Below, piece after piece: positions 1 through 64,000 of a stretch of DNA of 64,000 nucleotides; positions within the stretch are counted from its first letter, which is position 1, and each line of letters starts with the position of its first letter. The notes under the pieces were generated by a model. The model was not told where the DNA came from and searched no databases. It saw only the letters and a program-made list of their open reading frames with translations. This DNA is from Mayamaea pseudoterrestris. Its lineage: Eukaryota. The position numbers were made by a program, and so were the translations under genes. The stretch spans positions 806,001 to 870,000 of the forward strand of contig BROI01000002.1 in assembly GCA_027923505.1 (NCBI GenBank), in the 5' to 3' direction.

Positions 1-1645
1 TTCTTCTCGGCTGCAACCTCCTCCGTTGGTGCGATGGACTTGTTGGTAATGGTCATGCTACAATATCTGGCCATGGTGAGGTAGAATTTAGGTCGCTAAT
101 GAGGTCGTTGTAGCGGGCGTAAGCTTTGTGGAGGTTTGTTATGATGTACTGGATCGCGTGGTGCGTGAGGTTGCACCTCCGTCTGCTTCCGATCCTCGCA
201 GAGGAAGTTGGTCCCGAAAGAACGCGTGCGTCAGGCTGAGATATTCCGACTGTGACGCTTTTAGTAGTCATCGGAATTCTCAACATAGACTTATGCCTCG
301 TCTGGACAGTTGCTTCCATTGTCTACATTGAAGCTGAATAAGAAGGGAGTGACAGGCCCAACCAAATATCATTCATTTCTGATTGATTGAGGTCGAGGGC
401 AATTGAAAACATAAATGACCTTGACAAACTGGCAAAGTTGTTGCGCAATTACATCCCGGTTTTGGATCAACGCAAATGCAGCTACAGCGGTACATAGAGA
501 TACTTCCCCCTACTCGAACTTCTCATTGATAGTGCGAAGCAAGGAGGAGTGAGATGCATATGCAAGTGCCATTGCATATCCGTGATGCCGCTTTATCCGA
601 GAGAAGAAGGACCTGAGCCATCGATCTAGAAGCTGCAAGGATGCATTTTAAAATATGACGCACGAGAGCTATGGATCAAGACAAATACAATCTAGAAATA
701 ATGCTGGCATACGGTAAGAGCCTATTTAAAGAATACTCCTTTACTGCAAAGATTATGCAATAACCAACCGAGCGCTGTCTTTGTTGCCCTCACGCACTCA
801 CGCATGCCGCGGCAATATATTGAAATGTGAGGTAAACTGAGAACAAGCAGAAAAATAAAGCATGAGTAGACTACAAATGCATGTTCACCGCGATAAACGT
901 AGTGATCAAGAAAACACTCGGACATCCAAGGAAGTTGTTTTGCTCCAGGGGACGTTGCCCGTCAGCGAATACTGCAAACGTTTATGGGAAGTTCATCATC
1001 ATTGTGTTCAATAGCAACAATCTTGTTGTCTTGGTTAATTCTTACCTTGCGAGAAAAAGGTCTTGGTTATTGATGCTTGCAATGGAACGAAACATCTGAC
1101 ACTCGGTGCGGCAGCGGCAGTGCGGTGAACAGGTAGCTGCCGTGCGGCGACAAGCGTCTGGCCAGTAACGTCGCGTCCAACATCAATCGTTATGGCGTAG
1201 GAGTGATCCTCAATTAAAAATCGGAGCCCGCGTGCCGAGTGAAAAGGTGCTCTTGCTCGCTGTGGGTCGAGTTTTGAGCAAGCCAAATCATTTGCTTGCC
1301 GCACGGGATCAGCTCATCGAGTGCAAGCGTGAAGTCCCTGGTGGCCAGTGAACGATTGTCACTTCATATTTCAGCTTTTGCATCGAATCTGTGCAATGGA
1401 TGGTGTAGTGTACACAGGATTGTTGCGAGATGCGAGATGTGAGGTGATTCATATCGGATGCGATGCGCAACATTCGATGGATGTGCGTGGCTGTCGCAGC
1501 ACGACTGAATCTTTTAAGCGCGATCTTGACGTCGCAGCAACGTCAGCGGCGCGGCGGATGGTGACCATGACGAAGAAGCGAGAGCTTGATCGGCAGACAC
1601 CGACACGCCATTATAGTCACGTATTGTACCCTTGGCAGCGCAACA

Positions 1646-2458
1646 ATGAAGATGCTAATTACTATAATGCTCCTTATGGGCTCCTGCGCGGCATGGTCAT
1701 CATCACCGTCGCGTCGGTCGTTTCTCGATCAAGTCGCCGCGTCAACGACAGCCATTGTCGGTGGCATGTCCTTGGCGGCGACCAACAATCTGCAACCGGC
1801 CATCGCCGTCAGCGGCTTGAACAAGGTCAATGCTCGTTTGGCTGGATTCGGGCTGGTGCCGTATGAAGGCCTTCCGGATGGATTCACGGTGCTTTCCGAA
1901 ATTTGGGGACGAGGAAAGAACCGATTTCCATTGCTGGTATCCTTTGCCCATCCCATAACGTGGGTCGTGACGCTTCCAAGCAACAATGTCAATGGAGAGG
2001 ACGGAACTGTACAAGCGGGTGACTACAACAAGGGAGACACTGCTACGCTATACGTTTACTCGGAACCCGGACACGTTGGCAGTATTGCTTCGGCGCCCAA
2101 GGAACTCTTTGAAAAGGCACTCATTAAGAGCATTTCACAAAAGGGCGACAACATTTACCAAAACTTCAAGATCACCAAGCTAACGCCAGAAACGATTGGA
2201 AAGCAGGAGTACATGCGAGCTGACTTCAAGTACACGCTACTGACCGGCGCGGGTTTCGAGGTCGATCGCAAGGGTTTTGCCAGCATTACTTCGGAAGGAC
2301 CAGCCGTGGAAGTCCTTTGGACGGCAACGATTGAGTCGCGGTTCAAGAAAATGGAACCAGTGCTAAAGGATATTGTGGCAAGCTTTCGATGCTATGCGGA
2401 TGGCCTCAACTTGTCGGATGACTTGTACGTGGATCCGTCAACGACGAGTGCAGTGTAA
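1646..2458 (+). CDS. PsbP-domain thylakoid lumen protein (probable)
   Basis: ATG at 1646 within ORF 1586..2458. Signal peptide MKMLITIMLLMGSCAA-W, twin-arginine SRRSFL plus hydrophobic stretch ending AIA (Tat lumen signal). The mature region resembles the PsbP/Mog1 fold (F.HP..W, Y.LLTGAGFEVDR, IVASFR). Confidence 0.7.
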   Translation: MKMLITIMLLMGSCAAWSSSPSRRSFLDQVAASTTAIVGGMSLAATNNLQPAIAVSGLNKVNARLAGFGLVPYEGLPDGFTVLSEIWGRGKNRFPLLVSFAHPITWVVTLPSNNVNGEDGTVQAGDYNKGDTATLYVYSEPGHVGSIASAPKELFEKALIKSISQKGDNIYQNFKITKLTPETIGKQEYMRADFKYTLLTGAGFEVDRKGFASITSEGPAVEVLWTATIESRFKKMEPVLKDIVASFRCYADGLNLSDDLYVDPSTTSAV

Positions 2459-2853
2459 GTTTAATTACACGGAACAGAAAATGCTTTATCATTCGCTAAT
2501 TCTAAATTGTAATGTATCATGCAAGTTGTATCGATTTTGGGCTCGATGAACCATAGATCCGCAGCAACTGGGCGTATATGCGACAGCAGAAAGCCGCCAT
2601 AGCATGCCTAAAGGCCACGTACCACGCAACTATACAACTACGGTAGTTGTGCATGCATAAATTCGTCGCGTTGCAACATAGCAAAGTGTGAGCATCTCAG
2701 TTTGATGCGCCCATACATGTGCGGTTGCTAGCAAGCAGATAGCTGGTTATGGATTGCTGGAAGTTTGTCTTTTCATTCGCGCCAGTTGATGCGCTCGAAA
2801 CCACCCATCGCAACGTTTTCATGTTCTTTCAAAACCAGACCAACGATCTGACC

Positions 2854-3450
2854 ATGACCACTGCTGCTGCTGCTGCACCACCCAAGAAGAAAAAGACAAA
2901 GCGTCGTCGCATCAGCAAACATGTGGCAGAGGCAGCCAGGAAGAAAGCTGTAATCGGTGGCGGCGAGAACGAGAAGGTTGCCGCCAAAACCACGGAGCAA
3001 CCGCATGTCGACGCGACAGCTACTACACCTGCCAAGACGGAAGCGGCCAGAGAGAATGAACGCAGCTCAACTCAAGCAATTGCTTATTTAAAGGTCTATA
3101 TAGAATCGAAGAAGGATAAAACGAGCGATAGCAATGACAAAACTGGTGCTTGGAAGTTTAACAAGAATACGCAAACATGGTTGATCAAACACATGTACGA
3201 CGCCGAGATTGTTTCCAAGGCCACATTTTCGTTGCTGCTTGAGTATTTTCATGGATTGGAAGGAAAGACAAAGAGCCGCGTATTGCAGCAAGCGTCCGAA
3301 CGAGTGATAGAATACAAGGAGCATGAGAAGAAACTACAAGAAAAGCAGGGCGATAATTCTGACAGGCAAGCAGAAGAGAATGACGAGGAAAAGACTCGAC
3401 GGAAAGAGTACAAGCGAGCCAGGCAAATAGTGCAACTATTACAAGGATAG
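2854..3450 (+). CDS. WKF-domain protein (C7orf50-like)
   Basis: AIAYL...WKFNKNTQTWLIKHMYD...LLEYFHGLEG motif, Lys-rich N-terminus and RARQIVQLL C-terminus. Start could be 2749, 2821 or 2854. Confidence 0.8.
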   Translation: MTTAAAAAPPKKKKTKRRRISKHVAEAARKKAVIGGGENEKVAAKTTEQPHVDATATTPAKTEAARENERSSTQAIAYLKVYIESKKDKTSDSNDKTGAWKFNKNTQTWLIKHMYDAEIVSKATFSLLLEYFHGLEGKTKSRVLQQASERVIEYKEHEKKLQEKQGDNSDRQAEENDEEKTRRKEYKRARQIVQLLQG

Positions 3451-3567
3451 ATTGCAGGGTGTAGTCTTAATATGTAGTGAGATTATTGATAACATTATCT
3501 CTGGTTGCTTCCTATGAAATTGTCTTGGCGCACGCATTTGAACTTTGCGCGGCCGCGAGCTGCCATT

Positions 3568-4718
3568 TTAGGCCATGGCGCCGTCGACCAAAGCCAACTT
3601 GCATGTTCCGGGGTTCATGCCAGCCTTGGTCATCTTGGTCATGAACAACTGTTCCCATGCGTGGTTGGCAGCGACTTCCGAAACATCGAAAGTAGCCGCA
3701 TCATCTGAGCCGCAGAACTTGCAACCCAACTTGGCAGAGAACTCAATGGCGTAGTCCGTGGTGACCGCATCGTCAGAGCCGCAAAACTTGCAACCAACAG
3801 TCTGCTCTTCTTGAACAATCCAAGCATCATCCGAACCGCAGAACTTGCAACCGTACTTGACAGACTTGGTTTCAGCATTGTCGCTAAATGACAAGCGAGG
3901 CGCCGCCAAAAATATCTCGCTCAACTGCTTGCCTTCCGTCGAGTGAATGGCACCAAAAGAGTCCGCGAGTAACTTGCTGGCAAGTGAAAGGACGCGAACA
4001 GGGGCACTGCTAAAGTCCATCTTGTCGCACTGAACATCAAGGGTAACGGCTTGCTGCTGCGTGTCAAGCTCGTCGTCAGACCCACAGAACTTGCAACCAA
4101 CCTCGATGGCGCGAGGCGCGATGTTAATGCGGCAGTCTTCCGCTTTGCTGAGGGACGCATAAGGTGACAGGGCGAGAATGGCGGTCAACTCTTCCTGCCA
4201 GAGCTCGAGCTTGTCATCGTCAAGAAGGGTAGTATCATCGTCCGAGCCGCAGAACTTGCACTTGAGGTTGTTGTCCGTTCCCTTGGCAACAAAGTAAAGA
4301 CTCTCCATGGCGCTGAGCTCATCGTCCGAGCCGCAGAATTTGCAGCCCGCGCGAAGACCCGTCTTGGGAGTGACCTCCTTTTGCTTGGGAGCAAACGAGA
4401 CGCCATTGGGAGTGGCAGTCACCTTGGCGAGCGACAAGCCATCAGCCTTCTTGTGAACGTTGTTGAACGTCACCTCCAAAGCCTTGGCGCCAAAGGCAAG
4501 TGCCTTGGGAGAGATGTGGTCGAAGTGAATGTTGGCGCAGGAGACCTGAATGTCAAGGTCGGTGACGGGCTGCCAAAATGGAAACGGAACTGTTTCTGTG
4601 AGTGTTTGTGACAAAGTAATTCGTTTCGCTCTCCCATGGCATGTATCTCGCTACTTACCGCATTGTTGGCGTTGGCAAAGGCGCCGAGGACCGAAAAGAG
4701 GGCGAATGAGAGCTTCAT
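3568..4718 (-). CDS. Secreted protein with six CKFCGSDD motifs, paralog A (353 aa, 2 exons)
   Basis: Exon 1 4718-4659 encodes signal peptide MKLSFALFSVLGAFANANNA. GT-AG intron 4658-4570. Exon 2 4569-3568 begins PVTDLDIQVSC. The intron position matches the paralog at 28097. Confidence 0.9.
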
Positions 4719-4760
4719 GGTGGATACGGGATGCGATGATTGTTGAATGTGTTTCGAGGA

Positions 4761-5045
4761 TTGCTCAAATTGGATTTGTGAGCTCGAGTAATGGATGGAA
4801 CGAGAAAGGTGTTCGTGTTTTACTTTGTACCAGACGCGTAGATCTGGCACGGAACAGGACCATGGGTGCTTGTTCTCTGCTTTGGCGGGAGTCCTCGATG
4901 AATCTTGCCCTCTGTCTAAATGCATGTAAAATCGCGATTGGTCCTGCTCGTGAGAATCCTCGCCTTTCCTTCATGGTCATGGTTGGATCGGGGACTCCCG
5001 CATTGCCGCGGTCGATTCGCGCAATCATTTTTGGCGAGAGTCCTC
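4761..5045 (-). promoter_or_regulatory. Upstream region of paralog A with four GAGGACTCCC-like boxes and a conserved 28-bp block
   Basis: Boxes at 4887-4896, 4952-4961, 4990-4999 and 5036-5045. Block 4761-4788 (reverse complement) matches 28033-28060 at 26/28 nt. Confidence 0.55.
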
Positions 5046-5622
5046 GATTTCGATCTGCCCCTCTCCCGCGACCACAACTTCAATGCTTTGACCCCCGCAT
5101 GATGGATATCAATGCCGGCTTCATCTACCCAATGCTTTGCTGTTTAGCTTTGCGATTAAATGTAGCTCTCTATAGAACGCAAGCGAATGATAGAGCGTAT
5201 AAAGCAGAGGAATCTTTATCTGCATTGACAAGGGCGTTACTTGTCGAGCTTACTCTGCGCGATACGGCAATGTCTCTGTATCCTGCTCAATTCTTAAAAA
5301 GCCCACTTGTTGCTTACCACTAGTGTAATGAGATTCCGATCTTCCTTAGGTAAAGCCACCTCGATTAACAGTAAGTTCCGCAATGCAGCACTGCAAATAT
5401 GGATGCGCTCGCCTTCCTCGAAACCAAGCTGCGTCGCGTCGTTTTTTCCAGAACGTCATTCTGTCGCAACACACATTTGCGACATTCGCAAAACCATCAA
5501 ACCACGAGCAGAAGGCGCTTGCACTGCACTTTTCCGGTGCTCCATCAATGCATTCACTCACCTGCATTGTCTTTGTCGTCATTTTATTGCTGTAGTTACA
5601 CAAGGAAGCGCTGTTAGCTAAC

Positions 5623-8330
5623 ATGTCGGCACACTTTGATCCTGACGACGATCGCAAACCGCCTGCTGCAGATGCAAATGCAACTACAGCGAACAGCGAA
5701 CATCATCTCAACGAACATGACCATTGGAGCCGCCTGGTGGAGACAAGTAACAATGTCGCTCCTTCCGATCGAGAAGATACTAGCAGCAACGCTCGCTCCA
5801 CTTTGAATCAGGATGACTTGGATACGGACAGTCGAACGACTGCTGCTGATCACGCTGCTGTCATGCAGCCACCAAGTCACCCCGAACTTACCATGAAGGA
5901 GCGATTGGTCTTGCGGGAACGACAGCGACGCATTGAAACGGAGCGTGCTCGATTGAAGCGTCAATTTGCCTTGAACAATCATGGCATTAGTGAGGAGGAG
6001 GAGGAAGCTGCCTATCATGCATCGGAAACCGACATGCGCGACACGACGAGCGTGGCCGAGGAGTCCACCAAGGCGCATCCGGATGATGAGTCGAATGACG
6101 AGAGTTTTGGATTCAACATGGAACGGTTTTTGCGAAATAGTGACAGCTTTCATCCGCAACTGGAGCCGACAACGGAGGAATTACAACATCACGGCGGCAA
6201 TGGAGGAGAATCTGGTGGAGTGGTCATGGAACGATTTCTTCGATCTGAGCCAATGGTGCAAGACATTGTTGAGAATGGCGAAGATCTTGGTGGACGACAC
6301 TCAATATCCTTCGACGAAGATGATACTGACAGACAAGTCATAGAGAATCAGGACAATCGTCCGACAGAGTCCTTCATGACTTATGGAAATGATACCCAAA
6401 TGTCAATGAACGCGTCGGTGCAAGTGGAAGCCGACGACGATGCGGACGATGCTGACGTCGAACTTGATGGATCGTTTACCCCTTTGGTGATGAACCATCA
6501 AGACTCATCCTTTAATGACGCTCACTCCAACGCTTCGACGGAACCTCGCGTCTTGCGCTTGACTGAAGCCGACATGCAGGAGTTCCATGGCATTGATCAA
6601 GCAAGCATTGGCAATGCTCCTCCATCGGAGCGTGACGCGGAGGAAATTTCGGAGATTGGAGAATTGGCTCACTTTGAACGAGGTGACGGCATTTACCACG
6701 CATCTGGAGTGGAGACACCAACCACGGCGCAGGAATCGGCGTCTATTGTTAGCGGAGGCAACTTTAGCGCGGAGCACAGGACCAGTGCACCAAGCTTGGC
6801 CAGTCTGCAGGCCGCGTCGCATGCGTCATCAGATCGTGATCCAGCAGATTTGTTGAACAATCATAGTGATGGGCATTTGCCTGACGATGTCGGGTCAGTC
6901 GGCTCGATGGTTGATTCAATCAATGAAACGCATCCACCAAGTGTGGCTGCGCGCGAAGACACGGAGAATGGCTTCGTGGTTGATGGCTTGGCTCTCTCAC
7001 AAGATGAAGACGATGATCCTGAATTAAATGTCACTGTCAATGGTGGACCTCTCGATATGCCAATTTACCTTGACGAGGAGGCGGAAGCTGCCATTCATCG
7101 CGCGCTTCGTCCAAGCGTGCCGCCACTTGACTTGCTGCGATCTACATCGCCATTGGTTGACTTTCCAGCATTGAACGAGCCAATTGCTATGACAAGTTTC
7201 GCCGACCACAATGTCGACACTCCATCTTCTCCAGTCGGCAACATTGTTCCAATGGTCAGCTCGTTTCGCAACGCCTCGGACGAGGAACCTTGGTCGCCTG
7301 CTGGCCAAATGCACGTCTCGCCGATTGTAAGTCACAGACAGCGGGGAGTATCACTAAATGGGTTCGAGCGAAACGGGTTGGAATCAGCGCCCCTCTTTTC
7401 GCATGTAGTTGGTACAAACGAGTCAACACCATTGCTACTGCATAGTGACGTGCCGCCGGACATTGTCGTCAAGCGTATGCACTCGGATCCTGGATCTGCA
7501 GGGCTCGCGTGCCCGCCACATGGATGCGGCAATAGGAAATCGATCCAGTCCGCCGTCGACTCGGTCTTTAGCGGCATTCGGTCGGACGACGATTCTGTGA
7601 AGGAGGAAATTAACAACGACTGTGTAAATTACTTGAACAGTTCCATAATCGCAAGAGGTAAGCTGGAGGTGGATTCCAACAGTGCAAACTTCATTCTAAA
7701 AGTATCTCACGCACGCTCTTAACTTTCCGCATAGCTTTCCCTGAACGAATGTTTGCACTGACGGTGACGCTCATCTTTGAGATTCCAGTGCTCCTCATGA
7801 TATCAGGCGGATCAGATCAGCTATGTAGATTGATTGGCCGTTCGCGCTACCAACTGTTAATTGGCTTTCTACCATTGACATCCGCAATTTCTGGCAACGT
7901 TGGCCTCCAAGCTAGTACGCTGACAACTCGCGCGATTAGTCATAACCACGTGACACCAAAGTCGTGGTGGAGCTGGTTGGTGCAAGAAGTTGGAGCCGCA
8001 TGTTATCTGGGACTTGGTATGGGCTTACTTCTGGGTACAATAAGCTTTATTGCATCGGGGCAAGACTATGGGTTTGCTCTTACGATATTTACGGCTCAGT
8101 TCATTTCCGTTTTAACAGCGGGTATTACAGGAACTTTTGCTCCATTACTGTTCAGCTTCATTTTCAGACGCGACAGCGGAAAATGGGGTGGCCCTCTCGA
8201 GACTGCGATACAGGACATAATTGGCAGCTTTGCAATGATTGTCATCTCGTATCACCTTCTGAGACTTTTTGGGCCCCATGAAATAGCCGCTAATGATATG
8301 TGCGGAAGTGATGAGTACGAAGGAAGTTAA
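5623..8330 (+). CDS. MgtE/SLC41-type divalent cation transporter with long acidic N-terminus (2 exons)
   Basis: Exon 1 5623-7657, intron 7658-7734 (GT..AG, frame restored), exon 2 7735-8330. MgtE membrane motifs PLTSAISGNVGLQASTLTTRAI and GPLETAIQDIIG. Confidence 0.85.
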
Positions 8331-8470
8331 ATGATTTCTTCATAATAGACAACTACTATAACCTCTCACGAATTAACGCTCTGGTGCCTTGACAAATCCA
8401 CTGCCATTGTTCAAAGGGATTTATTGCGAGTACGAGAATTTGATATACAAATATGCATTGTTACTATAAG

Positions 8471-9721
8471 TTAGTTGTCGTTATTGTCCAGCATTGGCAT
8501 CTCCACTTCGTCTGTTCCGACTCCAATCACGCCGCCACGAAAGTCGTCAATGCGAATAAGTATAATGAGCACTGGCTCAATGACAAGCTCAACCTCATGG
8601 TAGCGATACCAAATGGGCCCGAGCGCATCCAGCAGCAAACATCGCGATAGCTTGGACAAGACACGCGATTCATCCGACATGCTCAAGGCGCAACATGTCC
8701 CACACACCATGACCATCAAGTCCCTGTCATGCGAGTGCTGCAACAAGAGACGCACGAGGCAGGAGACCGCCTTGGTTTTCATCACAAGGTGTTGCTTCGC
8801 CTCGCCACTGCCATTGGCCAAGTGCCACAGTATGCCGCACGCCGCCATGAGAGTCGTTGACTCGGTCGCCGTCGGGCGATATGCAACCAAGACTTTGAGC
8901 ACTGGCTCGAGACAATCGAGCATGTGTGCCGATTTGTAGTTGGCAGCCACACACTTGTCAACCAACAGGAAGATCAACTGACACGATAAGCCTGTAATGT
9001 CAACATGCTCATCATGAATGTGCATGACTGTCTTCATGACCGCGAGAATGTCATGGTCAAGGAGTGCCCGGCAAAATTCAAAGTGCTGCTTGCACAAGCT
9101 GAATAGCGAGCTCAGGATGGACAGGACAATCTTGGGTCGAGCCACATGCATGCGAATGGCCATGACAATATGTACGTGAACCTCCTGCATGCCAGTGAAC
9201 AAGCGAGGATGCACCAGCTTGGCCAAGATGGTGATTGCATGAGATTGAATGAATGCATGTTCTGAGAAGGTTTGCATAGCAAGAACAAGAATGTCCACCA
9301 GGTGTGATCGCATGAGACTGCCCTTTAGCTCACCCAGCTGTCGGCGGGACATGCGGAGACGCCAAAACTCATGGCCACGAGTGTTCCGCAACGATCCCGT
9401 CTCGATGCGAACCACGTGCAGCAGTAGATTGCAGCCGAGCTCCTGAACGGCTTGCGAATGCGAAAAGCACAACATCTGATCAAGCACATCTTCAAAGCCT
9501 TCCTCGTTGATGAATGATCGAAAATTTTTCCGGTCCTTGATTGCTCGAAAAGTGTTGGTCAGCTCCTTGATAATGTCATATTCAAGTGACTTGTCGTCTT
9601 GTTCGGCTTCCATACAATGCATCGACACATCAACAGACTCAGTTTCTGAAGAGTTTCTTGTCGCTGCTGCTGCTGCTGATTGGAAGCAAGTCATGCTGTT
9701 GTCTCGTTCCATATAGTGCAT
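8471..9721 (-). CDS. Armadillo-repeat-like helical protein
   Basis: 416-aa ORF with ARM-like units (VQELGCNLL, LVLAMQTF..HAFIQ, AACGILWHLA, VCGTCCALS). Confidence 0.65.
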   Translation of the reverse strand: MHYMERDNSMTCFQSAAAAATRNSSETESVDVSMHCMEAEQDDKSLEYDIIKELTNTFRAIKDRKNFRSFINEEGFEDVLDQMLCFSHSQAVQELGCNLLLHVVRIETGSLRNTRGHEFWRLRMSRRQLGELKGSLMRSHLVDILVLAMQTFSEHAFIQSHAITILAKLVHPRLFTGMQEVHVHIVMAIRMHVARPKIVLSILSSLFSLCKQHFEFCRALLDHDILAVMKTVMHIHDEHVDITGLSCQLIFLLVDKCVAANYKSAHMLDCLEPVLKVLVAYRPTATESTTLMAACGILWHLANGSGEAKQHLVMKTKAVSCLVRLLLQHSHDRDLMVMVCGTCCALSMSDESRVLSKLSRCLLLDALGPIWYRYHEVELVIEPVLIILIRIDDFRGGVIGVGTDEVEMPMLDNNDN

Positions 9722-10052
9722 GCTTTTTTAAAGCGCTTGCAGTGGATGTGAACATGTTGGTGTGAATCAAAACGACCGACGCGAATTCGTGCGCGAGGAA
9801 CACATCCTGCTCGCCCGCAGCGTTCTTGACCCTAGCCTTTCTGAATCACATTCGTTTTCATTCGCAGTTGAAGAACGTCGATCAAGTCCCGCGAGTTGAA
9901 ATTGGTGGCAGCTACTGATGTTATAATGGCAATGTATCTTCATTTGTGCACTAACAAAGTATATTTGAAGTGGAATATGAATTTTAAAAGTGTTTAGGTC
10001 TGTATTATTTCTATTTACATGAAGGTTGAAGGTGTTGCGAGCAAAAGCCCAG

Positions 10053-11054
10053 TCAGGGGCGCAATGTTCGTGCAAGACTTGTTCGGACCCGCACACCTTG
10101 CTCGATCGTTTTAAAGAGCAATCGCTGCTTTCTGCACTTTCGCATATAAACGAAACCAAGTTGATCAAGTTGCGCCATGCGCTCCGCGGTAATATGGCCG
10201 GGCTTGCCTTGCATATACAGTGTATGTTGTCGCCGCTGAGCCTTGCACCAAATCGCGAGTGCAGGATTGTTTGGATAAAGCGTTGGAACGTAACAATGAC
10301 CATGCTCCTTTTGATACTGCTTGAGCTCTTGTAAATGCTCCAACCAGGTGTCCTTTCGAACATCCCAGCAAAAACCAATCGACTCCAACGCTTCAACCCG
10401 ATCCGCCGTCATGAAAGACGGCTTGTTTCGCAAAAAGCGCTGGTAGTGGTAGCGTTGTTGTTTCGCCCAGCGTACAAGAGCTGCATCATTCTTGTAGCTG
10501 GCATCCTTGTTCTTGTAGGCAACGAAACTTTCGAAGAACCATGTCCACTTGTCGGTTTGGTACTTGCGGAAGCGAGGACGATGCGAGGTTACTGTGTCAT
10601 CGCCATTATGAGGTCGTTTCTTGCTAGATCCAGTGTCCATTGTAGAACTAGTTGATGCTTCAGTAGTGACGCTGCTGTCGGAGGAAATGGGATGAATAAT
10701 GTCCCTCGAAATGGAACTGAGAAACAATGTTGGCGGTACCAACAGTGGAGGTTCGAGAATGGGTGTCGTCATGAAAGGATCGCTGTCGTCAAGTCCGTCG
10801 CCAACTTCATGACTCTTGTGGTCGTTCGCAAGTTTGAGTATATCTGGCAGAGTCATGTTCTTGTTCATTGCTGTAGTTGTTGAATGTAGTGGGAGTTGCG
10901 GCGGTGGAAAGCAGTTCTGCATCGAAACACCATTGAAAATTGCCGAGTTGAGCAATGGAAATTGTCCCGTCCATCCAAGGTTGTTCATATACATGACTGT
11001 GTATCCATTCCAGAAGAGTGGGAGCTGCGTGAAAGGAGTCGGGAAAAAGCTCAT
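10053..11054 (-). CDS. Helicase-associated (HA) domain protein
   Basis: Two HA repeats: LVRWAKQQR...RVEALESIGFCW and WLEHLQELKQYQKEHGHCYVP...LAIWCKAQR...RMAQLDQLGF. This family is expanded in diatoms. Confidence 0.85.
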   Translation of the reverse strand: MSFFPTPFTQLPLFWNGYTVMYMNNLGWTGQFPLLNSAIFNGVSMQNCFPPPQLPLHSTTTAMNKNMTLPDILKLANDHKSHEVGDGLDDSDPFMTTPILEPPLLVPPTLFLSSISRDIIHPISSDSSVTTEASTSSTMDTGSSKKRPHNGDDTVTSHRPRFRKYQTDKWTWFFESFVAYKNKDASYKNDAALVRWAKQQRYHYQRFLRNKPSFMTADRVEALESIGFCWDVRKDTWLEHLQELKQYQKEHGHCYVPTLYPNNPALAIWCKAQRRQHTLYMQGKPGHITAERMAQLDQLGFVYMRKCRKQRLLFKTIEQGVRVRTSLARTLRP

Positions 11055-11261
11055 GGTGCCAATGTTCGGTTCATTCGCAAGCCGAATTTGTGAGCGTTTT
11101 CGCGATTCGCGAACGATTCAAGTCGTCATCAAAGCGGCACTCTTTATGTCTGACCGGTACTGGCAACCCGACAATTCCCTCGCGCGCAACTTTTGCCATC
11201 CGTCACCATGAAATTACACACCATAACATCAGCTAAATCAGAGCAGTCTCATGAATAGAGC

Positions 11262-12745
11262 ATGAGATGCAGCAGTAAAGGTTTGATAGCATACTTGGGT
11301 TTCATTACTCCTGCTAAAGCCTTCCATTTAACGAGTCGTCAAGCGGCTCATCATCATTCTATTCATTCGCGACACTCGATGATGTCCAATGCACCATTAG
11401 TAACTTTACCCAAAATCTCCAAGAGAATAGAAAAGACGCTGGATCCATGTGTCGTGCTCATGAAGGAAATGATTGGGTCATATTCGGCCGAATGGCAAGA
11501 CCGAGGAGGTATATACAGCTTGGCGCAAGGCGTCGTTTACTGGAAACCTCCTCCGACAGCACAATCGGCACTCTTGGAAGCTGTCCAACAATCGAGCGAG
11601 CCAGAAAGTACTTTGCACATGTATGGTCCAGATGAAGGTTTGCCGGAACTCCGTCAAGTCTTGCAGGAAAAGATTCAAACCGAGAATCTATTGAATAACC
11701 ATCACGTCATGGTTACGGTTGGCGCCAATCAGGCTTACATGAACTGCGTCTTGACACTATTGGAATCCAATAACAAGGCAGTCGTTTTCAAGCCCTACTA
11801 CTTTAACCATGTCATGGCGCTGCAAATGGTCTTGTCGGATGCGGATGAGCAACTGTTGGTCGGACCGAGCAGCGAAAACGGCATTCCCGATTTAGCTTGG
11901 CTGGAAGCGCAGCTTCAAGCTGACCCTTTCATCAAAGTGGTAACCATGACCAATCCCTGCAATCCTACTGGAGTGTTACTGGAAAGATCCGTCGTGCAGC
12001 AAGCTGTAGACTTGTGTCGCAAGCAAGACGTTTGGCTCGTCTTGGACTGCACGTACGAGTACTTTGTTTCCGACAGCTTTGATGGCTGCTTTTCCGATGC
12101 TCACGTCATTCACATTTTTTCCTTGAGCAAGGCCTATGCACTGGCTGGGTATCGATGCGGGTACATGGTCATGAGCAAAAGTGCTGATCCGCTCTATCAG
12201 CAAGTCATGAAGGTGCAAGGTGAGTGAATGGAATATCAGAGTTACCGTTCGTATTTCGTCGCCATGAATTCACTGACGCAGCCATGCGTCAGACACTATC
12301 CCAATCTGCCCCAGCACAATCTCGCAAGTTGCTGCACTTGGCTCGCTCCAGGCTGGTCGAGATTGGGTGCGCGACAAGGTTGCAACCTTGTCAGCGGGTC
12401 GTGATGCAATTTTCAAGGCACTCGCGCCGTGCATTCAGGTCATGGGCGGTTCCGGTGCCATGTATGTCATGTGCAAAATAGATGGAGATGATCAGGAGTT
12501 TGCGCGACGACTCGTTCAGGATTACGGTGTCGCTGTTATTCCTGGATCCTTTTGTGGATATCCGGGCTGGCTGCGCGTGTGCTACGCCAACCTACCGCCC
12601 GCTCAGTGTTTGGAGGTACGCTCTCGGTCTGTGTTACTGTACATGCTATAGACAAGGTATGATGACTCACAATTCTTCTCTTTATTAGGCGGCTGAGCGC
12701 CTGGCTTTGGGCTTGAAGGAGTTGCTGGCAAAGACAGAAAAGTGA
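11262..12745 (+). CDS. PLP-dependent class I/II aminotransferase (ISS1/VAS1-like), probably plastid-targeted (3 exons)
   Basis: Exons 11262-12219, 12293-12615, 12689-12745. Motifs SLAQG, YGPDEGLPELR, NPCNPTG, SLSKAYALAGYRCG, and QDTIPICP across intron 1. N-terminus has an AKA-F cleavage motif. Confidence 0.88.
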
Positions 12746-12888
12746 AACATCCCATGCTCGACTTTTCTTGCGCGCCATTTGCGTTAAAATTGATTGGCAC
12801 TCATTGTGTCAAGATAAAAGTTTGTTATGAAATAGGTTTTAACTTTGGACAGGATTAATATACAAGGCGTCATATAAGCATTTCCCTC

Positions 12889-14253
12889 TCACTTCTCGTC
12901 TGATATTCGAAACAAATCCTGCAGCTTTATCCGAGTTCTTGTCTCGTTCGCCATAGTGGACACTTGGTAGCTAGCCAACAAGATCTTGGCCTTTTCCACT
13001 CCAACATTATCAATAAAGCCGCGCAACCACGACCGCATATAATAGTCTGGTCCCTCATGTACGTTTGACTTGTAGTGAAACAAGTCATAGGTCCGTCGAC
13101 TATCATTGCGGGCATTGTAGCGATCCCACGGTCCGATATAGTGCGACACAGTCAGTGGATACCGCTGCACGTCGTCAAACTTGATTTGAAACAAGGTGCG
13201 GCACAGCGCCTTGCTCGGTCGATGAATGCTAAAGAGCTTGGTGTACATTTCATCGTCCGCTGGTACGCGCGAAACGTCAATAATCACCTTTGGTTGTCCG
13301 TTCCGCTCCTTGTCGTCGTCGGTGGTATGATACCACCATCGAAGAGTTTCAAACTTGCGTGCATTGTAGCCGGATGGCGTCGTGGCAGCTATTGCGGCAG
13401 CCTTTGCCGTGTCGTCCTTTTCGACAGACCCAAAGAGTACGCGCGGCATGGACAAGCAAGGCAAATTAATCTTTTCATATAAATAAGCGTCGCGATACAT
13501 GCTGCTCAAGTAGTTGAACAAGCCGTCGGGTTGCTTCAATGATGGAACTGGTAACACGCCACGCAAATCACCCTTGCGCTTGTGTCGATTCAGTACCACA
13601 TACTCGTCGGTATCTATATGCATGGTCAGTGTTCGTCCAGCGTCGCGATGAAACGACAAACACTTGCTCAGAAACGAGACTTGCCGAAATCGGTGATTCG
13701 CAATGCGCACCTTGTCGTCACGCGTCGCCGTGCAGTCAACCACGTTGCAGGTTGGAATGCGCAGCCACCGCGATCGATTGCTGTCGAGTGCGACGCGATT
13801 CGGTTCAATGAAATTGCCAGTCTTGAGAAAGGACTCCGGCATGTACTGCGTGTCGTTCCATGTAACAATCTGCAGATCCGTCAAGTTGCGCCATGTTGCA
13901 AAGACTTGCTCGGGTGACGATTGGCTGCTGGGATCAATGGCGACAAGCAAGTGTCGCATTCGCATGGTATGGTAGTGGTAAGCGATCCATTCATTGAGCA
14001 ATACATTGTCATCCTTAATTAGCAGGCAGGCTGATAGACTGTCTGGAGTTATAGTACTGCTACTATTGCTGCCTGCTAATGAATATTGTTCCACGGTGAT
14101 GCGTCGCTGAAAGGCTCGCAAGTGCTGCTCGAGGGCCGAACCATTGACGAAGCGCAAGTCTCGATCTCTGCATATCAATGTGACATTGACAGATATGACA
14201 GACAGTAGTGCTGCAGCCAAGACAATGATTGCAGGTCGATGCATGGACTGCAT
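12889..14253 (-). CDS. GT-A fold glycosyltransferase (GT92/GT2-like), type II membrane protein
   Basis: N-terminal TM helix, SACLLIKDDN.LLNEWIAYHY, DxD motif HIDTDEY. Confidence 0.75.
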   Translation of the reverse strand: MQSMHRPAIIVLAAALLSVISVNVTLICRDRDLRFVNGSALEQHLRAFQRRITVEQYSLAGSNSSSTITPDSLSACLLIKDDNVLLNEWIAYHYHTMRMRHLLVAIDPSSQSSPEQVFATWRNLTDLQIVTWNDTQYMPESFLKTGNFIEPNRVALDSNRSRWLRIPTCNVVDCTATRDDKVRIANHRFRQVSFLSKCLSFHRDAGRTLTMHIDTDEYVVLNRHKRKGDLRGVLPVPSLKQPDGLFNYLSSMYRDAYLYEKINLPCLSMPRVLFGSVEKDDTAKAAAIAATTPSGYNARKFETLRWWYHTTDDDKERNGQPKVIIDVSRVPADDEMYTKLFSIHRPSKALCRTLFQIKFDDVQRYPLTVSHYIGPWDRYNARNDSRRTYDLFHYKSNVHEGPDYYMRSWLRGFIDNVGVEKAKILLASYQVSTMANETRTRIKLQDLFRISDEK

Positions 14254-14548
14254 CTTGTTCGAAAATGGTCGTGATGGTTGTTTTGCAGCGCGCAGCTCGT
14301 CCCTCGCGGAAGCGCCGAAACCGTTTGGTTACACGAGTCGCGCCAGTCGGCTCGTAAGATACTGTCTCAGCGTTAGCCAGTACGACATTTTAGCGAGAAA
14401 AGGTGCCGACGAATGGAACGACGCAACGCTCACACATAATGAGGTGACTCCTTCATCTTTATCACCCTTTGCACTCATCCCCGCTTCGAGCACCAAACGA
14501 GCGACCAAGGCATCATTGGTTACAATCTTAATAGCATTATAGATCAAT

Positions 14549-16126
14549 ATGGATGCCAATCACAGCGACAGCCATCAAGATTCAGCAGCAACTGCTGCCA
14601 AGGAACAATTGTCTCTTCATGTTTCGAACGAGGATTTTGCTGACCAAAATGACGACGAATGGATGACATCGTTCCAAGACTTTCAAAGCAGCAAACATCC
14701 AGTGACTGGCAAGTATGTCATGACTGCAACGCGACTTGCATGGTTGCAAACGCAGGAGGTCTTGTACGCTCGTCGTCAAAATCCGCGCATTCTGTCAAAT
14801 GACCGCCTCGCAAGGCTCAAGAGTCTTGGCTTTTTCGCGCATGATACGTCAGTGTCATCGCTACCAAGTCATGCTGAACCGATCGTGACAGTGTCTTCAA
14901 CTCCGGGCTCCCACATTTCGCCGCGCAACGAGTCGAATGAATCATGCTCGCATCATTCTCATTCTAGTAATGCGTCGCCAAGTGCGCGGCAAAAGCGTTT
15001 GCGGCTACCAATAGTAGATGCATCCAACTGGATACTTCCGCCGGGTCGCGAGAAACACTGCTGCCCAGACTACGAATCTAGACAATGCTGCGCTCAAAAG
15101 GACAAGTGCCACTTCATTCATTTACAGTATCCATGGGGTCATGCTGCTATTGAACAATATTGGCCAAGGTGCTCCCAGCGACTGCCGTCGTATCTTAGCC
15201 AGAGAAAGTATAATGAGCGCGTCTTGTGTTTGTCAACTTTTTGTGACGATGATTGGTGGTATACCGCTCGATATTCATCTGATAGCTTGGACCCTGCCGA
15301 TGAGGGCAAAATGATCGTTTTAGCTGAAGGCGGTCGAACGGCTTGCCGGAGTGAACAAGGAATTTACTGGTACCCATGGGAGAGAGACGCGAAGGAGGCA
15401 CTCGAGCGTGTGGTAATCCTCACGTATTGGGCTTCGCAGCACAGCATTCAAGCGAACCGAGAAATCGTCGGGTCTGCTTTTGATACTATTGCAAGAAAGT
15501 TTTCCGAAACCGCAGCACACATAACCATGCCGACTCAAGAAAGAAAGCGGCAATTCTCAGAAGCTGATCTTGAAACTACTGACGATGAAGAGCGTGACCG
15601 CCCCGTAAAGCTTCGCTGGAATGCTACAGACAGGGACGAACTTGACGGTTTTCAGCTCACACCTGAACTAAAGCGTCTCGCGGCGCTGCAGAAACAAGTG
15701 GAACAACTTGCGTCGTCACTCAACGTTGGCGACATGTTGCCGATGGGACCTCTTTCGTATCTTGAACGCGCGGTTGTCACAGACACAGCATCGAAGCGTG
15801 GTCTTGGCTACTACATAGAGCTAGTTTTAGAGAAAGCTGAATGTTCGACGAAGGGGTCTCTCAAGAACAAGGCTACCCGGAAACACATAACGATTGTGAA
15901 CTCTTCGTACAATATGCAATTCCAAAAGTATCGCGCTTCATGCAAACCTGCAGATATACGCCCGCCAATGATCAATGTTAAAGGGAGAGTTTTGCCTATG
16001 TGCATCGCTTACCATGTCCGAGGCCAATGTTGGTCTAGTTGTGCAAAACAACATGACCACCACCGTCACAATGAAGAGCAAGACAAAGAGTTATTGCATT
16101 GGTGCAGTCTTGCCTTTTGTCACTAG
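14549..16126 (+). CDS. Hypothetical protein with degenerate HA repeat and two CCCH-like zinc fingers
   Basis: 525-aa ORF. HA-like WMTSFQ...LAWLQTQ...LSNDRLARLKSLGF, plus CPDYESRQCCAQKDKCHFIH and CIAYHVRGQCWSSCAKQHDH. Confidence 0.6.
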   Translation: MDANHSDSHQDSAATAAKEQLSLHVSNEDFADQNDDEWMTSFQDFQSSKHPVTGKYVMTATRLAWLQTQEVLYARRQNPRILSNDRLARLKSLGFFAHDTSVSSLPSHAEPIVTVSSTPGSHISPRNESNESCSHHSHSSNASPSARQKRLRLPIVDASNWILPPGREKHCCPDYESRQCCAQKDKCHFIHLQYPWGHAAIEQYWPRCSQRLPSYLSQRKYNERVLCLSTFCDDDWWYTARYSSDSLDPADEGKMIVLAEGGRTACRSEQGIYWYPWERDAKEALERVVILTYWASQHSIQANREIVGSAFDTIARKFSETAAHITMPTQERKRQFSEADLETTDDEERDRPVKLRWNATDRDELDGFQLTPELKRLAALQKQVEQLASSLNVGDMLPMGPLSYLERAVVTDTASKRGLGYYIELVLEKAECSTKGSLKNKATRKHITIVNSSYNMQFQKYRASCKPADIRPPMINVKGRVLPMCIAYHVRGQCWSSCAKQHDHHRHNEEQDKELLHWCSLAFCH

Positions 16127-16374
16127 CCTTACCAACACCACATTTTTTCAAGAATAACAACCTGTTCATTTATTCATCTACCAATTTTCTTGTCGCGCAA
16201 CGAGGAACTTTAACTGTAAGTATGAATGCTCCGTTCGTCGAAGATAGCAAAACCCGCATCCATGATTTTTGGCGATTTCAACACCGATAAGACAAAACGA
16301 GTCGCGATCCGACATGCGTCCTGGTGCATGGCTGTTCGACCACCATGGGATTCACAATCAACGACGCAGAAAGC

Positions 16375-19300
16375 ATGGTGAAAGAAAAGACAAAGACACG
16401 TCTTGACAAGGGAGGAAGTCGAGTGGAATTTATTGGATTTGGGGCTTTTGATGGACCGTCGTCTCCTTCAGCTACCGACGGAGGAGCTGCCGCTGCAAAT
16501 TCACCCTTTGCGTCCGCTCATCCAGTTTCATCCTGGACACCTGTCTACTACGGATCAGAAAGCGAAATCCGTCTGCTATTTCCTCGCATTAGTCAAAAGA
16601 AGGATGCCATTACCAAAGTTAAGGCGCTCCGAGAGCTCGCAACATATTTTTGCTCTGACGACATTCCAAAAAAGCTCCAAGCCGAAACGCTTGCCCATTT
16701 CGCCTGGCTATATCATCATAAGCTTGCATACGACGTGCAGCCTCCCGTTCGCGCCGAGTCGCTGAGTGTTTGGAAGGCGGCGGCCGATCGGATTCCAAAG
16801 GCGTGCAAAACATTCATGGAGTACTACCCCGAGCTATGTGGAATGCTTTACATTGCGCAGTGCGATTCCGACGCTCAAGTTGCCTTGCAGTATCGCAATA
16901 CAATCGAAACAGTGTACGAGCGTACTAGGAAAGATTGGCCATGGCAGGAAGGCTTGATGGAGTATGTGCACCGCATTCTATCGTACGGAAAACCATCGGT
17001 AATGCATCAAGCACTCTTTGCGAAAAAGAAGCAACCTGATGAAGCATCATCATCATCATTGACGCAACAACTCAATGAACAGCAACGAGACGAAATAGAA
17101 GAGCGCTTTGAGCGAATCGTTGGCATGACGCTGGCGGCACTGGACACGTATATTGGTCGGGATTCTTCCGAATTGACACTGAATGAACCGCAAACTATCT
17201 GGTTTCAGACGATGACCAGTTCTAAGCCAAGTCTTCGCTTTAAAACGTACCAGCTGCTCAATACTTGCATTTTAAAGAACTTGGAACAGCTCTTACCCAT
17301 CGACTTGGTCACGATGCTGGGCCGAAAAGTACTGCTGTCGGAACGAGAAGCTAGCAATATTCCAACCTTGCTCGAAACAATACTAGTGGTGCTCTCCAAG
17401 CAGCGGCAACATACAACTCTTTTTCAAAAACCATTGCAAAAGATGCTGTCAAAAGCATGCTACGGAGCGCGAGTCAGTGCTTGGGGTCCAACAATTTTGC
17501 CGCTACTCAGTTTCTTTGACAATAAACTGCCCTTGCTGCAAGCTTTGCAGGACGGAAGACCATTGGGAGCGGTTGACACGTGGCAGTTGCAGGAAGTCAT
17601 TATCGAGTGCAGCGCGTTTGCGCTACTCCAGCGGACAAGTAACAGTGAAAGCAACGGAAAAGTAGAAGATGCAAAAATGGTGTGCCAAGTGTGGCTCAAG
17701 GCGTTTTATGGGACAATGCTGACGCCGATATCCTTGTCCCCGGCGGCACAGGCTGCACATGGTGCAGTGATGCAGGAGCTGGCTAAATCGTTGCTTCGTT
17801 TTGAGGATGCTTGCATGCAGCAACGTGATTGCGACATTTCCTTGGTTCGTGATTGGTTTTGGGCGGAGGGAATCCGGATTGAAGCCAACACAGATCCCAT
17901 CGCCGTTGCCGCACTGTTAACAGCGGCTCGTACCTTGTCGAAGAATTCCAAAGAAAAATCGCTATTATTTCCTGCCATACATCCTTTCTTTTCAAGTACC
18001 TTGGAGAAGTACCGAGGGTCTTCAGGATCAGTGCCAAGCGATGGTGCGTATCGCATGTTCACGGAGGCGTTACAGTTTTTTGGCCCGTCGACAATACTCA
18101 ATAATAATACGCTGGAACGCTTTGTCATGAACGATCTTCTACGGTGGTTAGTCATCCATACAAGTGCATTGTCGACGCATGACCAGAACGATAGATTGGT
18201 CAAGTACGATTTTGGCCTGCTCGCGGTTTCCCTGGAAGATTTTGGCGCGGAGGCAACGAAGATCTGGCAATCAGTGCTGACCGAAATTGTGGCGGCCAAG
18301 TGCTCGCTTAGTTTGCTCGTGCCCGGACTTGAAAGTCTTTTAAAATCTAAAAACACTTTTGAATGGATTACATGTCCAATTTTCGATCAGTTTGCACAAG
18401 AAGTTGGGCTTGGTGTAATTGAGGTTGATGACACAAACGGTAGGAAAGACAAGATGAAAGGCGCCGCGAATTTAAGTTTTCTGCGCATGTGTTTGGGTAT
18501 ACCTTGTCATCACATTTTGGTGAGCGACAAAGTACTCGCAGTCTGGATTGATCGTGGTTGTCTATCTCTAAATGTCTCATCTGCCGACCAAGGCGTGGAT
18601 TCTACAATCCTACTCCAGGTCTTGGTTGAATTGGTTGCGAAGCACCCTGTGACTTTAAACGAAAAAGATGTTGATCGTATTATGTTGACCTCGTGGTATT
18701 ATGGGAGTGATTTTTTCGAAAATACGGCTCTGAGCGTCCTTAGTCAACGACCGTCAGCTACCCAACGATTCACAAAGAACGCATCAAATTATCTATCACA
18801 GGAGCTAGAAGCGTTGTGCACATGTTCTGAAAACGATGTACTCGCTTTAAAATGTGATCCGCGAAGGTGGTCAGAACATGCTTGGCAATTTGTTACTGCA
18901 TGCCGATTGTTATCTACAATGGACGCCGACACCATACCATCACTGGCCCTTTTCGGACTGGCCGACCTTCATCTTTGGAAGAAATACCCAGTTGTTCTAC
19001 ATGATTGCGCTGTTTTGTTTTTCGGTGGAATTACATCTTCAAAAGAAAAGATTGCACTTGTTGAACGATCTTGTGACGACGCGTCCATATTTCTTGCCAC
19101 TATCCTTGTGTCGCTGTCGCAGGCGAGCGCCGACGCGTACGAAGCCATGATTGTAAAGGCAGCCAAGGACCGCGCTTGCTCATTTCTTTCTTGTCTTGGA
19201 GGAGACGATTTGGAAGCAGAGTTTTTGATAAAACTGGCAGACGCAATTTTGCTTCGAGCGTCGAAAATTCGATTGCCAGAGGACGTCGACGCCTTGCGAA

Positions 19301-21519
19301 AAAATATAGCTTTGGCTGCCCAAGTGCTCGGCATTCTTTTCGAACCCGCTGGACATCTAACTGATGAGAAAATTCAGCCTGAAAGAGTCAGAGAAGGTAT
19401 GAAACTCTGGTACATAACCGATGTTGACCAACCTGACGTCCATCGATCAAGCGTCGAAGTCGTTAAAGTTCATTATGACGCGCAAGCGGGCTATTACTTC
19501 TCGATTAAGTTGGGCTCACAGGAACGTCAGACAGTTGCCGAACGACTGAGATACAAGCCGAGTGTGCCGTCAACTTTAAAGGACGATCACACTGGCATGT
19601 TGGAGAGCCTACGTAATTCCTTGCTGCAACTGATTCGATCTCTTTTCGATTTGAAAACGCCTGCACCGCTTGTTGGCGAACTGATCAATGTGCTCTGCAA
19701 TGTTGTGGGCCTAGACAACGCTCGTGGCATTGGGTCCGATCATTATGCACTCGTCTCTCTCACTGCGTCCATCGAAGCTGAAATACGTACCTCGCTTGAA
19801 CAGAAACGTGTGGATGGCCTTTCTTCTGCTTTATGGACCGTCGCTTGTGCGAGAGGTTTTGGTATTAATGTCCCATCAACCGGCTCTTTCAGCTGTACTC
19901 TTCCGTTTGACCCAAAACAGACGGCGACTGCTCTATCGCGATTTTATGATGGTTGCGGAACTGATGTTCCATTAGCTCTAGACGAGGCTGTTGTTGCGTG
20001 GTTTTCAACAGCGCTTCGCGCTGTCGCTAACGACGAGGACGTGTTGCCAATGATTTTGGATCTTCTATTCAGTCGAGCGTTAATTGTCGCTGAACAATGC
20101 AACATAAGTGGATTTTCTCATCAGGACGCCATCGTTACGAGCGCTTTACTAGCGGCTCTTGAATATGCCCACCGGACGAACACCAACCTTGACAATTCCG
20201 CAGCAATCGCGTTCCGAAAATGGATCTGTAATTTCGCCATGCACTGGGAGAGTGGAACTGTTGCGCCCACATGGATAGAGTATTCAGACTTCCCAGCCAT
20301 CGTGAAATTAGTTCAAGAAAGTGTATTTATCCAAGAATTCGTTCTTCGCTCATTTGAAAGCTCTACTTTAGAGCTACTTAGCGCTGCTTTATTTTGCCAA
20401 AGGAAGCGGCACTTTTCGTTCATGCTACTCCAACTGGCTGGCAGGAGTGGAAAGCCTTATTTTGAAGATATACCCTTTACTTCCGAAACATTAAGCCATT
20501 TACAAGAGTGGACCCATGGATTTGAACCTGAAGAGGCCGAGGTAGTTGAAGAGGACGTTGAGATAGTTTCGCGGTGGCTTCCAAGAAGGTTTATGATCGA
20601 AATTGAACATTGGGGAGCGGAAATCTTTGAGGATACGGACGACCAGACAACTGTTGCTCGTCTACTCATGTGGATTTGCGTGCTACTGCATGTCGACGTT
20701 TGTTCTTTGAAAGGATTCCGTTTTCGTCCGGCTTTTCTTTCGTACCTGAGCGAAAGTGGTGCCGTGTATGCTGCTTTGAATTTGGCTGTACTCAACGACG
20801 AAGCCATCAACAATGACAGCAAAATAGCTCCTGCGCTGCTCGATGTGGATGTGCTTTTACTCGATCCGACACTTTTCCAGGTCACGAAACTTGCTTCGCT
20901 AGTCTTGCTGCAGACAATTGATGTCCTTCCTTCCCTTTCTAGGAAATGGTATGATGAGAGCTGCCCAAAAGTGTATATATCGGACGTGCAGAGCTTTGTC
21001 GAGCGATACGTTGCACCCGAGCTGCTGCAAAGGGAGCTCAATCGTGTGCGTGCCAGAGACTCAGGTTTTGGAACAATGGAAGTGATTGCAAATTCATCAA
21101 CGAGAGAAGTGAAGGCTGTTTATACTCAAGACGACTTCACTCTTTCCGTTTTGATTACACTTCCCGCTGCTTTCCCATTTCGAAGTGCGGAAGTCGATTG
21201 CAGTAAAACTATTGGCGTACCTGCGGATCGTCTCAAGCGCTGGAGCCTACAGATACGAACGATGCTAAATAACCAAGGTGGGACGTTACAAGACGCTTTA
21301 AAGCTGTGGAAAGATAATGTTGACAAGGAGTTCGAAGGGGTGGAGCCTTGTCCCGTTTGTTATTCAGTGCTGCACGCTAAAACCCACAAGCTTCCCACAC
21401 TCAAGTGCAAGATTTGCTCCAACCGTTTTCATTTTGATTGTCTTAATCAATGGTTTCGAAGTTCCGGCAAGAATCAATGCGTATTGTGCCAGCAGCCATG
21501 GCAAGGGACGCATGTCTGA
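16375..21519 (+). CDS. LTN1: E3 ubiquitin-protein ligase listerin (ribosome quality control)
   Basis: About 1715 aa, intronless. N-terminal FIGFGAF and QKKDAITKVKALREL, HEAT-like body, RWD-like region and C-terminal RING FEGVEPCPVCYSVLH...CKICSNRFHFDCLNQWF...CVLC. Start uncertain (16345 or 16375). Confidence 0.93.
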   Translation: MVKEKTKTRLDKGGSRVEFIGFGAFDGPSSPSATDGGAAAANSPFASAHPVSSWTPVYYGSESEIRLLFPRISQKKDAITKVKALRELATYFCSDDIPKKLQAETLAHFAWLYHHKLAYDVQPPVRAESLSVWKAAADRIPKACKTFMEYYPELCGMLYIAQCDSDAQVALQYRNTIETVYERTRKDWPWQEGLMEYVHRILSYGKPSVMHQALFAKKKQPDEASSSSLTQQLNEQQRDEIEERFERIVGMTLAALDTYIGRDSSELTLNEPQTIWFQTMTSSKPSLRFKTYQLLNTCILKNLEQLLPIDLVTMLGRKVLLSEREASNIPTLLETILVVLSKQRQHTTLFQKPLQKMLSKACYGARVSAWGPTILPLLSFFDNKLPLLQALQDGRPLGAVDTWQLQEVIIECSAFALLQRTSNSESNGKVEDAKMVCQVWLKAFYGTMLTPISLSPAAQAAHGAVMQELAKSLLRFEDACMQQRDCDISLVRDWFWAEGIRIEANTDPIAVAALLTAARTLSKNSKEKSLLFPAIHPFFSSTLEKYRGSSGSVPSDGAYRMFTEALQFFGPSTILNNNTLERFVMNDLLRWLVIHTSALSTHDQNDRLVKYDFGLLAVSLEDFGAEATKIWQSVLTEIVAAKCSLSLLVPGLESLLKSKNTFEWITCPIFDQFAQEVGLGVIEVDDTNGRKDKMKGAANLSFLRMCLGIPCHHILVSDKVLAVWIDRGCLSLNVSSADQGVDSTILLQVLVELVAKHPVTLNEKDVDRIMLTSWYYGSDFFENTALSVLSQRPSATQRFTKNASNYLSQELEALCTCSENDVLALKCDPRRWSEHAWQFVTACRLLSTMDADTIPSLALFGLADLHLWKKYPVVLHDCAVLFFGGITSSKEKIALVERSCDDASIFLATILVSLSQASADAYEAMIVKAAKDRACSFLSCLGGDDLEAEFLIKLADAILLRASKIRLPEDVDALRKNIALAAQVLGILFEPAGHLTDEKIQPERVREGMKLWYITDVDQPDVHRSSVEVVKVHYDAQAGYYFSIKLGSQERQTVAERLRYKPSVPSTLKDDHTGMLESLRNSLLQLIRSLFDLKTPAPLVGELINVLCNVVGLDNARGIGSDHYALVSLTASIEAEIRTSLEQKRVDGLSSALWTVACARGFGINVPSTGSFSCTLPFDPKQTATALSRFYDGCGTDVPLALDEAVVAWFSTALRAVANDEDVLPMILDLLFSRALIVAEQCNISGFSHQDAIVTSALLAALEYAHRTNTNLDNSAAIAFRKWICNFAMHWESGTVAPTWIEYSDFPAIVKLVQESVFIQEFVLRSFESSTLELLSAALFCQRKRHFSFMLLQLAGRSGKPYFEDIPFTSETLSHLQEWTHGFEPEEAEVVEEDVEIVSRWLPRRFMIEIEHWGAEIFEDTDDQTTVARLLMWICVLLHVDVCSLKGFRFRPAFLSYLSESGAVYAALNLAVLNDEAINNDSKIAPALLDVDVLLLDPTLFQVTKLASLVLLQTIDVLPSLSRKWYDESCPKVYISDVQSFVERYVAPELLQRELNRVRARDSGFGTMEVIANSSTREVKAVYTQDDFTLSVLITLPAAFPFRSAEVDCSKTIGVPADRLKRWSLQIRTMLNNQGGTLQDALKLWKDNVDKEFEGVEPCPVCYSVLHAKTHKLPTLKCKICSNRFHFDCLNQWFRSSGKNQCVLCQQPWQGTHV

Positions 21520-21688
21520 TCAAGCGTTACGGATGGGGAGCTACGCAATATCATGCCACCATGTGACGTTGGTTTCGCGCCAACTTTGTCGACCTACTAC
21601 CAATCCGGTTGAGTACCTTTACTAAGAATAAGCATGTAAATCAGATATTCTGAGAGTTTAATGCTTTTACTCTTGTATATTGACCTTT

Positions 21689-23661
21689 TCACTGTATAGC
21701 TGGAGCATATGCAGACACGACAAGACCACCATTCATCAAATCGAACAGGTCGCTTAAGGGTTTGCCAAAGGTGCAGACAAGTTCGTCATCACTATGCCGA
21801 CCGTCCATTAAACACGCTACCCTCCGGTGGAAAAACGGTTCGTCTGCGTTACTGACCTGTTGGTGTTGGGGTCCAACGGCGCGTCCGTTGCTCCCGTGTA
21901 ATCCATCTTTATCGAAACAATCCATGCAATCCATCTCGCTGTCCATCCGGATGGTATTCAAAAGCAGCGGGAAATTGTGGACCCGTCTCAGCAAGCCGTG
22001 AACAATTCCAAACGTCGTGAATCGCCGATGATCAATCAACTGAAACATCTTCTTCCAATTTACGACTGTCCTTGTCTGTGGCTGATGGCCAGTCAACAAT
22101 CTCACCCAAATATCACCAATGCTAATCTCGCGTGAGCACAAAAGGTACAGTTCCTTAAGGGCAGCCTTGCATTCTAGTTGGTGGCAGTCTAACTGCGATA
22201 CGTGCGAGTTTACCGACGGCGCGCCGTTCTCCGGGACGTACGAGCTGGTCGTCTGGCCATGAAGTCGCGATTGATCAAACGAGGATGGCGAGGTCGATAA
22301 TTGCATGCCCCTTTTCAAACCATGCCCAGGCGAGGTAATAGAAACCGTTAAAGGACTAATTTGCTCATGTTGACTGTGCCGATGTGCCACAAACGTAACA
22401 GCCTCATCCATCAACTTGGAGTCCTGTAGTAGGAGCGAGGCCGTCTCGTCTGTGCATTCGTAGTGGTTGGTGAAAAAGAACATGTCGACGAGCGCAATGA
22501 CTCCATGGTGCCGCAACACTCGGAGACATGACAACACCATCTCCATGTCCACTTCGGCTTTGATGGAAATTTGTCGCGCATTGGTAACGCCGTCAATGTG
22601 CAACGAAACCCAATTAATAGCCAAGTCCCAATCATACTATGGACACAGTCAATACAACAAGGGGATTGTGAGCAAAGTTCCGACGCCTTTTATACAACAA
22701 CCACATAGTTTTGATCGCAGTGTGCACTCACCATGTGCATTTGTCGATCTCGTCGCAGGAATATCGGCACGGCATATTCTGGCACTGGCTTGGCAGGTAC
22801 TTTGGGAGGATGAAATAGCTTCAAGTTTAAAATATTAGCCTCATTTAACAATAAATTGCATTCCAAAGTGGTGCTATTCAGAGAAACAAGCAGGCGCTCC
22901 AAATGTTGTTGAATCAAGCCTCGTGTTGACGGCGTGCTCAAAAAGTGGCACTCCAGTTCCAAATCGCGCAATGTCAACGCCCACTTGTTCAAAACGGGAC
23001 GAAACGGACGAGAATCTTCCGTGCGTCGATGTATGAATCCAACACAGAAGAGGAGCGAGTTGCGTTCGTAACGTTCATTGGAAATCATAGTAGGGCGGGA
23101 AAGTACATGAATGTTGTTCGTGCTAAGATTGATTAGCTTGCCGGTGAGTTCGCTCCCTGTAATGATGTACTCAGAGCATGAGTCAAAAATGGAATTTTCA
23201 TTGTCAGAATGAGCATCAGCAGAGTTGTGACGCAGTTCCTCTGGGTGTTGCCGTATTTCCTCAAATGCGTCGACTAGAATTTCTTCAATTCTTTCGACAG
23301 ATATGTCAATTTGCTGCTCCATAAAATCAGGAGGTGATTGGAAGCATATTCTCGGGCCCACTTTGATGTCAAATTCGGCATAGAAACAGCAGAAGAGTGG
23401 ACATCGGTCTACTGGAATAGGATGAGGAAGGATTGGTTGCTTCAATGACGTAGCCAAGGGGTATTCCACAACTAGTTCGCTTGGTGCAGAGAAATCGTTC
23501 GATTCTCTGTTCCATTTGCGGCTTCCCACTTTGGGCGTCGCAGCTTCTGATGACACTGACTTTGCAGACGGAGAAGGTGATGGCACTTGTAGCATGAGTG
23601 GTCGATATTCGTCTGTCTTTATCGTCATGATTTTGCTTGCAGCAAACGTTGGTTCTGTCAT
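21689..23661 (-). CDS. NPRL2: GATOR1 subunit NPR2/NPRL2 (2 exons)
   Basis: FYAEFDIKVGPRICFQSP, FDSCSEYII, YERNSLLFCVG. Intron 22731-22637 joins to YDWDLAINWV..HIDGV. C-terminal RRFTTFGIVHGLLRRVH and LMDGRHSDDELVC. Start uncertain. Confidence 0.88.
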
Positions 23662-23823
23662 GGTCGTCGTTTCGCGGCGCGCGCTGATTGTTGTCACAGA
23701 TGTCGCAGCACGATTGAAAGGACCATATGTGACCAAATTCTGCAGTATAGTTTCCACAAGTTTCATGAGCACGAACATACAGTAGTGAAATTGAGGAAGA
23801 GTGGAGTCTATTTGTTAACGTTG

Positions 23824-25457
23824 TCATGGAATAGTCTCGTCAATAATGCCTTGTCCGTTCCAATCTTTTCCAACTTCATCATTCGAAAAGATCGGCAATC
23901 GATTTGCCATGTGCACCATATCGATTTCCCACATGATATCTTGGGACAGTGCCTGATCATTGGTCATGAATTTGATGCTCTCATCGAGTTGCTGCAGGCT
24001 CGTGTGGCCGACCAGTGTCGTCGTGACCAATGATCTTGATTGCACCAGCGATGAGCGAGCTCGGTCAAACTCATATGATGCTTGGAGGCAATGCGAGCAT
24101 ACTCTCGAATCGCCGCTTGCGCCGCGTTGGATCGGTAGCGATAGAGCGTACCACCCCATCCGCGCGTGTCCATGCGACCGCGCGGCTGCTCCAGCGATTT
24201 GCGCGCTCGAGACTTATCACGCAAATTATCCAGCGCCGCCGGTACGTCAATGTACTTGCCCGTCAGCATGCCTCCAGCCAATGCATTGTATGCCATGAAT
24301 CCTACGTTCTCGTTGTAAGGCGACGCTGCCTCGGCCACGCCGTTTTCCTCGCTCTTGCGGTCAATGAGTGAAAAGTCACCTTGGATGGAGCATGGAGGCG
24401 TCGTTCCGAGCCCCTTTGCCGTCCGCGTACATGCCGTCAAGCCATAGGCATTATCATTGCACAGACCCCAGCCTCGTATTTTGCCTTGCTGTATGAGCTT
24501 CTCCATGGAAAGACAAAGATCTTCAAACGAGGTTGGTCCGCCGAATCCTCTCCAGTAGCCGCTCTTTTCGGTCTCCAAGTTGTAGGCAAGCGACTGTCCC
24601 CAGTTGGATTGTGGCGAGTAGTGCTGGGGCCAGTGAAGCTGGTACACGTCAATGTATTTAGTCCGTCCCAAGTCGCCGTAGACTTCCTTCGCCTGTATGA
24701 TGATGAGCAAGCGAAATGGATTCGGTTTCGTTCTCAGATGACACTAGCTCGATGGCACTAAGCGATGACACTAAGCGATGGCAATGCCAGCAAACGCACA
24801 ACATTCTCACTTACAATCAGCTTGAATATTCTTGGGCGTCACGTTTCTTCCACCCGTAATCTTTGTCGCAATCACCACTTGCTCCCGCGCTAGCTTGCGA
24901 CTTTTGATATACTTGCCAATGAGTAGTTCAGAATCACCCTCCTTGGCCTTGTTTCCATCACTGGGAATCGGATACTGCTCGGCCGTATCAATCAAGTTGA
25001 CGCCATGCTCGAGTATTGCCTTGTCCATGAATTGGTAGCATAACTCCTCGTCGGGTGCATTGTAGTCGGTGGAAATCCATCGCTGCGTGCCAAGGCCGAG
25101 AGCGCTCACGTAAATGTCTGAATCGCCCAGCCGACGTTGCTTCATGTTGTTGACGACTTTAATTACTTGATTGGTTGGGCCGCCGCCGCCTGAATTTGAT
25201 TGTTTGTTCATCGCATTGGCATTGTTGCTATTGCTGTTTGCTGCACCAAAAAAGCCGCCAAAGAGGCTACTGGCGAGAAGAACGTCGCGACGAGGCGTCG
25301 TGGCAAGGCTCGACGAGCGAGTCCTGCTTCGTTTGCAACCGTATCTACCAGGATTCGACTGGAAAGAATTAGATGACTGAACGAACACAATCCAGATGAG
25401 GAATATACATGGTGAAACTGCTTTTGGTTGTCGTTGTATCGCAAGCATGGCGATCAT
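23824..25457 (-). pseudogene. Aldo/keto reductase (Tas-like) with bipartite plastid presequence, disrupted at two sites
   Basis: Motifs LGLGT, IDTAEQYP, IATKI, YIDVYQLHWP, GKIRGWGLCN, AYNALAGGMLTGKY. Intron 24814-24693 gives ADC-EGSLRRLGTD, then a TAA from a 4-nt insertion (24657-24660). A second 1-nt deletion lies at about 24040. Could be sequencing error. Confidence 0.7.
24738..24783. repeat. Short imperfect 13-14 bp tandem repeat (GATG(A/G)CACTAAGC) in the AKR intron
   Basis: gatgacactagctc / gatggcactaagc / gatgacactaagc / gatggc seen directly. Confidence 0.6.
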
Positions 25458-25620
25458 AGCAAGCTTCAAGAATCCATGAATGTGATTGGTGAAGGATTTG
25501 CTGAAAGAGAGAGCGTGACAGAATATCACATCAGTATTTAATAACGTCAGAAGACGTTTTGAATGACTTCACGCTTTCTTCGTTCCGATTCGAGAGGCGC
25601 AAGCGGCCGCTGCAACAAAA

Positions 25621-27459
25621 ATGGCCAACGCGACTAACCTCGACATGAGTACATCGCCTCGGCTGGAAACGGTTGCATTACTATCCCTCATGACGACGAC
25701 ACGAGATAATGGAACCTTTCACCGAGTCAGACCAGACGAGCAAGATCTAAACGACAGTTGCGTCGTAAATGACGACAGTAACGACGATGAGCCGCACTCT
25801 CCGGCTAGCGAGCAACTTGATTACTTGGACGACGAAGATTTGCACAAGACTACATTTTGGCAAACCTACGTTCATTTACTAAAGGGCTATATTGGTTGTG
25901 GCGTCTTGTCGCTACCATGGGCTGTCAGTCAGCTTGGAATCCCCTTTGGCATTGTTGCCATTTTCATCATGGCGATTTGGAGCAGCTACAATTGCTGGAC
26001 AGTCGTCAAACTAAAGCGGTATATTGAGCAATCGAACAGTAGTAACAGCAATACATCATCCTTTCAAGTCAACAATTCACCTCGACTCGAAGCTCCCAGC
26101 GACACCCGCAGTGAAGGAGCCGCCTCCAGCACCATCACCTATCCGGACGTTGGCGACTGGGCCTACGGATCATCCTTTCACAAGTACGTGACGGCTTGCA
26201 TCATCACGCAGCAACTAGCCATTTGCACCGTCTTTATGAGCTTCATTGGAGAAAACATTCATGCCGTCTTGCAGTTTGTTAACATCACCAGCGTGACGCA
26301 CTATCAAATACTGTCCGTGATTGTTCCACCCGTCATGCTACTCTGCTTTCTGCCGACGCTCAAGCACTTGGCGCCAGTCATGGTGATTGGAACTCTATTG
26401 ATCATGATTGGGTTTGCGTGTCTGGCGGGCGTGGGATGGCTTGAGTGGGAGGACCGGCCGCTCCACGCGCCGCCCATGCACTTTGGCAAGGCACCTCTTG
26501 CCTTGTGCGCCATTTTGTACTCGTTTGAAGGCATTTGCTTGGTCTTGCCGGTGGAAACGGCCATGCGAGACCCGCAGGAGTTTCAAAAGGCTTTTGTGTG
26601 GAGCATGTCGACCGTGGCTGCGATATTGGCAGTGGTGGCTGGCTTGTCAGTGGCGGCCTTTGGATATGTTTTGAACGGAAGCATTACAGCCTTTCTTCTG
26701 CAAGAGTACGGAGACGATCCATCGCATACGTTCTATCTCATGCTTGTCAACACAGCAGTCAGTCTATCTATTTTGTTAACGTATCCGCTGCAACTATTTC
26801 CAGCACTCGAACTAGTGGCGCCAATTATTGAAAGGTATCAGCCTCGATGGATTAAGGGTGAGATTGATGATGATTTGGACCTTGTCAGCTTTGAACCTCT
26901 ACCTCCCATTGATGAACATGATGTCATGTCCATTGCGTCGCTTCCATCTCATCACGACTACGCCAACAGTGGCGTCAAGGCTGACGATGACGACGAGAAT
27001 GACTCGATTACCGCGGCCACTGCAAATGGTGAATTGTCATCGAGGGATCGCTGGCGCATTTTTCGACGCCTACTGCCGCAAATGGTTGTGCCTGGAGATA
27101 GCTTGCTGCTCCGCGCTAGTCTTGTCATGCTGACGTATGCGATTGCATCCTTGGTTCCAAACGTTGAGAATTTAATCTCACTGGCCGGTGCGGTTGCTGG
27201 TTCATCGACAGCCTTGCTCATTCCACCTATACTAGAGCTGGCATGGATTGCACAGCTGCAGAAAGGTGACGCTAGTGTAAACCATTCGGCCGCAGAATTT
27301 GACGACTCGAGAAACTGGATCCTTGCGACTGGAAGAGCTGACAAGTTTTTCTTTGAAAAATTAAAGAGCTGGACACTGTTGATCCTGGGACTCATTTTTG
27401 CAGCGCTTGGAACATATGCATCTGTATCGGATATCATAAGACTGTATCGGGGCGCATAG
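25621..27459 (+). CDS. Amino acid transporter, AAAP family (SLC36/PAT-like)
   Basis: HLLKGYIGCGVLSLPWA, YSFEGICLVLPVETAMRDP, TYPLQLFPA, LISLAGA; about 11 hydrophobic segments. Confidence 0.9.
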   Translation: MANATNLDMSTSPRLETVALLSLMTTTRDNGTFHRVRPDEQDLNDSCVVNDDSNDDEPHSPASEQLDYLDDEDLHKTTFWQTYVHLLKGYIGCGVLSLPWAVSQLGIPFGIVAIFIMAIWSSYNCWTVVKLKRYIEQSNSSNSNTSSFQVNNSPRLEAPSDTRSEGAASSTITYPDVGDWAYGSSFHKYVTACIITQQLAICTVFMSFIGENIHAVLQFVNITSVTHYQILSVIVPPVMLLCFLPTLKHLAPVMVIGTLLIMIGFACLAGVGWLEWEDRPLHAPPMHFGKAPLALCAILYSFEGICLVLPVETAMRDPQEFQKAFVWSMSTVAAILAVVAGLSVAAFGYVLNGSITAFLLQEYGDDPSHTFYLMLVNTAVSLSILLTYPLQLFPALELVAPIIERYQPRWIKGEIDDDLDLVSFEPLPPIDEHDVMSIASLPSHHDYANSGVKADDDDENDSITAATANGELSSRDRWRIFRRLLPQMVVPGDSLLLRASLVMLTYAIASLVPNVENLISLAGAVAGSSTALLIPPILELAWIAQLQKGDASVNHSAAEFDDSRNWILATGRADKFFFEKLKSWTLLILGLIFAALGTYASVSDIIRLYRGA

Positions 27460-27590
27460 TGGACAGAATACTATAGTCGCACCATGAGTAGGATTTCGTC
27501 TATGAGCGTCCGCTTGACGTGGTGCATAGTGGTCAGGAGAATATAGCCGCACCATGAGTGGCATTTCGTCTATGAGCGTCCGCTTGACGT
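27451..27590 (+). repeat. 70-bp tandem duplication spanning the transporter stop codon and 3' UTR
   Basis: 27451-27520 versus 27521-27590: 62/70 identical. Confidence 0.9.
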
Positions 27591-27746
27591 TTATTATAAT
27601 TAGCGCTAAACCTTTGCCTATTCAATGATTGCACTATGATAACATCAAAGCACTGTTTTGACTTGCTGGCAATGGATTCATAGCTGTACTCACAGTCAGG
27701 TGCGTCGCGGGTTGGGCCTTGAGGTTACTCAAAGTGCGCAGTGGTC

Positions 27747-28060
27747 GAGGACTCCCACAAAACTCGCGGGATGCATTCCTCGGGAAATGCACTAGTATAT
27801 TAAGGGAGTCCTCAATTGTTGCATCCAGGGGGTAGAAAAGAGAATCACAGAACAAAGAGAAAGGGAAGCTGCTTGTCGTGATGCACCGCGACAAACGAAG
27901 CAGGGGTGAGGACTCGCACAACAAGGAGGACTCCCGCATCGAAAACGACCAAAGAACAACGTGTAATTCTACGTCTCTGGTATTAATGCTTGCACGAATA
28001 GAACAAGATCTCCACTTTTGGATTCATCATAACTCGGGCTCACAAATCCAAGTTGAGCAA
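27747..28060 (+). promoter_or_regulatory. Upstream region of paralog B with four GAGGACTC(C/G)C boxes and a conserved 28-bp block
   Basis: Boxes at 27747-27756, 27804-27813 (inverted), 27908-27917 and 27926-27935. Block 28033-28060 is shared with paralog A. Confidence 0.6.
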
Positions 28061-28096
28061 ATCGCATAACAGGTCCACCAAGCAGCCACTCCAACC

Positions 28097-29234
28097 ATGA
28101 AGTTCTCGTTCCCTCTATTCACCGTCTTCAACACCATCCTCGGATCCAGCGCCAACAGTGCTGTAAGTATGCAGACTGCAGATGATTACGTTATAAAAGA
28201 ATGAATTTCTGACATACTTCTTTCCTTTTCGCATTTTCCAGCCCGTCACGGACCTTGACATTCAAGTCACCTGTGCCAACCTTCGCTTCAACGAGATCTC
28301 TCCCAAGGCGCTTGCCTTTGGTGCCAAGGCTTTGGAAGTGACGTTCAACAACGTCCACAAGAAGGCCGATGGCTTGTCTCTCAACCAAGTCATGGCCACC
28401 CCCAACGATGTTTCCTTCGCTCGCAAGCAAAAGGTCGTCGGCAAGACGGGACTGCGCGCAGGCTGCAAGTTCTGTGGGTCGGACGACGAGTTCGGCGCCT
28501 TGGAGAGCCTCTCCTTTGCCGCCAAAGGCACGGACGACAACTTGAAGTGCAAGTTCTGCGGCTCCGACGACGATGTCACGCTCGACGATGCCAAGCTCAA
28601 GCTCTGGGAGGGCGAGTTGACCGCTATTCTCGCCTTGTCCCCGTATGCGTCCCTCAGCAAGGCCGAAGATTGCCGCATTGCCATTGCGCCGCTCGCCGCC
28701 GCGCCAGTCGAGGTTGGTTGCAAGTTCTGCGGATCCGATGACGACAAGGAGATGCAGCAAGCCGTCACCATTGATGTCCAATGCGACAAGATGGACTTCA
28801 GCAGTGCTCCCGTCCGCGTCCTCTCAGTTGCTAGCAAGCTTCTTTCCGAGTCGTTTGACGCAATTCATTCGGCCGAAGGCTCCAAGCTGACCGACATTTC
28901 CTTGGCGGCTCCGCGCTTGTCTTTCAGTGAAGACAAGTCGCTCAAGGCTGGATGCAAGTTTTGCGGCTCGGATGATGCTTGGATCGTTCAAGAGGAGCAA
29001 GCGACCAGTGGCTGCAAGTTTTGCGGATCGGACGATGCCGTCACAAGCAATTTCGACATTGAATTTTCAGCCAAGTTGGGTTGCAAGTTTTGCGGATCCG
29101 ATGATGCCGTCTTTGCTGTTTCGGAAGTTGCCATTAACAAGGCGTGGGAGCAGTTGTTCATGGCCAAAATGATCAAAGAAGGCATGAACCCTGGAACATG
29201 CAAGTTGGTCTTGACGGACAGCGCCACCGCGTAA
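28097..29234 (+). CDS. Secreted protein with six CKFCGSDD motifs, paralog B (352 aa, 2 exons)
   Basis: Exon 1 28097-28162 (MKFSFPLFTVFNTILGSSANSA), intron 28163-28241, exon 2 28242-29234 starting PVTDLDIQVTC. Collinear with paralog A. Confidence 0.9.
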
Positions 29235-29798
29235 GCGGAAGAACGAGGAAGAGCCGATGCAAAGATAAATGCACGCGCCACCTTTATTCATAGGATCATC
29301 CAGAGATAACGTTATCAAATTAGTCTCGATTTCATACACTTTGCTTTTCGTTAGCGCGTAGCTTTACTTACCGCGACAATATCATGTGTGTATATTACGC
29401 TTCTTGTTACGTCGGGTCGTCATTAGACAGGTTTTTATCTTTCTGTGCTTCTGAACTTTCCTTCATTTGAAGCATTGCGTCGCGAGCGAAGGAAGGAAGA
29501 AAGTTGAGCGCGCCATGGTCGGCGCGTCGAAACCGTGGACGCGTGCCGGTGCGCGCCAGCCAAGCCTACGACATTCAAACTTGCGATGCCTGCAACATGC
29601 AAGAAACGACATGTTCATTGCCGTTGCCTGAGAGAGACAGTCCCGAGCATTATCAAAGTGTAGCAGAGACATGGTAGCCCCCAAAAGCAATTAACAACCT
29701 CCGACTGCATATCAAAGCGCTGAGTAAGCTCCGGGAAAGGCCGAGCCAGCTGCATGCAACTACTCATACGGTACGACGCCGTGGACAATCATTAAAAC

Positions 29799-32033
29799 AT
29801 GGCCGAGGACCAAGGAAGAGAAGCTATTATGGCATCTTCAATGAGTCTTACTTTAGCTGAGCGAATGGAAACGGAATTGGAAATGCAGGATCGACCGCTT
29901 GCAAATGAAATTGCAAGCAAGCAAGGCGCTGAGGCTGTTCGTCGGCAGAAGGAGGAGAGCTTGGATGACAAACCGAAACAAGAATCACTCGGCAATGCGG
30001 CAAATTTCAACTCGACAATGGCTCCTGATAAAGCAAACATGAAAAATTCTACAACTCGAGGCCGTCTAGTTTATAATTCTCCGCGGATTCGCTACTCGGA
30101 TGCGATTCTTTTTCCTGCTGCCTCGCTTGCTCGCCAACAGTGGCAGCAACAGCAAACCTACCTTTTAAATGCACCAACTAACATGTATCAACAATATTTT
30201 CGCCACCAAAATGTTTACCACGGGCCTCCGCCTCATGTGCTATCGCTGGGGGCGCGTCGCTGCTTGACTCTGGAAACTCTCAAGGCTGGCATGCCTCGCC
30301 GCGCCGCCTTTCAGATTACCGAGCTGCACTTGCACTTTTCAATACATGAAACCAAACATTGGAAGGCGTACGAATGGAACGATTGGTGGATGGGCATTGC
30401 CAAGATTTTTGCCAATGTGCATCACTTGTATATCGAGCATAGTGCGGTTGAACACGGACACGATGATGAGGAGGAGGAGGATGCCGCTGATTGCGCGTTA
30501 AATTTAAAAGGAAAGACAAGACGAAGGCTTTTGTTTCCATGGTCACGCGCATTGGCGAATGATAAACCATGCACGGTAGATCATCCGGAGAAGGAGCTTG
30601 AGCAAACTTATCTTCGCAACAGTCGGTCGGAGCGACTGGAGGTCTTGATGTTTCTGCCGAATTTAAAGTCGTTTAATGGAACGGCGTTTACGCCAGATGA
30701 CTATCAAACGACGCAGCAATATCATTCTGTTGGTCTATTTGTTCCGTCTGTGCAAAAGGTTCAGGCCCAAACGCCGACCATGCTGCCAGCGCATACATAT
30801 TGCTTGCTGGACCAAGAAATTATCTTGGCAGACGACGATGACGCAAACGATTGCGATGACGATGATGATCTGGACTTGGAAATGGAAGCTATTCGCGAGA
30901 TTTTGGAAGCGACGAAATCATTGGATGACGTCGAGTTTACTAATGACCGTATCACTAATACGAAACAATCAAAACCGCCAGTGGAGGAAAAGAAAGAGGA
31001 CGACGCAACGCCCGGCACACCACCACGGCGCCCTACAAAGCAACACGATGTGGAACTTGAGTATGTTTCTCCGGAAACAAATGCCGTCACCTGCGAATGG
31101 GGAGTTGCCTGCGGTAGCTTGTCATTGCCGACTTACTTTTTGAGCACAAACTCGATGAGTAGTGGGACGTGCACGAGGCTTCGGTTCCGACCGAGGACGA
31201 GAGCTTCGCCAGCGCCAACTACTGGTATTTTTTATGCCGCCGCAAAGGATGCAATGAACGCAAAACGTAGCACAACCAAATCCATTGCTGACGTATACGA
31301 GCCTAATCTTAATGCGGAACTAGCTAACGATCCCGGAAAGGACGGCCGTCCAGAAGCTAAGACACGCATGGGAAGCAGCGTGAAAGGGATATCATTGTCT
31401 GAGAATGTTTCACCGTCTTCTGCAGAAGCCTGCACAATAAACTACCAGCAAAGTCCGCTGGAATTTGCCACAGAGCATCCAAACTCATCCCATGCCCTCA
31501 ATACGTCGAGTCATAACTCCATGCGCACTCCTGCACATGCATCATTGAGTTCGCCTTTCCCTATGCAGTTCCGAGCGCGAGCGAAACAAGCCATTTTTGC
31601 GGCAAAATATAAAATTCAAGGTGATTTACTATCCAGTATCGAGCCTGGCCAAGAGATTCGGTCGTCGCCAATAATGACAAATTCTGTTGAAATCCTTCGA
31701 GAGCCAATCCCTCTTCCACGGGCGGCTTCTCCCCCACTGGGAGCGCAGAAAAAGGCGCCACAAGTTGCGACACCACCAAAGGCAGCAGCAAAGCTGCCGG
31801 CGAAGGTATCGAGCCGCCCACCGCCGGGCCCAAGGCGTGCTACGTCGACAGTTGCTGCGAAAGCTAAGAAGAAGGTCAAGAAACATAGGGGACCGAAGTG
31901 GCGCGAGAAGGTTGCAGCTCGCTCAAGCAGTATTTTAGATGAAAGCGAAGATGAAGACAACATCGATGACGAGAACGCCGACGACGCTTCCAGTACTGGA
32001 ATAGAGAACATCCACGACGGAGTAATTGTGTAA
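29799..32033 (+). CDS. Hypothetical, largely disordered protein with a possible LRR-cap segment
   Basis: 744-aa ORF. ERLEVLMFLPNLKSFNG resembles an LRRcap; acidic and Pro/Lys-rich tracts. Confidence 0.6.
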   Translation: MAEDQGREAIMASSMSLTLAERMETELEMQDRPLANEIASKQGAEAVRRQKEESLDDKPKQESLGNAANFNSTMAPDKANMKNSTTRGRLVYNSPRIRYSDAILFPAASLARQQWQQQQTYLLNAPTNMYQQYFRHQNVYHGPPPHVLSLGARRCLTLETLKAGMPRRAAFQITELHLHFSIHETKHWKAYEWNDWWMGIAKIFANVHHLYIEHSAVEHGHDDEEEEDAADCALNLKGKTRRRLLFPWSRALANDKPCTVDHPEKELEQTYLRNSRSERLEVLMFLPNLKSFNGTAFTPDDYQTTQQYHSVGLFVPSVQKVQAQTPTMLPAHTYCLLDQEIILADDDDANDCDDDDDLDLEMEAIREILEATKSLDDVEFTNDRITNTKQSKPPVEEKKEDDATPGTPPRRPTKQHDVELEYVSPETNAVTCEWGVACGSLSLPTYFLSTNSMSSGTCTRLRFRPRTRASPAPTTGIFYAAAKDAMNAKRSTTKSIADVYEPNLNAELANDPGKDGRPEAKTRMGSSVKGISLSENVSPSSAEACTINYQQSPLEFATEHPNSSHALNTSSHNSMRTPAHASLSSPFPMQFRARAKQAIFAAKYKIQGDLLSSIEPGQEIRSSPIMTNSVEILREPIPLPRAASPPLGAQKKAPQVATPPKAAAKLPAKVSSRPPPGPRRATSTVAAKAKKKVKKHRGPKWREKVAARSSSILDESEDEDNIDDENADDASSTGIENIHDGVIV

Positions 32034-32099
32034 CGACGGTATACTGCGTGACCAGAAGTGTAAAATAGATATATGCATATAATACATATAAAAATTTTC

Positions 32100-33845
32100 T
32101 CACGATAATTGATTGTCCCACGTAAGGGCAATGTCACCACCATGAGGTGGTGAGCTGCCTATGTGCACACTATCTCCGTCAATGGAGACCGGTCGTCTAA
32201 GCTTCCACCACGGCATATTGTCAAGAGAAATCTCTATATCGGAGATATCTTTTCCCTTTGTATCTGGGATAGCAACAAGAGCGAATAAGAAGCCAGCGCA
32301 TGCAACTAGGAAGTATATAAGAAACACACTGGAAGGTCTTCCGAGCCACACTTGGGCGGAGATAAAGGTTGACGTTACTAACGTCGCACAAGCATATGTA
32401 ACTATCGTGCTGGCACCGAGGGCCCGTCCGCGAATCTCAGTTGGAAACAGTTCCGACGTCAACAGCCATGTCAGAGTTCCAAAGGATAGACTATATCCAG
32501 TCACAACGAGCAGCACACCAGGTATGGCCCAGGCGAGACCTACACCATTCTCTGACAAATTCTCTGCATTTCCCGTGCTTAAACCCTGCAGTTGCATTGA
32601 CTCAAAAGCAATGACCAAAAACAGCATACCTACTGCAATGACTGCTATACCCGACAATAAGAGGAATCGTCGACCGAACACTTCAATCTTCCAAACAACG
32701 AGAACAGTCGTAATAAACTTGACAAGTCCGATCGAAAGTGTCGCCCAGCTGTGAGCATCAGTTGACTGAGCATTTCTACCAGCCGCAGCAAAGATGGCGG
32801 GAGCATAGCTCAAAACGTTTGTCTGTCCACAAAATTGCTGAGTCACTGCAAGGAAACATGCTATGATTGCTTGTCGTCGATGGTTTATGCAAAGTTGTTT
32901 TACAAAGACAATTTGCTGCTGCATGAGTATGATGACTCCATGAAAATGTGTAGATACCAAATTAAAATAGCATTGTCTCTGTCGTGCAGGGTGCGAGGCA
33001 ATTGCCAAAAGCACATCATTATCGCCTTCGACTAGTGAGCTGTACCGTTCTTCCGTTTTCTTTTCGTCACCTTCGACAGTCTCTGGAATGAGTGCGCGAC
33101 CGCGAATCAACTGCATGGCTACTCGACTCTCTTCTATTCGTCCCTGGCCTTGTAGCCATAATGGACTCTCAGGCATTCTAGCCATTCCAAGCAACTGAAG
33201 TATGGCGATCAAACCACTAGCACCGAACATTGGCCGCCAAGCGCTGGCACTCGTATCACTTGAAAAGGCAATGCTTGCAACGAATGCCAGCAAAAAACCC
33301 AGCGATATGCAGGCTTCGTTGACGCTGACAATGCTTCCACGCAACTGCACTGGAGCAATCTCGTGCAGATACGAGACATCAGCTATTCCAGAAACTGCGA
33401 CTGCAAATCCAACGACTAGTCTCCCGAGTATGACATATGCGTAGGAAGGAGCGAGCCATAGAATAAACGCTCCGATCAGAAAGCAGATATCTGTCACAAT
33501 GATGGCTCGTTTCCTACCAAAGGTATCACAGATGCTTCCTCCAACCATGGCGCCAACGCCTCCTCCGACGTACAAAATGCTGACAACCATTTCTTGCTGA
33601 CGAACGGACAAATCAAAGTCCAACGTCAGCCATGGAAGCGCGCCAGAAACAACTCCCAAGTCGTACCCAAATAGAATTCCGCCCAAACTAGCCATGGCTA
33701 TGACTTGTATGGTGAATGCCGACAGCCTTGTCTCACTGCTGCTGCCCGGTTTTTCGTCATTTGCTGGATGCTCGTCCAGTCCAGCACTTGGAATGGCATC
33801 ATCCAGTCGAGGCAAAGCATACTGCTTCCTCATCATGCGAATCAT
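32100..33845 (-). CDS. MFS sugar porter family transporter
   Basis: LGGILFGYDLGVVSG, DTFGRKRAI, YLHEIAPVQLRG, MPESP, QQFCGQTNVL, FGRRFLL, SELFPTEIRGRA, PDTKG. Confidence 0.92.
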   Translation of the reverse strand: MIRMMRKQYALPRLDDAIPSAGLDEHPANDEKPGSSSETRLSAFTIQVIAMASLGGILFGYDLGVVSGALPWLTLDFDLSVRQQEMVVSILYVGGGVGAMVGGSICDTFGRKRAIIVTDICFLIGAFILWLAPSYAYVILGRLVVGFAVAVSGIADVSYLHEIAPVQLRGSIVSVNEACISLGFLLAFVASIAFSSDTSASAWRPMFGASGLIAILQLLGMARMPESPLWLQGQGRIEESRVAMQLIRGRALIPETVEGDEKKTEERYSSLVEGDNDVLLAIASHPARQRQCYFNLVSTHFHGVIILMQQQIVFVKQLCINHRRQAIIACFLAVTQQFCGQTNVLSYAPAIFAAAGRNAQSTDAHSWATLSIGLVKFITTVLVVWKIEVFGRRFLLLSGIAVIAVGMLFLVIAFESMQLQGLSTGNAENLSENGVGLAWAIPGVLLVVTGYSLSFGTLTWLLTSELFPTEIRGRALGASTIVTYACATLVTSTFISAQVWLGRPSSVFLIYFLVACAGFLFALVAIPDTKGKDISDIEISLDNMPWWKLRRPVSIDGDSVHIGSSPPHGGDIALTWDNQLS

Positions 33846-34343
33846 TCAAGTAGCGTCTCAGGTTCATGAAACTGACGTATCGCTTTGAATGTCGCACTAG
33901 ATACTCCGTCAATGCCACCTGCTCCCGCTGCTCGAATCTAGCACTCTTGGCTCTCAATATGCTGAAGTCGACGAGACCGATATCATACGATAATTACTCC
34001 AGCTTGTGTAGACTAATTCTGTACTGGGGCGCGCATGCAAAAGGTGTCAATTTAATGGCTTAAAGGTGCGGCGTGGTGTGCCTTCGTGGGATGATCTGAT
34101 CCCGGTTCGTTCGTTTGGCGAGCAAATGATGTGTCGTACCACGACTCCAAAGAACCGTTACGACACAAAAGAGGAGAAAGGGATGAGGTTGATCGCCAAA
34201 CGACTTCCCCGCCCCTCGTCGTCACAAGAACCAACAACCCACCCGACACGCCGACACTTGCACTCTGCTCACCGGCCCTTCTCAAGTAATCACTCTACAT
34301 TGCCACATTCTACTCACTGGCCATCTTTGAGCTGATTTTACAA

Positions 34344-35891
34344 ATGTCCGCTGAAGCAAAGCTTGCCAAAGTTCAAAAGAAAATTCGCCAAGGTTTAATC
34401 AAGCACGGTACAAAGGTTGAAGTTAACGATGCTGATCCATGTGGCGACGGGGATCAGTCAATCATCGACACTGGCGGCTTTGCTCGTCAGCAATTTTATC
34501 GAAACTTGTACGGGGAAGCAGGTGACATTAATTATCTCGTTGAGGTCGGCCTGGCTCCATTGTCATCATTTGCCAGACACTGCATAGCAGGCACTGTGAC
34601 CGCAATGCGAAGAATGCTTCAAGAAGCCGATACGGATCCAACAAAGCCCTCGGAAGCATTAGTTCAATTGTTGGAAAAGCGCGAAACGACCCAGCGCTTG
34701 TCACCATTGTTGATGACTGTCGGCATAGGCAAGAATGTTCAGCTTTCGGCAGACTCTTTGGTGCCGCAGCATCTCAAGGCGGTGGAACTCTTGCTCGAGT
34801 ATGGAGCCCGCCCTGATGCCCGAGACGTTTGCGGAAAGACTGTCTGTCACTACGGGTTGGGAGCTTTTGCGACGGAAATGACTATGAAGGCTTGCGAATA
34901 TTGCATTGCAGCTCACCAGTCGAGTCATTTGTTTGGAAAGGAAGTGGAACTACACTCGCTTAGTACCACGGAACTGAATGGATTGCGAGGCATTTGTCGC
35001 GGCTACATTGTATCGACTGGCCGGCGAATGGTTCATTTACATGATAGGAACGAGACAAAGGCGCTAAAGCCAATGAATTTGAAGCTTGTCAACGGAGACT
35101 CAAACACTGTTACTGTCAACTTGTGCGATATTCAAGATCGACTGAAAGGCGTAGCATTGATTGAAGTGTTAATGGCAAATCGACTTGACGTTGCAAAAGT
35201 CTTATTGGACCAGCATAACGCTAGCATTGACATAGTTAATGTTGAAGGCCTCTCACCCAAAATAATGGCCGCCAAGGCGGGTGCATTGTCCCAAGTCGGC
35301 GGCATGATAATGAAGAGTGCCATGCGTAAGAGTCGAGCAGAGCACGTGACTCGCCAGAAAACATGCGCCAACTGCGGAAGAGTGGACGACTCGCTGACGA
35401 AATGCGGAAGGTGCCTCACCGTATGTTACTGCTCGCGAAACTGTCAGGTTGCACATTGGAAAGCGGGACATAAGGGGGATTGCGTGCCTGTTTTGGACGA
35501 GAAACAATTCGTTAGTTTGAAAAAGCCTCGTGCCGGAGGCATGTCCGTGGCGACATTCAGTGTGGGTACTGGGTCACTTGGCGCTGCTTCGAGACAGCAG
35601 CCAACTAGAACTATGTCAGACTCTTTTCGAAAACCCAGCAATGTGGCTTACGGTGAACAATTCTACATAAAGATTCAGGCCGGTGGAGTGCTAACGCCCC
35701 TGCTGTTATACGATCAGTCACGCGAGTTTCAAACGACTGTCAACCCATCGGACCCAGCCTTTGACCAACTACGAGCTAAAGTTGTCGCCGATCCTGCTGC
35801 CGATGGACGGAAAACCTATTTGAAGTGCAGCTTTGACAACCAAGATAGCTGCTCTATTTTTCTTAATACTCGGTCAGTGAAATTATGGTAG
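34344..35891 (+). CDS. Ankyrin-like repeat plus MYND zinc finger protein, paralog 1
   Basis: VELLLEYGARPDARDVCGKTVCHY, HNASIDIVNVEGLSP, and MYND CANC...CGRC...YCSRNCQVAHWKAGHKGDC. Confidence 0.85.
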   Translation: MSAEAKLAKVQKKIRQGLIKHGTKVEVNDADPCGDGDQSIIDTGGFARQQFYRNLYGEAGDINYLVEVGLAPLSSFARHCIAGTVTAMRRMLQEADTDPTKPSEALVQLLEKRETTQRLSPLLMTVGIGKNVQLSADSLVPQHLKAVELLLEYGARPDARDVCGKTVCHYGLGAFATEMTMKACEYCIAAHQSSHLFGKEVELHSLSTTELNGLRGICRGYIVSTGRRMVHLHDRNETKALKPMNLKLVNGDSNTVTVNLCDIQDRLKGVALIEVLMANRLDVAKVLLDQHNASIDIVNVEGLSPKIMAAKAGALSQVGGMIMKSAMRKSRAEHVTRQKTCANCGRVDDSLTKCGRCLTVCYCSRNCQVAHWKAGHKGDCVPVLDEKQFVSLKKPRAGGMSVATFSVGTGSLGAASRQQPTRTMSDSFRKPSNVAYGEQFYIKIQAGGVLTPLLLYDQSREFQTTVNPSDPAFDQLRAKVVADPAADGRKTYLKCSFDNQDSCSIFLNTRSVKLW

Positions 35892-36236
35892 CGACGAGGT
35901 GCTTTGAATGATTGCTGCTCGCATCACCACACCCCGCTGCCATCGCCCAGCTATCAACGGTTAGAAAGTAGTATTTAACAAGGCAATACCTAATATAAAC
36001 TTTGTCATTATCATATCATGGACCATAGCCCGGTAATGTAAAGAGTTGACGATCCTGCAGCAAAAACGCCTGTGGGTAGGTACAAGTAATGGTGCGACAA
36101 TCGGACGTTTTGAGGCCTTTTTCGACGAGTCACGAGCTCTAAGTCACGCAAGATCGGTGACGTCGCTCCTTGAAGTCGAGCTTGGGCAAATCCTCGGGCA
36201 ACTCTTCATTTTCACTTCCAAATAGCATTCGCCACC

Positions 36237-37008
36237 ATGAAGATCGCCGTCGCCGCCTCCCTCATTGCCTCCGCTGCTGCATTTGCCCCAGCTGCCAAGC
36301 AGGCCTCCAGCACTGCTATCAAGTCGTTTGAAAATGAGCTTGGTATGTAATTTCAGCATTTGTTACTCATGCGAAACTGCATGCAGCCGTCGCAGACTCT
36401 AACTCACCGAACAATTCCTACTGTATCGATTCGCAGGAGTCATTCAACCCACTGGATTCTGGGACCCAGCTGGCTTGACCAAGAACATTGACCAGGAGAC
36501 TTTCGACCAATACCGAACGGCCGAGCTCAAGCATGGCCGCGTCGCCCAATTGGCCGTCATCGGATACATTGTTCCGGAGGTCTACCGATTCGGCTTTGAC
36601 ATTGCCCCGGGCTTGCCTTGCGCTGATGTGCCCAACGGTGTCGCTGCCATTGACGCCATTCCCGCTCTTGGATGGGCGCAAATCTTCTTTGCGATTGGTG
36701 CCGTCGACTACTATGGCTTCCTTGGCGACTTTGACAGTGGCAAGCCCAACTTGGATGCCACCACCCTTGAGACCCGAAAGCTTCAAGAGCTTCAGCGTAA
36801 GTTGATATGAAATGGAGTCAGACGTAATACCATCTATCAAGTCGATAAATGCGCTCATTCCTTCTTTTTTATGTTTTCCTAAACAGACGGACGCTTGGCA
36901 ATGCTTGCCACCCTTGAGCTCTTCCGTCACGACAGCCAGAACCTTGTCAAGCCTGCGTTTGACGGACTTGACCATTTGATCACTGGCTTGCCATTCCTTT
37001 ACAACTAA
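36237..37008 (+). CDS. Fucoxanthin-chlorophyll a/c binding protein (LHC family), 3 exons
   Basis: Exons 36237-36342, 36437-36796, 36887-37008. ASAAAFAP presequence, GFWDPAG, AELKHGRVAQLA, ELQHGRLAMLA. Subfamily not assigned. Confidence 0.96.
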
Positions 37009-37481
37009 GTTATGTTGAATACTCTAACCGTTAGTGATTAAGCAACCCTTCCTTAAACACCTGTAGACTCTGTTTTTGGTTACATCTCGTTTAGCACCTC
37101 CATTTGCGCCAACAAATCCTACTCGGGATGTAGAATATGGTATGATCGTTTGTGAGAGTAAAGGGGTTGGAGATAAACTAACGCGGCCGAAACAACAATA
37201 TGACGCAAGTTGAAGAGTAGCTGACGTCCGCTCATTTCTCCAAGCATCGCCGGTTCTCACACAATTCGCAAAGCATTGCACGTAAGCGAACATTACACGC
37301 CACACCGCAAATCAGTAGCTGCCGCCTCTTACAAAGCGAGATATTGATACTGCCAACTAATACGGTCACTTGAGCAGTTGTTGATACGTCAGACATCAGA
37401 CGACCTGCGAGAGGCGAGAGCACAACCAACATTACAATCTAGTCCATCGACACGGCAAGCATAAAACACAGTCCACACATC

Positions 37482-39047
37482 ATGTCACTCGCTGAACTGT
37501 CCAGAATCCGCGCCAAGATTCGCCAAGACTTGATCAACAATGGCACAGACGTGAATTTAAACGACGTTGATTTATACGGCGACGGCGACCAGTCGCTGCT
37601 TCCAGCGGGCGACAAGGTGCGGCAGCAAGTCTACCGAGACTTGTACGCCAGCGGCGGAGACGTTCCGTACATGATGGAGCAGCTGCAAATGACCGAGTTT
37701 TCGCACTTTGCCCAGTGCTGCATCTCCGGTCACGTGGAGGGTGTGCGCGAGTGTATTGAAAACGCCGACACTGACGCAGCGCGTCCGTCGCAAGCGTTGG
37801 TGCAGTTGCTGGAGAAGCGTGAAACGACGCAGCGCTTGTCACCGTTACTCATGATACTCAGTATTGGGAGAAGCTTCTTTGGCTTGCAGGGGAATAGGAG
37901 TTTGGAAGCAAAGCAGCTGGAAGTAGTCAAGCTTTTGCTCAAGTATGGCGCTAGACCTGACGCACGAGATGTTTGCGGCAAGACGGTCTGCCACTATGGC
38001 ATGGGAGCCATTGTCACTGGCATGGCTCTCAAGGGAGCAGGATTTTGCGTTGAAGCGCACAAGTCGAGTCATTTGTTTGGAAGGGAGGTTGAGTTACATT
38101 CCCTGAAGAATGAGGAGCTCAATGGAGTGCGAGGGGTGTGCCGAGGTTATGTGGTGGACACGGGTCGAAGGGCCGTATACCTGTTGGAAAAGAAGGAGAC
38201 TGTCGGGATTAAACCAATCCACTTGAAGCTGGCTGGTCCACAATCTACTACCGACACTGATCGGCCGAAATTAGTTGACATGCAGGATCGAATTGGTGGT
38301 GTTCCTTTGCTGGAAACATACATGGGCGGCCAGGCTGATGTGGCCGACATTTTGCTTGAAGAGCACCATGCCAGCATTGACATTGCAGACGTTGATGGGT
38401 TCTCCCCAAGGTCCATGGCCATGCAGAGAGGTGCTGGCTTCATGACGCCAGTTGCCAAGCTCATCAACAAGCATGCTGTCAAGCGAGATCGGGCGGAGAA
38501 AAAGAAGAATGAAGCGACGTGCTCAAACTGTTCCAAGACAGGCACATCATTGTCGGTTTGTTCGAAGTGTCAATCTACGCAGTATTGCTGCAAGGAATGC
38601 CATGTGACGCATTGGAGAAGTGGAGGGCACAAGGAGGAATGTCCAAAACTCAGCCGAGAGAAACAAGAAATAGTTGTACTGGAGAGGCCTCCACCTGACG
38701 TAAAGAATACGTTTCAGTCAACGTTCCAATTGGGCGGTGGAAAATTTACCTCGCAGCCAGTCGCTCATGCGTCTGCCACGTTTCACAAACCAAGCCATGT
38801 GGCCGTCGGTGAGCAGTTTTACATCAAGATTCAAGCCGAGGGCCCCACAGCGCCCTTGCTCATTTACGACAAGTCGCGGGAGTTTCGAACCTCGGTTGAG
38901 CCAAGCACTCCGGGGTTTGACGCATTGCGCAACAAAGTTAAGAGCGACCCAACTTCGAATGGAAGGAAGACTTACATGAAGTGTAGCTTTGATGAACAAG
39001 GCCGATGCACGATCTATCTTGGGACGAGATCGGCAAAGACTTGGTAA
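37482..39047 (+). CDS. Ankyrin-like repeat plus MYND zinc finger protein, paralog 2
   Basis: Collinear with 34344..35891 (LVQLLEKRETTQRLSPLLM, YGARPDARDVCGKTVCHYG, GEQFYIKIQA, GRKTY.KCSFD). MYND CSNC...CSKC...YCCKECHVTHW..GGHKEEC. Confidence 0.85.
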   Translation: MSLAELSRIRAKIRQDLINNGTDVNLNDVDLYGDGDQSLLPAGDKVRQQVYRDLYASGGDVPYMMEQLQMTEFSHFAQCCISGHVEGVRECIENADTDAARPSQALVQLLEKRETTQRLSPLLMILSIGRSFFGLQGNRSLEAKQLEVVKLLLKYGARPDARDVCGKTVCHYGMGAIVTGMALKGAGFCVEAHKSSHLFGREVELHSLKNEELNGVRGVCRGYVVDTGRRAVYLLEKKETVGIKPIHLKLAGPQSTTDTDRPKLVDMQDRIGGVPLLETYMGGQADVADILLEEHHASIDIADVDGFSPRSMAMQRGAGFMTPVAKLINKHAVKRDRAEKKKNEATCSNCSKTGTSLSVCSKCQSTQYCCKECHVTHWRSGGHKEECPKLSREKQEIVVLERPPPDVKNTFQSTFQLGGGKFTSQPVAHASATFHKPSHVAVGEQFYIKIQAEGPTAPLLIYDKSREFRTSVEPSTPGFDALRNKVKSDPTSNGRKTYMKCSFDEQGRCTIYLGTRSAKTW

Positions 39048-39131
39048 AACGTCAAGTTGTGTGTAAGTTGTGTGTTTTTTGGCATTTGAAACAGAACATA
39101 GTATCTAACGTTTGCGTGATAATTTGTACAT

Positions 39132-40676
39132 CTATAACTTTTTATTTGAATATTGCCCCGAGCCAAAGCTTTGGTTGCTTCTCGACTTGCGTGGCGTCAT
39201 TGAGCGAGGACGACGGCGCGCCGGTTGCAGCCACTGCCATCGAAACAACATAGTGGCGCCAGTAGCAAAGCCGCCTGCCATCGCCGTTCCAAGTAGCAGG
39301 CGAGACGACGGCATGGAGAGTGTCATGGCGTACGAACCGCGTCCAATCGTCAAGGAACGGTGGCGCTGACCATGCGCAAGGGCACCCAGTCCCAGTGAAG
39401 CGAGCGTAACGCTTGCACTAAATCGCAATACTGTATCAGCCATTGGGCGCAACTGTCGCACCCAATAGCGCTGAAAGGGAGCCCAAATACCATCATACAT
39501 GGAATTCATGAATGCCTCTGTCAGCACTCGTTCCTCCTCCTCATAGTCAATCTCATCCAGCACCAGCGAGTCTTCCTCGGGCAAAGACGCCACGTCGTAA
39601 TCGTCGCCACAAACGGTTCCATTCGTCACCGCCGTCTCTCCCCGCGATGGACGTCGCTCAATGCCCAAGGATCGAATCATTTGTACCGCTTGCTCATCCG
39701 TCAGGGCGTCGGCCAAATGCGAAGCATTGCGCGCCACGTGCAAGTCGGATTCGTCGTCATCGTCAACAACAACATTAGTGTCTTGACGGCTCGGGTTCAT
39801 TCGTGGCGTCTCCTCCATAATGACTTCAATCGCTGGCTGTCGCTGCATTCGCCGCGTCGTTTCCGGATAATGTGGTGGCGCTGGAACGGTTGCTTGGTAT
39901 CGCTCCTCCCCCATTAACAATCGCATAAAGTAGTCACCCAAAAAGTATCCAACACCGGGACGCAATAACTGCTGCCGATGCCGCGGAGCCAGTCGTTCAA
40001 TGTAATCAGTCCGCTGCGCGGGTGTCAGTCCGGGAAAAAAGTAAAGCATCAAGTGGCGATTCTCGCGAATAAAGGCATCGTCCGTCATCCAGTCGTGCAC
40101 CGACTGCTCCGTCAACATTTGGTACCAGCGCGAGGGAAGCAAGGGGCCAATGCCGCGCGTGTGAATCATGTTTTGAAAACCTTCATTGGCATATAGATAC
40201 GTCAGGTATAAAATCGCCAAAATGTTTGCCAAGAGCACTCCAAGCGAAAGCAAGGCCGCCATTGGTAGAATGGATGCAAGCAAGGCTACCGTCGATGCAG
40301 CAGTCGTTCCCGACAAGATTGCAATCTGCCGCAGCCGCGGATGCATTTCCGTTACCGAAAAATTGCTGGTATCAGCAGCAGCAGTCGCTGGAGTCAGACT
40401 GTGCAAACTGCTTCGTCGTCGCACCAACTGCTGCCGCGACGAGTGGACTTGCTCTGGAATGCTATGTAGTCCACGACGCTGCCGATGGTTTGACGAAAAC
40501 TCCGTCTGCGGCGTCAAGTCGGCCGTCGAATGCGTTTGGACGGAAACGTGGCTGGGAACCTTGTAGTCTTGGAGCGAGTCGTCCGGAAAGAGTTGCTTGG
40601 GAATGCGATTGTTGCGATCGTCACCGCCATTGTTGCTATCGTCTCCGCCGCCGTTGCTTTGGCCCGGGGCGTTCAT
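39132..40676 (-). CDS. Hypothetical membrane protein
   Basis: 514-aa ORF with two hydrophobic helices near the N-terminus and two near the C-terminus; no family recognised. Confidence 0.65.
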   Translation of the reverse strand: MNAPGQSNGGGDDSNNGGDDRNNRIPKQLFPDDSLQDYKVPSHVSVQTHSTADLTPQTEFSSNHRQRRGLHSIPEQVHSSRQQLVRRRSSLHSLTPATAAADTSNFSVTEMHPRLRQIAILSGTTAASTVALLASILPMAALLSLGVLLANILAILYLTYLYANEGFQNMIHTRGIGPLLPSRWYQMLTEQSVHDWMTDDAFIRENRHLMLYFFPGLTPAQRTDYIERLAPRHRQQLLRPGVGYFLGDYFMRLLMGEERYQATVPAPPHYPETTRRMQRQPAIEVIMEETPRMNPSRQDTNVVVDDDDESDLHVARNASHLADALTDEQAVQMIRSLGIERRPSRGETAVTNGTVCGDDYDVASLPEEDSLVLDEIDYEEEERVLTEAFMNSMYDGIWAPFQRYWVRQLRPMADTVLRFSASVTLASLGLGALAHGQRHRSLTIGRGSYAMTLSMPSSRLLLGTAMAGGFATGATMLFRWQWLQPARRRPRSMTPRKSRSNQSFGSGQYSNKKL

Positions 40677-41039
40677 AGTGAATGTGATTGTAGTGACTGC
40701 GACGCTTTCCGCTTACAGCAAAACTACGCAATAGTCGTAAATCGTCGTCCAAGCGTGGGGGCTGCCAATGTTGTGTGAAAGAGGAGACCTTCCAATGGAA
40801 TCCAGCGTTCGCTTGGCGTTGCGAGAAAGCCCCAAGCGCCCGTGCGTACAAAATGTACCAGAAGCTACGAGGAGTTCGGAGGAACATTAAGTACCGGTAC
40901 GTCGCGGTTTTCATGATCGCGCAATTTGAGATTGTCGTGCGCACCCATCGTCGAACGATCAATCGTCGACGTTGACGACACAGCGTCTTCGATTCTTTCA
41001 AGCTATCAATCATATCTTATTCATCCATTCATTGCAACA

Positions 41040-42356
41040 ATGTTGAGCTCTAGCTTGAACCGCGTCTCACATAGCTTGCTACGCTTCAGCTCCATCCGGA
41101 GCCTTTCTGTCGCACCATTGCCAACGGAGCAAGCCATTGTTGTTGATCGTTACAAGGCTTCGGACATCAAGTCGCACCACAACGTGAGCAAGCAGCAGTT
41201 AAATGGTCCACCCATGACAGATCCAGAGATTCGTTTACCAAACGATGCTCGTATTCGAAACTCACTCTATGATACGGAGGAAGAACGTTCCATGGCAGGT
41301 TATTCTTCCACCATTCGTCATGACTGGACCAAACCGGAGATTGCCGAGATTTACTTCCTTCCATTCTACGAATTAATGTACAGGGCAGCGACTGTCCATC
41401 GCATGTACTGGGATCCATCAGAAGTACAGCAGTGCACGCTGCTTAGCATCAAGACGGGTGGATGCACCGAGGATTGCTCCTACTGCAGTCAATCTGTTTC
41501 GCACAAGACCTTTGTCAAGCCGACACCAACGTTAAAGGTGCAGGAGGTTCTGGAAGCAGCGAAAAAGGCCAAGGAAGCTGGCTCGACGCGATTCTGCATG
41601 GGCGCGGCTTGGCGTGAGCTTGGCAACAAGAAGAATGCCTTTGGACATGTGCTTGAAATGGTACGCGGGGTGAACGCAATGGGCTTGGAAGTCTGCTGCA
41701 CGCTTGGCATGTTGACGGCCGAGCAAGCCAAACAGCTGAAAGAAGCGGGGCTGACGGCGTATAATCACAATTTGGACACGTCGCCGGAACATTATCCCAA
41801 GGTTATTACGACGAGAACGTATGAAGATCGCTTGAATACAATTGCCAACGTCCGCGAGGCTGGAATCAACGTTTGCTGTGGAGGCATTCTGGGTTTAGGT
41901 GAAGCGGAAACTGACCGGGTTGGTTTGCTGCACGTATTGGCGACACTTCCCGAGCACCCAGAGTCTGTGCCAATCAACGCGCTCGTCACAGTGGAAGGAA
42001 CACCTCTCGGTGACAAGGACAATATTGATTCCGTTGACGTTTTTGATATGGCGCGCATGATTGCGACGGCTCGCATTGTCATGCCACGCACCATGGTGCG
42101 ATTGTCGGCTGGGCGACTCTCGTTCAGCGAAGCGGAGCAGTATCTCATGTTTCAAGCCGGAGCAAATTCAATATTTACTGGAGACAAGCTATTGACGACT
42201 AGCAACCCAGAGTTCGACAAGGACCAGGCGCTCTTCCAAAAGTTGGGTTTCCGCGGCAAGCCTGCTCACAAAGGTCCCTTGATACCTCCCAAGGAAGGGC
42301 AAGGTGAAGTACACATTACTCACAGCAAGGCGGAACGAGCGCAAAGTTATGCGTAA
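41040..42356 (+). CDS. BIO2: Biotin synthase (radical SAM), mitochondrial
   Basis: LLSIKTGGCTEDCSYCSQS (CxxxCxxC), GSTRFCMGAAWR, YNHNLDTS, HPESVPINAL, VRLSAGR, AGANSIFTGDKLLTT. Ser/Arg-rich presequence from ATG 41040. Confidence 0.97.
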   Translation: MLSSSLNRVSHSLLRFSSIRSLSVAPLPTEQAIVVDRYKASDIKSHHNVSKQQLNGPPMTDPEIRLPNDARIRNSLYDTEEERSMAGYSSTIRHDWTKPEIAEIYFLPFYELMYRAATVHRMYWDPSEVQQCTLLSIKTGGCTEDCSYCSQSVSHKTFVKPTPTLKVQEVLEAAKKAKEAGSTRFCMGAAWRELGNKKNAFGHVLEMVRGVNAMGLEVCCTLGMLTAEQAKQLKEAGLTAYNHNLDTSPEHYPKVITTRTYEDRLNTIANVREAGINVCCGGILGLGEAETDRVGLLHVLATLPEHPESVPINALVTVEGTPLGDKDNIDSVDVFDMARMIATARIVMPRTMVRLSAGRLSFSEAEQYLMFQAGANSIFTGDKLLTTSNPEFDKDQALFQKLGFRGKPAHKGPLIPPKEGQGEVHITHSKAERAQSYA

Positions 42357-42655
42357 AACAGTTGTCTGTGTGTGCATGTCGGATCATTTGACTACGTAGA
42401 TATAAGGCACTGCTACCGTAGTTGGACACATTATGCTTTACCAAGTCTACATTTAGTAGTCGTCACAGCCTGTTTCAATGGCAGCTTCTACAAGTAGCAA
42501 AACATCTTCGTACCAATGCGGGAACTTGAATCAACTTTCGCTTGCGCATACTTGTAAGACGTAGGCTCTCTTACTATTAGCTACGAGTACATCGCGTCAT
42601 CCCCCATAATACCGGTAGTCCGTTCGTCACAAAAAGGCGCGCTACACATTTCCCC

Positions 42656-43612
42656 ATGGTCGCAGCCCCCATTGCTCCATCGGCATCGCTGCCTGGCCAA
42701 CTATTCCTATATGCAGCAGGCAGAGCAGCCTTTGAATCTCCTCTGCTACCAGAGATTGCATCTTCTGCCACTCACCAAGTGCAGCAGCAGATTCGAACCA
42801 GCAAGTGCATATTGCTGGGCGGCTTGAGCGACGGTTTATGGCCCGTCCCCTACACGCATCAATTGTACCATCACGCCATTCTTCCATCTCCACACTGGTC
42901 ACTCGTCCAGCCAGTTTTGAGCAGTAGCTACACCGGCTTTGGCCATGGCTCGCTGCAGCGTGACACGGAGGAACTGGATGAGCTTGTTTCGCACTTGATG
43001 CAACATGGTTCCGCCACGGAGTTTGGCATTGTCGGACACTCGACGGGATGTCAGAATGCAGTGCACTACATGAAGCATGGCAAATACAGAGACAAGCTCA
43101 AAGTCGTAGCCTTGCAGGCACCCGTGTCGGACCGAGAGCAGGCGCAGCTGCAAGACGAACGCTACGAGTCCAACATTGACTTGGCGCGCTCCATGCGCGA
43201 CAACAACAAAGGAGACGAAATGATGCCGCGTCAAACCTTTTGGGCGCCCATTACGGCGAATCGCTTTTTGGATCTGCAAGAGTATGGCGGTGCCGACGAT
43301 TTCTTTTCGTCCGACTATACCGACGAGCAACTCGAGGAGCGATTGAGTCACGTTGGAAGTCGACGGGATCGCAAGGTGCTGGTAGCCTTTTCGGGAGCGG
43401 ATGAATATGTATCTTCTGCCATTAAAGACTCGCAGTTACTGTTGAATCGATTGGTGAATGCCATGAATGCAGCTTGTCCTGCCGACGAACCAGTTGCGAA
43501 AGGTTTATACTTGCAAAACGGGAACCACAATCTGTCACAAGCACCAGGCGACGGCGAAATGTTTGTGCAAGCGTTTGCGGAACTACTTCAAGCGCCAGAT
43601 ACATTGGCATAG
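42656..43612 (+). CDS. DUF1749/UPF0613 alpha/beta hydrolase (SidJ-like family)
   Basis: LGGLSDGL, LSSSYTGFG..SL.RD.EEL, nucleophile elbow GHSTGCQ, LQAPVSDRE, DDFFSSD, terminal H (NGNHNL). Confidence 0.85.
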   Translation: MVAAPIAPSASLPGQLFLYAAGRAAFESPLLPEIASSATHQVQQQIRTSKCILLGGLSDGLWPVPYTHQLYHHAILPSPHWSLVQPVLSSSYTGFGHGSLQRDTEELDELVSHLMQHGSATEFGIVGHSTGCQNAVHYMKHGKYRDKLKVVALQAPVSDREQAQLQDERYESNIDLARSMRDNNKGDEMMPRQTFWAPITANRFLDLQEYGGADDFFSSDYTDEQLEERLSHVGSRRDRKVLVAFSGADEYVSSAIKDSQLLLNRLVNAMNAACPADEPVAKGLYLQNGNHNLSQAPGDGEMFVQAFAELLQAPDTLA

Positions 43613-43662
43613 ATTGTAAAAGCATCTTGTAAGACGTAAAACACGGCTACTTTATCAGCTAC

Positions 43663-44667
43663 TTAGTAGTAGATGGTCCTCACTCGATGATGCGGCGAGA
43701 GCTCGCCTTCGTTTTGCATGCGCTCACCAACCTGCCAGAGGTACCAATCCGTTTCAACTGCCGTCCATACCTTGTCGGGAGCTAACGTTTGTAGCTCTTC
43801 GACAATGTATTCGACAGCAGCAACAGTGGCAGCTCGTATGGCATTCTCCTCTGGACCATCCTTAACGAGCTCTTCCTTTTGGTCAATGCGAGTCGCAAGC
43901 TCTGGTGCATAATTCATGATTTCAAAGTGACGCAGCAGCTGCGGAACTCTGTAGTCGGCAAACGTTGTCAACTGCGATAGATCCTTCAAATGGAGCTGCA
44001 GCGACGCGTTCCAGTCGCCCACGCAAATTTGCGCTCGCTTGAGGAACCAAATGTCACTGCGAAAGTCGCAAAAGCCTTCAAAGTGATCAATCAAGAGCTG
44101 GACCAGTTTGGTCGCGGAACCGTCAGCCGACTGAATGAGCGACCAGGCGGAGCCATGGAAACGCTCCAAAAGAATGTTTCCAACTTGGTTCCATAGCTGG
44201 CAACGAGTCTCGATGTCGGGAGGTGCCATGGATTGCTTGTCATGCTTCTCGAAAAGCTCCTTCATTGTCTGAGGTTTCATTTCGCTCAAACTTCTAGCAG
44301 ACAAAATGAAGGAGTCCGAAACTGACTGTGAGTTGGTTTCTTGAGCATCATGGTCTTGCGACGCCATGCCAGTGAGACTACAAGCAAGATTGGCGTACTC
44401 GTATCCAGGGAGAGGCCAGAAGCAAAAGTTAATCGCATCCAATGCCAAAATGTACAAGGCCATCCTTTCTTTTCGGACTAATTCATTAAATGAGGACGGC
44501 GCGTCGTAGTGCCACGCTTCGTCGTCCCACGTGATTTTGGATTGCTGCTCAATGCGCTTGGCCAAGGCAGGGATTGCGGTTCGATCAATCGTTACATGCT
44601 CGTCATGATTCTGGATATATTGGATGCAGGTTGTTCGAACCTTTTCGCATGGGTTAAGCTCCGTCAT
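43663..44667 (-). CDS. QNG1: Queuosine salvage protein / queuosine 5'-phosphate N-glycosylase (DUF2419)
   Basis: LDAINFCFW, FLKRAQICVGD, LTTFADYRVPQLL, DWYLWQ.GE, HHRVRTIYY. Confidence 0.92.
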   Translation of the reverse strand: MTELNPCEKVRTTCIQYIQNHDEHVTIDRTAIPALAKRIEQQSKITWDDEAWHYDAPSSFNELVRKERMALYILALDAINFCFWPLPGYEYANLACSLTGMASQDHDAQETNSQSVSDSFILSARSLSEMKPQTMKELFEKHDKQSMAPPDIETRCQLWNQVGNILLERFHGSAWSLIQSADGSATKLVQLLIDHFEGFCDFRSDIWFLKRAQICVGDWNASLQLHLKDLSQLTTFADYRVPQLLRHFEIMNYAPELATRIDQKEELVKDGPEENAIRAATVAAVEYIVEELQTLAPDKVWTAVETDWYLWQVGERMQNEGELSPHHRVRTIYY

Positions 44668-44958
44668 GTTCAAGTCTTAGAAAGAAAGTTAGTATTAAGC
44701 AAGAGAGATCTTGTGATCATTATTTATTTGCTCGAATGAATGATGGTTGATGGCAGCGATGAATGAACAATAAATGTCGGTCCGGTACTTACACTATGCG
44801 CCGACGACCAAGAAGTGATGTGTAATGGACTGTACCGTTGGTCGTATATTTTGAAGAGACTTTGTATGTATACAGGCTGACTGATCACAAAACACAGTAT
44901 TGCGTAAACATCTTACATTTTAACCTGGTGCATCACAAAAGTAAAGGCAGATTTTGGG

Positions 44959-46119
44959 CTACGCCGCCTTTTGCTTAGGTGCAAGCTTGTCACATTGCTG
45001 GTTGTCGGTTGATTTATTCCGTGCTATGACTCCACCATCATGACGAAGCATGATTGCACTATCCGGGCAAGAGTAAACGTAGCTAGAGTTGGCTTTGCCT
45101 CGTATTTCTCGGACGTAGGTGACACTGTTTGAAAACGTTGAAAGATGTGTACCTACAAAAGCACTGGCCTCAATGGCTACCCAGAAATCCAGCAAGGCTA
45201 CTGCATTGTAGCTTAAATTTTCCATAGCAGCAGTGCAACTGTTTGTCCATGACTTATGAAAACTTTGCTGATGTGGGTTGATTTGTGGCCAAACATCCTG
45301 GGGCGTTTCATTCAGAAACCTTGGCGCAACATCTCCATACAGCAAGACGACTGATTCAAAGTCTAAAGCAGACACAGACTTGGCGATTTGCGTTGGACTA
45401 TAACATGCATTCACCCCTCCAGGTCGTAAAGTTCGGTTCACACAATATGGATACCAGTCGCTCTCAATCCTCGTGTGCACTGCCATGTACCTTCTGCCTC
45501 TCAATCGATCGCCGTAGCAAGCGTCGTACACGGAATATAAAGATTTGGGCACTCCCAAGTTTCGATAGGTCCATGCGTTTAAGGGGCCGTCAGTTCGCAG
45601 ATGAGTGTTCCGTTCATAATAAACCTTTTCAATGCCAGCATTTATGATATCGTACTCGGACATGACGCAGCAGTTGAGTTTATCTCTTGCAATGCGCTTC
45701 AATTCTTCAATAGAATCATCAGAGTACATGGAGAATGCAGTGTTCAGAGACAGTCTAAGCGTACCTCCGTCATCCAAATCTGGTGGGAGAATCACGGCTG
45801 CCGAGACATTTGCCTGCCGTGCCAGTTCGCAACCTTCGTGTATCTGACCAGCAATCACCGAAGCGAAAAAGTTGTTTAGGCAGCATGATGATTGGAATTT
45901 ATATCTGTTGTGATAGTAAGCAATGCTTATGTTGTCGCAAACATCACGGCCAGCGCTGATACCGGTTGCGTAGTTTAGAATAGCATCAGCAAGAGGTGTA
46001 GCATTCATCGAAAGCAACCGATATGATCGGAGGCAGAAAACCATCGTCAATTCTGTCGCCACGACCGTCAAAACGATTTTTTTCAGTCGTGCCTTCATTT
46101 TGGTAAATCTACGAATCAT
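44959..46119 (-). CDS. O-fucosyltransferase family protein
   Basis: N-terminal TM helix, YMAVHTRIESDW and ALLDFWVAIEASAFVGTHLSTFS motifs. Confidence 0.75.
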   Translation of the reverse strand: MIRRFTKMKARLKKIVLTVVATELTMVFCLRSYRLLSMNATPLADAILNYATGISAGRDVCDNISIAYYHNRYKFQSSCCLNNFFASVIAGQIHEGCELARQANVSAAVILPPDLDDGGTLRLSLNTAFSMYSDDSIEELKRIARDKLNCCVMSEYDIINAGIEKVYYERNTHLRTDGPLNAWTYRNLGVPKSLYSVYDACYGDRLRGRRYMAVHTRIESDWYPYCVNRTLRPGGVNACYSPTQIAKSVSALDFESVVLLYGDVAPRFLNETPQDVWPQINPHQQSFHKSWTNSCTAAMENLSYNAVALLDFWVAIEASAFVGTHLSTFSNSVTYVREIRGKANSSYVYSCPDSAIMLRHDGGVIARNKSTDNQQCDKLAPKQKAA

Positions 46120-46467
46120 TCCTTATAATGTGATGCTGGAGTCTCGAATGCCGTACTCCGCAAACAACAACAATCGACTTTTTGGATGTCGAGATCGAAT
46201 CATTCGGTCCGCTATCGTAGCGGTACTAAAAGATTTTTTGGAACCGGAGCGATTTCGCTTGCTTGCGCGCGCCATCGTCTCGTTTTTCTCGTTTCGCGTC
46301 CCGCATCAGCGCGCCAAAGCATAGTGCTGTTTACATCATTACCAACGCAAATGACATTCATTGCGTATACAGTACATCACAATGGAGTCGTCTCATTTGT
46401 TTGTTGACGAATATCGCGACACGACATTGGCTGCCAGAACACTCTAATGGCGGCGCCTGGCAGTCGC

Positions 46468-46677
46468 CCTGTTGAGATCAAGGAACGAATCCGCACAGCC
46501 ACGCTCTGTCTCAATCGCAAGCTCCAAGAGCCAGGATTGGCAAACTTAGTTCTCGAAGATTACAAGGGCACTGTCATGGACGACACTGTGACAATGCGTG
46601 TTATCGAGAGACTCTTAGGTTTGACGTGGCGCAAAGTCAGCTACTCCTGTTGAGATCAAGGAATGAATCTGCACAGC
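46468..46677 (+). repeat. 32-bp direct repeat pair
   Basis: 46468-46499 and 46646-46677: cctgttgagatcaaggaaYgaatcYgcacagc, 30/32 identical. Confidence 0.8.
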
Positions 46678-47160
46678 TCGACGCTCAATGATAATCAACT
46701 TGCAAGGGCCCAAGAGGGCCATTTGCGTTCACTCTGTCAGGAACTGGTCATGTCGCTTTTTGAAATATGGTTGCAGGCTACCAAACAAAATGTACATGCA
46801 CACGTTGGGATTGCAATTCTATAAGTATCGACCTGCAGTAATTTTCTATTTCATACTGATTTAGTCTACAATTGCAGTACGGATGCAATATGATTTCTAC
46901 GGTAGCTTATTCTTGTCACTGTGGAAACGGCCAGGTTTGCATGAAACCGGGTAGCTCCTGTCGCATCACCACCAGAAGGCCACGTCGAATGATGTCATTC
47001 AATTCGTCTGGCCGTCCCTCCACTGGATTGAAACGGGTGGCTCGGAGCGCTTCGATGAGCACCACAAAAACCCGTCGAGGATCTTCCTTTGCTCTCGTCC
47101 ACTCACACACAGTTGCTTTGAAGCAAACGCATTCACTCGTTTACTACAACATCGTTCACC

Positions 47161-48804
47161 ATGGGAAAGGAAAAGGTTCACATTAGTCTCGTCGTCATTG
47201 GACACGTCGATGCCGGTGAGTGTAGATTTTGCAAGAGTAGTGCGGCGACGAGAGACGGAAGAAAGGTCACCTGTCGCGATCAATGAAGAAGCCGTTGCAG
47301 CGTGACCGATGGAATTTGAAATGATGTAGAAGGAGCTTGTACTTCATTGAGAGCGACTTTAATATTCAATATATGACTTCATTCAAGATATTGTAAAGTT
47401 TTCGTTGTCGAGGCTTTTTTGTTTCTGCCGATTGACTCGCAAAGAACAATTGTCACGCATGCGCATCATGCCTTTCATTTTTTCGATCGATGACTCTCTT
47501 TTCTAACCCAAACCTCTCATTGTTTCTTGTCAAATACAGGAAAGTCCACCACGACCGGTCACTTGATTTACAAGTGCGGAGGTATCGACAAGCGTACCAT
47601 TGAGAAGTTCGAGAAGGAGGCTGCCGAGCTCGGAAAGGGATCCTTCAAGTATGCCTGGGTCCTTGATAACCTCAAGGCTGAGCGCGAGCGTGGTATCACC
47701 ATTGACATTGCTCTCTGGAAGTTTGAGTCGCCCAAGTACTCTTTCACCGTCATTGACGCCCCGGGTCACCGCGATTTCATCAAGAACATGATTACCGGAA
47801 CCTCGCAGGCTGATGTCGCTGTCCTTGTCATTGACTCGTCTCAGGGAGGATTCGAGGCTGGTATCTCCAAGGATGGACAGACCCGTGAGCATGCGCTTCT
47901 TGCGTACACTCTTGGAGTTACCCAAATGATTGTCGCCATGAACAAGATGGACGACAAGACTGTCAAGTACGCCGAGAGCCGTTACGAGGAAATCAAGGCT
48001 GAGATGTTCAACTTCTTGAAGAAGGTTGGATACAAGCCCATGAAGATTCCTTTCATCCCCATTTCCGGATGGGAGGGAGACAACATGATTGAGAAGTCCC
48101 CCAACATGCCATGGTACAAGGGTAACACCCTTCTTGAGGCGCTTGACACTGTCACGCCGCCCAAGCGCCCTACCGAGAAGCCACTTCGTCTTCCCCTTCA
48201 GGATGTCTACAAGATTGGAGGTATCGGAACTGTGCCGGTCGGCCGTGTCGAGACTGGAGTCATCAAGCCTGGTATCCATGCATGCTTTGCCCCAAGTGGT
48301 TTGATTGCCGAAATCAAGTCGGTTGAGATGCACCACGAGTCGCTTCCGGAGGCTGTCCCAGGTGACAATGTTGGTTTCAACGTTAAGAACGTTGCCGTCA
48401 AGGATCTTCGCCGTGGTTTCGTCGCGTCCGACTCGAAGGACCACCCAGCGTCGGCTGTCAAGACTTTTGAGGCTCAGGTCATTGTCATGAACCACCCTGG
48501 ACAGATCTCTAACGGATACTCGCCAGTCCTCGATTGCCACACTGCCCATGTTGCATGCAAGTTTGCGCACATTAAGGAGAAGATGGACCGTCGTTCCGGA
48601 AAGGTCCTCGAAGCTGACCCCAAGTTTGTCAAGACGGGAGATGCCTGCATTGTCGACTTGGAGCCAACCAAGCCAATGTGCGTTGAGTCCTTCACCGAGT
48701 ACCCACCACTTGGACGATTCGCCGTCCGTGACATGCGTCAGACGGTTGCCGTCGGTGTCATTAAGGGAATCACCAAGGAGGAGAAGTCAAGCAAGAAGAA
48801 GTGA
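47161..48804 (+). CDS. EF1A: Translation elongation factor 1-alpha (canonical, not EFL), 2 exons
   Basis: Exon 1 47161-47215 ([18 protein letters not shown]), 324-bp intron 47216-47539, exon 2 [17 protein letters not shown]...[18 protein letters not shown]. Confidence 0.98.
47273..47357 (+). other. Inverted repeat / predicted hairpin in EF1A intron
   Basis: GTCGC-GA-TCAATGAAG (47273-47288) pairs with CTTCATTGA-GA-GCGAC (47342-47357). Confidence 0.6.
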
Positions 48805-49250
48805 ATTATGATGAGCGTTTCGGGCGATTGGAAAACGTCATTTCATATGGATGCCTTTTGGATGGATGTAGTTCGTAAACATGCAAGAAGAATACGTATC
48901 TAAACTTAGTAGCTTGGACTTGTAAAGAATATTACTCTACATATCTACGATAGTCGTGGTGTTCGTACGAATTCCACCCGTTTTTACGTTGACAAGTGAT
49001 TTCTAATGTGGGCAAAACTCATTTACGGTTCCGTTACTTCTACATATTCTTCTTCAAGTGCAGAGAGTCAACGAGGCACTTGCAGCAGCCTTGTGTGCGA
49101 ACAAAATGTGTATTCATCGTTATCGCCAGGGAGAAACATGAGGCAACCCTGCATGACCGAGTAAACACACGCACACGAGCGATAGCAGAGCTACTGTAAC
49201 TATTGTAAACTTTGCTTCCAAAACTTGACATATACATGTTTATATTGGCT

Positions 49251-50526
49251 TTAGGTTATAGTATGGCGGCGCAGGCGGCGGTAGGGCGAGTCTTCCGTTG
49301 GCGAAAAGCCAGCATCGGGGTCGTCGACATCAAACATGTCCTTGTCTTCATCCTCGTCGTCCTCTTCGTCATCGTCACCCTCGACAATTGGTTTTACTCC
49401 AATGCCCTGCTTCTCGGCAAGCAGCCTAGCAAGATGTTCCTGTTCCGAGCGCTTTACAAAGCGACCCTTGACGCGTAGCCGGCGGTCAGCAAGACTCTTG
49501 CGGCATCCGTAGCGGATCTTTTTGTTCCATACGCGACGGGAACGCTTTCGCTGGAATCGAGCAATGATTGCGGCGCGTTCAGCAGCAGTATAGATTCCAA
49601 TCCGACCATTCATGTTGTATATCTGTAAGTGATGCAAAGAAACGAGTGAGGGTGACGTCGAAATAAGGTCAAGACAGAGCCCGCGCTCTCGTCTGACTTA
49701 CATCCTGATACTTCTCCAACGTATGCGGGAACGTAAGCTCACCCTTTTCGCCATTCAAATTGTACGACAAGTCTTCCAAAAGACGAGATCGCGCGCGGCG
49801 CAGTAGCTCATCCGGGGTCAAACTAGCTTCGTCAACCTCGTCTTCCTCCTGCGGCTCGCTCGTCGACCCTGCTCGACCCTTGCCGTCGCGATGTCCATTG
49901 GAACGCTTCGAGTGACCACTCGTTTTGCCATCCAATGGTCGCTGATGCGCACTTTGCTTCTTCATAGCTTCGCTCACTTCTGCCAGTTCCTCCTCCAAAA
50001 TTGACGCTGGCAAGACGAAATGACGACGACCCGAAAGTCTAGTCTCGCGCGGATCCCATTTATCCATGCCTTCTGGATTTGATGCGCTGCGGCGTCTACG
50101 CCGCAGAGGCGGAGGAGGCATGACGTTGGAATCGTTCGAATCTTCCGACGACGAATGATCGTTCCTGTCGTCGTTACTGGGAACCATGAAATGAACTTGA
50201 CGCTCGTGCACTGCTCCCACCGATCCGTTGGACTCCTTGGATTGCTCCAACGACGCAAGATCGGCGAGAGCATCCAAGCCCGCCGAGTCGGACCGAGGAC
50301 GTCGGTGAATGACCGAATTCGTTTCCTGTGATGAAGCGGCAACATTTGCGCCATTACTTCCATGTCGTTCGACGGAGGAACGTTCCCGCGTCATGAATGA
50401 TTCGTCATCCGACGGCGTTACACCTAGGAGAGCATGCGCTGCGGCATCCATTTCCAAGCTTGGTTCCATTTCAGACGTGTATATTGAGTTATGACTTCCC
50501 CTTATCGCGACCTCGAGGCTTGCCAT
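49251..50526 (-). CDS. CCT-domain (CONSTANS/TOC1-type) protein, 2 exons
   Basis: Intron 49701-49623 joins ...LEKYQD to IYNMNGRIGIYTAAERAAIIARFQRKRSRRVWNKKIRYGCRKSLADRRLRVKGRFVK. Start uncertain. Confidence 0.88.
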
Positions 50527-51116
50527 GCCAGGATCCGTGGCAAATTCTGATGTCGTCGTCGAGTGAGGTGCAGATGTCGTCGAGTGGCGCAACGACGAGC
50601 AGCCTTGCAATGGAGCCAAATATCAACAATCAAAATGCAGCAAGCAAGCGAATTCAAAAGAGGCGCAAGGATAGCCACAGGAACTCTATTTTGTAGTTGA
50701 TGGATGAGGGATGATGTTCGAGTGCGTGTCAGAACGCAAACAAGGGCGAGGCTGATTGATGGCAAAAACGAGAGGATGCCGAATGCCGATGGAACAAGGA
50801 AAACGTGCGGCTCGTAAGCAACGAACGGGTGACGTCGTGTGACGCGCGTGCATGCCATTCGCTGATCACGATCCAAGACTAAAAAAGCTCAACCGGGACT
50901 CGATGTCATTCACGAAGAATCTGTTCATTGAAACACCTTTGATTACTCTCAGGAGCCGAAAGGGGTGATTTTTAGAATTAAGTGTGAAATATCTCTCGCC
51001 TGGAATGATCTGTATCACAGATGAAGGAGTAGCAGCAATGGATTTAATGGGGAGAAACTTACGGTAACATTCACGTCAACTTGTGGTGCATCCGTCGGCT
51101 CGGCTGGCGCTGACCA

Positions 51117-52439
51117 ATGTCCATTGACACCTCCACGCCCTTTTCAAATCGATCCGACCGAACACAAACAAGCGATTCGACAATGGCGAATCAGTCACCC
51201 AACCTGCACAAGGGACATCCCATTGAATTGACCGGCGATTACTTCAAATATGTTGAAAATCACGGAGGAGCAAATCATTCGCAGTCTAGCGTTTCCGTGG
51301 CGTCGAACGACTCGTCTATGGACGGTGTCTACGTGTATCAATCCGATCAATCGTTCAAGTCCACGCCCTGTCGATTCGTCAAAGGACACGTCTTTAAAAG
51401 GACCGTATTGGCTGTGATAATAATTAATACGATACTTCTCGGGGCCCGAACATACTTCGTGCCAAACTATACGAATTATACGAGCAGTAATGACGACGAC
51501 TCGATGCAAGACGATGCTACCAACGTCTCTGAAAGCTACAGCGTAATCTACAATTGCATGACGATGCTTTGCTATTTATTCCTCGGCTTCTTCACGGTAG
51601 AAGTTGCTTTGAAAATTATACACTACCAGCAGCATGTACTGCGAATGGGATGGACCCTTGTCGACGTGTTCGTCGTCGTCGCCGCCTGGTGCATTGGCCC
51701 ATCGCTCACAGTCTTTCGATTGACGCGGCTCAAGGGTGTATTCAAGCGCATTTCCTATACGCAGGTTCTCATCAAGAGCTTGGTACGAGTCCTGCCGCAA
51801 ACGGGAGGCATTTTACTCATTTTGGCGAGCGTCTTTTATGCATTTGCCGTCATATTGACAAGCTTTTGTCCAATCTACTTTACGAGCCTTGGTCAAACCA
51901 TGTGGTTTCTGTTGAATCTATTCTTTCTGCATCAATGGGACGAATTATCAACAGACGTTTCAAATCAGTATCCTCATGCCTGGATTCTGCTTTTGATTTT
52001 TACAATTGTAACGACTGGATTGCTTTCGTCTCTGGTGATTGCCGTCATGACGAATGCAGTCGCGCAAACGCATCGAGAGCAACTCGACAAGTCGCTGGAC
52101 TCAAACGGCATCTGCACCAAGAAGCGACGAGTGAATAGTCCGGTAAGAGTGAATCCCGCGCCAATGGAAATGATGGTGCTGTTGTCACCGCCGTCAGTTG
52201 CTCCTGCGAGCAGTGTCATGAAATCTAGTGATACCGCCATGATACTGCAATACTGCCAACGACTTGAAGCCAAGATAGACGAGCTGGTACAGGCAACGGA
52301 GCAGCGAGAGGCTCAATTGCCGTCAGCAGCGACGGCTAAAACAATGGATTCGGCGGAGCAAGCAGCTGAACGTCAGCAGTCGACGGCCCTGATGAACGCC
52401 GCGAGAGCGAAACGAGACGCATCTCGCTCTAATGACTAG
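51117..52439 (+). CDS. Single-domain voltage-gated cation channel (BacNav/EukCatA-like), divergent
   Basis: Six-TM Ion_trans layout: VIIINTILLG (S1), FTVEVALKI (S2), GWTLVDVFVV (S3), VFRLTRLK (S4), YFTSLGQTMWFLLNLFFLHQW (pore), LVIAVMTNAV (S6), C-terminal coiled coil. Confidence 0.8.
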   Translation: MSIDTSTPFSNRSDRTQTSDSTMANQSPNLHKGHPIELTGDYFKYVENHGGANHSQSSVSVASNDSSMDGVYVYQSDQSFKSTPCRFVKGHVFKRTVLAVIIINTILLGARTYFVPNYTNYTSSNDDDSMQDDATNVSESYSVIYNCMTMLCYLFLGFFTVEVALKIIHYQQHVLRMGWTLVDVFVVVAAWCIGPSLTVFRLTRLKGVFKRISYTQVLIKSLVRVLPQTGGILLILASVFYAFAVILTSFCPIYFTSLGQTMWFLLNLFFLHQWDELSTDVSNQYPHAWILLLIFTIVTTGLLSSLVIAVMTNAVAQTHREQLDKSLDSNGICTKKRRVNSPVRVNPAPMEMMVLLSPPSVAPASSVMKSSDTAMILQYCQRLEAKIDELVQATEQREAQLPSAATAKTMDSAEQAAERQQSTALMNAARAKRDASRSND

Positions 52440-52516
52440 AACAATATATTACCTGTGTACAAAATAATTACGCATATATATCGTTTGATATACGTTTATA
52501 CATGCACTAATAACTT

Positions 52517-53320
52517 CTACAAACTCGCCATTGGTATTTGCATCGCACCAACCGTTCCTCCATCCACTGGCAAGACAACTCCCGTACACCACGATCCCGC
52601 CTTGCTGCAAAAGTAAATGCAAGCCCCCGCCATGTCACTTTCATTTCCAAGTCGCTGCAGCGGAACGTTGGCCGCCAGTTTCGCCTCCGTTCCACCCCAG
52701 CTCGCCAACCCGGAGCTCATGCGCGACGGCACAAAACCAGGCGCCACGCAGTTCACCGTGATGTACTTGCCGGCCAGGTCGGAAGCAAACTTGCGCGTCA
52801 AGTGATGCACCGCCGCCTTGCTCACGTCGTAGGCGTGGGTGGGAGCCTCCTGCGGCAAGAATCCAGCCACACTGCCAATGTTGACAATCCGCGCCGGATC
52901 CTCCAAGCTGGCGTGCTGCTCCAGCAGCGGAATGCAGGCGCGCGTCAAGTAAAACATTCCCTTGACGTTCAAGTCCATGACCTTGTCCCAGCCCCAGTTT
53001 GTTTTCGAGTCTCGCTCCAAAGGCTCACCCCAAGATGTTCCTGCGTTATTGATTAAACAATCTAATCGATTTGAAAAGAAGCTGCGCACATGAGCTACCA
53101 ATTCATCGCATCCTTCTCGACTACTAACGTTCGTCGCTACATATTGACATTGAATCGTTTCCGCCGCGCGGCGGCACGCTTCGTCGTCCCGACTGGTGAT
53201 CAAAACATTGGCGCCGGAAGCAGCCATGTGTTTGGCAATCATGTAGCCAATGCCGCGACTGCCACCTGTCACTAGCACGTTCTTGCCGGCAATGGAGAAT
53301 AGTGATGATGGAGATGTCAT
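52517..53320 (-). CDS. Classical short-chain dehydrogenase/reductase
   Basis: VTGGSRGIG, INNAG, NIGS, YDVSK (YxxxK), VNCVAPG, PLQRLG, VDGG. Ends ASL (possible weak PTS1). Confidence 0.92.
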   Translation of the reverse strand: MTSPSSLFSIAGKNVLVTGGSRGIGYMIAKHMAASGANVLITSRDDEACRRAAETIQCQYVATNVSSREGCDELVAHVRSFFSNRLDCLINNAGTSWGEPLERDSKTNWGWDKVMDLNVKGMFYLTRACIPLLEQHASLEDPARIVNIGSVAGFLPQEAPTHAYDVSKAAVHHLTRKFASDLAGKYITVNCVAPGFVPSRMSSGLASWGGTEAKLAANVPLQRLGNESDMAGACIYFCSKAGSWCTGVVLPVDGGTVGAMQIPMASL

Positions 53321-53590
53321 GGCTAGTAAATCAAATCGATCAAGGGAAAGATTCTTTGGTGCGGATGAAATGGCCGAAGGAAGATGCGAAACGAAACAAT
53401 GTGTGCGACCACCGGTGCGACACGCAGAGCCGAGGTGCGCGATGCGTGCGCGACGACGACCAGCATCGGCTTCACCATGACAGCAGCGCAAAGCAGGCAG
53501 TGAGATTGACGAGCTGTTTCGCTGTTTCTGATTGTTACGTGATCATAAGTCTTAGATATTGAAATATGGATGCGGTACGTCTAGATGATT

Positions 53591-53635
53591 GCCGAATGCA
53601 GAGCCGAATGCAGAGCCGAATGCGGAGCCGAATGC
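53591..53635 (+). repeat. 12-bp tandem repeat (GCCGAATGCAGA) x about 3.75
   Basis: gccgaatgcaga gccgaatgcaga gccgaatgcgga gccgaatgc. Confidence 0.9.
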
Positions 53636-53763
53636 TCAGCGCGCAGGAGCAGCAGCAAAGAGTCATGCTACTATACACAAAGCATGATACTTGCAATACG
53701 ATCTTATACCTCATATTACTATCTCGCTATCAGAACAAGCATGCCTTGGAGTTTCAACGACTC

Positions 53764-56700
53764 ATGAATGCGCAGCGGCGAAGGAAGGAGGGTCCGTTTC
53801 GAACTCCGCGACAGCAGCTGCAGCCACCTCATAATACTCCCTTTGCAACAAGTGCCAAGAACTCACTACTGCGGGAGACTACAGACTCGAAGAAGCAAGT
53901 GACGACGACGGAATCAGCCTTGACTCCCTTTTCCAATATTGCGCGAGTCGTTACCTTTAGTCCCTCCGACGACGAATTAGAAGACATTTCACTCATTCCA
54001 AACGACACGAGCCAAATCACGGATCGCTCTCCGTCGCCTCCCGGCGAGTCCTTTGCGTCATTTGGGAAAAAGCATGGAAGTAGTCGACGCATATCGTCGT
54101 CATTGCCTCCTGGATTTTCTCCGTCCCATCCATCGCCGCCTGGTAATCGATTCGATCATGAGCGTCACGAGGGAGACGATGGATACGCGAAGGACGATGA
54201 AATAGATGAAGCAGATGACGACGACGACGGCCAACCTTGGGCCATGATTGGAGACTTTGAAACACACGGAGACGATCCTGCTGACTACAGCAGTGATTTA
54301 GTTATTCAACAATCAACTTTTACGCCCGAGGTGACGCCTTTGAAAAACAATACAACGACTGCAACAAAACGTGGTCACGGCGCACGGCAGACGCAGACTT
54401 TGGAGCAAGTTTGCGGCGCCGCAACTACTTTGCGACTCGCTCCCACTCTTGCGACTGAATCGCCCCCGGACGATACGCAGCGAATTCCAAATGCTGCCAA
54501 CTTGAACGTATCGTCCGACTCGCAGCAGCAGGATCCTCCAAGCGCCTTGGATGTATTCAGAGTCAATGAAACGGACCTTGCGCTCGAGGAGCAAGCCTTT
54601 TATCTTGACAAGATCCAAGAGTTAGAGGAGCAACTACGAGACGCTCATATATTGATACAACAGCAGCAGCATCAAGCCGTAACACCTGGTGGTGTTCAAA
54701 ACGGAGCTAATCTGTTGCTGCAACTAAAGTCCAAACGTTTGCAAACGCCAAAGACTCCAAAACCAACACTTCCACCGTCGCTAGAGTCACTTTGGGAACG
54801 CAACCAGACGTTGGTGACGGAGATTCGCTTCGCCGATCAAACGTGTGTGGAGTTGTCGAGCGAAAAGGAGTCCTTGCAGAGCCGCTTGCAGGCCACCGAA
54901 AACCGACTTGTGGACGAGCGGGCGACGAACCAACGGCTCATTGAACAAGTCAAGGAGGCCAATCAACTGTTTGCTCAAGCACAAAGTCGCAGCGATCTTG
55001 ATGCAGTGCGAATGGAACAGCTTCAGACGGAGCGCCTGCAGGACAAGGAGACGATTCATCGTTTGCAGCAAGAGCTGACGCATGCGCGCGACGAGCTGGA
55101 ATCCAAAGAGCAAGGCGTTTCGCTTGCGGAGGCGCTCCAGAGAGGATTAGCGGAAGCCAGTCAAAACAAGCGTCATGTTCAGCTGGTTGACTCGCTGCAG
55201 CAGAAAGTGGTTCAGATTGCGAAGGAGAAAGATGATCTTGAAAAAGCTTATGATCGACTGAAAAACGAGCACAATCACCTGCAGCAAAAGTATAACGCCG
55301 TAAAGACTGGCCTCCAATGCGTTGAGGAAACTCACAAGGCGGAATACACTAAAATGGCTGAGACGCTTGCTTCGGTTTTGGAATGGGTGACGGGAAAGAC
55401 CGACGCTTTGGATCAAAGCGTAAACGAGGCTGTGCAGAAGTGTTCAATCCGCGTTTCATCGCTCACTTTGAGCGTCGCATCCTTGAAAGCTGTTGCTGAC
55501 GCCAATCTGCCGCCAGCACCAGGAGACCGTTCGCCGCTGGCTCGACGCAGTCCTGGAACCATTGGCTCGCCCGAGAGCGCCGTTTTCTTCACGCCTGTGA
55601 ATCAAAGTCGAAATGGTTTTGATGCTTTGACTGGCATTGAGGACACTACAAAGCTATCGGCTGCAATAGGTGCAACTGTAACAGATGATGAGTTAGAGGG
55701 AATGAAAAAATCTCTCCAGTTGCTAGAAGCCGATGATGTGTACGAATCGTCGAATACACCCAAGGCAGTCTCGTTTGCCATGGATCGCCTCGACACTGAC
55801 GCAAACACCTCTCTTGGCAATCAGCGACTCGGCTCTAATGGTTCGATGGATTTAAATGGGTCAGTGAACTTGTGGTCTCCCGGCTTTACCGAGGCTCAGC
55901 TAGAAGCACGCATTGCCGAACTCACCAACGAGCTAGATGCCTTAAACACTGCGCATGTGCATGTTTGGGATGAACGTGAATCCCTTCAAAGTGAGCTTGC
56001 GACTGTTCAGGAAAAGGCGAAGTATCTGGAAAAGCAGTTACAATCTGCTGAGCTTGACGTAAAGTCTGCTCGTGACGAATCCGCTCAAAGTCGTCTGGCA
56101 TTCCAGACTCAAATTGATTCTCTACGAAGCATTATAAATACGTTAACAAATGAATGCGATTTGGTGAAGTTGTCGTTCCAACAAAGCCAGGAACAACTTA
56201 AATACCTTAGCGACGAGAGAGATTTGCTGACCAACGAGCGTGGCGAGAAGGAACTCCTTGAGCGAAAGGTTGTTGAAACTGAGACACTTTGCATGACATT
56301 GCGGAATCAGCTAGAGACTTTGGAAAATGAAATATCAGAACAAGGAATGCAGGTTCGAGAGATGGAACAGGAGGTTACTGGGCACTTATTGGCAGCGTCC
56401 GAGCAAGAATTAAAATTGAAGCTTCTAGTCGAGGAGAATGCGATGATCCGCCGTGATTTAGATGATGTAATTATAAACACGGGCGAGAAGCTGTCACAAA
56501 CGGCTGATGAATTGGAAATTGCTTTGTCTGCCATGGAACAGTCTCAAAAAAGATGCAATGCGCTTGAGGGAAGCCTGGCTGAACTGCAGGACAAATATTC
56601 TGCGCTGACGAGCAAGGCCGACGAAACGACGGCATGCCTACAGGTGACAAGTCGGGAGTATGATCAAGCGCAAGCGGAACTGGCAGTTTGGCGACAGCAT

Positions 56701-57240
56701 TTGACGACGCTGGAAAATCTTATTAGTGAGTTCGTTGGTACCGATGAAGGAACTATGACTGTCATGGGAGTGGATACTGTGGAGCGATACGCGAGTGCCA
56801 TTGCCGTTCTTGAGCAAACCCTCACATGTTTCAAGTCGAAGAACATTGACCTGTCAAACAAACTCGCCGAAACAATTGCTCTACTAACTGAAAAAGATAC
56901 GGACGCTCGCTCATCTTTCGACCAAGCTGCTGTTCTACTAGTCAAGGTTCATAAACTAAAGGATTACGGTCGCAAGCTGAGGTCAAAGTGTGACGAATGG
57001 GAGCTATATTGTGACAAGCAGTCAGCTACAATCGCAAAACTCCAATCGCTTTACCATCAAACTAGAACACAAGCAATGGAATTCATGCACGCGCTCGAAA
57101 AACGAGAGCAAGAGTATCTTAATGAACGAGCCTTTTGGGAAAGTGAGAGGCAGCAATTCACAAATCAGTTCGAGGACATAACCCGTGTCCTGCTTGAAAC
57201 GCCCACGGTTGCCATACTTAACTCACCACCACCTTCTTAG
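53764..57240 (+). CDS. Large coiled-coil protein with disordered S/T-P-rich N-terminus
   Basis: Long ORF (53566..57240); E/Q/L/K-rich heptads over most of its length. ATG 53764 is the likely start. Confidence 0.75.
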   Translation: MNAQRRRKEGPFRTPRQQLQPPHNTPFATSAKNSLLRETTDSKKQVTTTESALTPFSNIARVVTFSPSDDELEDISLIPNDTSQITDRSPSPPGESFASFGKKHGSSRRISSSLPPGFSPSHPSPPGNRFDHERHEGDDGYAKDDEIDEADDDDDGQPWAMIGDFETHGDDPADYSSDLVIQQSTFTPEVTPLKNNTTTATKRGHGARQTQTLEQVCGAATTLRLAPTLATESPPDDTQRIPNAANLNVSSDSQQQDPPSALDVFRVNETDLALEEQAFYLDKIQELEEQLRDAHILIQQQQHQAVTPGGVQNGANLLLQLKSKRLQTPKTPKPTLPPSLESLWERNQTLVTEIRFADQTCVELSSEKESLQSRLQATENRLVDERATNQRLIEQVKEANQLFAQAQSRSDLDAVRMEQLQTERLQDKETIHRLQQELTHARDELESKEQGVSLAEALQRGLAEASQNKRHVQLVDSLQQKVVQIAKEKDDLEKAYDRLKNEHNHLQQKYNAVKTGLQCVEETHKAEYTKMAETLASVLEWVTGKTDALDQSVNEAVQKCSIRVSSLTLSVASLKAVADANLPPAPGDRSPLARRSPGTIGSPESAVFFTPVNQSRNGFDALTGIEDTTKLSAAIGATVTDDELEGMKKSLQLLEADDVYESSNTPKAVSFAMDRLDTDANTSLGNQRLGSNGSMDLNGSVNLWSPGFTEAQLEARIAELTNELDALNTAHVHVWDERESLQSELATVQEKAKYLEKQLQSAELDVKSARDESAQSRLAFQTQIDSLRSIINTLTNECDLVKLSFQQSQEQLKYLSDERDLLTNERGEKELLERKVVETETLCMTLRNQLETLENEISEQGMQVREMEQEVTGHLLAASEQELKLKLLVEENAMIRRDLDDVIINTGEKLSQTADELEIALSAMEQSQKRCNALEGSLAELQDKYSALTSKADETTACLQVTSREYDQAQAELAVWRQHLTTLENLISEFVGTDEGTMTVMGVDTVERYASAIAVLEQTLTCFKSKNIDLSNKLAETIALLTEKDTDARSSFDQAAVLLVKVHKLKDYGRKLRSKCDEWELYCDKQSATIAKLQSLYHQTRTQAMEFMHALEKREQEYLNERAFWESERQQFTNQFEDITRVLLETPTVAILNSPPPS

Positions 57241-57391
57241 CGTTATTTTTAGACGTACTTGTCCTTACGTGTGTTGGTGTCTAAATTACCGGTAGGCAAT
57301 GTATCGTTACGAGAACGCTACTTAGTTAATATGGTAACAACCGAATACCTGAAAATTATCGTAAAGTATAGAGCTGTAAATTAGTGCACGC

Positions 57392-60300
57392 TCATGAAAT
57401 AAAGGCCGAAAGATCCACAACACTGGCAGTGATATCGTCGTGCTTAGATCGGCGCGCCCGTCCAGGGGGAAGAGACATAAGTGCCTGCAAGCTAGAAATA
57501 TTGCGGGTCCGGCGGACCTTGTTCAATACTCGACGAACAATAACGTCGGCAACATTGTAACTGATCCGACCGTTGCGACTACGTTTGCGGCGCTTGGCAA
57601 GAGGACTGGAACTGCGGTTGGGTATCTCATTCGCTGGGCGTTTGCGACCAGCCGCAGCGGAACCTCCAGGTTCGTCGTTTCGTTCAAACAAATCCCACTC
57701 TGAGGTTTCCTTGCAATTGCCGGCGGATAAGTTAGTAGCATCGTCATCCATTGACCCTCTTAGATCCTGCTGCGAATTGATCCGACGGCTGCTTCGACGC
57801 TCCAGCTCAGCGACTCGTTCCTCATAAAAGTTGCGCACCCATCGCAAGACGTCTTCGCCACAGGATCGCTCCCAAACACCATCAGTTGCTAATACAAGAA
57901 CCTTATCTATGTCCTTGACGAGAGGTCGACAATTCACTTCGGGTCGCCCAGTGATGTATGGCGCATGACTCTTGTAAGGAACAAAAGAAAGCAAAGGTGT
58001 TTTCAGATAAGCATCTCCGAGTGCTCGAGTCACAGCCAAACTGCCGGCTACTCGTTTGATGCCGCCTCCGACTCCTGCAGTGATGGCCCGTGGCGCGTTG
58101 TTGCAGCGTCGTAAAACTGCAGTCACTTCGGCAGGGTTGTACGCCGAATGGTCGGTGGTCAGGTCAATGGGGCGAACAGTGGGTGCAAGATGCACGAGAG
58201 GCTGCAAACTTCCGCAAGAAGACTCCGAGGACACGGATACATCAATATCGTTCTCCTCGCGATGGCAGCGGTTGCGACGAGCATCGTCACTCCCAAAAGC
58301 ATCTTCGGCATCTTTTTTCACGACATCAGCCAACAAGGGAGGAAGTGTAATGTACAAGGAAGAATCGTCATCGAGCGCCCGCCGACGAGCAGATTTTCGT
58401 CTCATCATTCTTGATGGAATTGTTGCAAAGGCAGCTGATCCACTTGCAGCGCCATTCGTATTAACGCTCACTGAAGCAGGAGCACCAAGATCTTCTTCTT
58501 CGCTACTGTCTGCGTCATGATCAGAGCTAGATAGGCACTCCGTCTCGTCGCTGCTGTGATGGCTAGACTCGTCGTCCGTAGTGTCTGGGTGGTCGCTGCC
58601 AGTATTTCGCACTTTTATTGTTCGCGGTGGTGCACTCCCTAGCATGACCGCGCGGCAGTCTCCGACATGGGCAGTATATAGGTAGGCATCGTGTGCCCGA
58701 TACGAGTGGCACAAGCATCCACCAAGTGGAAGAATAAGAGACTCTTTGGGTCGATCTGTGTGGTGAATGACACCACGAACAGCTGAGGGACGCTTCCGCG
58801 CATCACTGTCGCGCGAACGATCATCTTCGCCTTCCGTTTCAGTAATCTCAGACTCGATACCCGAAGCCGTGCCAGCTTCCTCGGTTGTCAGTGACGAGGT
58901 GGAACTGGTGGTGCTCATCGAACTTGCAATCTTGGCGCGAGCTGCATAATCCATCATGCGGCGCCGGGCAGCGTCACGATTGGCAAAGCTATTGAATGTT
59001 TGAATCTTCTCAGGAAAAGGCAAGTCCCTGTCTTTGTCTGGTGCGGACACATTGGTCCAGTCGAGTCTCTGGATGGTAAAGACGACGAGAGCACATGCAC
59101 CCGAGTTCCATCGACCATTGCTTTGACAAGAGTTTTGATGGGTCGCCACTGGATCAATCGAATTTATCCAGGCTTCATCCACCGCAAGAAAAGACTCAGT
59201 GATGGCTCTAGATATAATTGTCACTTCCCTTGGACTATGTGTTCCGACGAGTTCAGGGCGAATGGACGGAGATGAAGCAGTCTTCACTGACGTTCTGACT
59301 GAATATACAGGGGCATCCATATGTGCATCATGTCGTGGTATGCGCTCTTCCGCATGCGACATGAGAGACATCACAGGCGATGGTGCTTCCGATGGAATCT
59401 CTAGCGACGAACCAGACGCGACCAGAGAAGCAATCTGTTTCCGTTCTCCGTCTGTTCCGAAAAGAATGTCAACTTCTTCATCTTCATCTTTTTGCTGATG
59501 CTCATGCGGCGACTGATAGTAAATAGAGTTTGGGCTCTTGACGGTGCGATCTGATGTCTTGATCCTGTGTCCAGAGAAGAGCATTCACATTGAACATCAT
59601 TTATTTAAATTGTGAATCTGATTTCGTTTTAACTTACAAACCATCAAGATCTAAGGCATTGGCATCGCGCAGCTGACCATTCACCGTACAGACGCCACGA
59701 TCGACAATGGCGCAGTTCAGAGCTCGCGATATACTTGCGGCAATGTGCGGAAGCAACACCTGTTCAAAACCGCATATAACGAAATGACAGCGAGACATCA
59801 GTGAGTCTCGAGCACTCCGTTCCTCATTTCACATTCTCTGCTTATTTTCAACTTACCTCTGACGCATACGTCGCTACTGCTCCACCGCCATGTCCATCAA
59901 TGACGCTCCACAAGTTGACGCGAATAAGTGTCTTGTGATCCAGCAACGGCAGTTGCGTCTCGGCGTCGTCAAAGTCGTTGGGCAGTGGCTGCAGCAGCAG
60001 ATTCACCAACGAGGCGCTCCGATCCTCGGACGGCGCGTTGGCGGCATGACCGGCGGTCCACATGGATAGTTGCGCTTGTCGAAACTGGGGCAGAGACATT
60101 GGTAAGTGATGTTGTTGGTCATTGTTGTGGTCGTCTTGTTCGCCGCTGGATCTGGCACTGTTCGTGTTGCGAGGAGGCAGTTTCCGATGGTCCTCAAGGT
60201 CATTGGATCCTCCGGATGTCGAGCCAAAGGTACTGCTTGGAGGCGGCGGCGGCATGCTGAATGCTCGATCTCGCAATGACAAATCTGGAGCAGCAGCGGG

Positions 60301-60815
60301 AGCGCGGCGGTGAATGGCCATGAAATCTTTGAGCAAGGCTGGTGTGTTAAACATGGAAGACGCTTGTGTGCCCGTCCCATGAAGAAGATCCTTGCTCGTC
60401 AGAGACAGATTGGAGCTCTCACTCATATATCCCATCATTTCTGCGACACTGTCCTCCTCCTGAAAGAAATGAGTAAATAATAATGAAACAGTGAGTGAGT
60501 AAAAGTAGAAGAGAAAGATATTACAAATTTCATAATTGCTCTTACCTCCGACGACTGCGCACCGCCTCCTCGAGGCGACAAGGACTGTGATGTTTTTCGG
60601 CCCTGCAAAGATGCATCCGCTTGCGATTCTTGTGTTACCGGCAGAGCAAGAGGGCCGTCCATCATGTTGCTGCTCATGCCGTCCGCCGCCAACGAAGCGA
60701 ATGATAATGCAACGTCGGCTGCTGCTGCTGCATTCACCACTGCTGCTGCTGCGTCGACCACTGCTGCCTTTTCATTATTTATATCCGATTTTTCAAGATT
60801 GTCGTTTGCTGACAT
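57392..60815 (-). CDS. PP2C (PPM) family protein phosphatase, 4 exons
   Basis: Exons 60815-60546, 60459-59857, 59759-59638, 59564-57392 splice in frame. Motifs ANAPSEDR, IDGHGG, SGACALVV, AHVGDCRAV, LTTDH, GSLAVTRALGD, LATDGVWE, HDDITASVV. Confidence 0.92.
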
Positions 60816-61693
60816 TATTGTCTGCTTATCAGGTGATGTATAATTTGTTTGATTGCGACAAAGCAATGTACTACAGTAAGCTTATCATCGAAAGAATGTG
60901 TTGAAAGTCGAACGATGATCGAAGCTTTCGTTGCCTGAGTAACGGTGCGACTGCCAGTAATTAATGACGGCGAATCGGACAAGATGCAATAGAGAGGACC
61001 TACTGCGCTCAATCGTCCACAACTTTTGCGTCTAGTCTTTGAAGCGAAAATAGATCGTGATATGTATCAACTGAAGTAGAAGATGGTATGATTCATCCCT
61101 TGCAGAGACTTGCCTTGGATAATAATGGGAATGAGCGAGACGGTACTCGGGCATCTTCATTCTCATTGAGAGTTGAGAGGATTGCTTCCGTTTAATTCCG
61201 CGTTAAGCCTTGTCGCTTTCGTATAAGAAAGTCCCTATTTCTCTATTTCACTATTTCTCTTAAAATCTTCCAGTCCGACATTCAGTATGGGGACGACACG
61301 CTGACGACAGGCGAGATTGAGGCGATACAAACGCTCGTTGACAAGATTTCTCCCTTTATGACCATCAGGAAAAGTTGAATGCCAACGACCGAGCCAAGAA
61401 GCGCATGCGTGGAGCGTTCGGCACAAAGCGCTTCTTTAAATGGAGATTCGATTGGTACAGGATGTCAAACTTGAGACGAAAGTTTGAGTCGAGATTGAAT
61501 GGACTCGACTCGTAGCTCAAGACTCTACAAGCCGATGTCAAGGCGCTGGATGCGGAAAATTTTCTTCCAAGGAGATCGGTGTAGCTACATTGGAAGAGCT
61601 TGAACGGCAGCGAGATGTTCTTTATAGTATTGAACGAGAAGCCAATCGAGTTGACGATGGATTGGCTTGAGCAGAAGCTCATTTAAAGCAGTA

Positions 61694-62313
61694 AGCATTA
61701 CTCATTGTCAATAAATACTTATCGCGCCTGTTGTTGATATTGATACTTACCCGATCATATCCTGAGCTTGAACGGCATCCACATTTCATTGTTTTTGACC
61801 GATTAATTGTCGCAGCTTCGACGTGGTGGCGTCGTAGCTTTGTGATTATCAAAAAGCAGCCTCTCTACGAAAGAGAATGGAGCGCCTCGGATCCATTTAA
61901 TTCGAATGTTATGCACACATTCAAAAGTCTCCAACCTTTGCGACGTGGTTAACTATTTACCACACAAACGGGTAGGCCTTCTGCGAACAGGATGATTTGA
62001 GAGCCAAAATGTACCCAGGACTATGATGATGAGATATTATGAGTATGATACGCCTGACGAGCACACCAGCCAAGAAGGGACGGAACGAACGACGTACAGA
62101 CGGAATGAAGGACTACCACAAGATCAACGACGAGCTTGCCTTCAAGGCCATCCGCAAGAGGACTAAAATATATTGTGTACAGCTATTGTTTACTATGAAG
62201 ATCGAAATAGTCAGAGTGAATCGATACAAAGACTTACCACCGTACCTGGACAGCATTACTCACTGTCAATAAATAATCGCACCTGTCGTTGATATTAATA
62301 CTTACCCGATCAT
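61694..62313 (+). repeat. About 65-bp diverged direct repeat containing AATAAA
   Basis: 61694-61758 and 62252-62313: agcattactcaYtgtcaataaata...atcgcRcctgtYgttgatattRatacttacccgatcat. Confidence 0.8.
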
Positions 62314-62795
62314 TTTATTCCGAGCAAGGCCTGCCAGCGCATTGTCCTCCAATCAGATCAATCGTTTTCACACAGAACAAAACATACATACATTGACTGT
62401 GACTGACAAATATGTCGCGCGATCAACAAAGCAGTGTAGAACAAAGTAAACAAACAGAAGGACGGGATAAGCATTTCGGCTAATCAAGTGATCTTGTCAA
62501 CAACAAGATAGATCACACTTTAATATGTAATTGCTCTTATTTGTTCCTGGGCAGTGAGTCATTTTATTCCGCATGCACTTCACGGAGCACGTGCATTAAT
62601 TGCTCAAATCATATAGCCCCATTCCCCTACTGTAAATACATTGTCTGTCCAATCATATCAATCGTGTCAAGCATTGGGCAGCTCACATATTGACCAACAA
62701 AAATGTCGCGATGCCAGATCCATGCAATCTCGATCATTCATTTCCTTCACTAACCATCATTTTTTTGGTTCACGGCGCCACAAGAGTAAACAAAC

Positions 62796-64000
62796 ATGAA
62801 GTTGTTGTTTGCAGCCGTCGCAATCTGGTTGCTCCCCGCACCTGGCCAGAGTGCAGTGACCTTTGCTCGCCACGAGTATCATTACTTCCCTTATATTGCC
62901 TATAAAGATTTTGGTGACGGTAGCGGTAGCCAAGCAGCAGCGGCGGCATATGCGGACAGCTTAATTGTGGTAAGTAGTAGTTCTCGCCTCTTATCATGGT
63001 CTAATGCTGAACGCGCTGCTTCGTTCGTCGAAATGGAGATTGACTCGCCACTCGAACCTCTTTTGCACCTCGCTTTCGATTCCTGTGAACTCATGGACTC
63101 TCGTCTCTGAATTTGCAGTGCGGCGTGCGCGGGCATCTGGCCGACTTAACGACACGAGAAGAATTCCAAGCAATCACGGCCTCTGGAATTGTTACCGGCC
63201 ACAACGTATGGATTGGACTAACCTACTCTGAAAGCGAAGGCAAGTACATTTGGACAACCGGTCAGCCTCTTTCGACTGTGCCTAACAATGACAACTGGAA
63301 TTCTCCTACGGAGCCTAACGGAGTGTTAATTGGTGAAAATTGTGTCATAATCGAAAGTTCGACCGGCAAATGGTATGACACCGTTTGCTCCACTCCAGGA
63401 TACGATGTTTTGGTCGAATTTGACTGCGCTTATCCTTCACCAGCTGCGATAAGAGTAGTCAGTGGCCATCGCTATGAGTACTACACAACCGCATCCCTTT
63501 CATTGAGTTGGGAGGCGGCTGTGGTTGCATGCGCACAGGTAAGAAAAGCGAGAAGGGTGCCCAAAATTTATATTTAACGCGCTCACTGAAACACTTCTCC
63601 CTCCATTTTGTCTTGCTTTCTAATTGCATTCGTACAGATGGTGCGCTGTGGAGTGTACGGGCATCTTGTTACCTTGACCACGAAAACTGAACAAGATGCA
63701 GTAAAGCTGGCTTTTCAATCACAATTCTCAAGTGATACAAAAGCTTCATGGATTGGATTAAGCGACACAATTACCGAAGGAACCTTCCTTTGGGTCAATG
63801 GAGAGACTTATGTGAAGGACGACCCGAACAATGCAGTTTTCGTCACTGGAGAGCCGAATGATTATGATGGTTTTCCGCCGGGCGAAGACTGCGTTTCGCA
63901 GCGCTTATCAGATTCTTTGTTGAATGATCAACTGTGTGGCGACGCAATCACTCAAGGCGGAATTTGTGAGTTTGATGTTGACTGTCCGACGGAAGCACCA
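62796..64000 (+). CDS. Secreted tandem C-type lectin domain protein (3' truncated by window)
   Basis: Exons 62796-62969, 63119-63538, 63638->64000. Signal peptide and two CTLDs (GHLA...WIGL...EGKYIW...EPN...ENC...WYD..C; GHLV...WIGLSD..TEGTFLW...EPN...EDC...LND..C). Ends at PTEAP. Confidence 0.9.

What the first reader, a model, noticed from the sequence alone, without database searches (positions are those of the whole stretch)
3568..4718. Secreted protein carrying six invariant CKFCGSDD motifs: candidate new metal-binding or peptide-precursor system
Seen: after splicing, a 353-aa signal-peptide protein has six exact CKFCGSDD octapeptides at irregular spacing, five preceded by Gly. The spacers between motifs are unrelated to one another. 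The paralog at 28097 has the same six. Known: CxxC dithiols with adjacent acids bind Cu/Zn/Cd/Fe or do redox chemistry, and repeated identical cores in a secreted precursor typify eukaryotic RiPP precursors (fungal dikaritins, plant BURP-fused precursors). Inference: this is either a multivalent extracellular metal/redox scaffold or a precursor releasing identical CKFC-containing peptides. I recognise no named family.
Basis: partly seen in the sequence, partly recalled or inferred. Interest (0 to 1): 0.88.

Follow-up and report, generated by a model that had tools for sequence, protein, structure and literature searches.

The report
Secreted diatom protein with co-evolving cysteine knuckles
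A diatom secreted protein made of two small folded modules carries six identical cysteine-aspartate loops that stay identical within a species but differ between species, which marks an undescribed protein family whose loops probably bind metal ions or one shared partner.

Summary
A two-exon gene on the minus strand (4718..3568) gives a 353-aa protein with six exact CKFCGSDD, five of them after Gly. The paralog at 28097 has the same six. Both equal the annotated hypothetical proteins of Mayamaea pseudoterrestris. One sub-claim fails: the spacers are related.

The protein is two homologous ferredoxin-fold (SEA-like) modules of about 127 aa. They belong to an unnamed family, whose four named members are all raphid pennate diatoms. 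The family has no Pfam model, no PDB sequence relative and no paper that I could find. Its usual form has one CxxC-x-x-DDD loop per module, straight after strand 3. The Mayamaea lineage multiplied the loop.

The new result is concerted evolution. At the variable motif positions, copies within one protein are 88% identical. Copies at the same site in other lineages are 26% identical. In Mayamaea this is selection, not recent gene conversion. The 12 copies differ at 7 of 8 third codon positions and at 0 of 16 first or second positions.

Function is inferred only. I favour metal-thiolate knuckles acting as equivalent units (0.35). The rivals are disulfide/Ca2+ loops and a recognition or precursor motif. 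RiPP hallmarks were not found.

The parts
4659..4718 (-). Gene A exon 1: start codon and 20-aa signal-peptide-like N-terminus
   Evidence: The spliced product equals P0003. Hydropathy heuristic.
4570..4658 (-). Gene A intron, 89 nt, GTAAGT...CAG
   Evidence: The annotated protein of 353 aa requires exactly this splice. No RNA reads were available.
3568..4569 (-). Gene A exon 2: 333 aa (P0001) plus stop
4114..4566 (-). Module 1 (aa 22-172). Fold order: strand 23-32, helix 41-63, strand 67-73, strand 111-117, helix 138-153, strand 164-172
   Evidence: AF2 model. Module HMM hit.
3583..4059 (-). Module 2 (aa 191-349). Fold order: strand 192-201, helix 211-232, strand 234-242, strand 296-303, helix 319-335, strand 343-349
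4321..4344 (-). CKFCGSDD copy 1 (aa 96), extra copy in the strand2-strand3 loop of module 1
4237..4260 (-). CKFCGSDD copy 2 (aa 124), the family's usual position after strand 3 of module 1
4072..4095 (-). CKFCGSDD copy 3 (aa 179), in the linker between modules
3826..3849 (-). CKFCGSDD copy 4 (aa 261), extra copy in the strand2-strand3 loop of module 2
3769..3792 (-). CKFCGSDD copy 5 (aa 280), extra copy in the strand2-strand3 loop of module 2. It aligns with copy 1
3700..3723 (-). CKFCGSDD copy 6 (aa 303), the family's usual position after strand 3 of module 2. It aligns with copy 2
28097..29234 (+). Paralog B: exon 1 at 28097..28162, intron 28163..28241, exon 2 at 28242..29234. 352 aa. Six CKFCGSDD begin at 28464, 28548, 28719, 28953, 29013 and 29082
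   Evidence: It equals P0004.

Best explanation
Shown. This is a real, selected gene. It encodes an acidic protein (pI 4.7) with a signal-peptide-like N-terminus. The protein is two homologous ferredoxin-fold (SEA-like) modules and belongs to an unnamed family whose four named members are all raphid pennate diatoms. The family's usual module runs: strand 1 ending in Cys, a helix ending in N-x-V-H, strand 2, a long loop rich in Gly, Trp and Tyr, strand 3 ending in the first Cys of CxxC, an acidic DDD, a helix starting A-W-E, and strand 4 starting with Cys. The Mayamaea lineage multiplied the CxxC-x-x-DD loop. It has two copies at the usual place and four extra copies in loops and the linker. 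The knuckle is the most constrained part of the protein, and its copies evolve in concert. They are identical inside a protein and different between lineages.

Inferred. The knuckles are the working parts, and they work as equivalent, interchangeable units. Most likely they are thiolate/carboxylate sites for a divalent metal (Zn, Cu, Cd or Fe). Two CxxC knuckles would close one Cys4 site, in the manner of a zinc ribbon or a zinc hook. The partner knuckle could be 15-24 residues away in the same chain or in another chain. The protein would then act as a multivalent extracellular metal binder or metal-bridged cross-linker. If any knuckle can pack against any other, or against one common partner, selection would keep all copies identical and let them shift together.
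For: Gene and family: searches give the model and the annotation. One search found 38 proteins at E<=1e-3 among 1.84 billion representatives. I dropped two of them: P0032, an unrelated CCHC-knuckle repeat protein, and P0018, an FN3-rich protein with no module hit. Named members are Phaeodactylum tricornutum B7FXS6, Fistulifera solaris GAX26482.1 and Entomoneis paludosa MMETSP1065, plus Mayamaea.

Fold: AF2 gives strand-helix-strand-strand-helix-strand twice in P0003 (pLDDT 69.9) and in the family member P0011 (73.5). In both models the top full-scan structural matches are extracellular SEA or MAD domains. These are TMPRSS6 (Z 7.3, rmsd 3.0 over 105-106 residues), MUC16-type SEA (6.3-7.4) and Gpr126 (6.2-8.0).

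Secretion: 22 of 25 members that have an N-terminal extension have a hydrophobic signal-like start.

Constraint: between paralogs A and B the scaffold has dS 0.83 and dN 0.139 over 278 codons. The 48 motif codon pairs show 17 synonymous and 0 nonsynonymous differences. Across the 12 copies, 7 of 8 third positions vary and 0 of 16 first or second positions vary (Fisher p 2.3e-5). In DNA contigs of the same organism, variants inside motifs were 3 synonymous and 0 nonsynonymous. Elsewhere in the CDS they were 9 synonymous and 11 nonsynonymous.

Concerted evolution, Mayamaea clade: the four variable motif positions match in 341/388 comparisons (88%) between sites of one protein. They match in 146/560 (26%) between the same site in different lineages. 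0 of 5000 shuffles reached the observed value. Concerted evolution, wider family: in 18 multi-module proteins the 21-aa loop is 611/693 (88%) identical between modules of one protein, against 1712/3459 (49%) for the scaffold. Between proteins the figures are 39% and 33%.

Metal reading: C80 and C83 are 98% conserved and D86-88 are 75-87% conserved, together with H38 (87%) and W102-E103. By the topology of the fold, the H, the CxxC, the DDD and the W-E lie at the same pole of the module. This is inference; no coordinates were available. The clade's G-C-x-x-C-G, and CPLCG in P0007, have the form of a rubredoxin or zinc-ribbon knuckle (recalled). Pfam matches only zinc-ribbon families: Lar_restr_allev at 30.8 bits against a cut-off of 28.6, and TFIIB ribbon at 26 against 29. 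His is frequent in or beside the motif in relatives: CHLC, CHYC, CPHC, HCKLC, YHCTLC, WHCNLC, HGCRHC.
Against: No metal, thiol or localisation data exist. A protein of the secretory pathway would normally have its cysteines oxidised. Its 16 Cys fit eight disulfides as well as they fit metal sites.

All motif loops are modelled with pLDDT below 50, so no knuckle pairing is seen. Close relatives have 5 or 7 knuckles, and several usual members have 3 modules. Intramolecular Cys4 pairing therefore cannot be general.

The usual family motif is C-x-L-C-P, which is not a classic C-x-x-C-G knuckle. The Pfam zinc-ribbon scores are sums over repeated CxxC pairs. The paralog stays below every cut-off.

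Neither gene is listed in the held supplementary tables of the copper-exposure paper. Those tables hold only selected gene sets.

The SEA-like Z scores are under 8 except for one of exactly 8.0, a range the tool calls middling.
Confidence: 0.35

Rival explanations
1. Disulfide-stapled calcium loops. Each CxxC forms a disulfide, within the motif or to a neighbouring knuckle, that stiffens a turn. The following Asp run binds Ca2+ or a cationic surface. This would resemble the acidic Cys-containing calcium-binding repeats of extracellular matrix proteins. The protein would be a structural component of the matrix or cell wall.
For: Signal-peptide-like N-termini occur in 22 of 25 members. The pI is 4.7, with 49 D+E against 32 K+R. 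The Cys count is even at 16, and every usual module has 4 Cys. D86-88 are conserved at 75-87%. The usual form C-x-L-C-P-x-D-D-D recalls the C-x-x-C-P plus Asp pattern of thrombospondin type 3 repeats (recalled, not tested beyond Pfam). SEA-like extracellular folds top the structural scan.
Against: Pfam reports no calcium-binding or TSP_3 family. His is enriched next to the Cys, and the G-C-x-x-C-G form fits thiolate metal sites better. On its own this reading does not explain why the non-Cys, non-Asp positions must be identical in all copies.
Confidence: 0.25
2. Recognition or processing motif. The identical loops are multiple copies of one ligand, modification site or excised peptide, read by one lineage-specific partner such as a receptor, a protease or a modifying enzyme. 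Co-evolution with that partner makes all copies change together.
For: Copies are identical within a protein while orthologous sites differ. This is the pattern of multi-copy peptide precursors (recalled: yeast alpha-factor, UstA). Purifying selection on every residue of the motif, not only C and D, is very strong. The loops are predicted flexible and exposed, with pLDDT below 50. Basic residues often precede the block in relatives, for example RR or RRRK in P0006, P0014 and P0034.
Against: No common flanking cleavage site surrounds the six copies. They are preceded by RAG, NLK, EVG, KYG, TVG and KLG, and followed by ELSA, DTTL, ELDT, AWIV, AVTT and AATF. Ungapped flanks of different sites are 16% identical. 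The spacers are a conserved folded domain, not disposable linkers. In usual members the identical block includes strand 3, a central strand, so excision would destroy the fold. No UstYa/DUF3328, BURP, tyrosinase or similar family was found in the 20 ORFs searched in window 1571..39044. Diatom genes need not be clustered, so that last point is weak.
Confidence: 0.15
3. DNA-level homogenisation without a special function. Short-tract gene conversion or repeated local duplication keeps the loop-coding stretches alike. The motif is just one generic conserved loop of the fold.
For: In the wider family the identical block is 22-30 aa (66-90 nt). That is long enough for conversion between tandem modules of one gene. 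Extra copies in the Mayamaea clade must have arisen by duplication of an existing copy.
Against: In Mayamaea the copies are saturated at synonymous sites. Mean differences per 24 nt are 3.2-3.5 within a gene, 2.8 between the same site of the paralogs, and 3.6 between different sites of the paralogs. So there has been no conversion since a duplication with scaffold dS 0.83, yet there are no amino-acid changes in 48 codon pairs. A 24-nt tract is very short for conversion. DNA of other members could not be obtained, so this stays untested outside Mayamaea.
Confidence: 0.1

Closest known systems
SEA domain and SEA-like membrane-adjacent domains (mucins MUC1/MUC16, TMPRSS6, Gpr126, protocadherin-15 MAD12)
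   Same: An extracellular module of about 120 aa with strand-helix-strand-strand-helix-strand order, often in tandem. These domains give the best full-scan structural matches for both models.
   Different: There is no sequence match to the Pfam SEA model. No G-S-[VI]-V-[VI] autoproteolysis motif occurs in 0 of 40 family proteins. SEA has no CxxC-DDD loop and no Cys pair on strands 1 and 4. Z is 6-8 only.
Zinc-ribbon / rubredoxin-type knuckles, DnaJ CxxCxGxG repeats, Rad50 zinc hook
   Same: Repeated C-x-x-C-G knuckles. Neighbouring copies lie 15-24 residues apart. Pfam zinc-ribbon models are the only hits. The precomputed Pfam list of P0007 and P0008 includes the Rad50 hook, PF04423. The idea of two knuckles closing one Cys4 site, within or between chains, comes from these systems (recalled).
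   Different: Those are cytosolic or nuclear mini-domains. Here the knuckles sit in loops of a secreted ferredoxin-fold scaffold, are followed by Asp-Asp, occur in odd numbers in relatives, and are identical to each other.
Multi-core eukaryotic RiPP and peptide precursors (fungal dikaritin UstA type, plant BURP-fused and orbitide precursors, yeast alpha-factor)
   Same: A signal peptide and several identical short cores in one polypeptide. The cores differ between species.
   Different: In those precursors the whole repeat unit, including flanking recognition or Kex2 sites, is repeated and the spacers are not folded domains (recalled; for flax orbitide precursors only the abstract start in the listing was seen). 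Here the flanks are dissimilar, the scaffold is a conserved fold, and no tailoring enzyme was seen nearby.
HMA / Atx1-type heavy-metal-associated domain
   Same: A ferredoxin-like fold carrying one CxxC metal site per module, often in tandem modules.
   Different: The HMA motif M-x-C-x-x-C lies in the strand1-helix1 loop (recalled). Here the CxxC follows strand 3. There is no Pfam HMA hit. HMA proteins are cytosolic.
Diatom pTF.CatCh1 / ISIP2b cysteine-rich proteins
   Same: Heterokont-restricted proteins with a signal peptide and a CXXC proposed to bind metal (PMC7972479, passages read).
   Different: Those have 20 Cys, three CXC motifs, one CXXC and a C-terminal transmembrane helix. The Mayamaea protein has no CXC and no hydrophobic 19-mer (maximum hydropathy 1.05). 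The two did not find each other in any search here.

Membership tests
Unnamed diatom CxxC-DDD module family (defined here) | Match to the 127-position module HMM built from family members | tested here: met
   Both halves of P0003 match: E 7e-22 and 1.4e-18 for the N-parts, 4.6e-14 and 3.9e-11 for the C-parts. In the window only genes A and B match.
Unnamed diatom CxxC-DDD module family (defined here) | Cys at the end of strand 1 and the start of strand 4, CxxC after strand 3, acidic run, N-x-V-H and A-W-E helix ends | tested here: met
   Conservation over 52 modules is. Mayamaea has VSC/VQC, FNNVH/FGAIH, LWQ/AWE and DCR/TCK.
SEA domain (Pfam PF01390) | Strand-helix-strand-strand-helix-strand extracellular module resembling solved SEA domains | tested here: inconclusive
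   The topology is met. SEA entries rank first, but at Z 6.2-8.0, which the tool calls middling. Foldseek gives only generic double-ferredoxin folds.
SEA domain (Pfam PF01390) | Sequence match to the SEA profile | tested here: not met
   PF01390 is not listed for P0001 or P0002 at E<=10, nor for 8 further members at E<=1.
SEA domain (Pfam PF01390) | G|S-V-V-V-type autoproteolysis motif between strands 2 and 3 (motif recalled; not all SEA domains have it) | tested here: not met
   0 of 40 family proteins contain G-S-[VI]-V-[VI].
Zinc ribbon (Cys4 from two knuckles) | Two CxxC knuckles about 10-30 residues apart | tested here: met
   The gaps between motifs are 20 aa (copies 1-2), 11 aa (copies 4-5) and 15 aa (copies 5-6), counted from the end of one octapeptide to the start of the next.
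Zinc ribbon (Cys4 from two knuckles) | Profile match above the curated cut-off | tested here: inconclusive
   For P0001, Lar_restr_allev scores 30.8 against 28.6, summed over 4 stretches. The paralog scores 18.6. TFIIB ribbon scores 26 and 25 against 29.
Zinc ribbon (Cys4 from two knuckles) | Bound metal, with knuckles on paired hairpins | not testable with these tools
   The loops have pLDDT below 50. No coordinates or metal data were available.
Multi-core RiPP precursor | Each core flanked by repeated recognition or cleavage sequences | tested here: not met
   The flanks of the six copies share no site. Ungapped flank identity between sites of one protein is 316/1940, or 16%.
Multi-core RiPP precursor | Fused or neighbouring tailoring enzyme (UstYa/DUF3328, BURP, oxidase) | tested here: not met
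   Nothing is fused. The 20 ORFs in 1571..39044 gave WKF, MgtE, HA, aminotransferase, LTN1-like, NPR2, aldo-keto reductase, amino-acid and sugar transporters, and zf-MYND/ankyrin. The rest of the genome could not be searched.
Multi-core RiPP precursor | Released or modified peptide product | not testable with these tools
   This needs mass spectrometry.
HMA / Atx1 metallochaperone domain | M-x-C-x-x-C in the strand1-helix1 loop, and a Pfam HMA match | tested here: not met
   The CxxC follows strand 3. There is no HMA hit.
pTF.CatCh1 / ISIP2b | About 20 Cys with three CXC and one CXXC, and a C-terminal TM helix (as described in PMC7972479) | tested here: not met
   There is no CXC in P0003 and no TM-like stretch. 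The paper's passages were read.

The most novel reading that the evidence does not exclude
The knuckle loops are a lineage-specific recognition code. A secreted SEA-like scaffold displays, or releases, several identical CxxC-Asp peptides that co-evolve with one dedicated partner, either a receptor or a modifying or processing enzyme. That would give species-specific cell-cell, gamete or substrate recognition in raphid pennate diatoms. It would be a new kind of eukaryotic multi-core display or precursor protein, in which the cores are grafted into the loops of a folded domain instead of lying between linker repeats.
Probability: 0.15. Interest if true: 0.85.

Novelty: new variant of a known kind. 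Interest (0 to 1): 0.6.

Why it matters
Diatom extracellular and cell-surface biology covers adhesion, gliding, metal handling, wall assembly and mating. It rests on many lineage-specific proteins of unknown function. This finding defines one such family, with a clear module, a model-organism member (Phaeodactylum tricornutum B7FXS6) and a testable functional unit.

The evolutionary pattern is the unusual part. A short motif is dispersed through a non-repetitive folded scaffold. It is held identical in up to six copies by selection on the protein, not on the DNA, yet it differs between lineages. That pattern demands either a common partner or self-pairing. It offers a compact system to study how dispersed motifs co-evolve.

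If the knuckles bind metals, the family is a candidate extracellular metal buffer or cross-linker. The organism is used for metal ecotoxicology tests.

Tried and rejected
RNA evidence: no RNA holder was listed. The three coded runs that were laid behave as DNA contigs: they run through the intron and the intergenic DNA, and show no joint. Expression and splicing were therefore not tested directly.

Self-association with Zn (two copies of residues 21-353 plus 4 Zn, collected): no answer (score 0.00). This counts neither for nor against.

ESM Atlas gave no usable hit for P0003 or for one module of P0015.

The profile search with alignment A2 in the word-indexed database returned only 7 proteins, all already in hand. 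The search with P0031 returned only itself.

A4 and P0021 found nothing. So no DNA of other family members was obtained, and the gene-conversion test could not be extended.

No whole genome is held for this window, so other paralogs in Mayamaea were not counted.

Papers: the motif strings and the accessions of the Phaeodactylum protein occur in 0 papers of the searched library. 'diatom + SEA domain + cell wall' gave one preprint, about another protein, MRP1. 'diatom, CXXC, secreted...' led to pTF.CatCh1, a different family.

The held supplementary tables of the copper paper do not list MPSEU_000139 or MPSEU_000140. Full expression tables were not among the held files.

Earlier findings of this scan: nothing.

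Considered and dropped:
- Plastid targeting. Gene A has F after a possible GA|F cleavage site, but the paralog has none, and no transit-peptide-like region follows (sequence reading).
- Hedgehog/intein-like G|C self-cleavage. There is no Hint-like domain, and Gly is not conserved before the Cys in the family.
- A duplicated neighbour gene. The ORFs beside A and B are unrelated.
Full report
1. THE OBSERVATION

Reading 3300..5000 and translating gives a minus-strand gene. Exon 1 is at 4718..4659 and encodes MKLSFALFSVLGAFANANNA. An 89-nt GTAAGT...CAG intron lies at 4658..4570. Exon 2 is at 4569..3568. The 353-aa product is identical to the annotated hypothetical protein MPSEU_000139000 of the freshwater raphid diatom Mayamaea pseudoterrestris (P0003). 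The genome paper says its gene models were built from RNA-seq with funannotate (PMC9724779, section 2.3 read).

CKFCGSDD occurs exactly six times, at residues 96, 124, 179, 261, 280 and 303. Five copies follow Gly and one follows Lys. No 8-mer recurred in 10000 shuffles of the protein.

The paralog spans 28097..29234 on the plus strand, with a 79-nt intron. It gives 352 aa (P0004), is 78% identical, and has the same six octapeptides. My module HMM finds only these two genes in the window.

One sub-claim fails. The two halves of the protein align at 30% identity (E 4e-14), with copy 1 opposite copy 5 and copy 2 opposite copy 6. The spacers are therefore related.

2. WHAT IT IS

Pfam gives only zinc-ribbon-type matches that ride on the CxxC pairs. 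Lar_restr_allev scores 30.8 bits against a cut-off of 28.6 for A and 18.6 for B. TFIIB ribbon scores 26 and 25 against 29. PDB sequence searches gave 0 hits, both with the protein and with a family profile.

An exhaustive phmmer scan of 1.84 billion representatives found 38 proteins at E<=1e-3. I dropped two. P0032 is an unrelated protein with repeated CCHC knuckles. P0018 is an FN3-rich 2146-aa protein with no module hit.

The rest share a module of about 127 aa, in 1-4 tandem copies. Over 52 full modules the conserved positions are C10 (98%), L30, N35, H38 (87%), L48, G76, C80 and C83 (98% each), D86-88 (75-87%), W102 (100%), E103, C124 (100%) and I126.

Named members are Phaeodactylum tricornutum B7FXS6 (XP_002179610 / XP_002185189), Fistulifera solaris GAX26482.1 and Entomoneis paludosa (MMETSP1065). 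All are raphid pennates. The others come from unnamed assemblies. Eight usual members have no Pfam hit above any cut-off. 22 of 25 members that have an N-terminal extension start with a hydrophobic, signal-like segment.

3. FOLD

AF2 of P0003 with 39 aligned sequences has mean pLDDT 69.9. AF2 of the family member P0011 has mean pLDDT 73.5. Both give two strand-helix-strand-strand-helix-strand modules.

- Foldseek finds only generic double-ferredoxin folds.
- The full scan with VIA-align ranks extracellular SEA and SEA-like domains first for both models. These are TMPRSS6 (Z 7.3, rmsd 3.0 over 105-106 residues), a MUC16-type SEA domain (7.4 / 6.3), Gpr126 (8.0 / 6.2), protocadherin-15 MAD12 (5.7 / 6.1) and MUC16 SEA5 (5.8 / 5.9).
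- The tool warns that Z under 8 is middling. I therefore call the fold SEA-like and do not claim membership. The Pfam SEA model does not match, and no G-S-V-V-V-type site exists (0 of 40 proteins).

In P0011 the first Cys of CxxC is the last residue of strand 3. In Mayamaea, copies 2 and 6 hold this usual position. Copies 1, 4 and 5 lie in the strand2-strand3 loops, and copy 3 lies in the inter-module linker. All six sit in stretches with pLDDT below 50.

By the topology of this fold, the Cys of strands 1 and 4 are neighbours at one pole, which suggests a disulfide. The conserved His, the CxxC, the Asp run and the Trp-Glu lie at the other pole. This is inference; I had no coordinates.

4. THE UNEXPECTED PART: CONCERTED EVOLUTION OF THE KNUCKLE

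The closest relatives are 55-61% identical. They keep the scaffold and most motif sites, but each has its own motif, repeated identically:

- P0005: HCKLCANDD in 4 of 5 copies (the fifth has S for N).
- P0006 / P0009: CRFCGGDD in 5 of 5 and 3 of 3 copies.
- P0007: CPLCGRDD in 5 of 5 copies.
- P0008: CPLCGRDD in 4 of 5 copies (one is CPHC).
- P0012: CTLCRKDD in 3 of 3 copies.
- P0010: CH[LY]CGRDD in 5 of 7 copies.

MAFFT places the sites of different proteins in the same six columns. At the four variable positions of the octapeptide, identity is 341/388 (88%) between different sites of one protein. It is 146/560 (26%) between the same site in different lineages. 0 of 5000 shuffles reach the observed value. 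My ungapped flank comparison in that call did not separate the classes (16% against 18%). Orthology of the sites therefore rests on the alignment.

Sites are also gained and lost. Site 1 is absent in P0006-8, and site 3 is absent in P0005 and P0010.

The same holds in the wider family. In 18 proteins with two or more full modules, a 21-aa window around CxxC is 611/693 (88%) identical between modules of one protein. The scaffold is 1712/3459 (49%) identical. Between proteins the loop is 39% and the scaffold 33% identical. Four near-duplicate cluster members were left out of that count. In P0013, P0021, P0029 and P0033 the loop is 21/21 identical while the scaffold is 40-49% identical.

5. SELECTION, NOT RECENT CONVERSION, IN MAYAMAEA

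- The 12 copies differ at 7 of 8 third codon positions and at 0 of 16 first or second positions (Fisher p 2.3e-5).
- Between the paralogs the scaffold has dS 0.83 and dN 0.139 (278 codons). The 48 motif codon pairs carry 17 synonymous and 0 nonsynonymous differences.
- Copies within a gene are as different at the DNA level (3.2-3.5 per 24 nt) as copies between genes (2.8 at the same site, 3.6 at other sites).
- In DNA contigs of the same organism, 3 variants fall in motif codons and all are synonymous. Elsewhere in the CDS, 9 are synonymous and 11 are not.

How the motif shifted in all copies between lineages is not shown. Selection by a common partner or self-pairing, and rare short conversions, both remain possible. 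I could not obtain DNA of other members.

6. MECHANISM

The following is shown: a secreted-type, acidic, two-module protein whose knuckles are its most constrained and co-evolving parts.

My favoured inference (0.35) is that the knuckles are metal-thiolate/carboxylate sites that act as equivalent units, with two knuckles closing one site within or between chains. The supports are:

- the G-C-x-x-C-G / CPLCG form;
- the zinc-ribbon-like spacing;
- Pfam's zinc-ribbon-only hits;
- frequent His at the motif in relatives;
- the co-location of the conserved His and Glu.

Several facts count against it. The secretory route is oxidising. Relatives have odd knuckle numbers. The family's usual form is C-x-L-C-P. 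No data exist on metal, thiols or location.

The rivals are:

- Disulfide-stapled Ca2+ loops (0.25).
- A recognition, modification or precursor motif read by one partner (0.15). It explains the identity best, but it lacks repeated flanks, has a folded scaffold, and showed no tailoring enzyme in 20 ORFs of window 1571..39044.
- Neutral DNA homogenisation (0.1).

7. COMPARISON AND NOVELTY

The protein works like, or looks like, several known things:

- SEA-like extracellular modules, in fold.
- Zinc-ribbon, DnaJ or Rad50-hook knuckles, in motif.
- HMA domains, as a ferredoxin fold with a CxxC, though the CxxC sits in a different loop.
- Multi-core peptide precursors, in having identical cores, though the architecture differs.
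- The diatom pTF.CatCh1 / ISIP2b proteins (PMC7972479, passages read), which have a different Cys pattern and a TM helix.

It is a member of none by the tests run. I found no paper that holds the motifs or the accessions of the Phaeodactylum member. Supplements of bioRxiv preprints, and most large supplementary tables, could not be searched. The genes may therefore appear unnamed in expression or proteome lists. I rate it a new variant of known kinds (a known fold and a known motif type) with an unusual evolutionary behaviour, and set interest at 0.6.

Noticed in passing
window 5596-8330 (+): A gene with an MgtE divalent-cation-transporter domain (ORF 7662..8327, E 7.5e-20) lies head to head with gene A. 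A long upstream ORF, 5596..7719, has no Pfam hit and may belong to the same gene. The two genes are about 880 nt apart. Paralog B has no such neighbour: the ORFs beside A and B are unrelated.
   Followed up: partly
window 3869-4252: DNA contigs of the same organism carry a second haplotype-like version of gene A. It has many single-base differences and, in one run, a 3-nt in-frame insertion behind 4231. This fits a diploid, heterozygous locus.
   Followed up: partly
window 34290-35888 and 37443-39044 (+): Two neighbouring ORFs of 533-534 aa both carry a MYND zinc finger (the first also an ankyrin hit). They look like a tandem gene pair.
   Followed up: no
window 21692-23814 (-) and 23967-25568 (-): An NPR2 (nitrogen permease regulator 2) gene and an aldo-keto reductase gene are each split over two long ORFs, presumably by introns.
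   Followed up: no
P0032 (representative library, not in the window): An unrelated 489-aa protein repeats ACKFCGSTEHLTRQHK about seven times. It has the same CKFCGS hexapeptide, but as a CCHC-type knuckle. This shows that the hexapeptide occurs in zinc-knuckle contexts.
   Followed up: no
P0014, P0022, P0029, P0036 (family members): One subfamily ends in a conserved tail, K-C-G-L-R-A-C-A-[DE]-E, after the last module. Its meaning is unknown.
   Followed up: no
P0010 / P0045 and P0036 (family members): Source annotations call these family members 'ribosomal protein S14' and 'predicted lactoylglutathione lyase'. These are probably automatic mislabels, caused by the CxxC pairs or by chance.
   Followed up: no
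bioRxiv 10.64898/2026.03.25.714164 (passage read): The mating-type-related protein MRP1 of Pseudo-nitzschia multistriata is described there as SEA-like and possibly involved in pheromone signalling. Whether it is related to this family was not tested, because no sequence was at hand.
   Followed up: no
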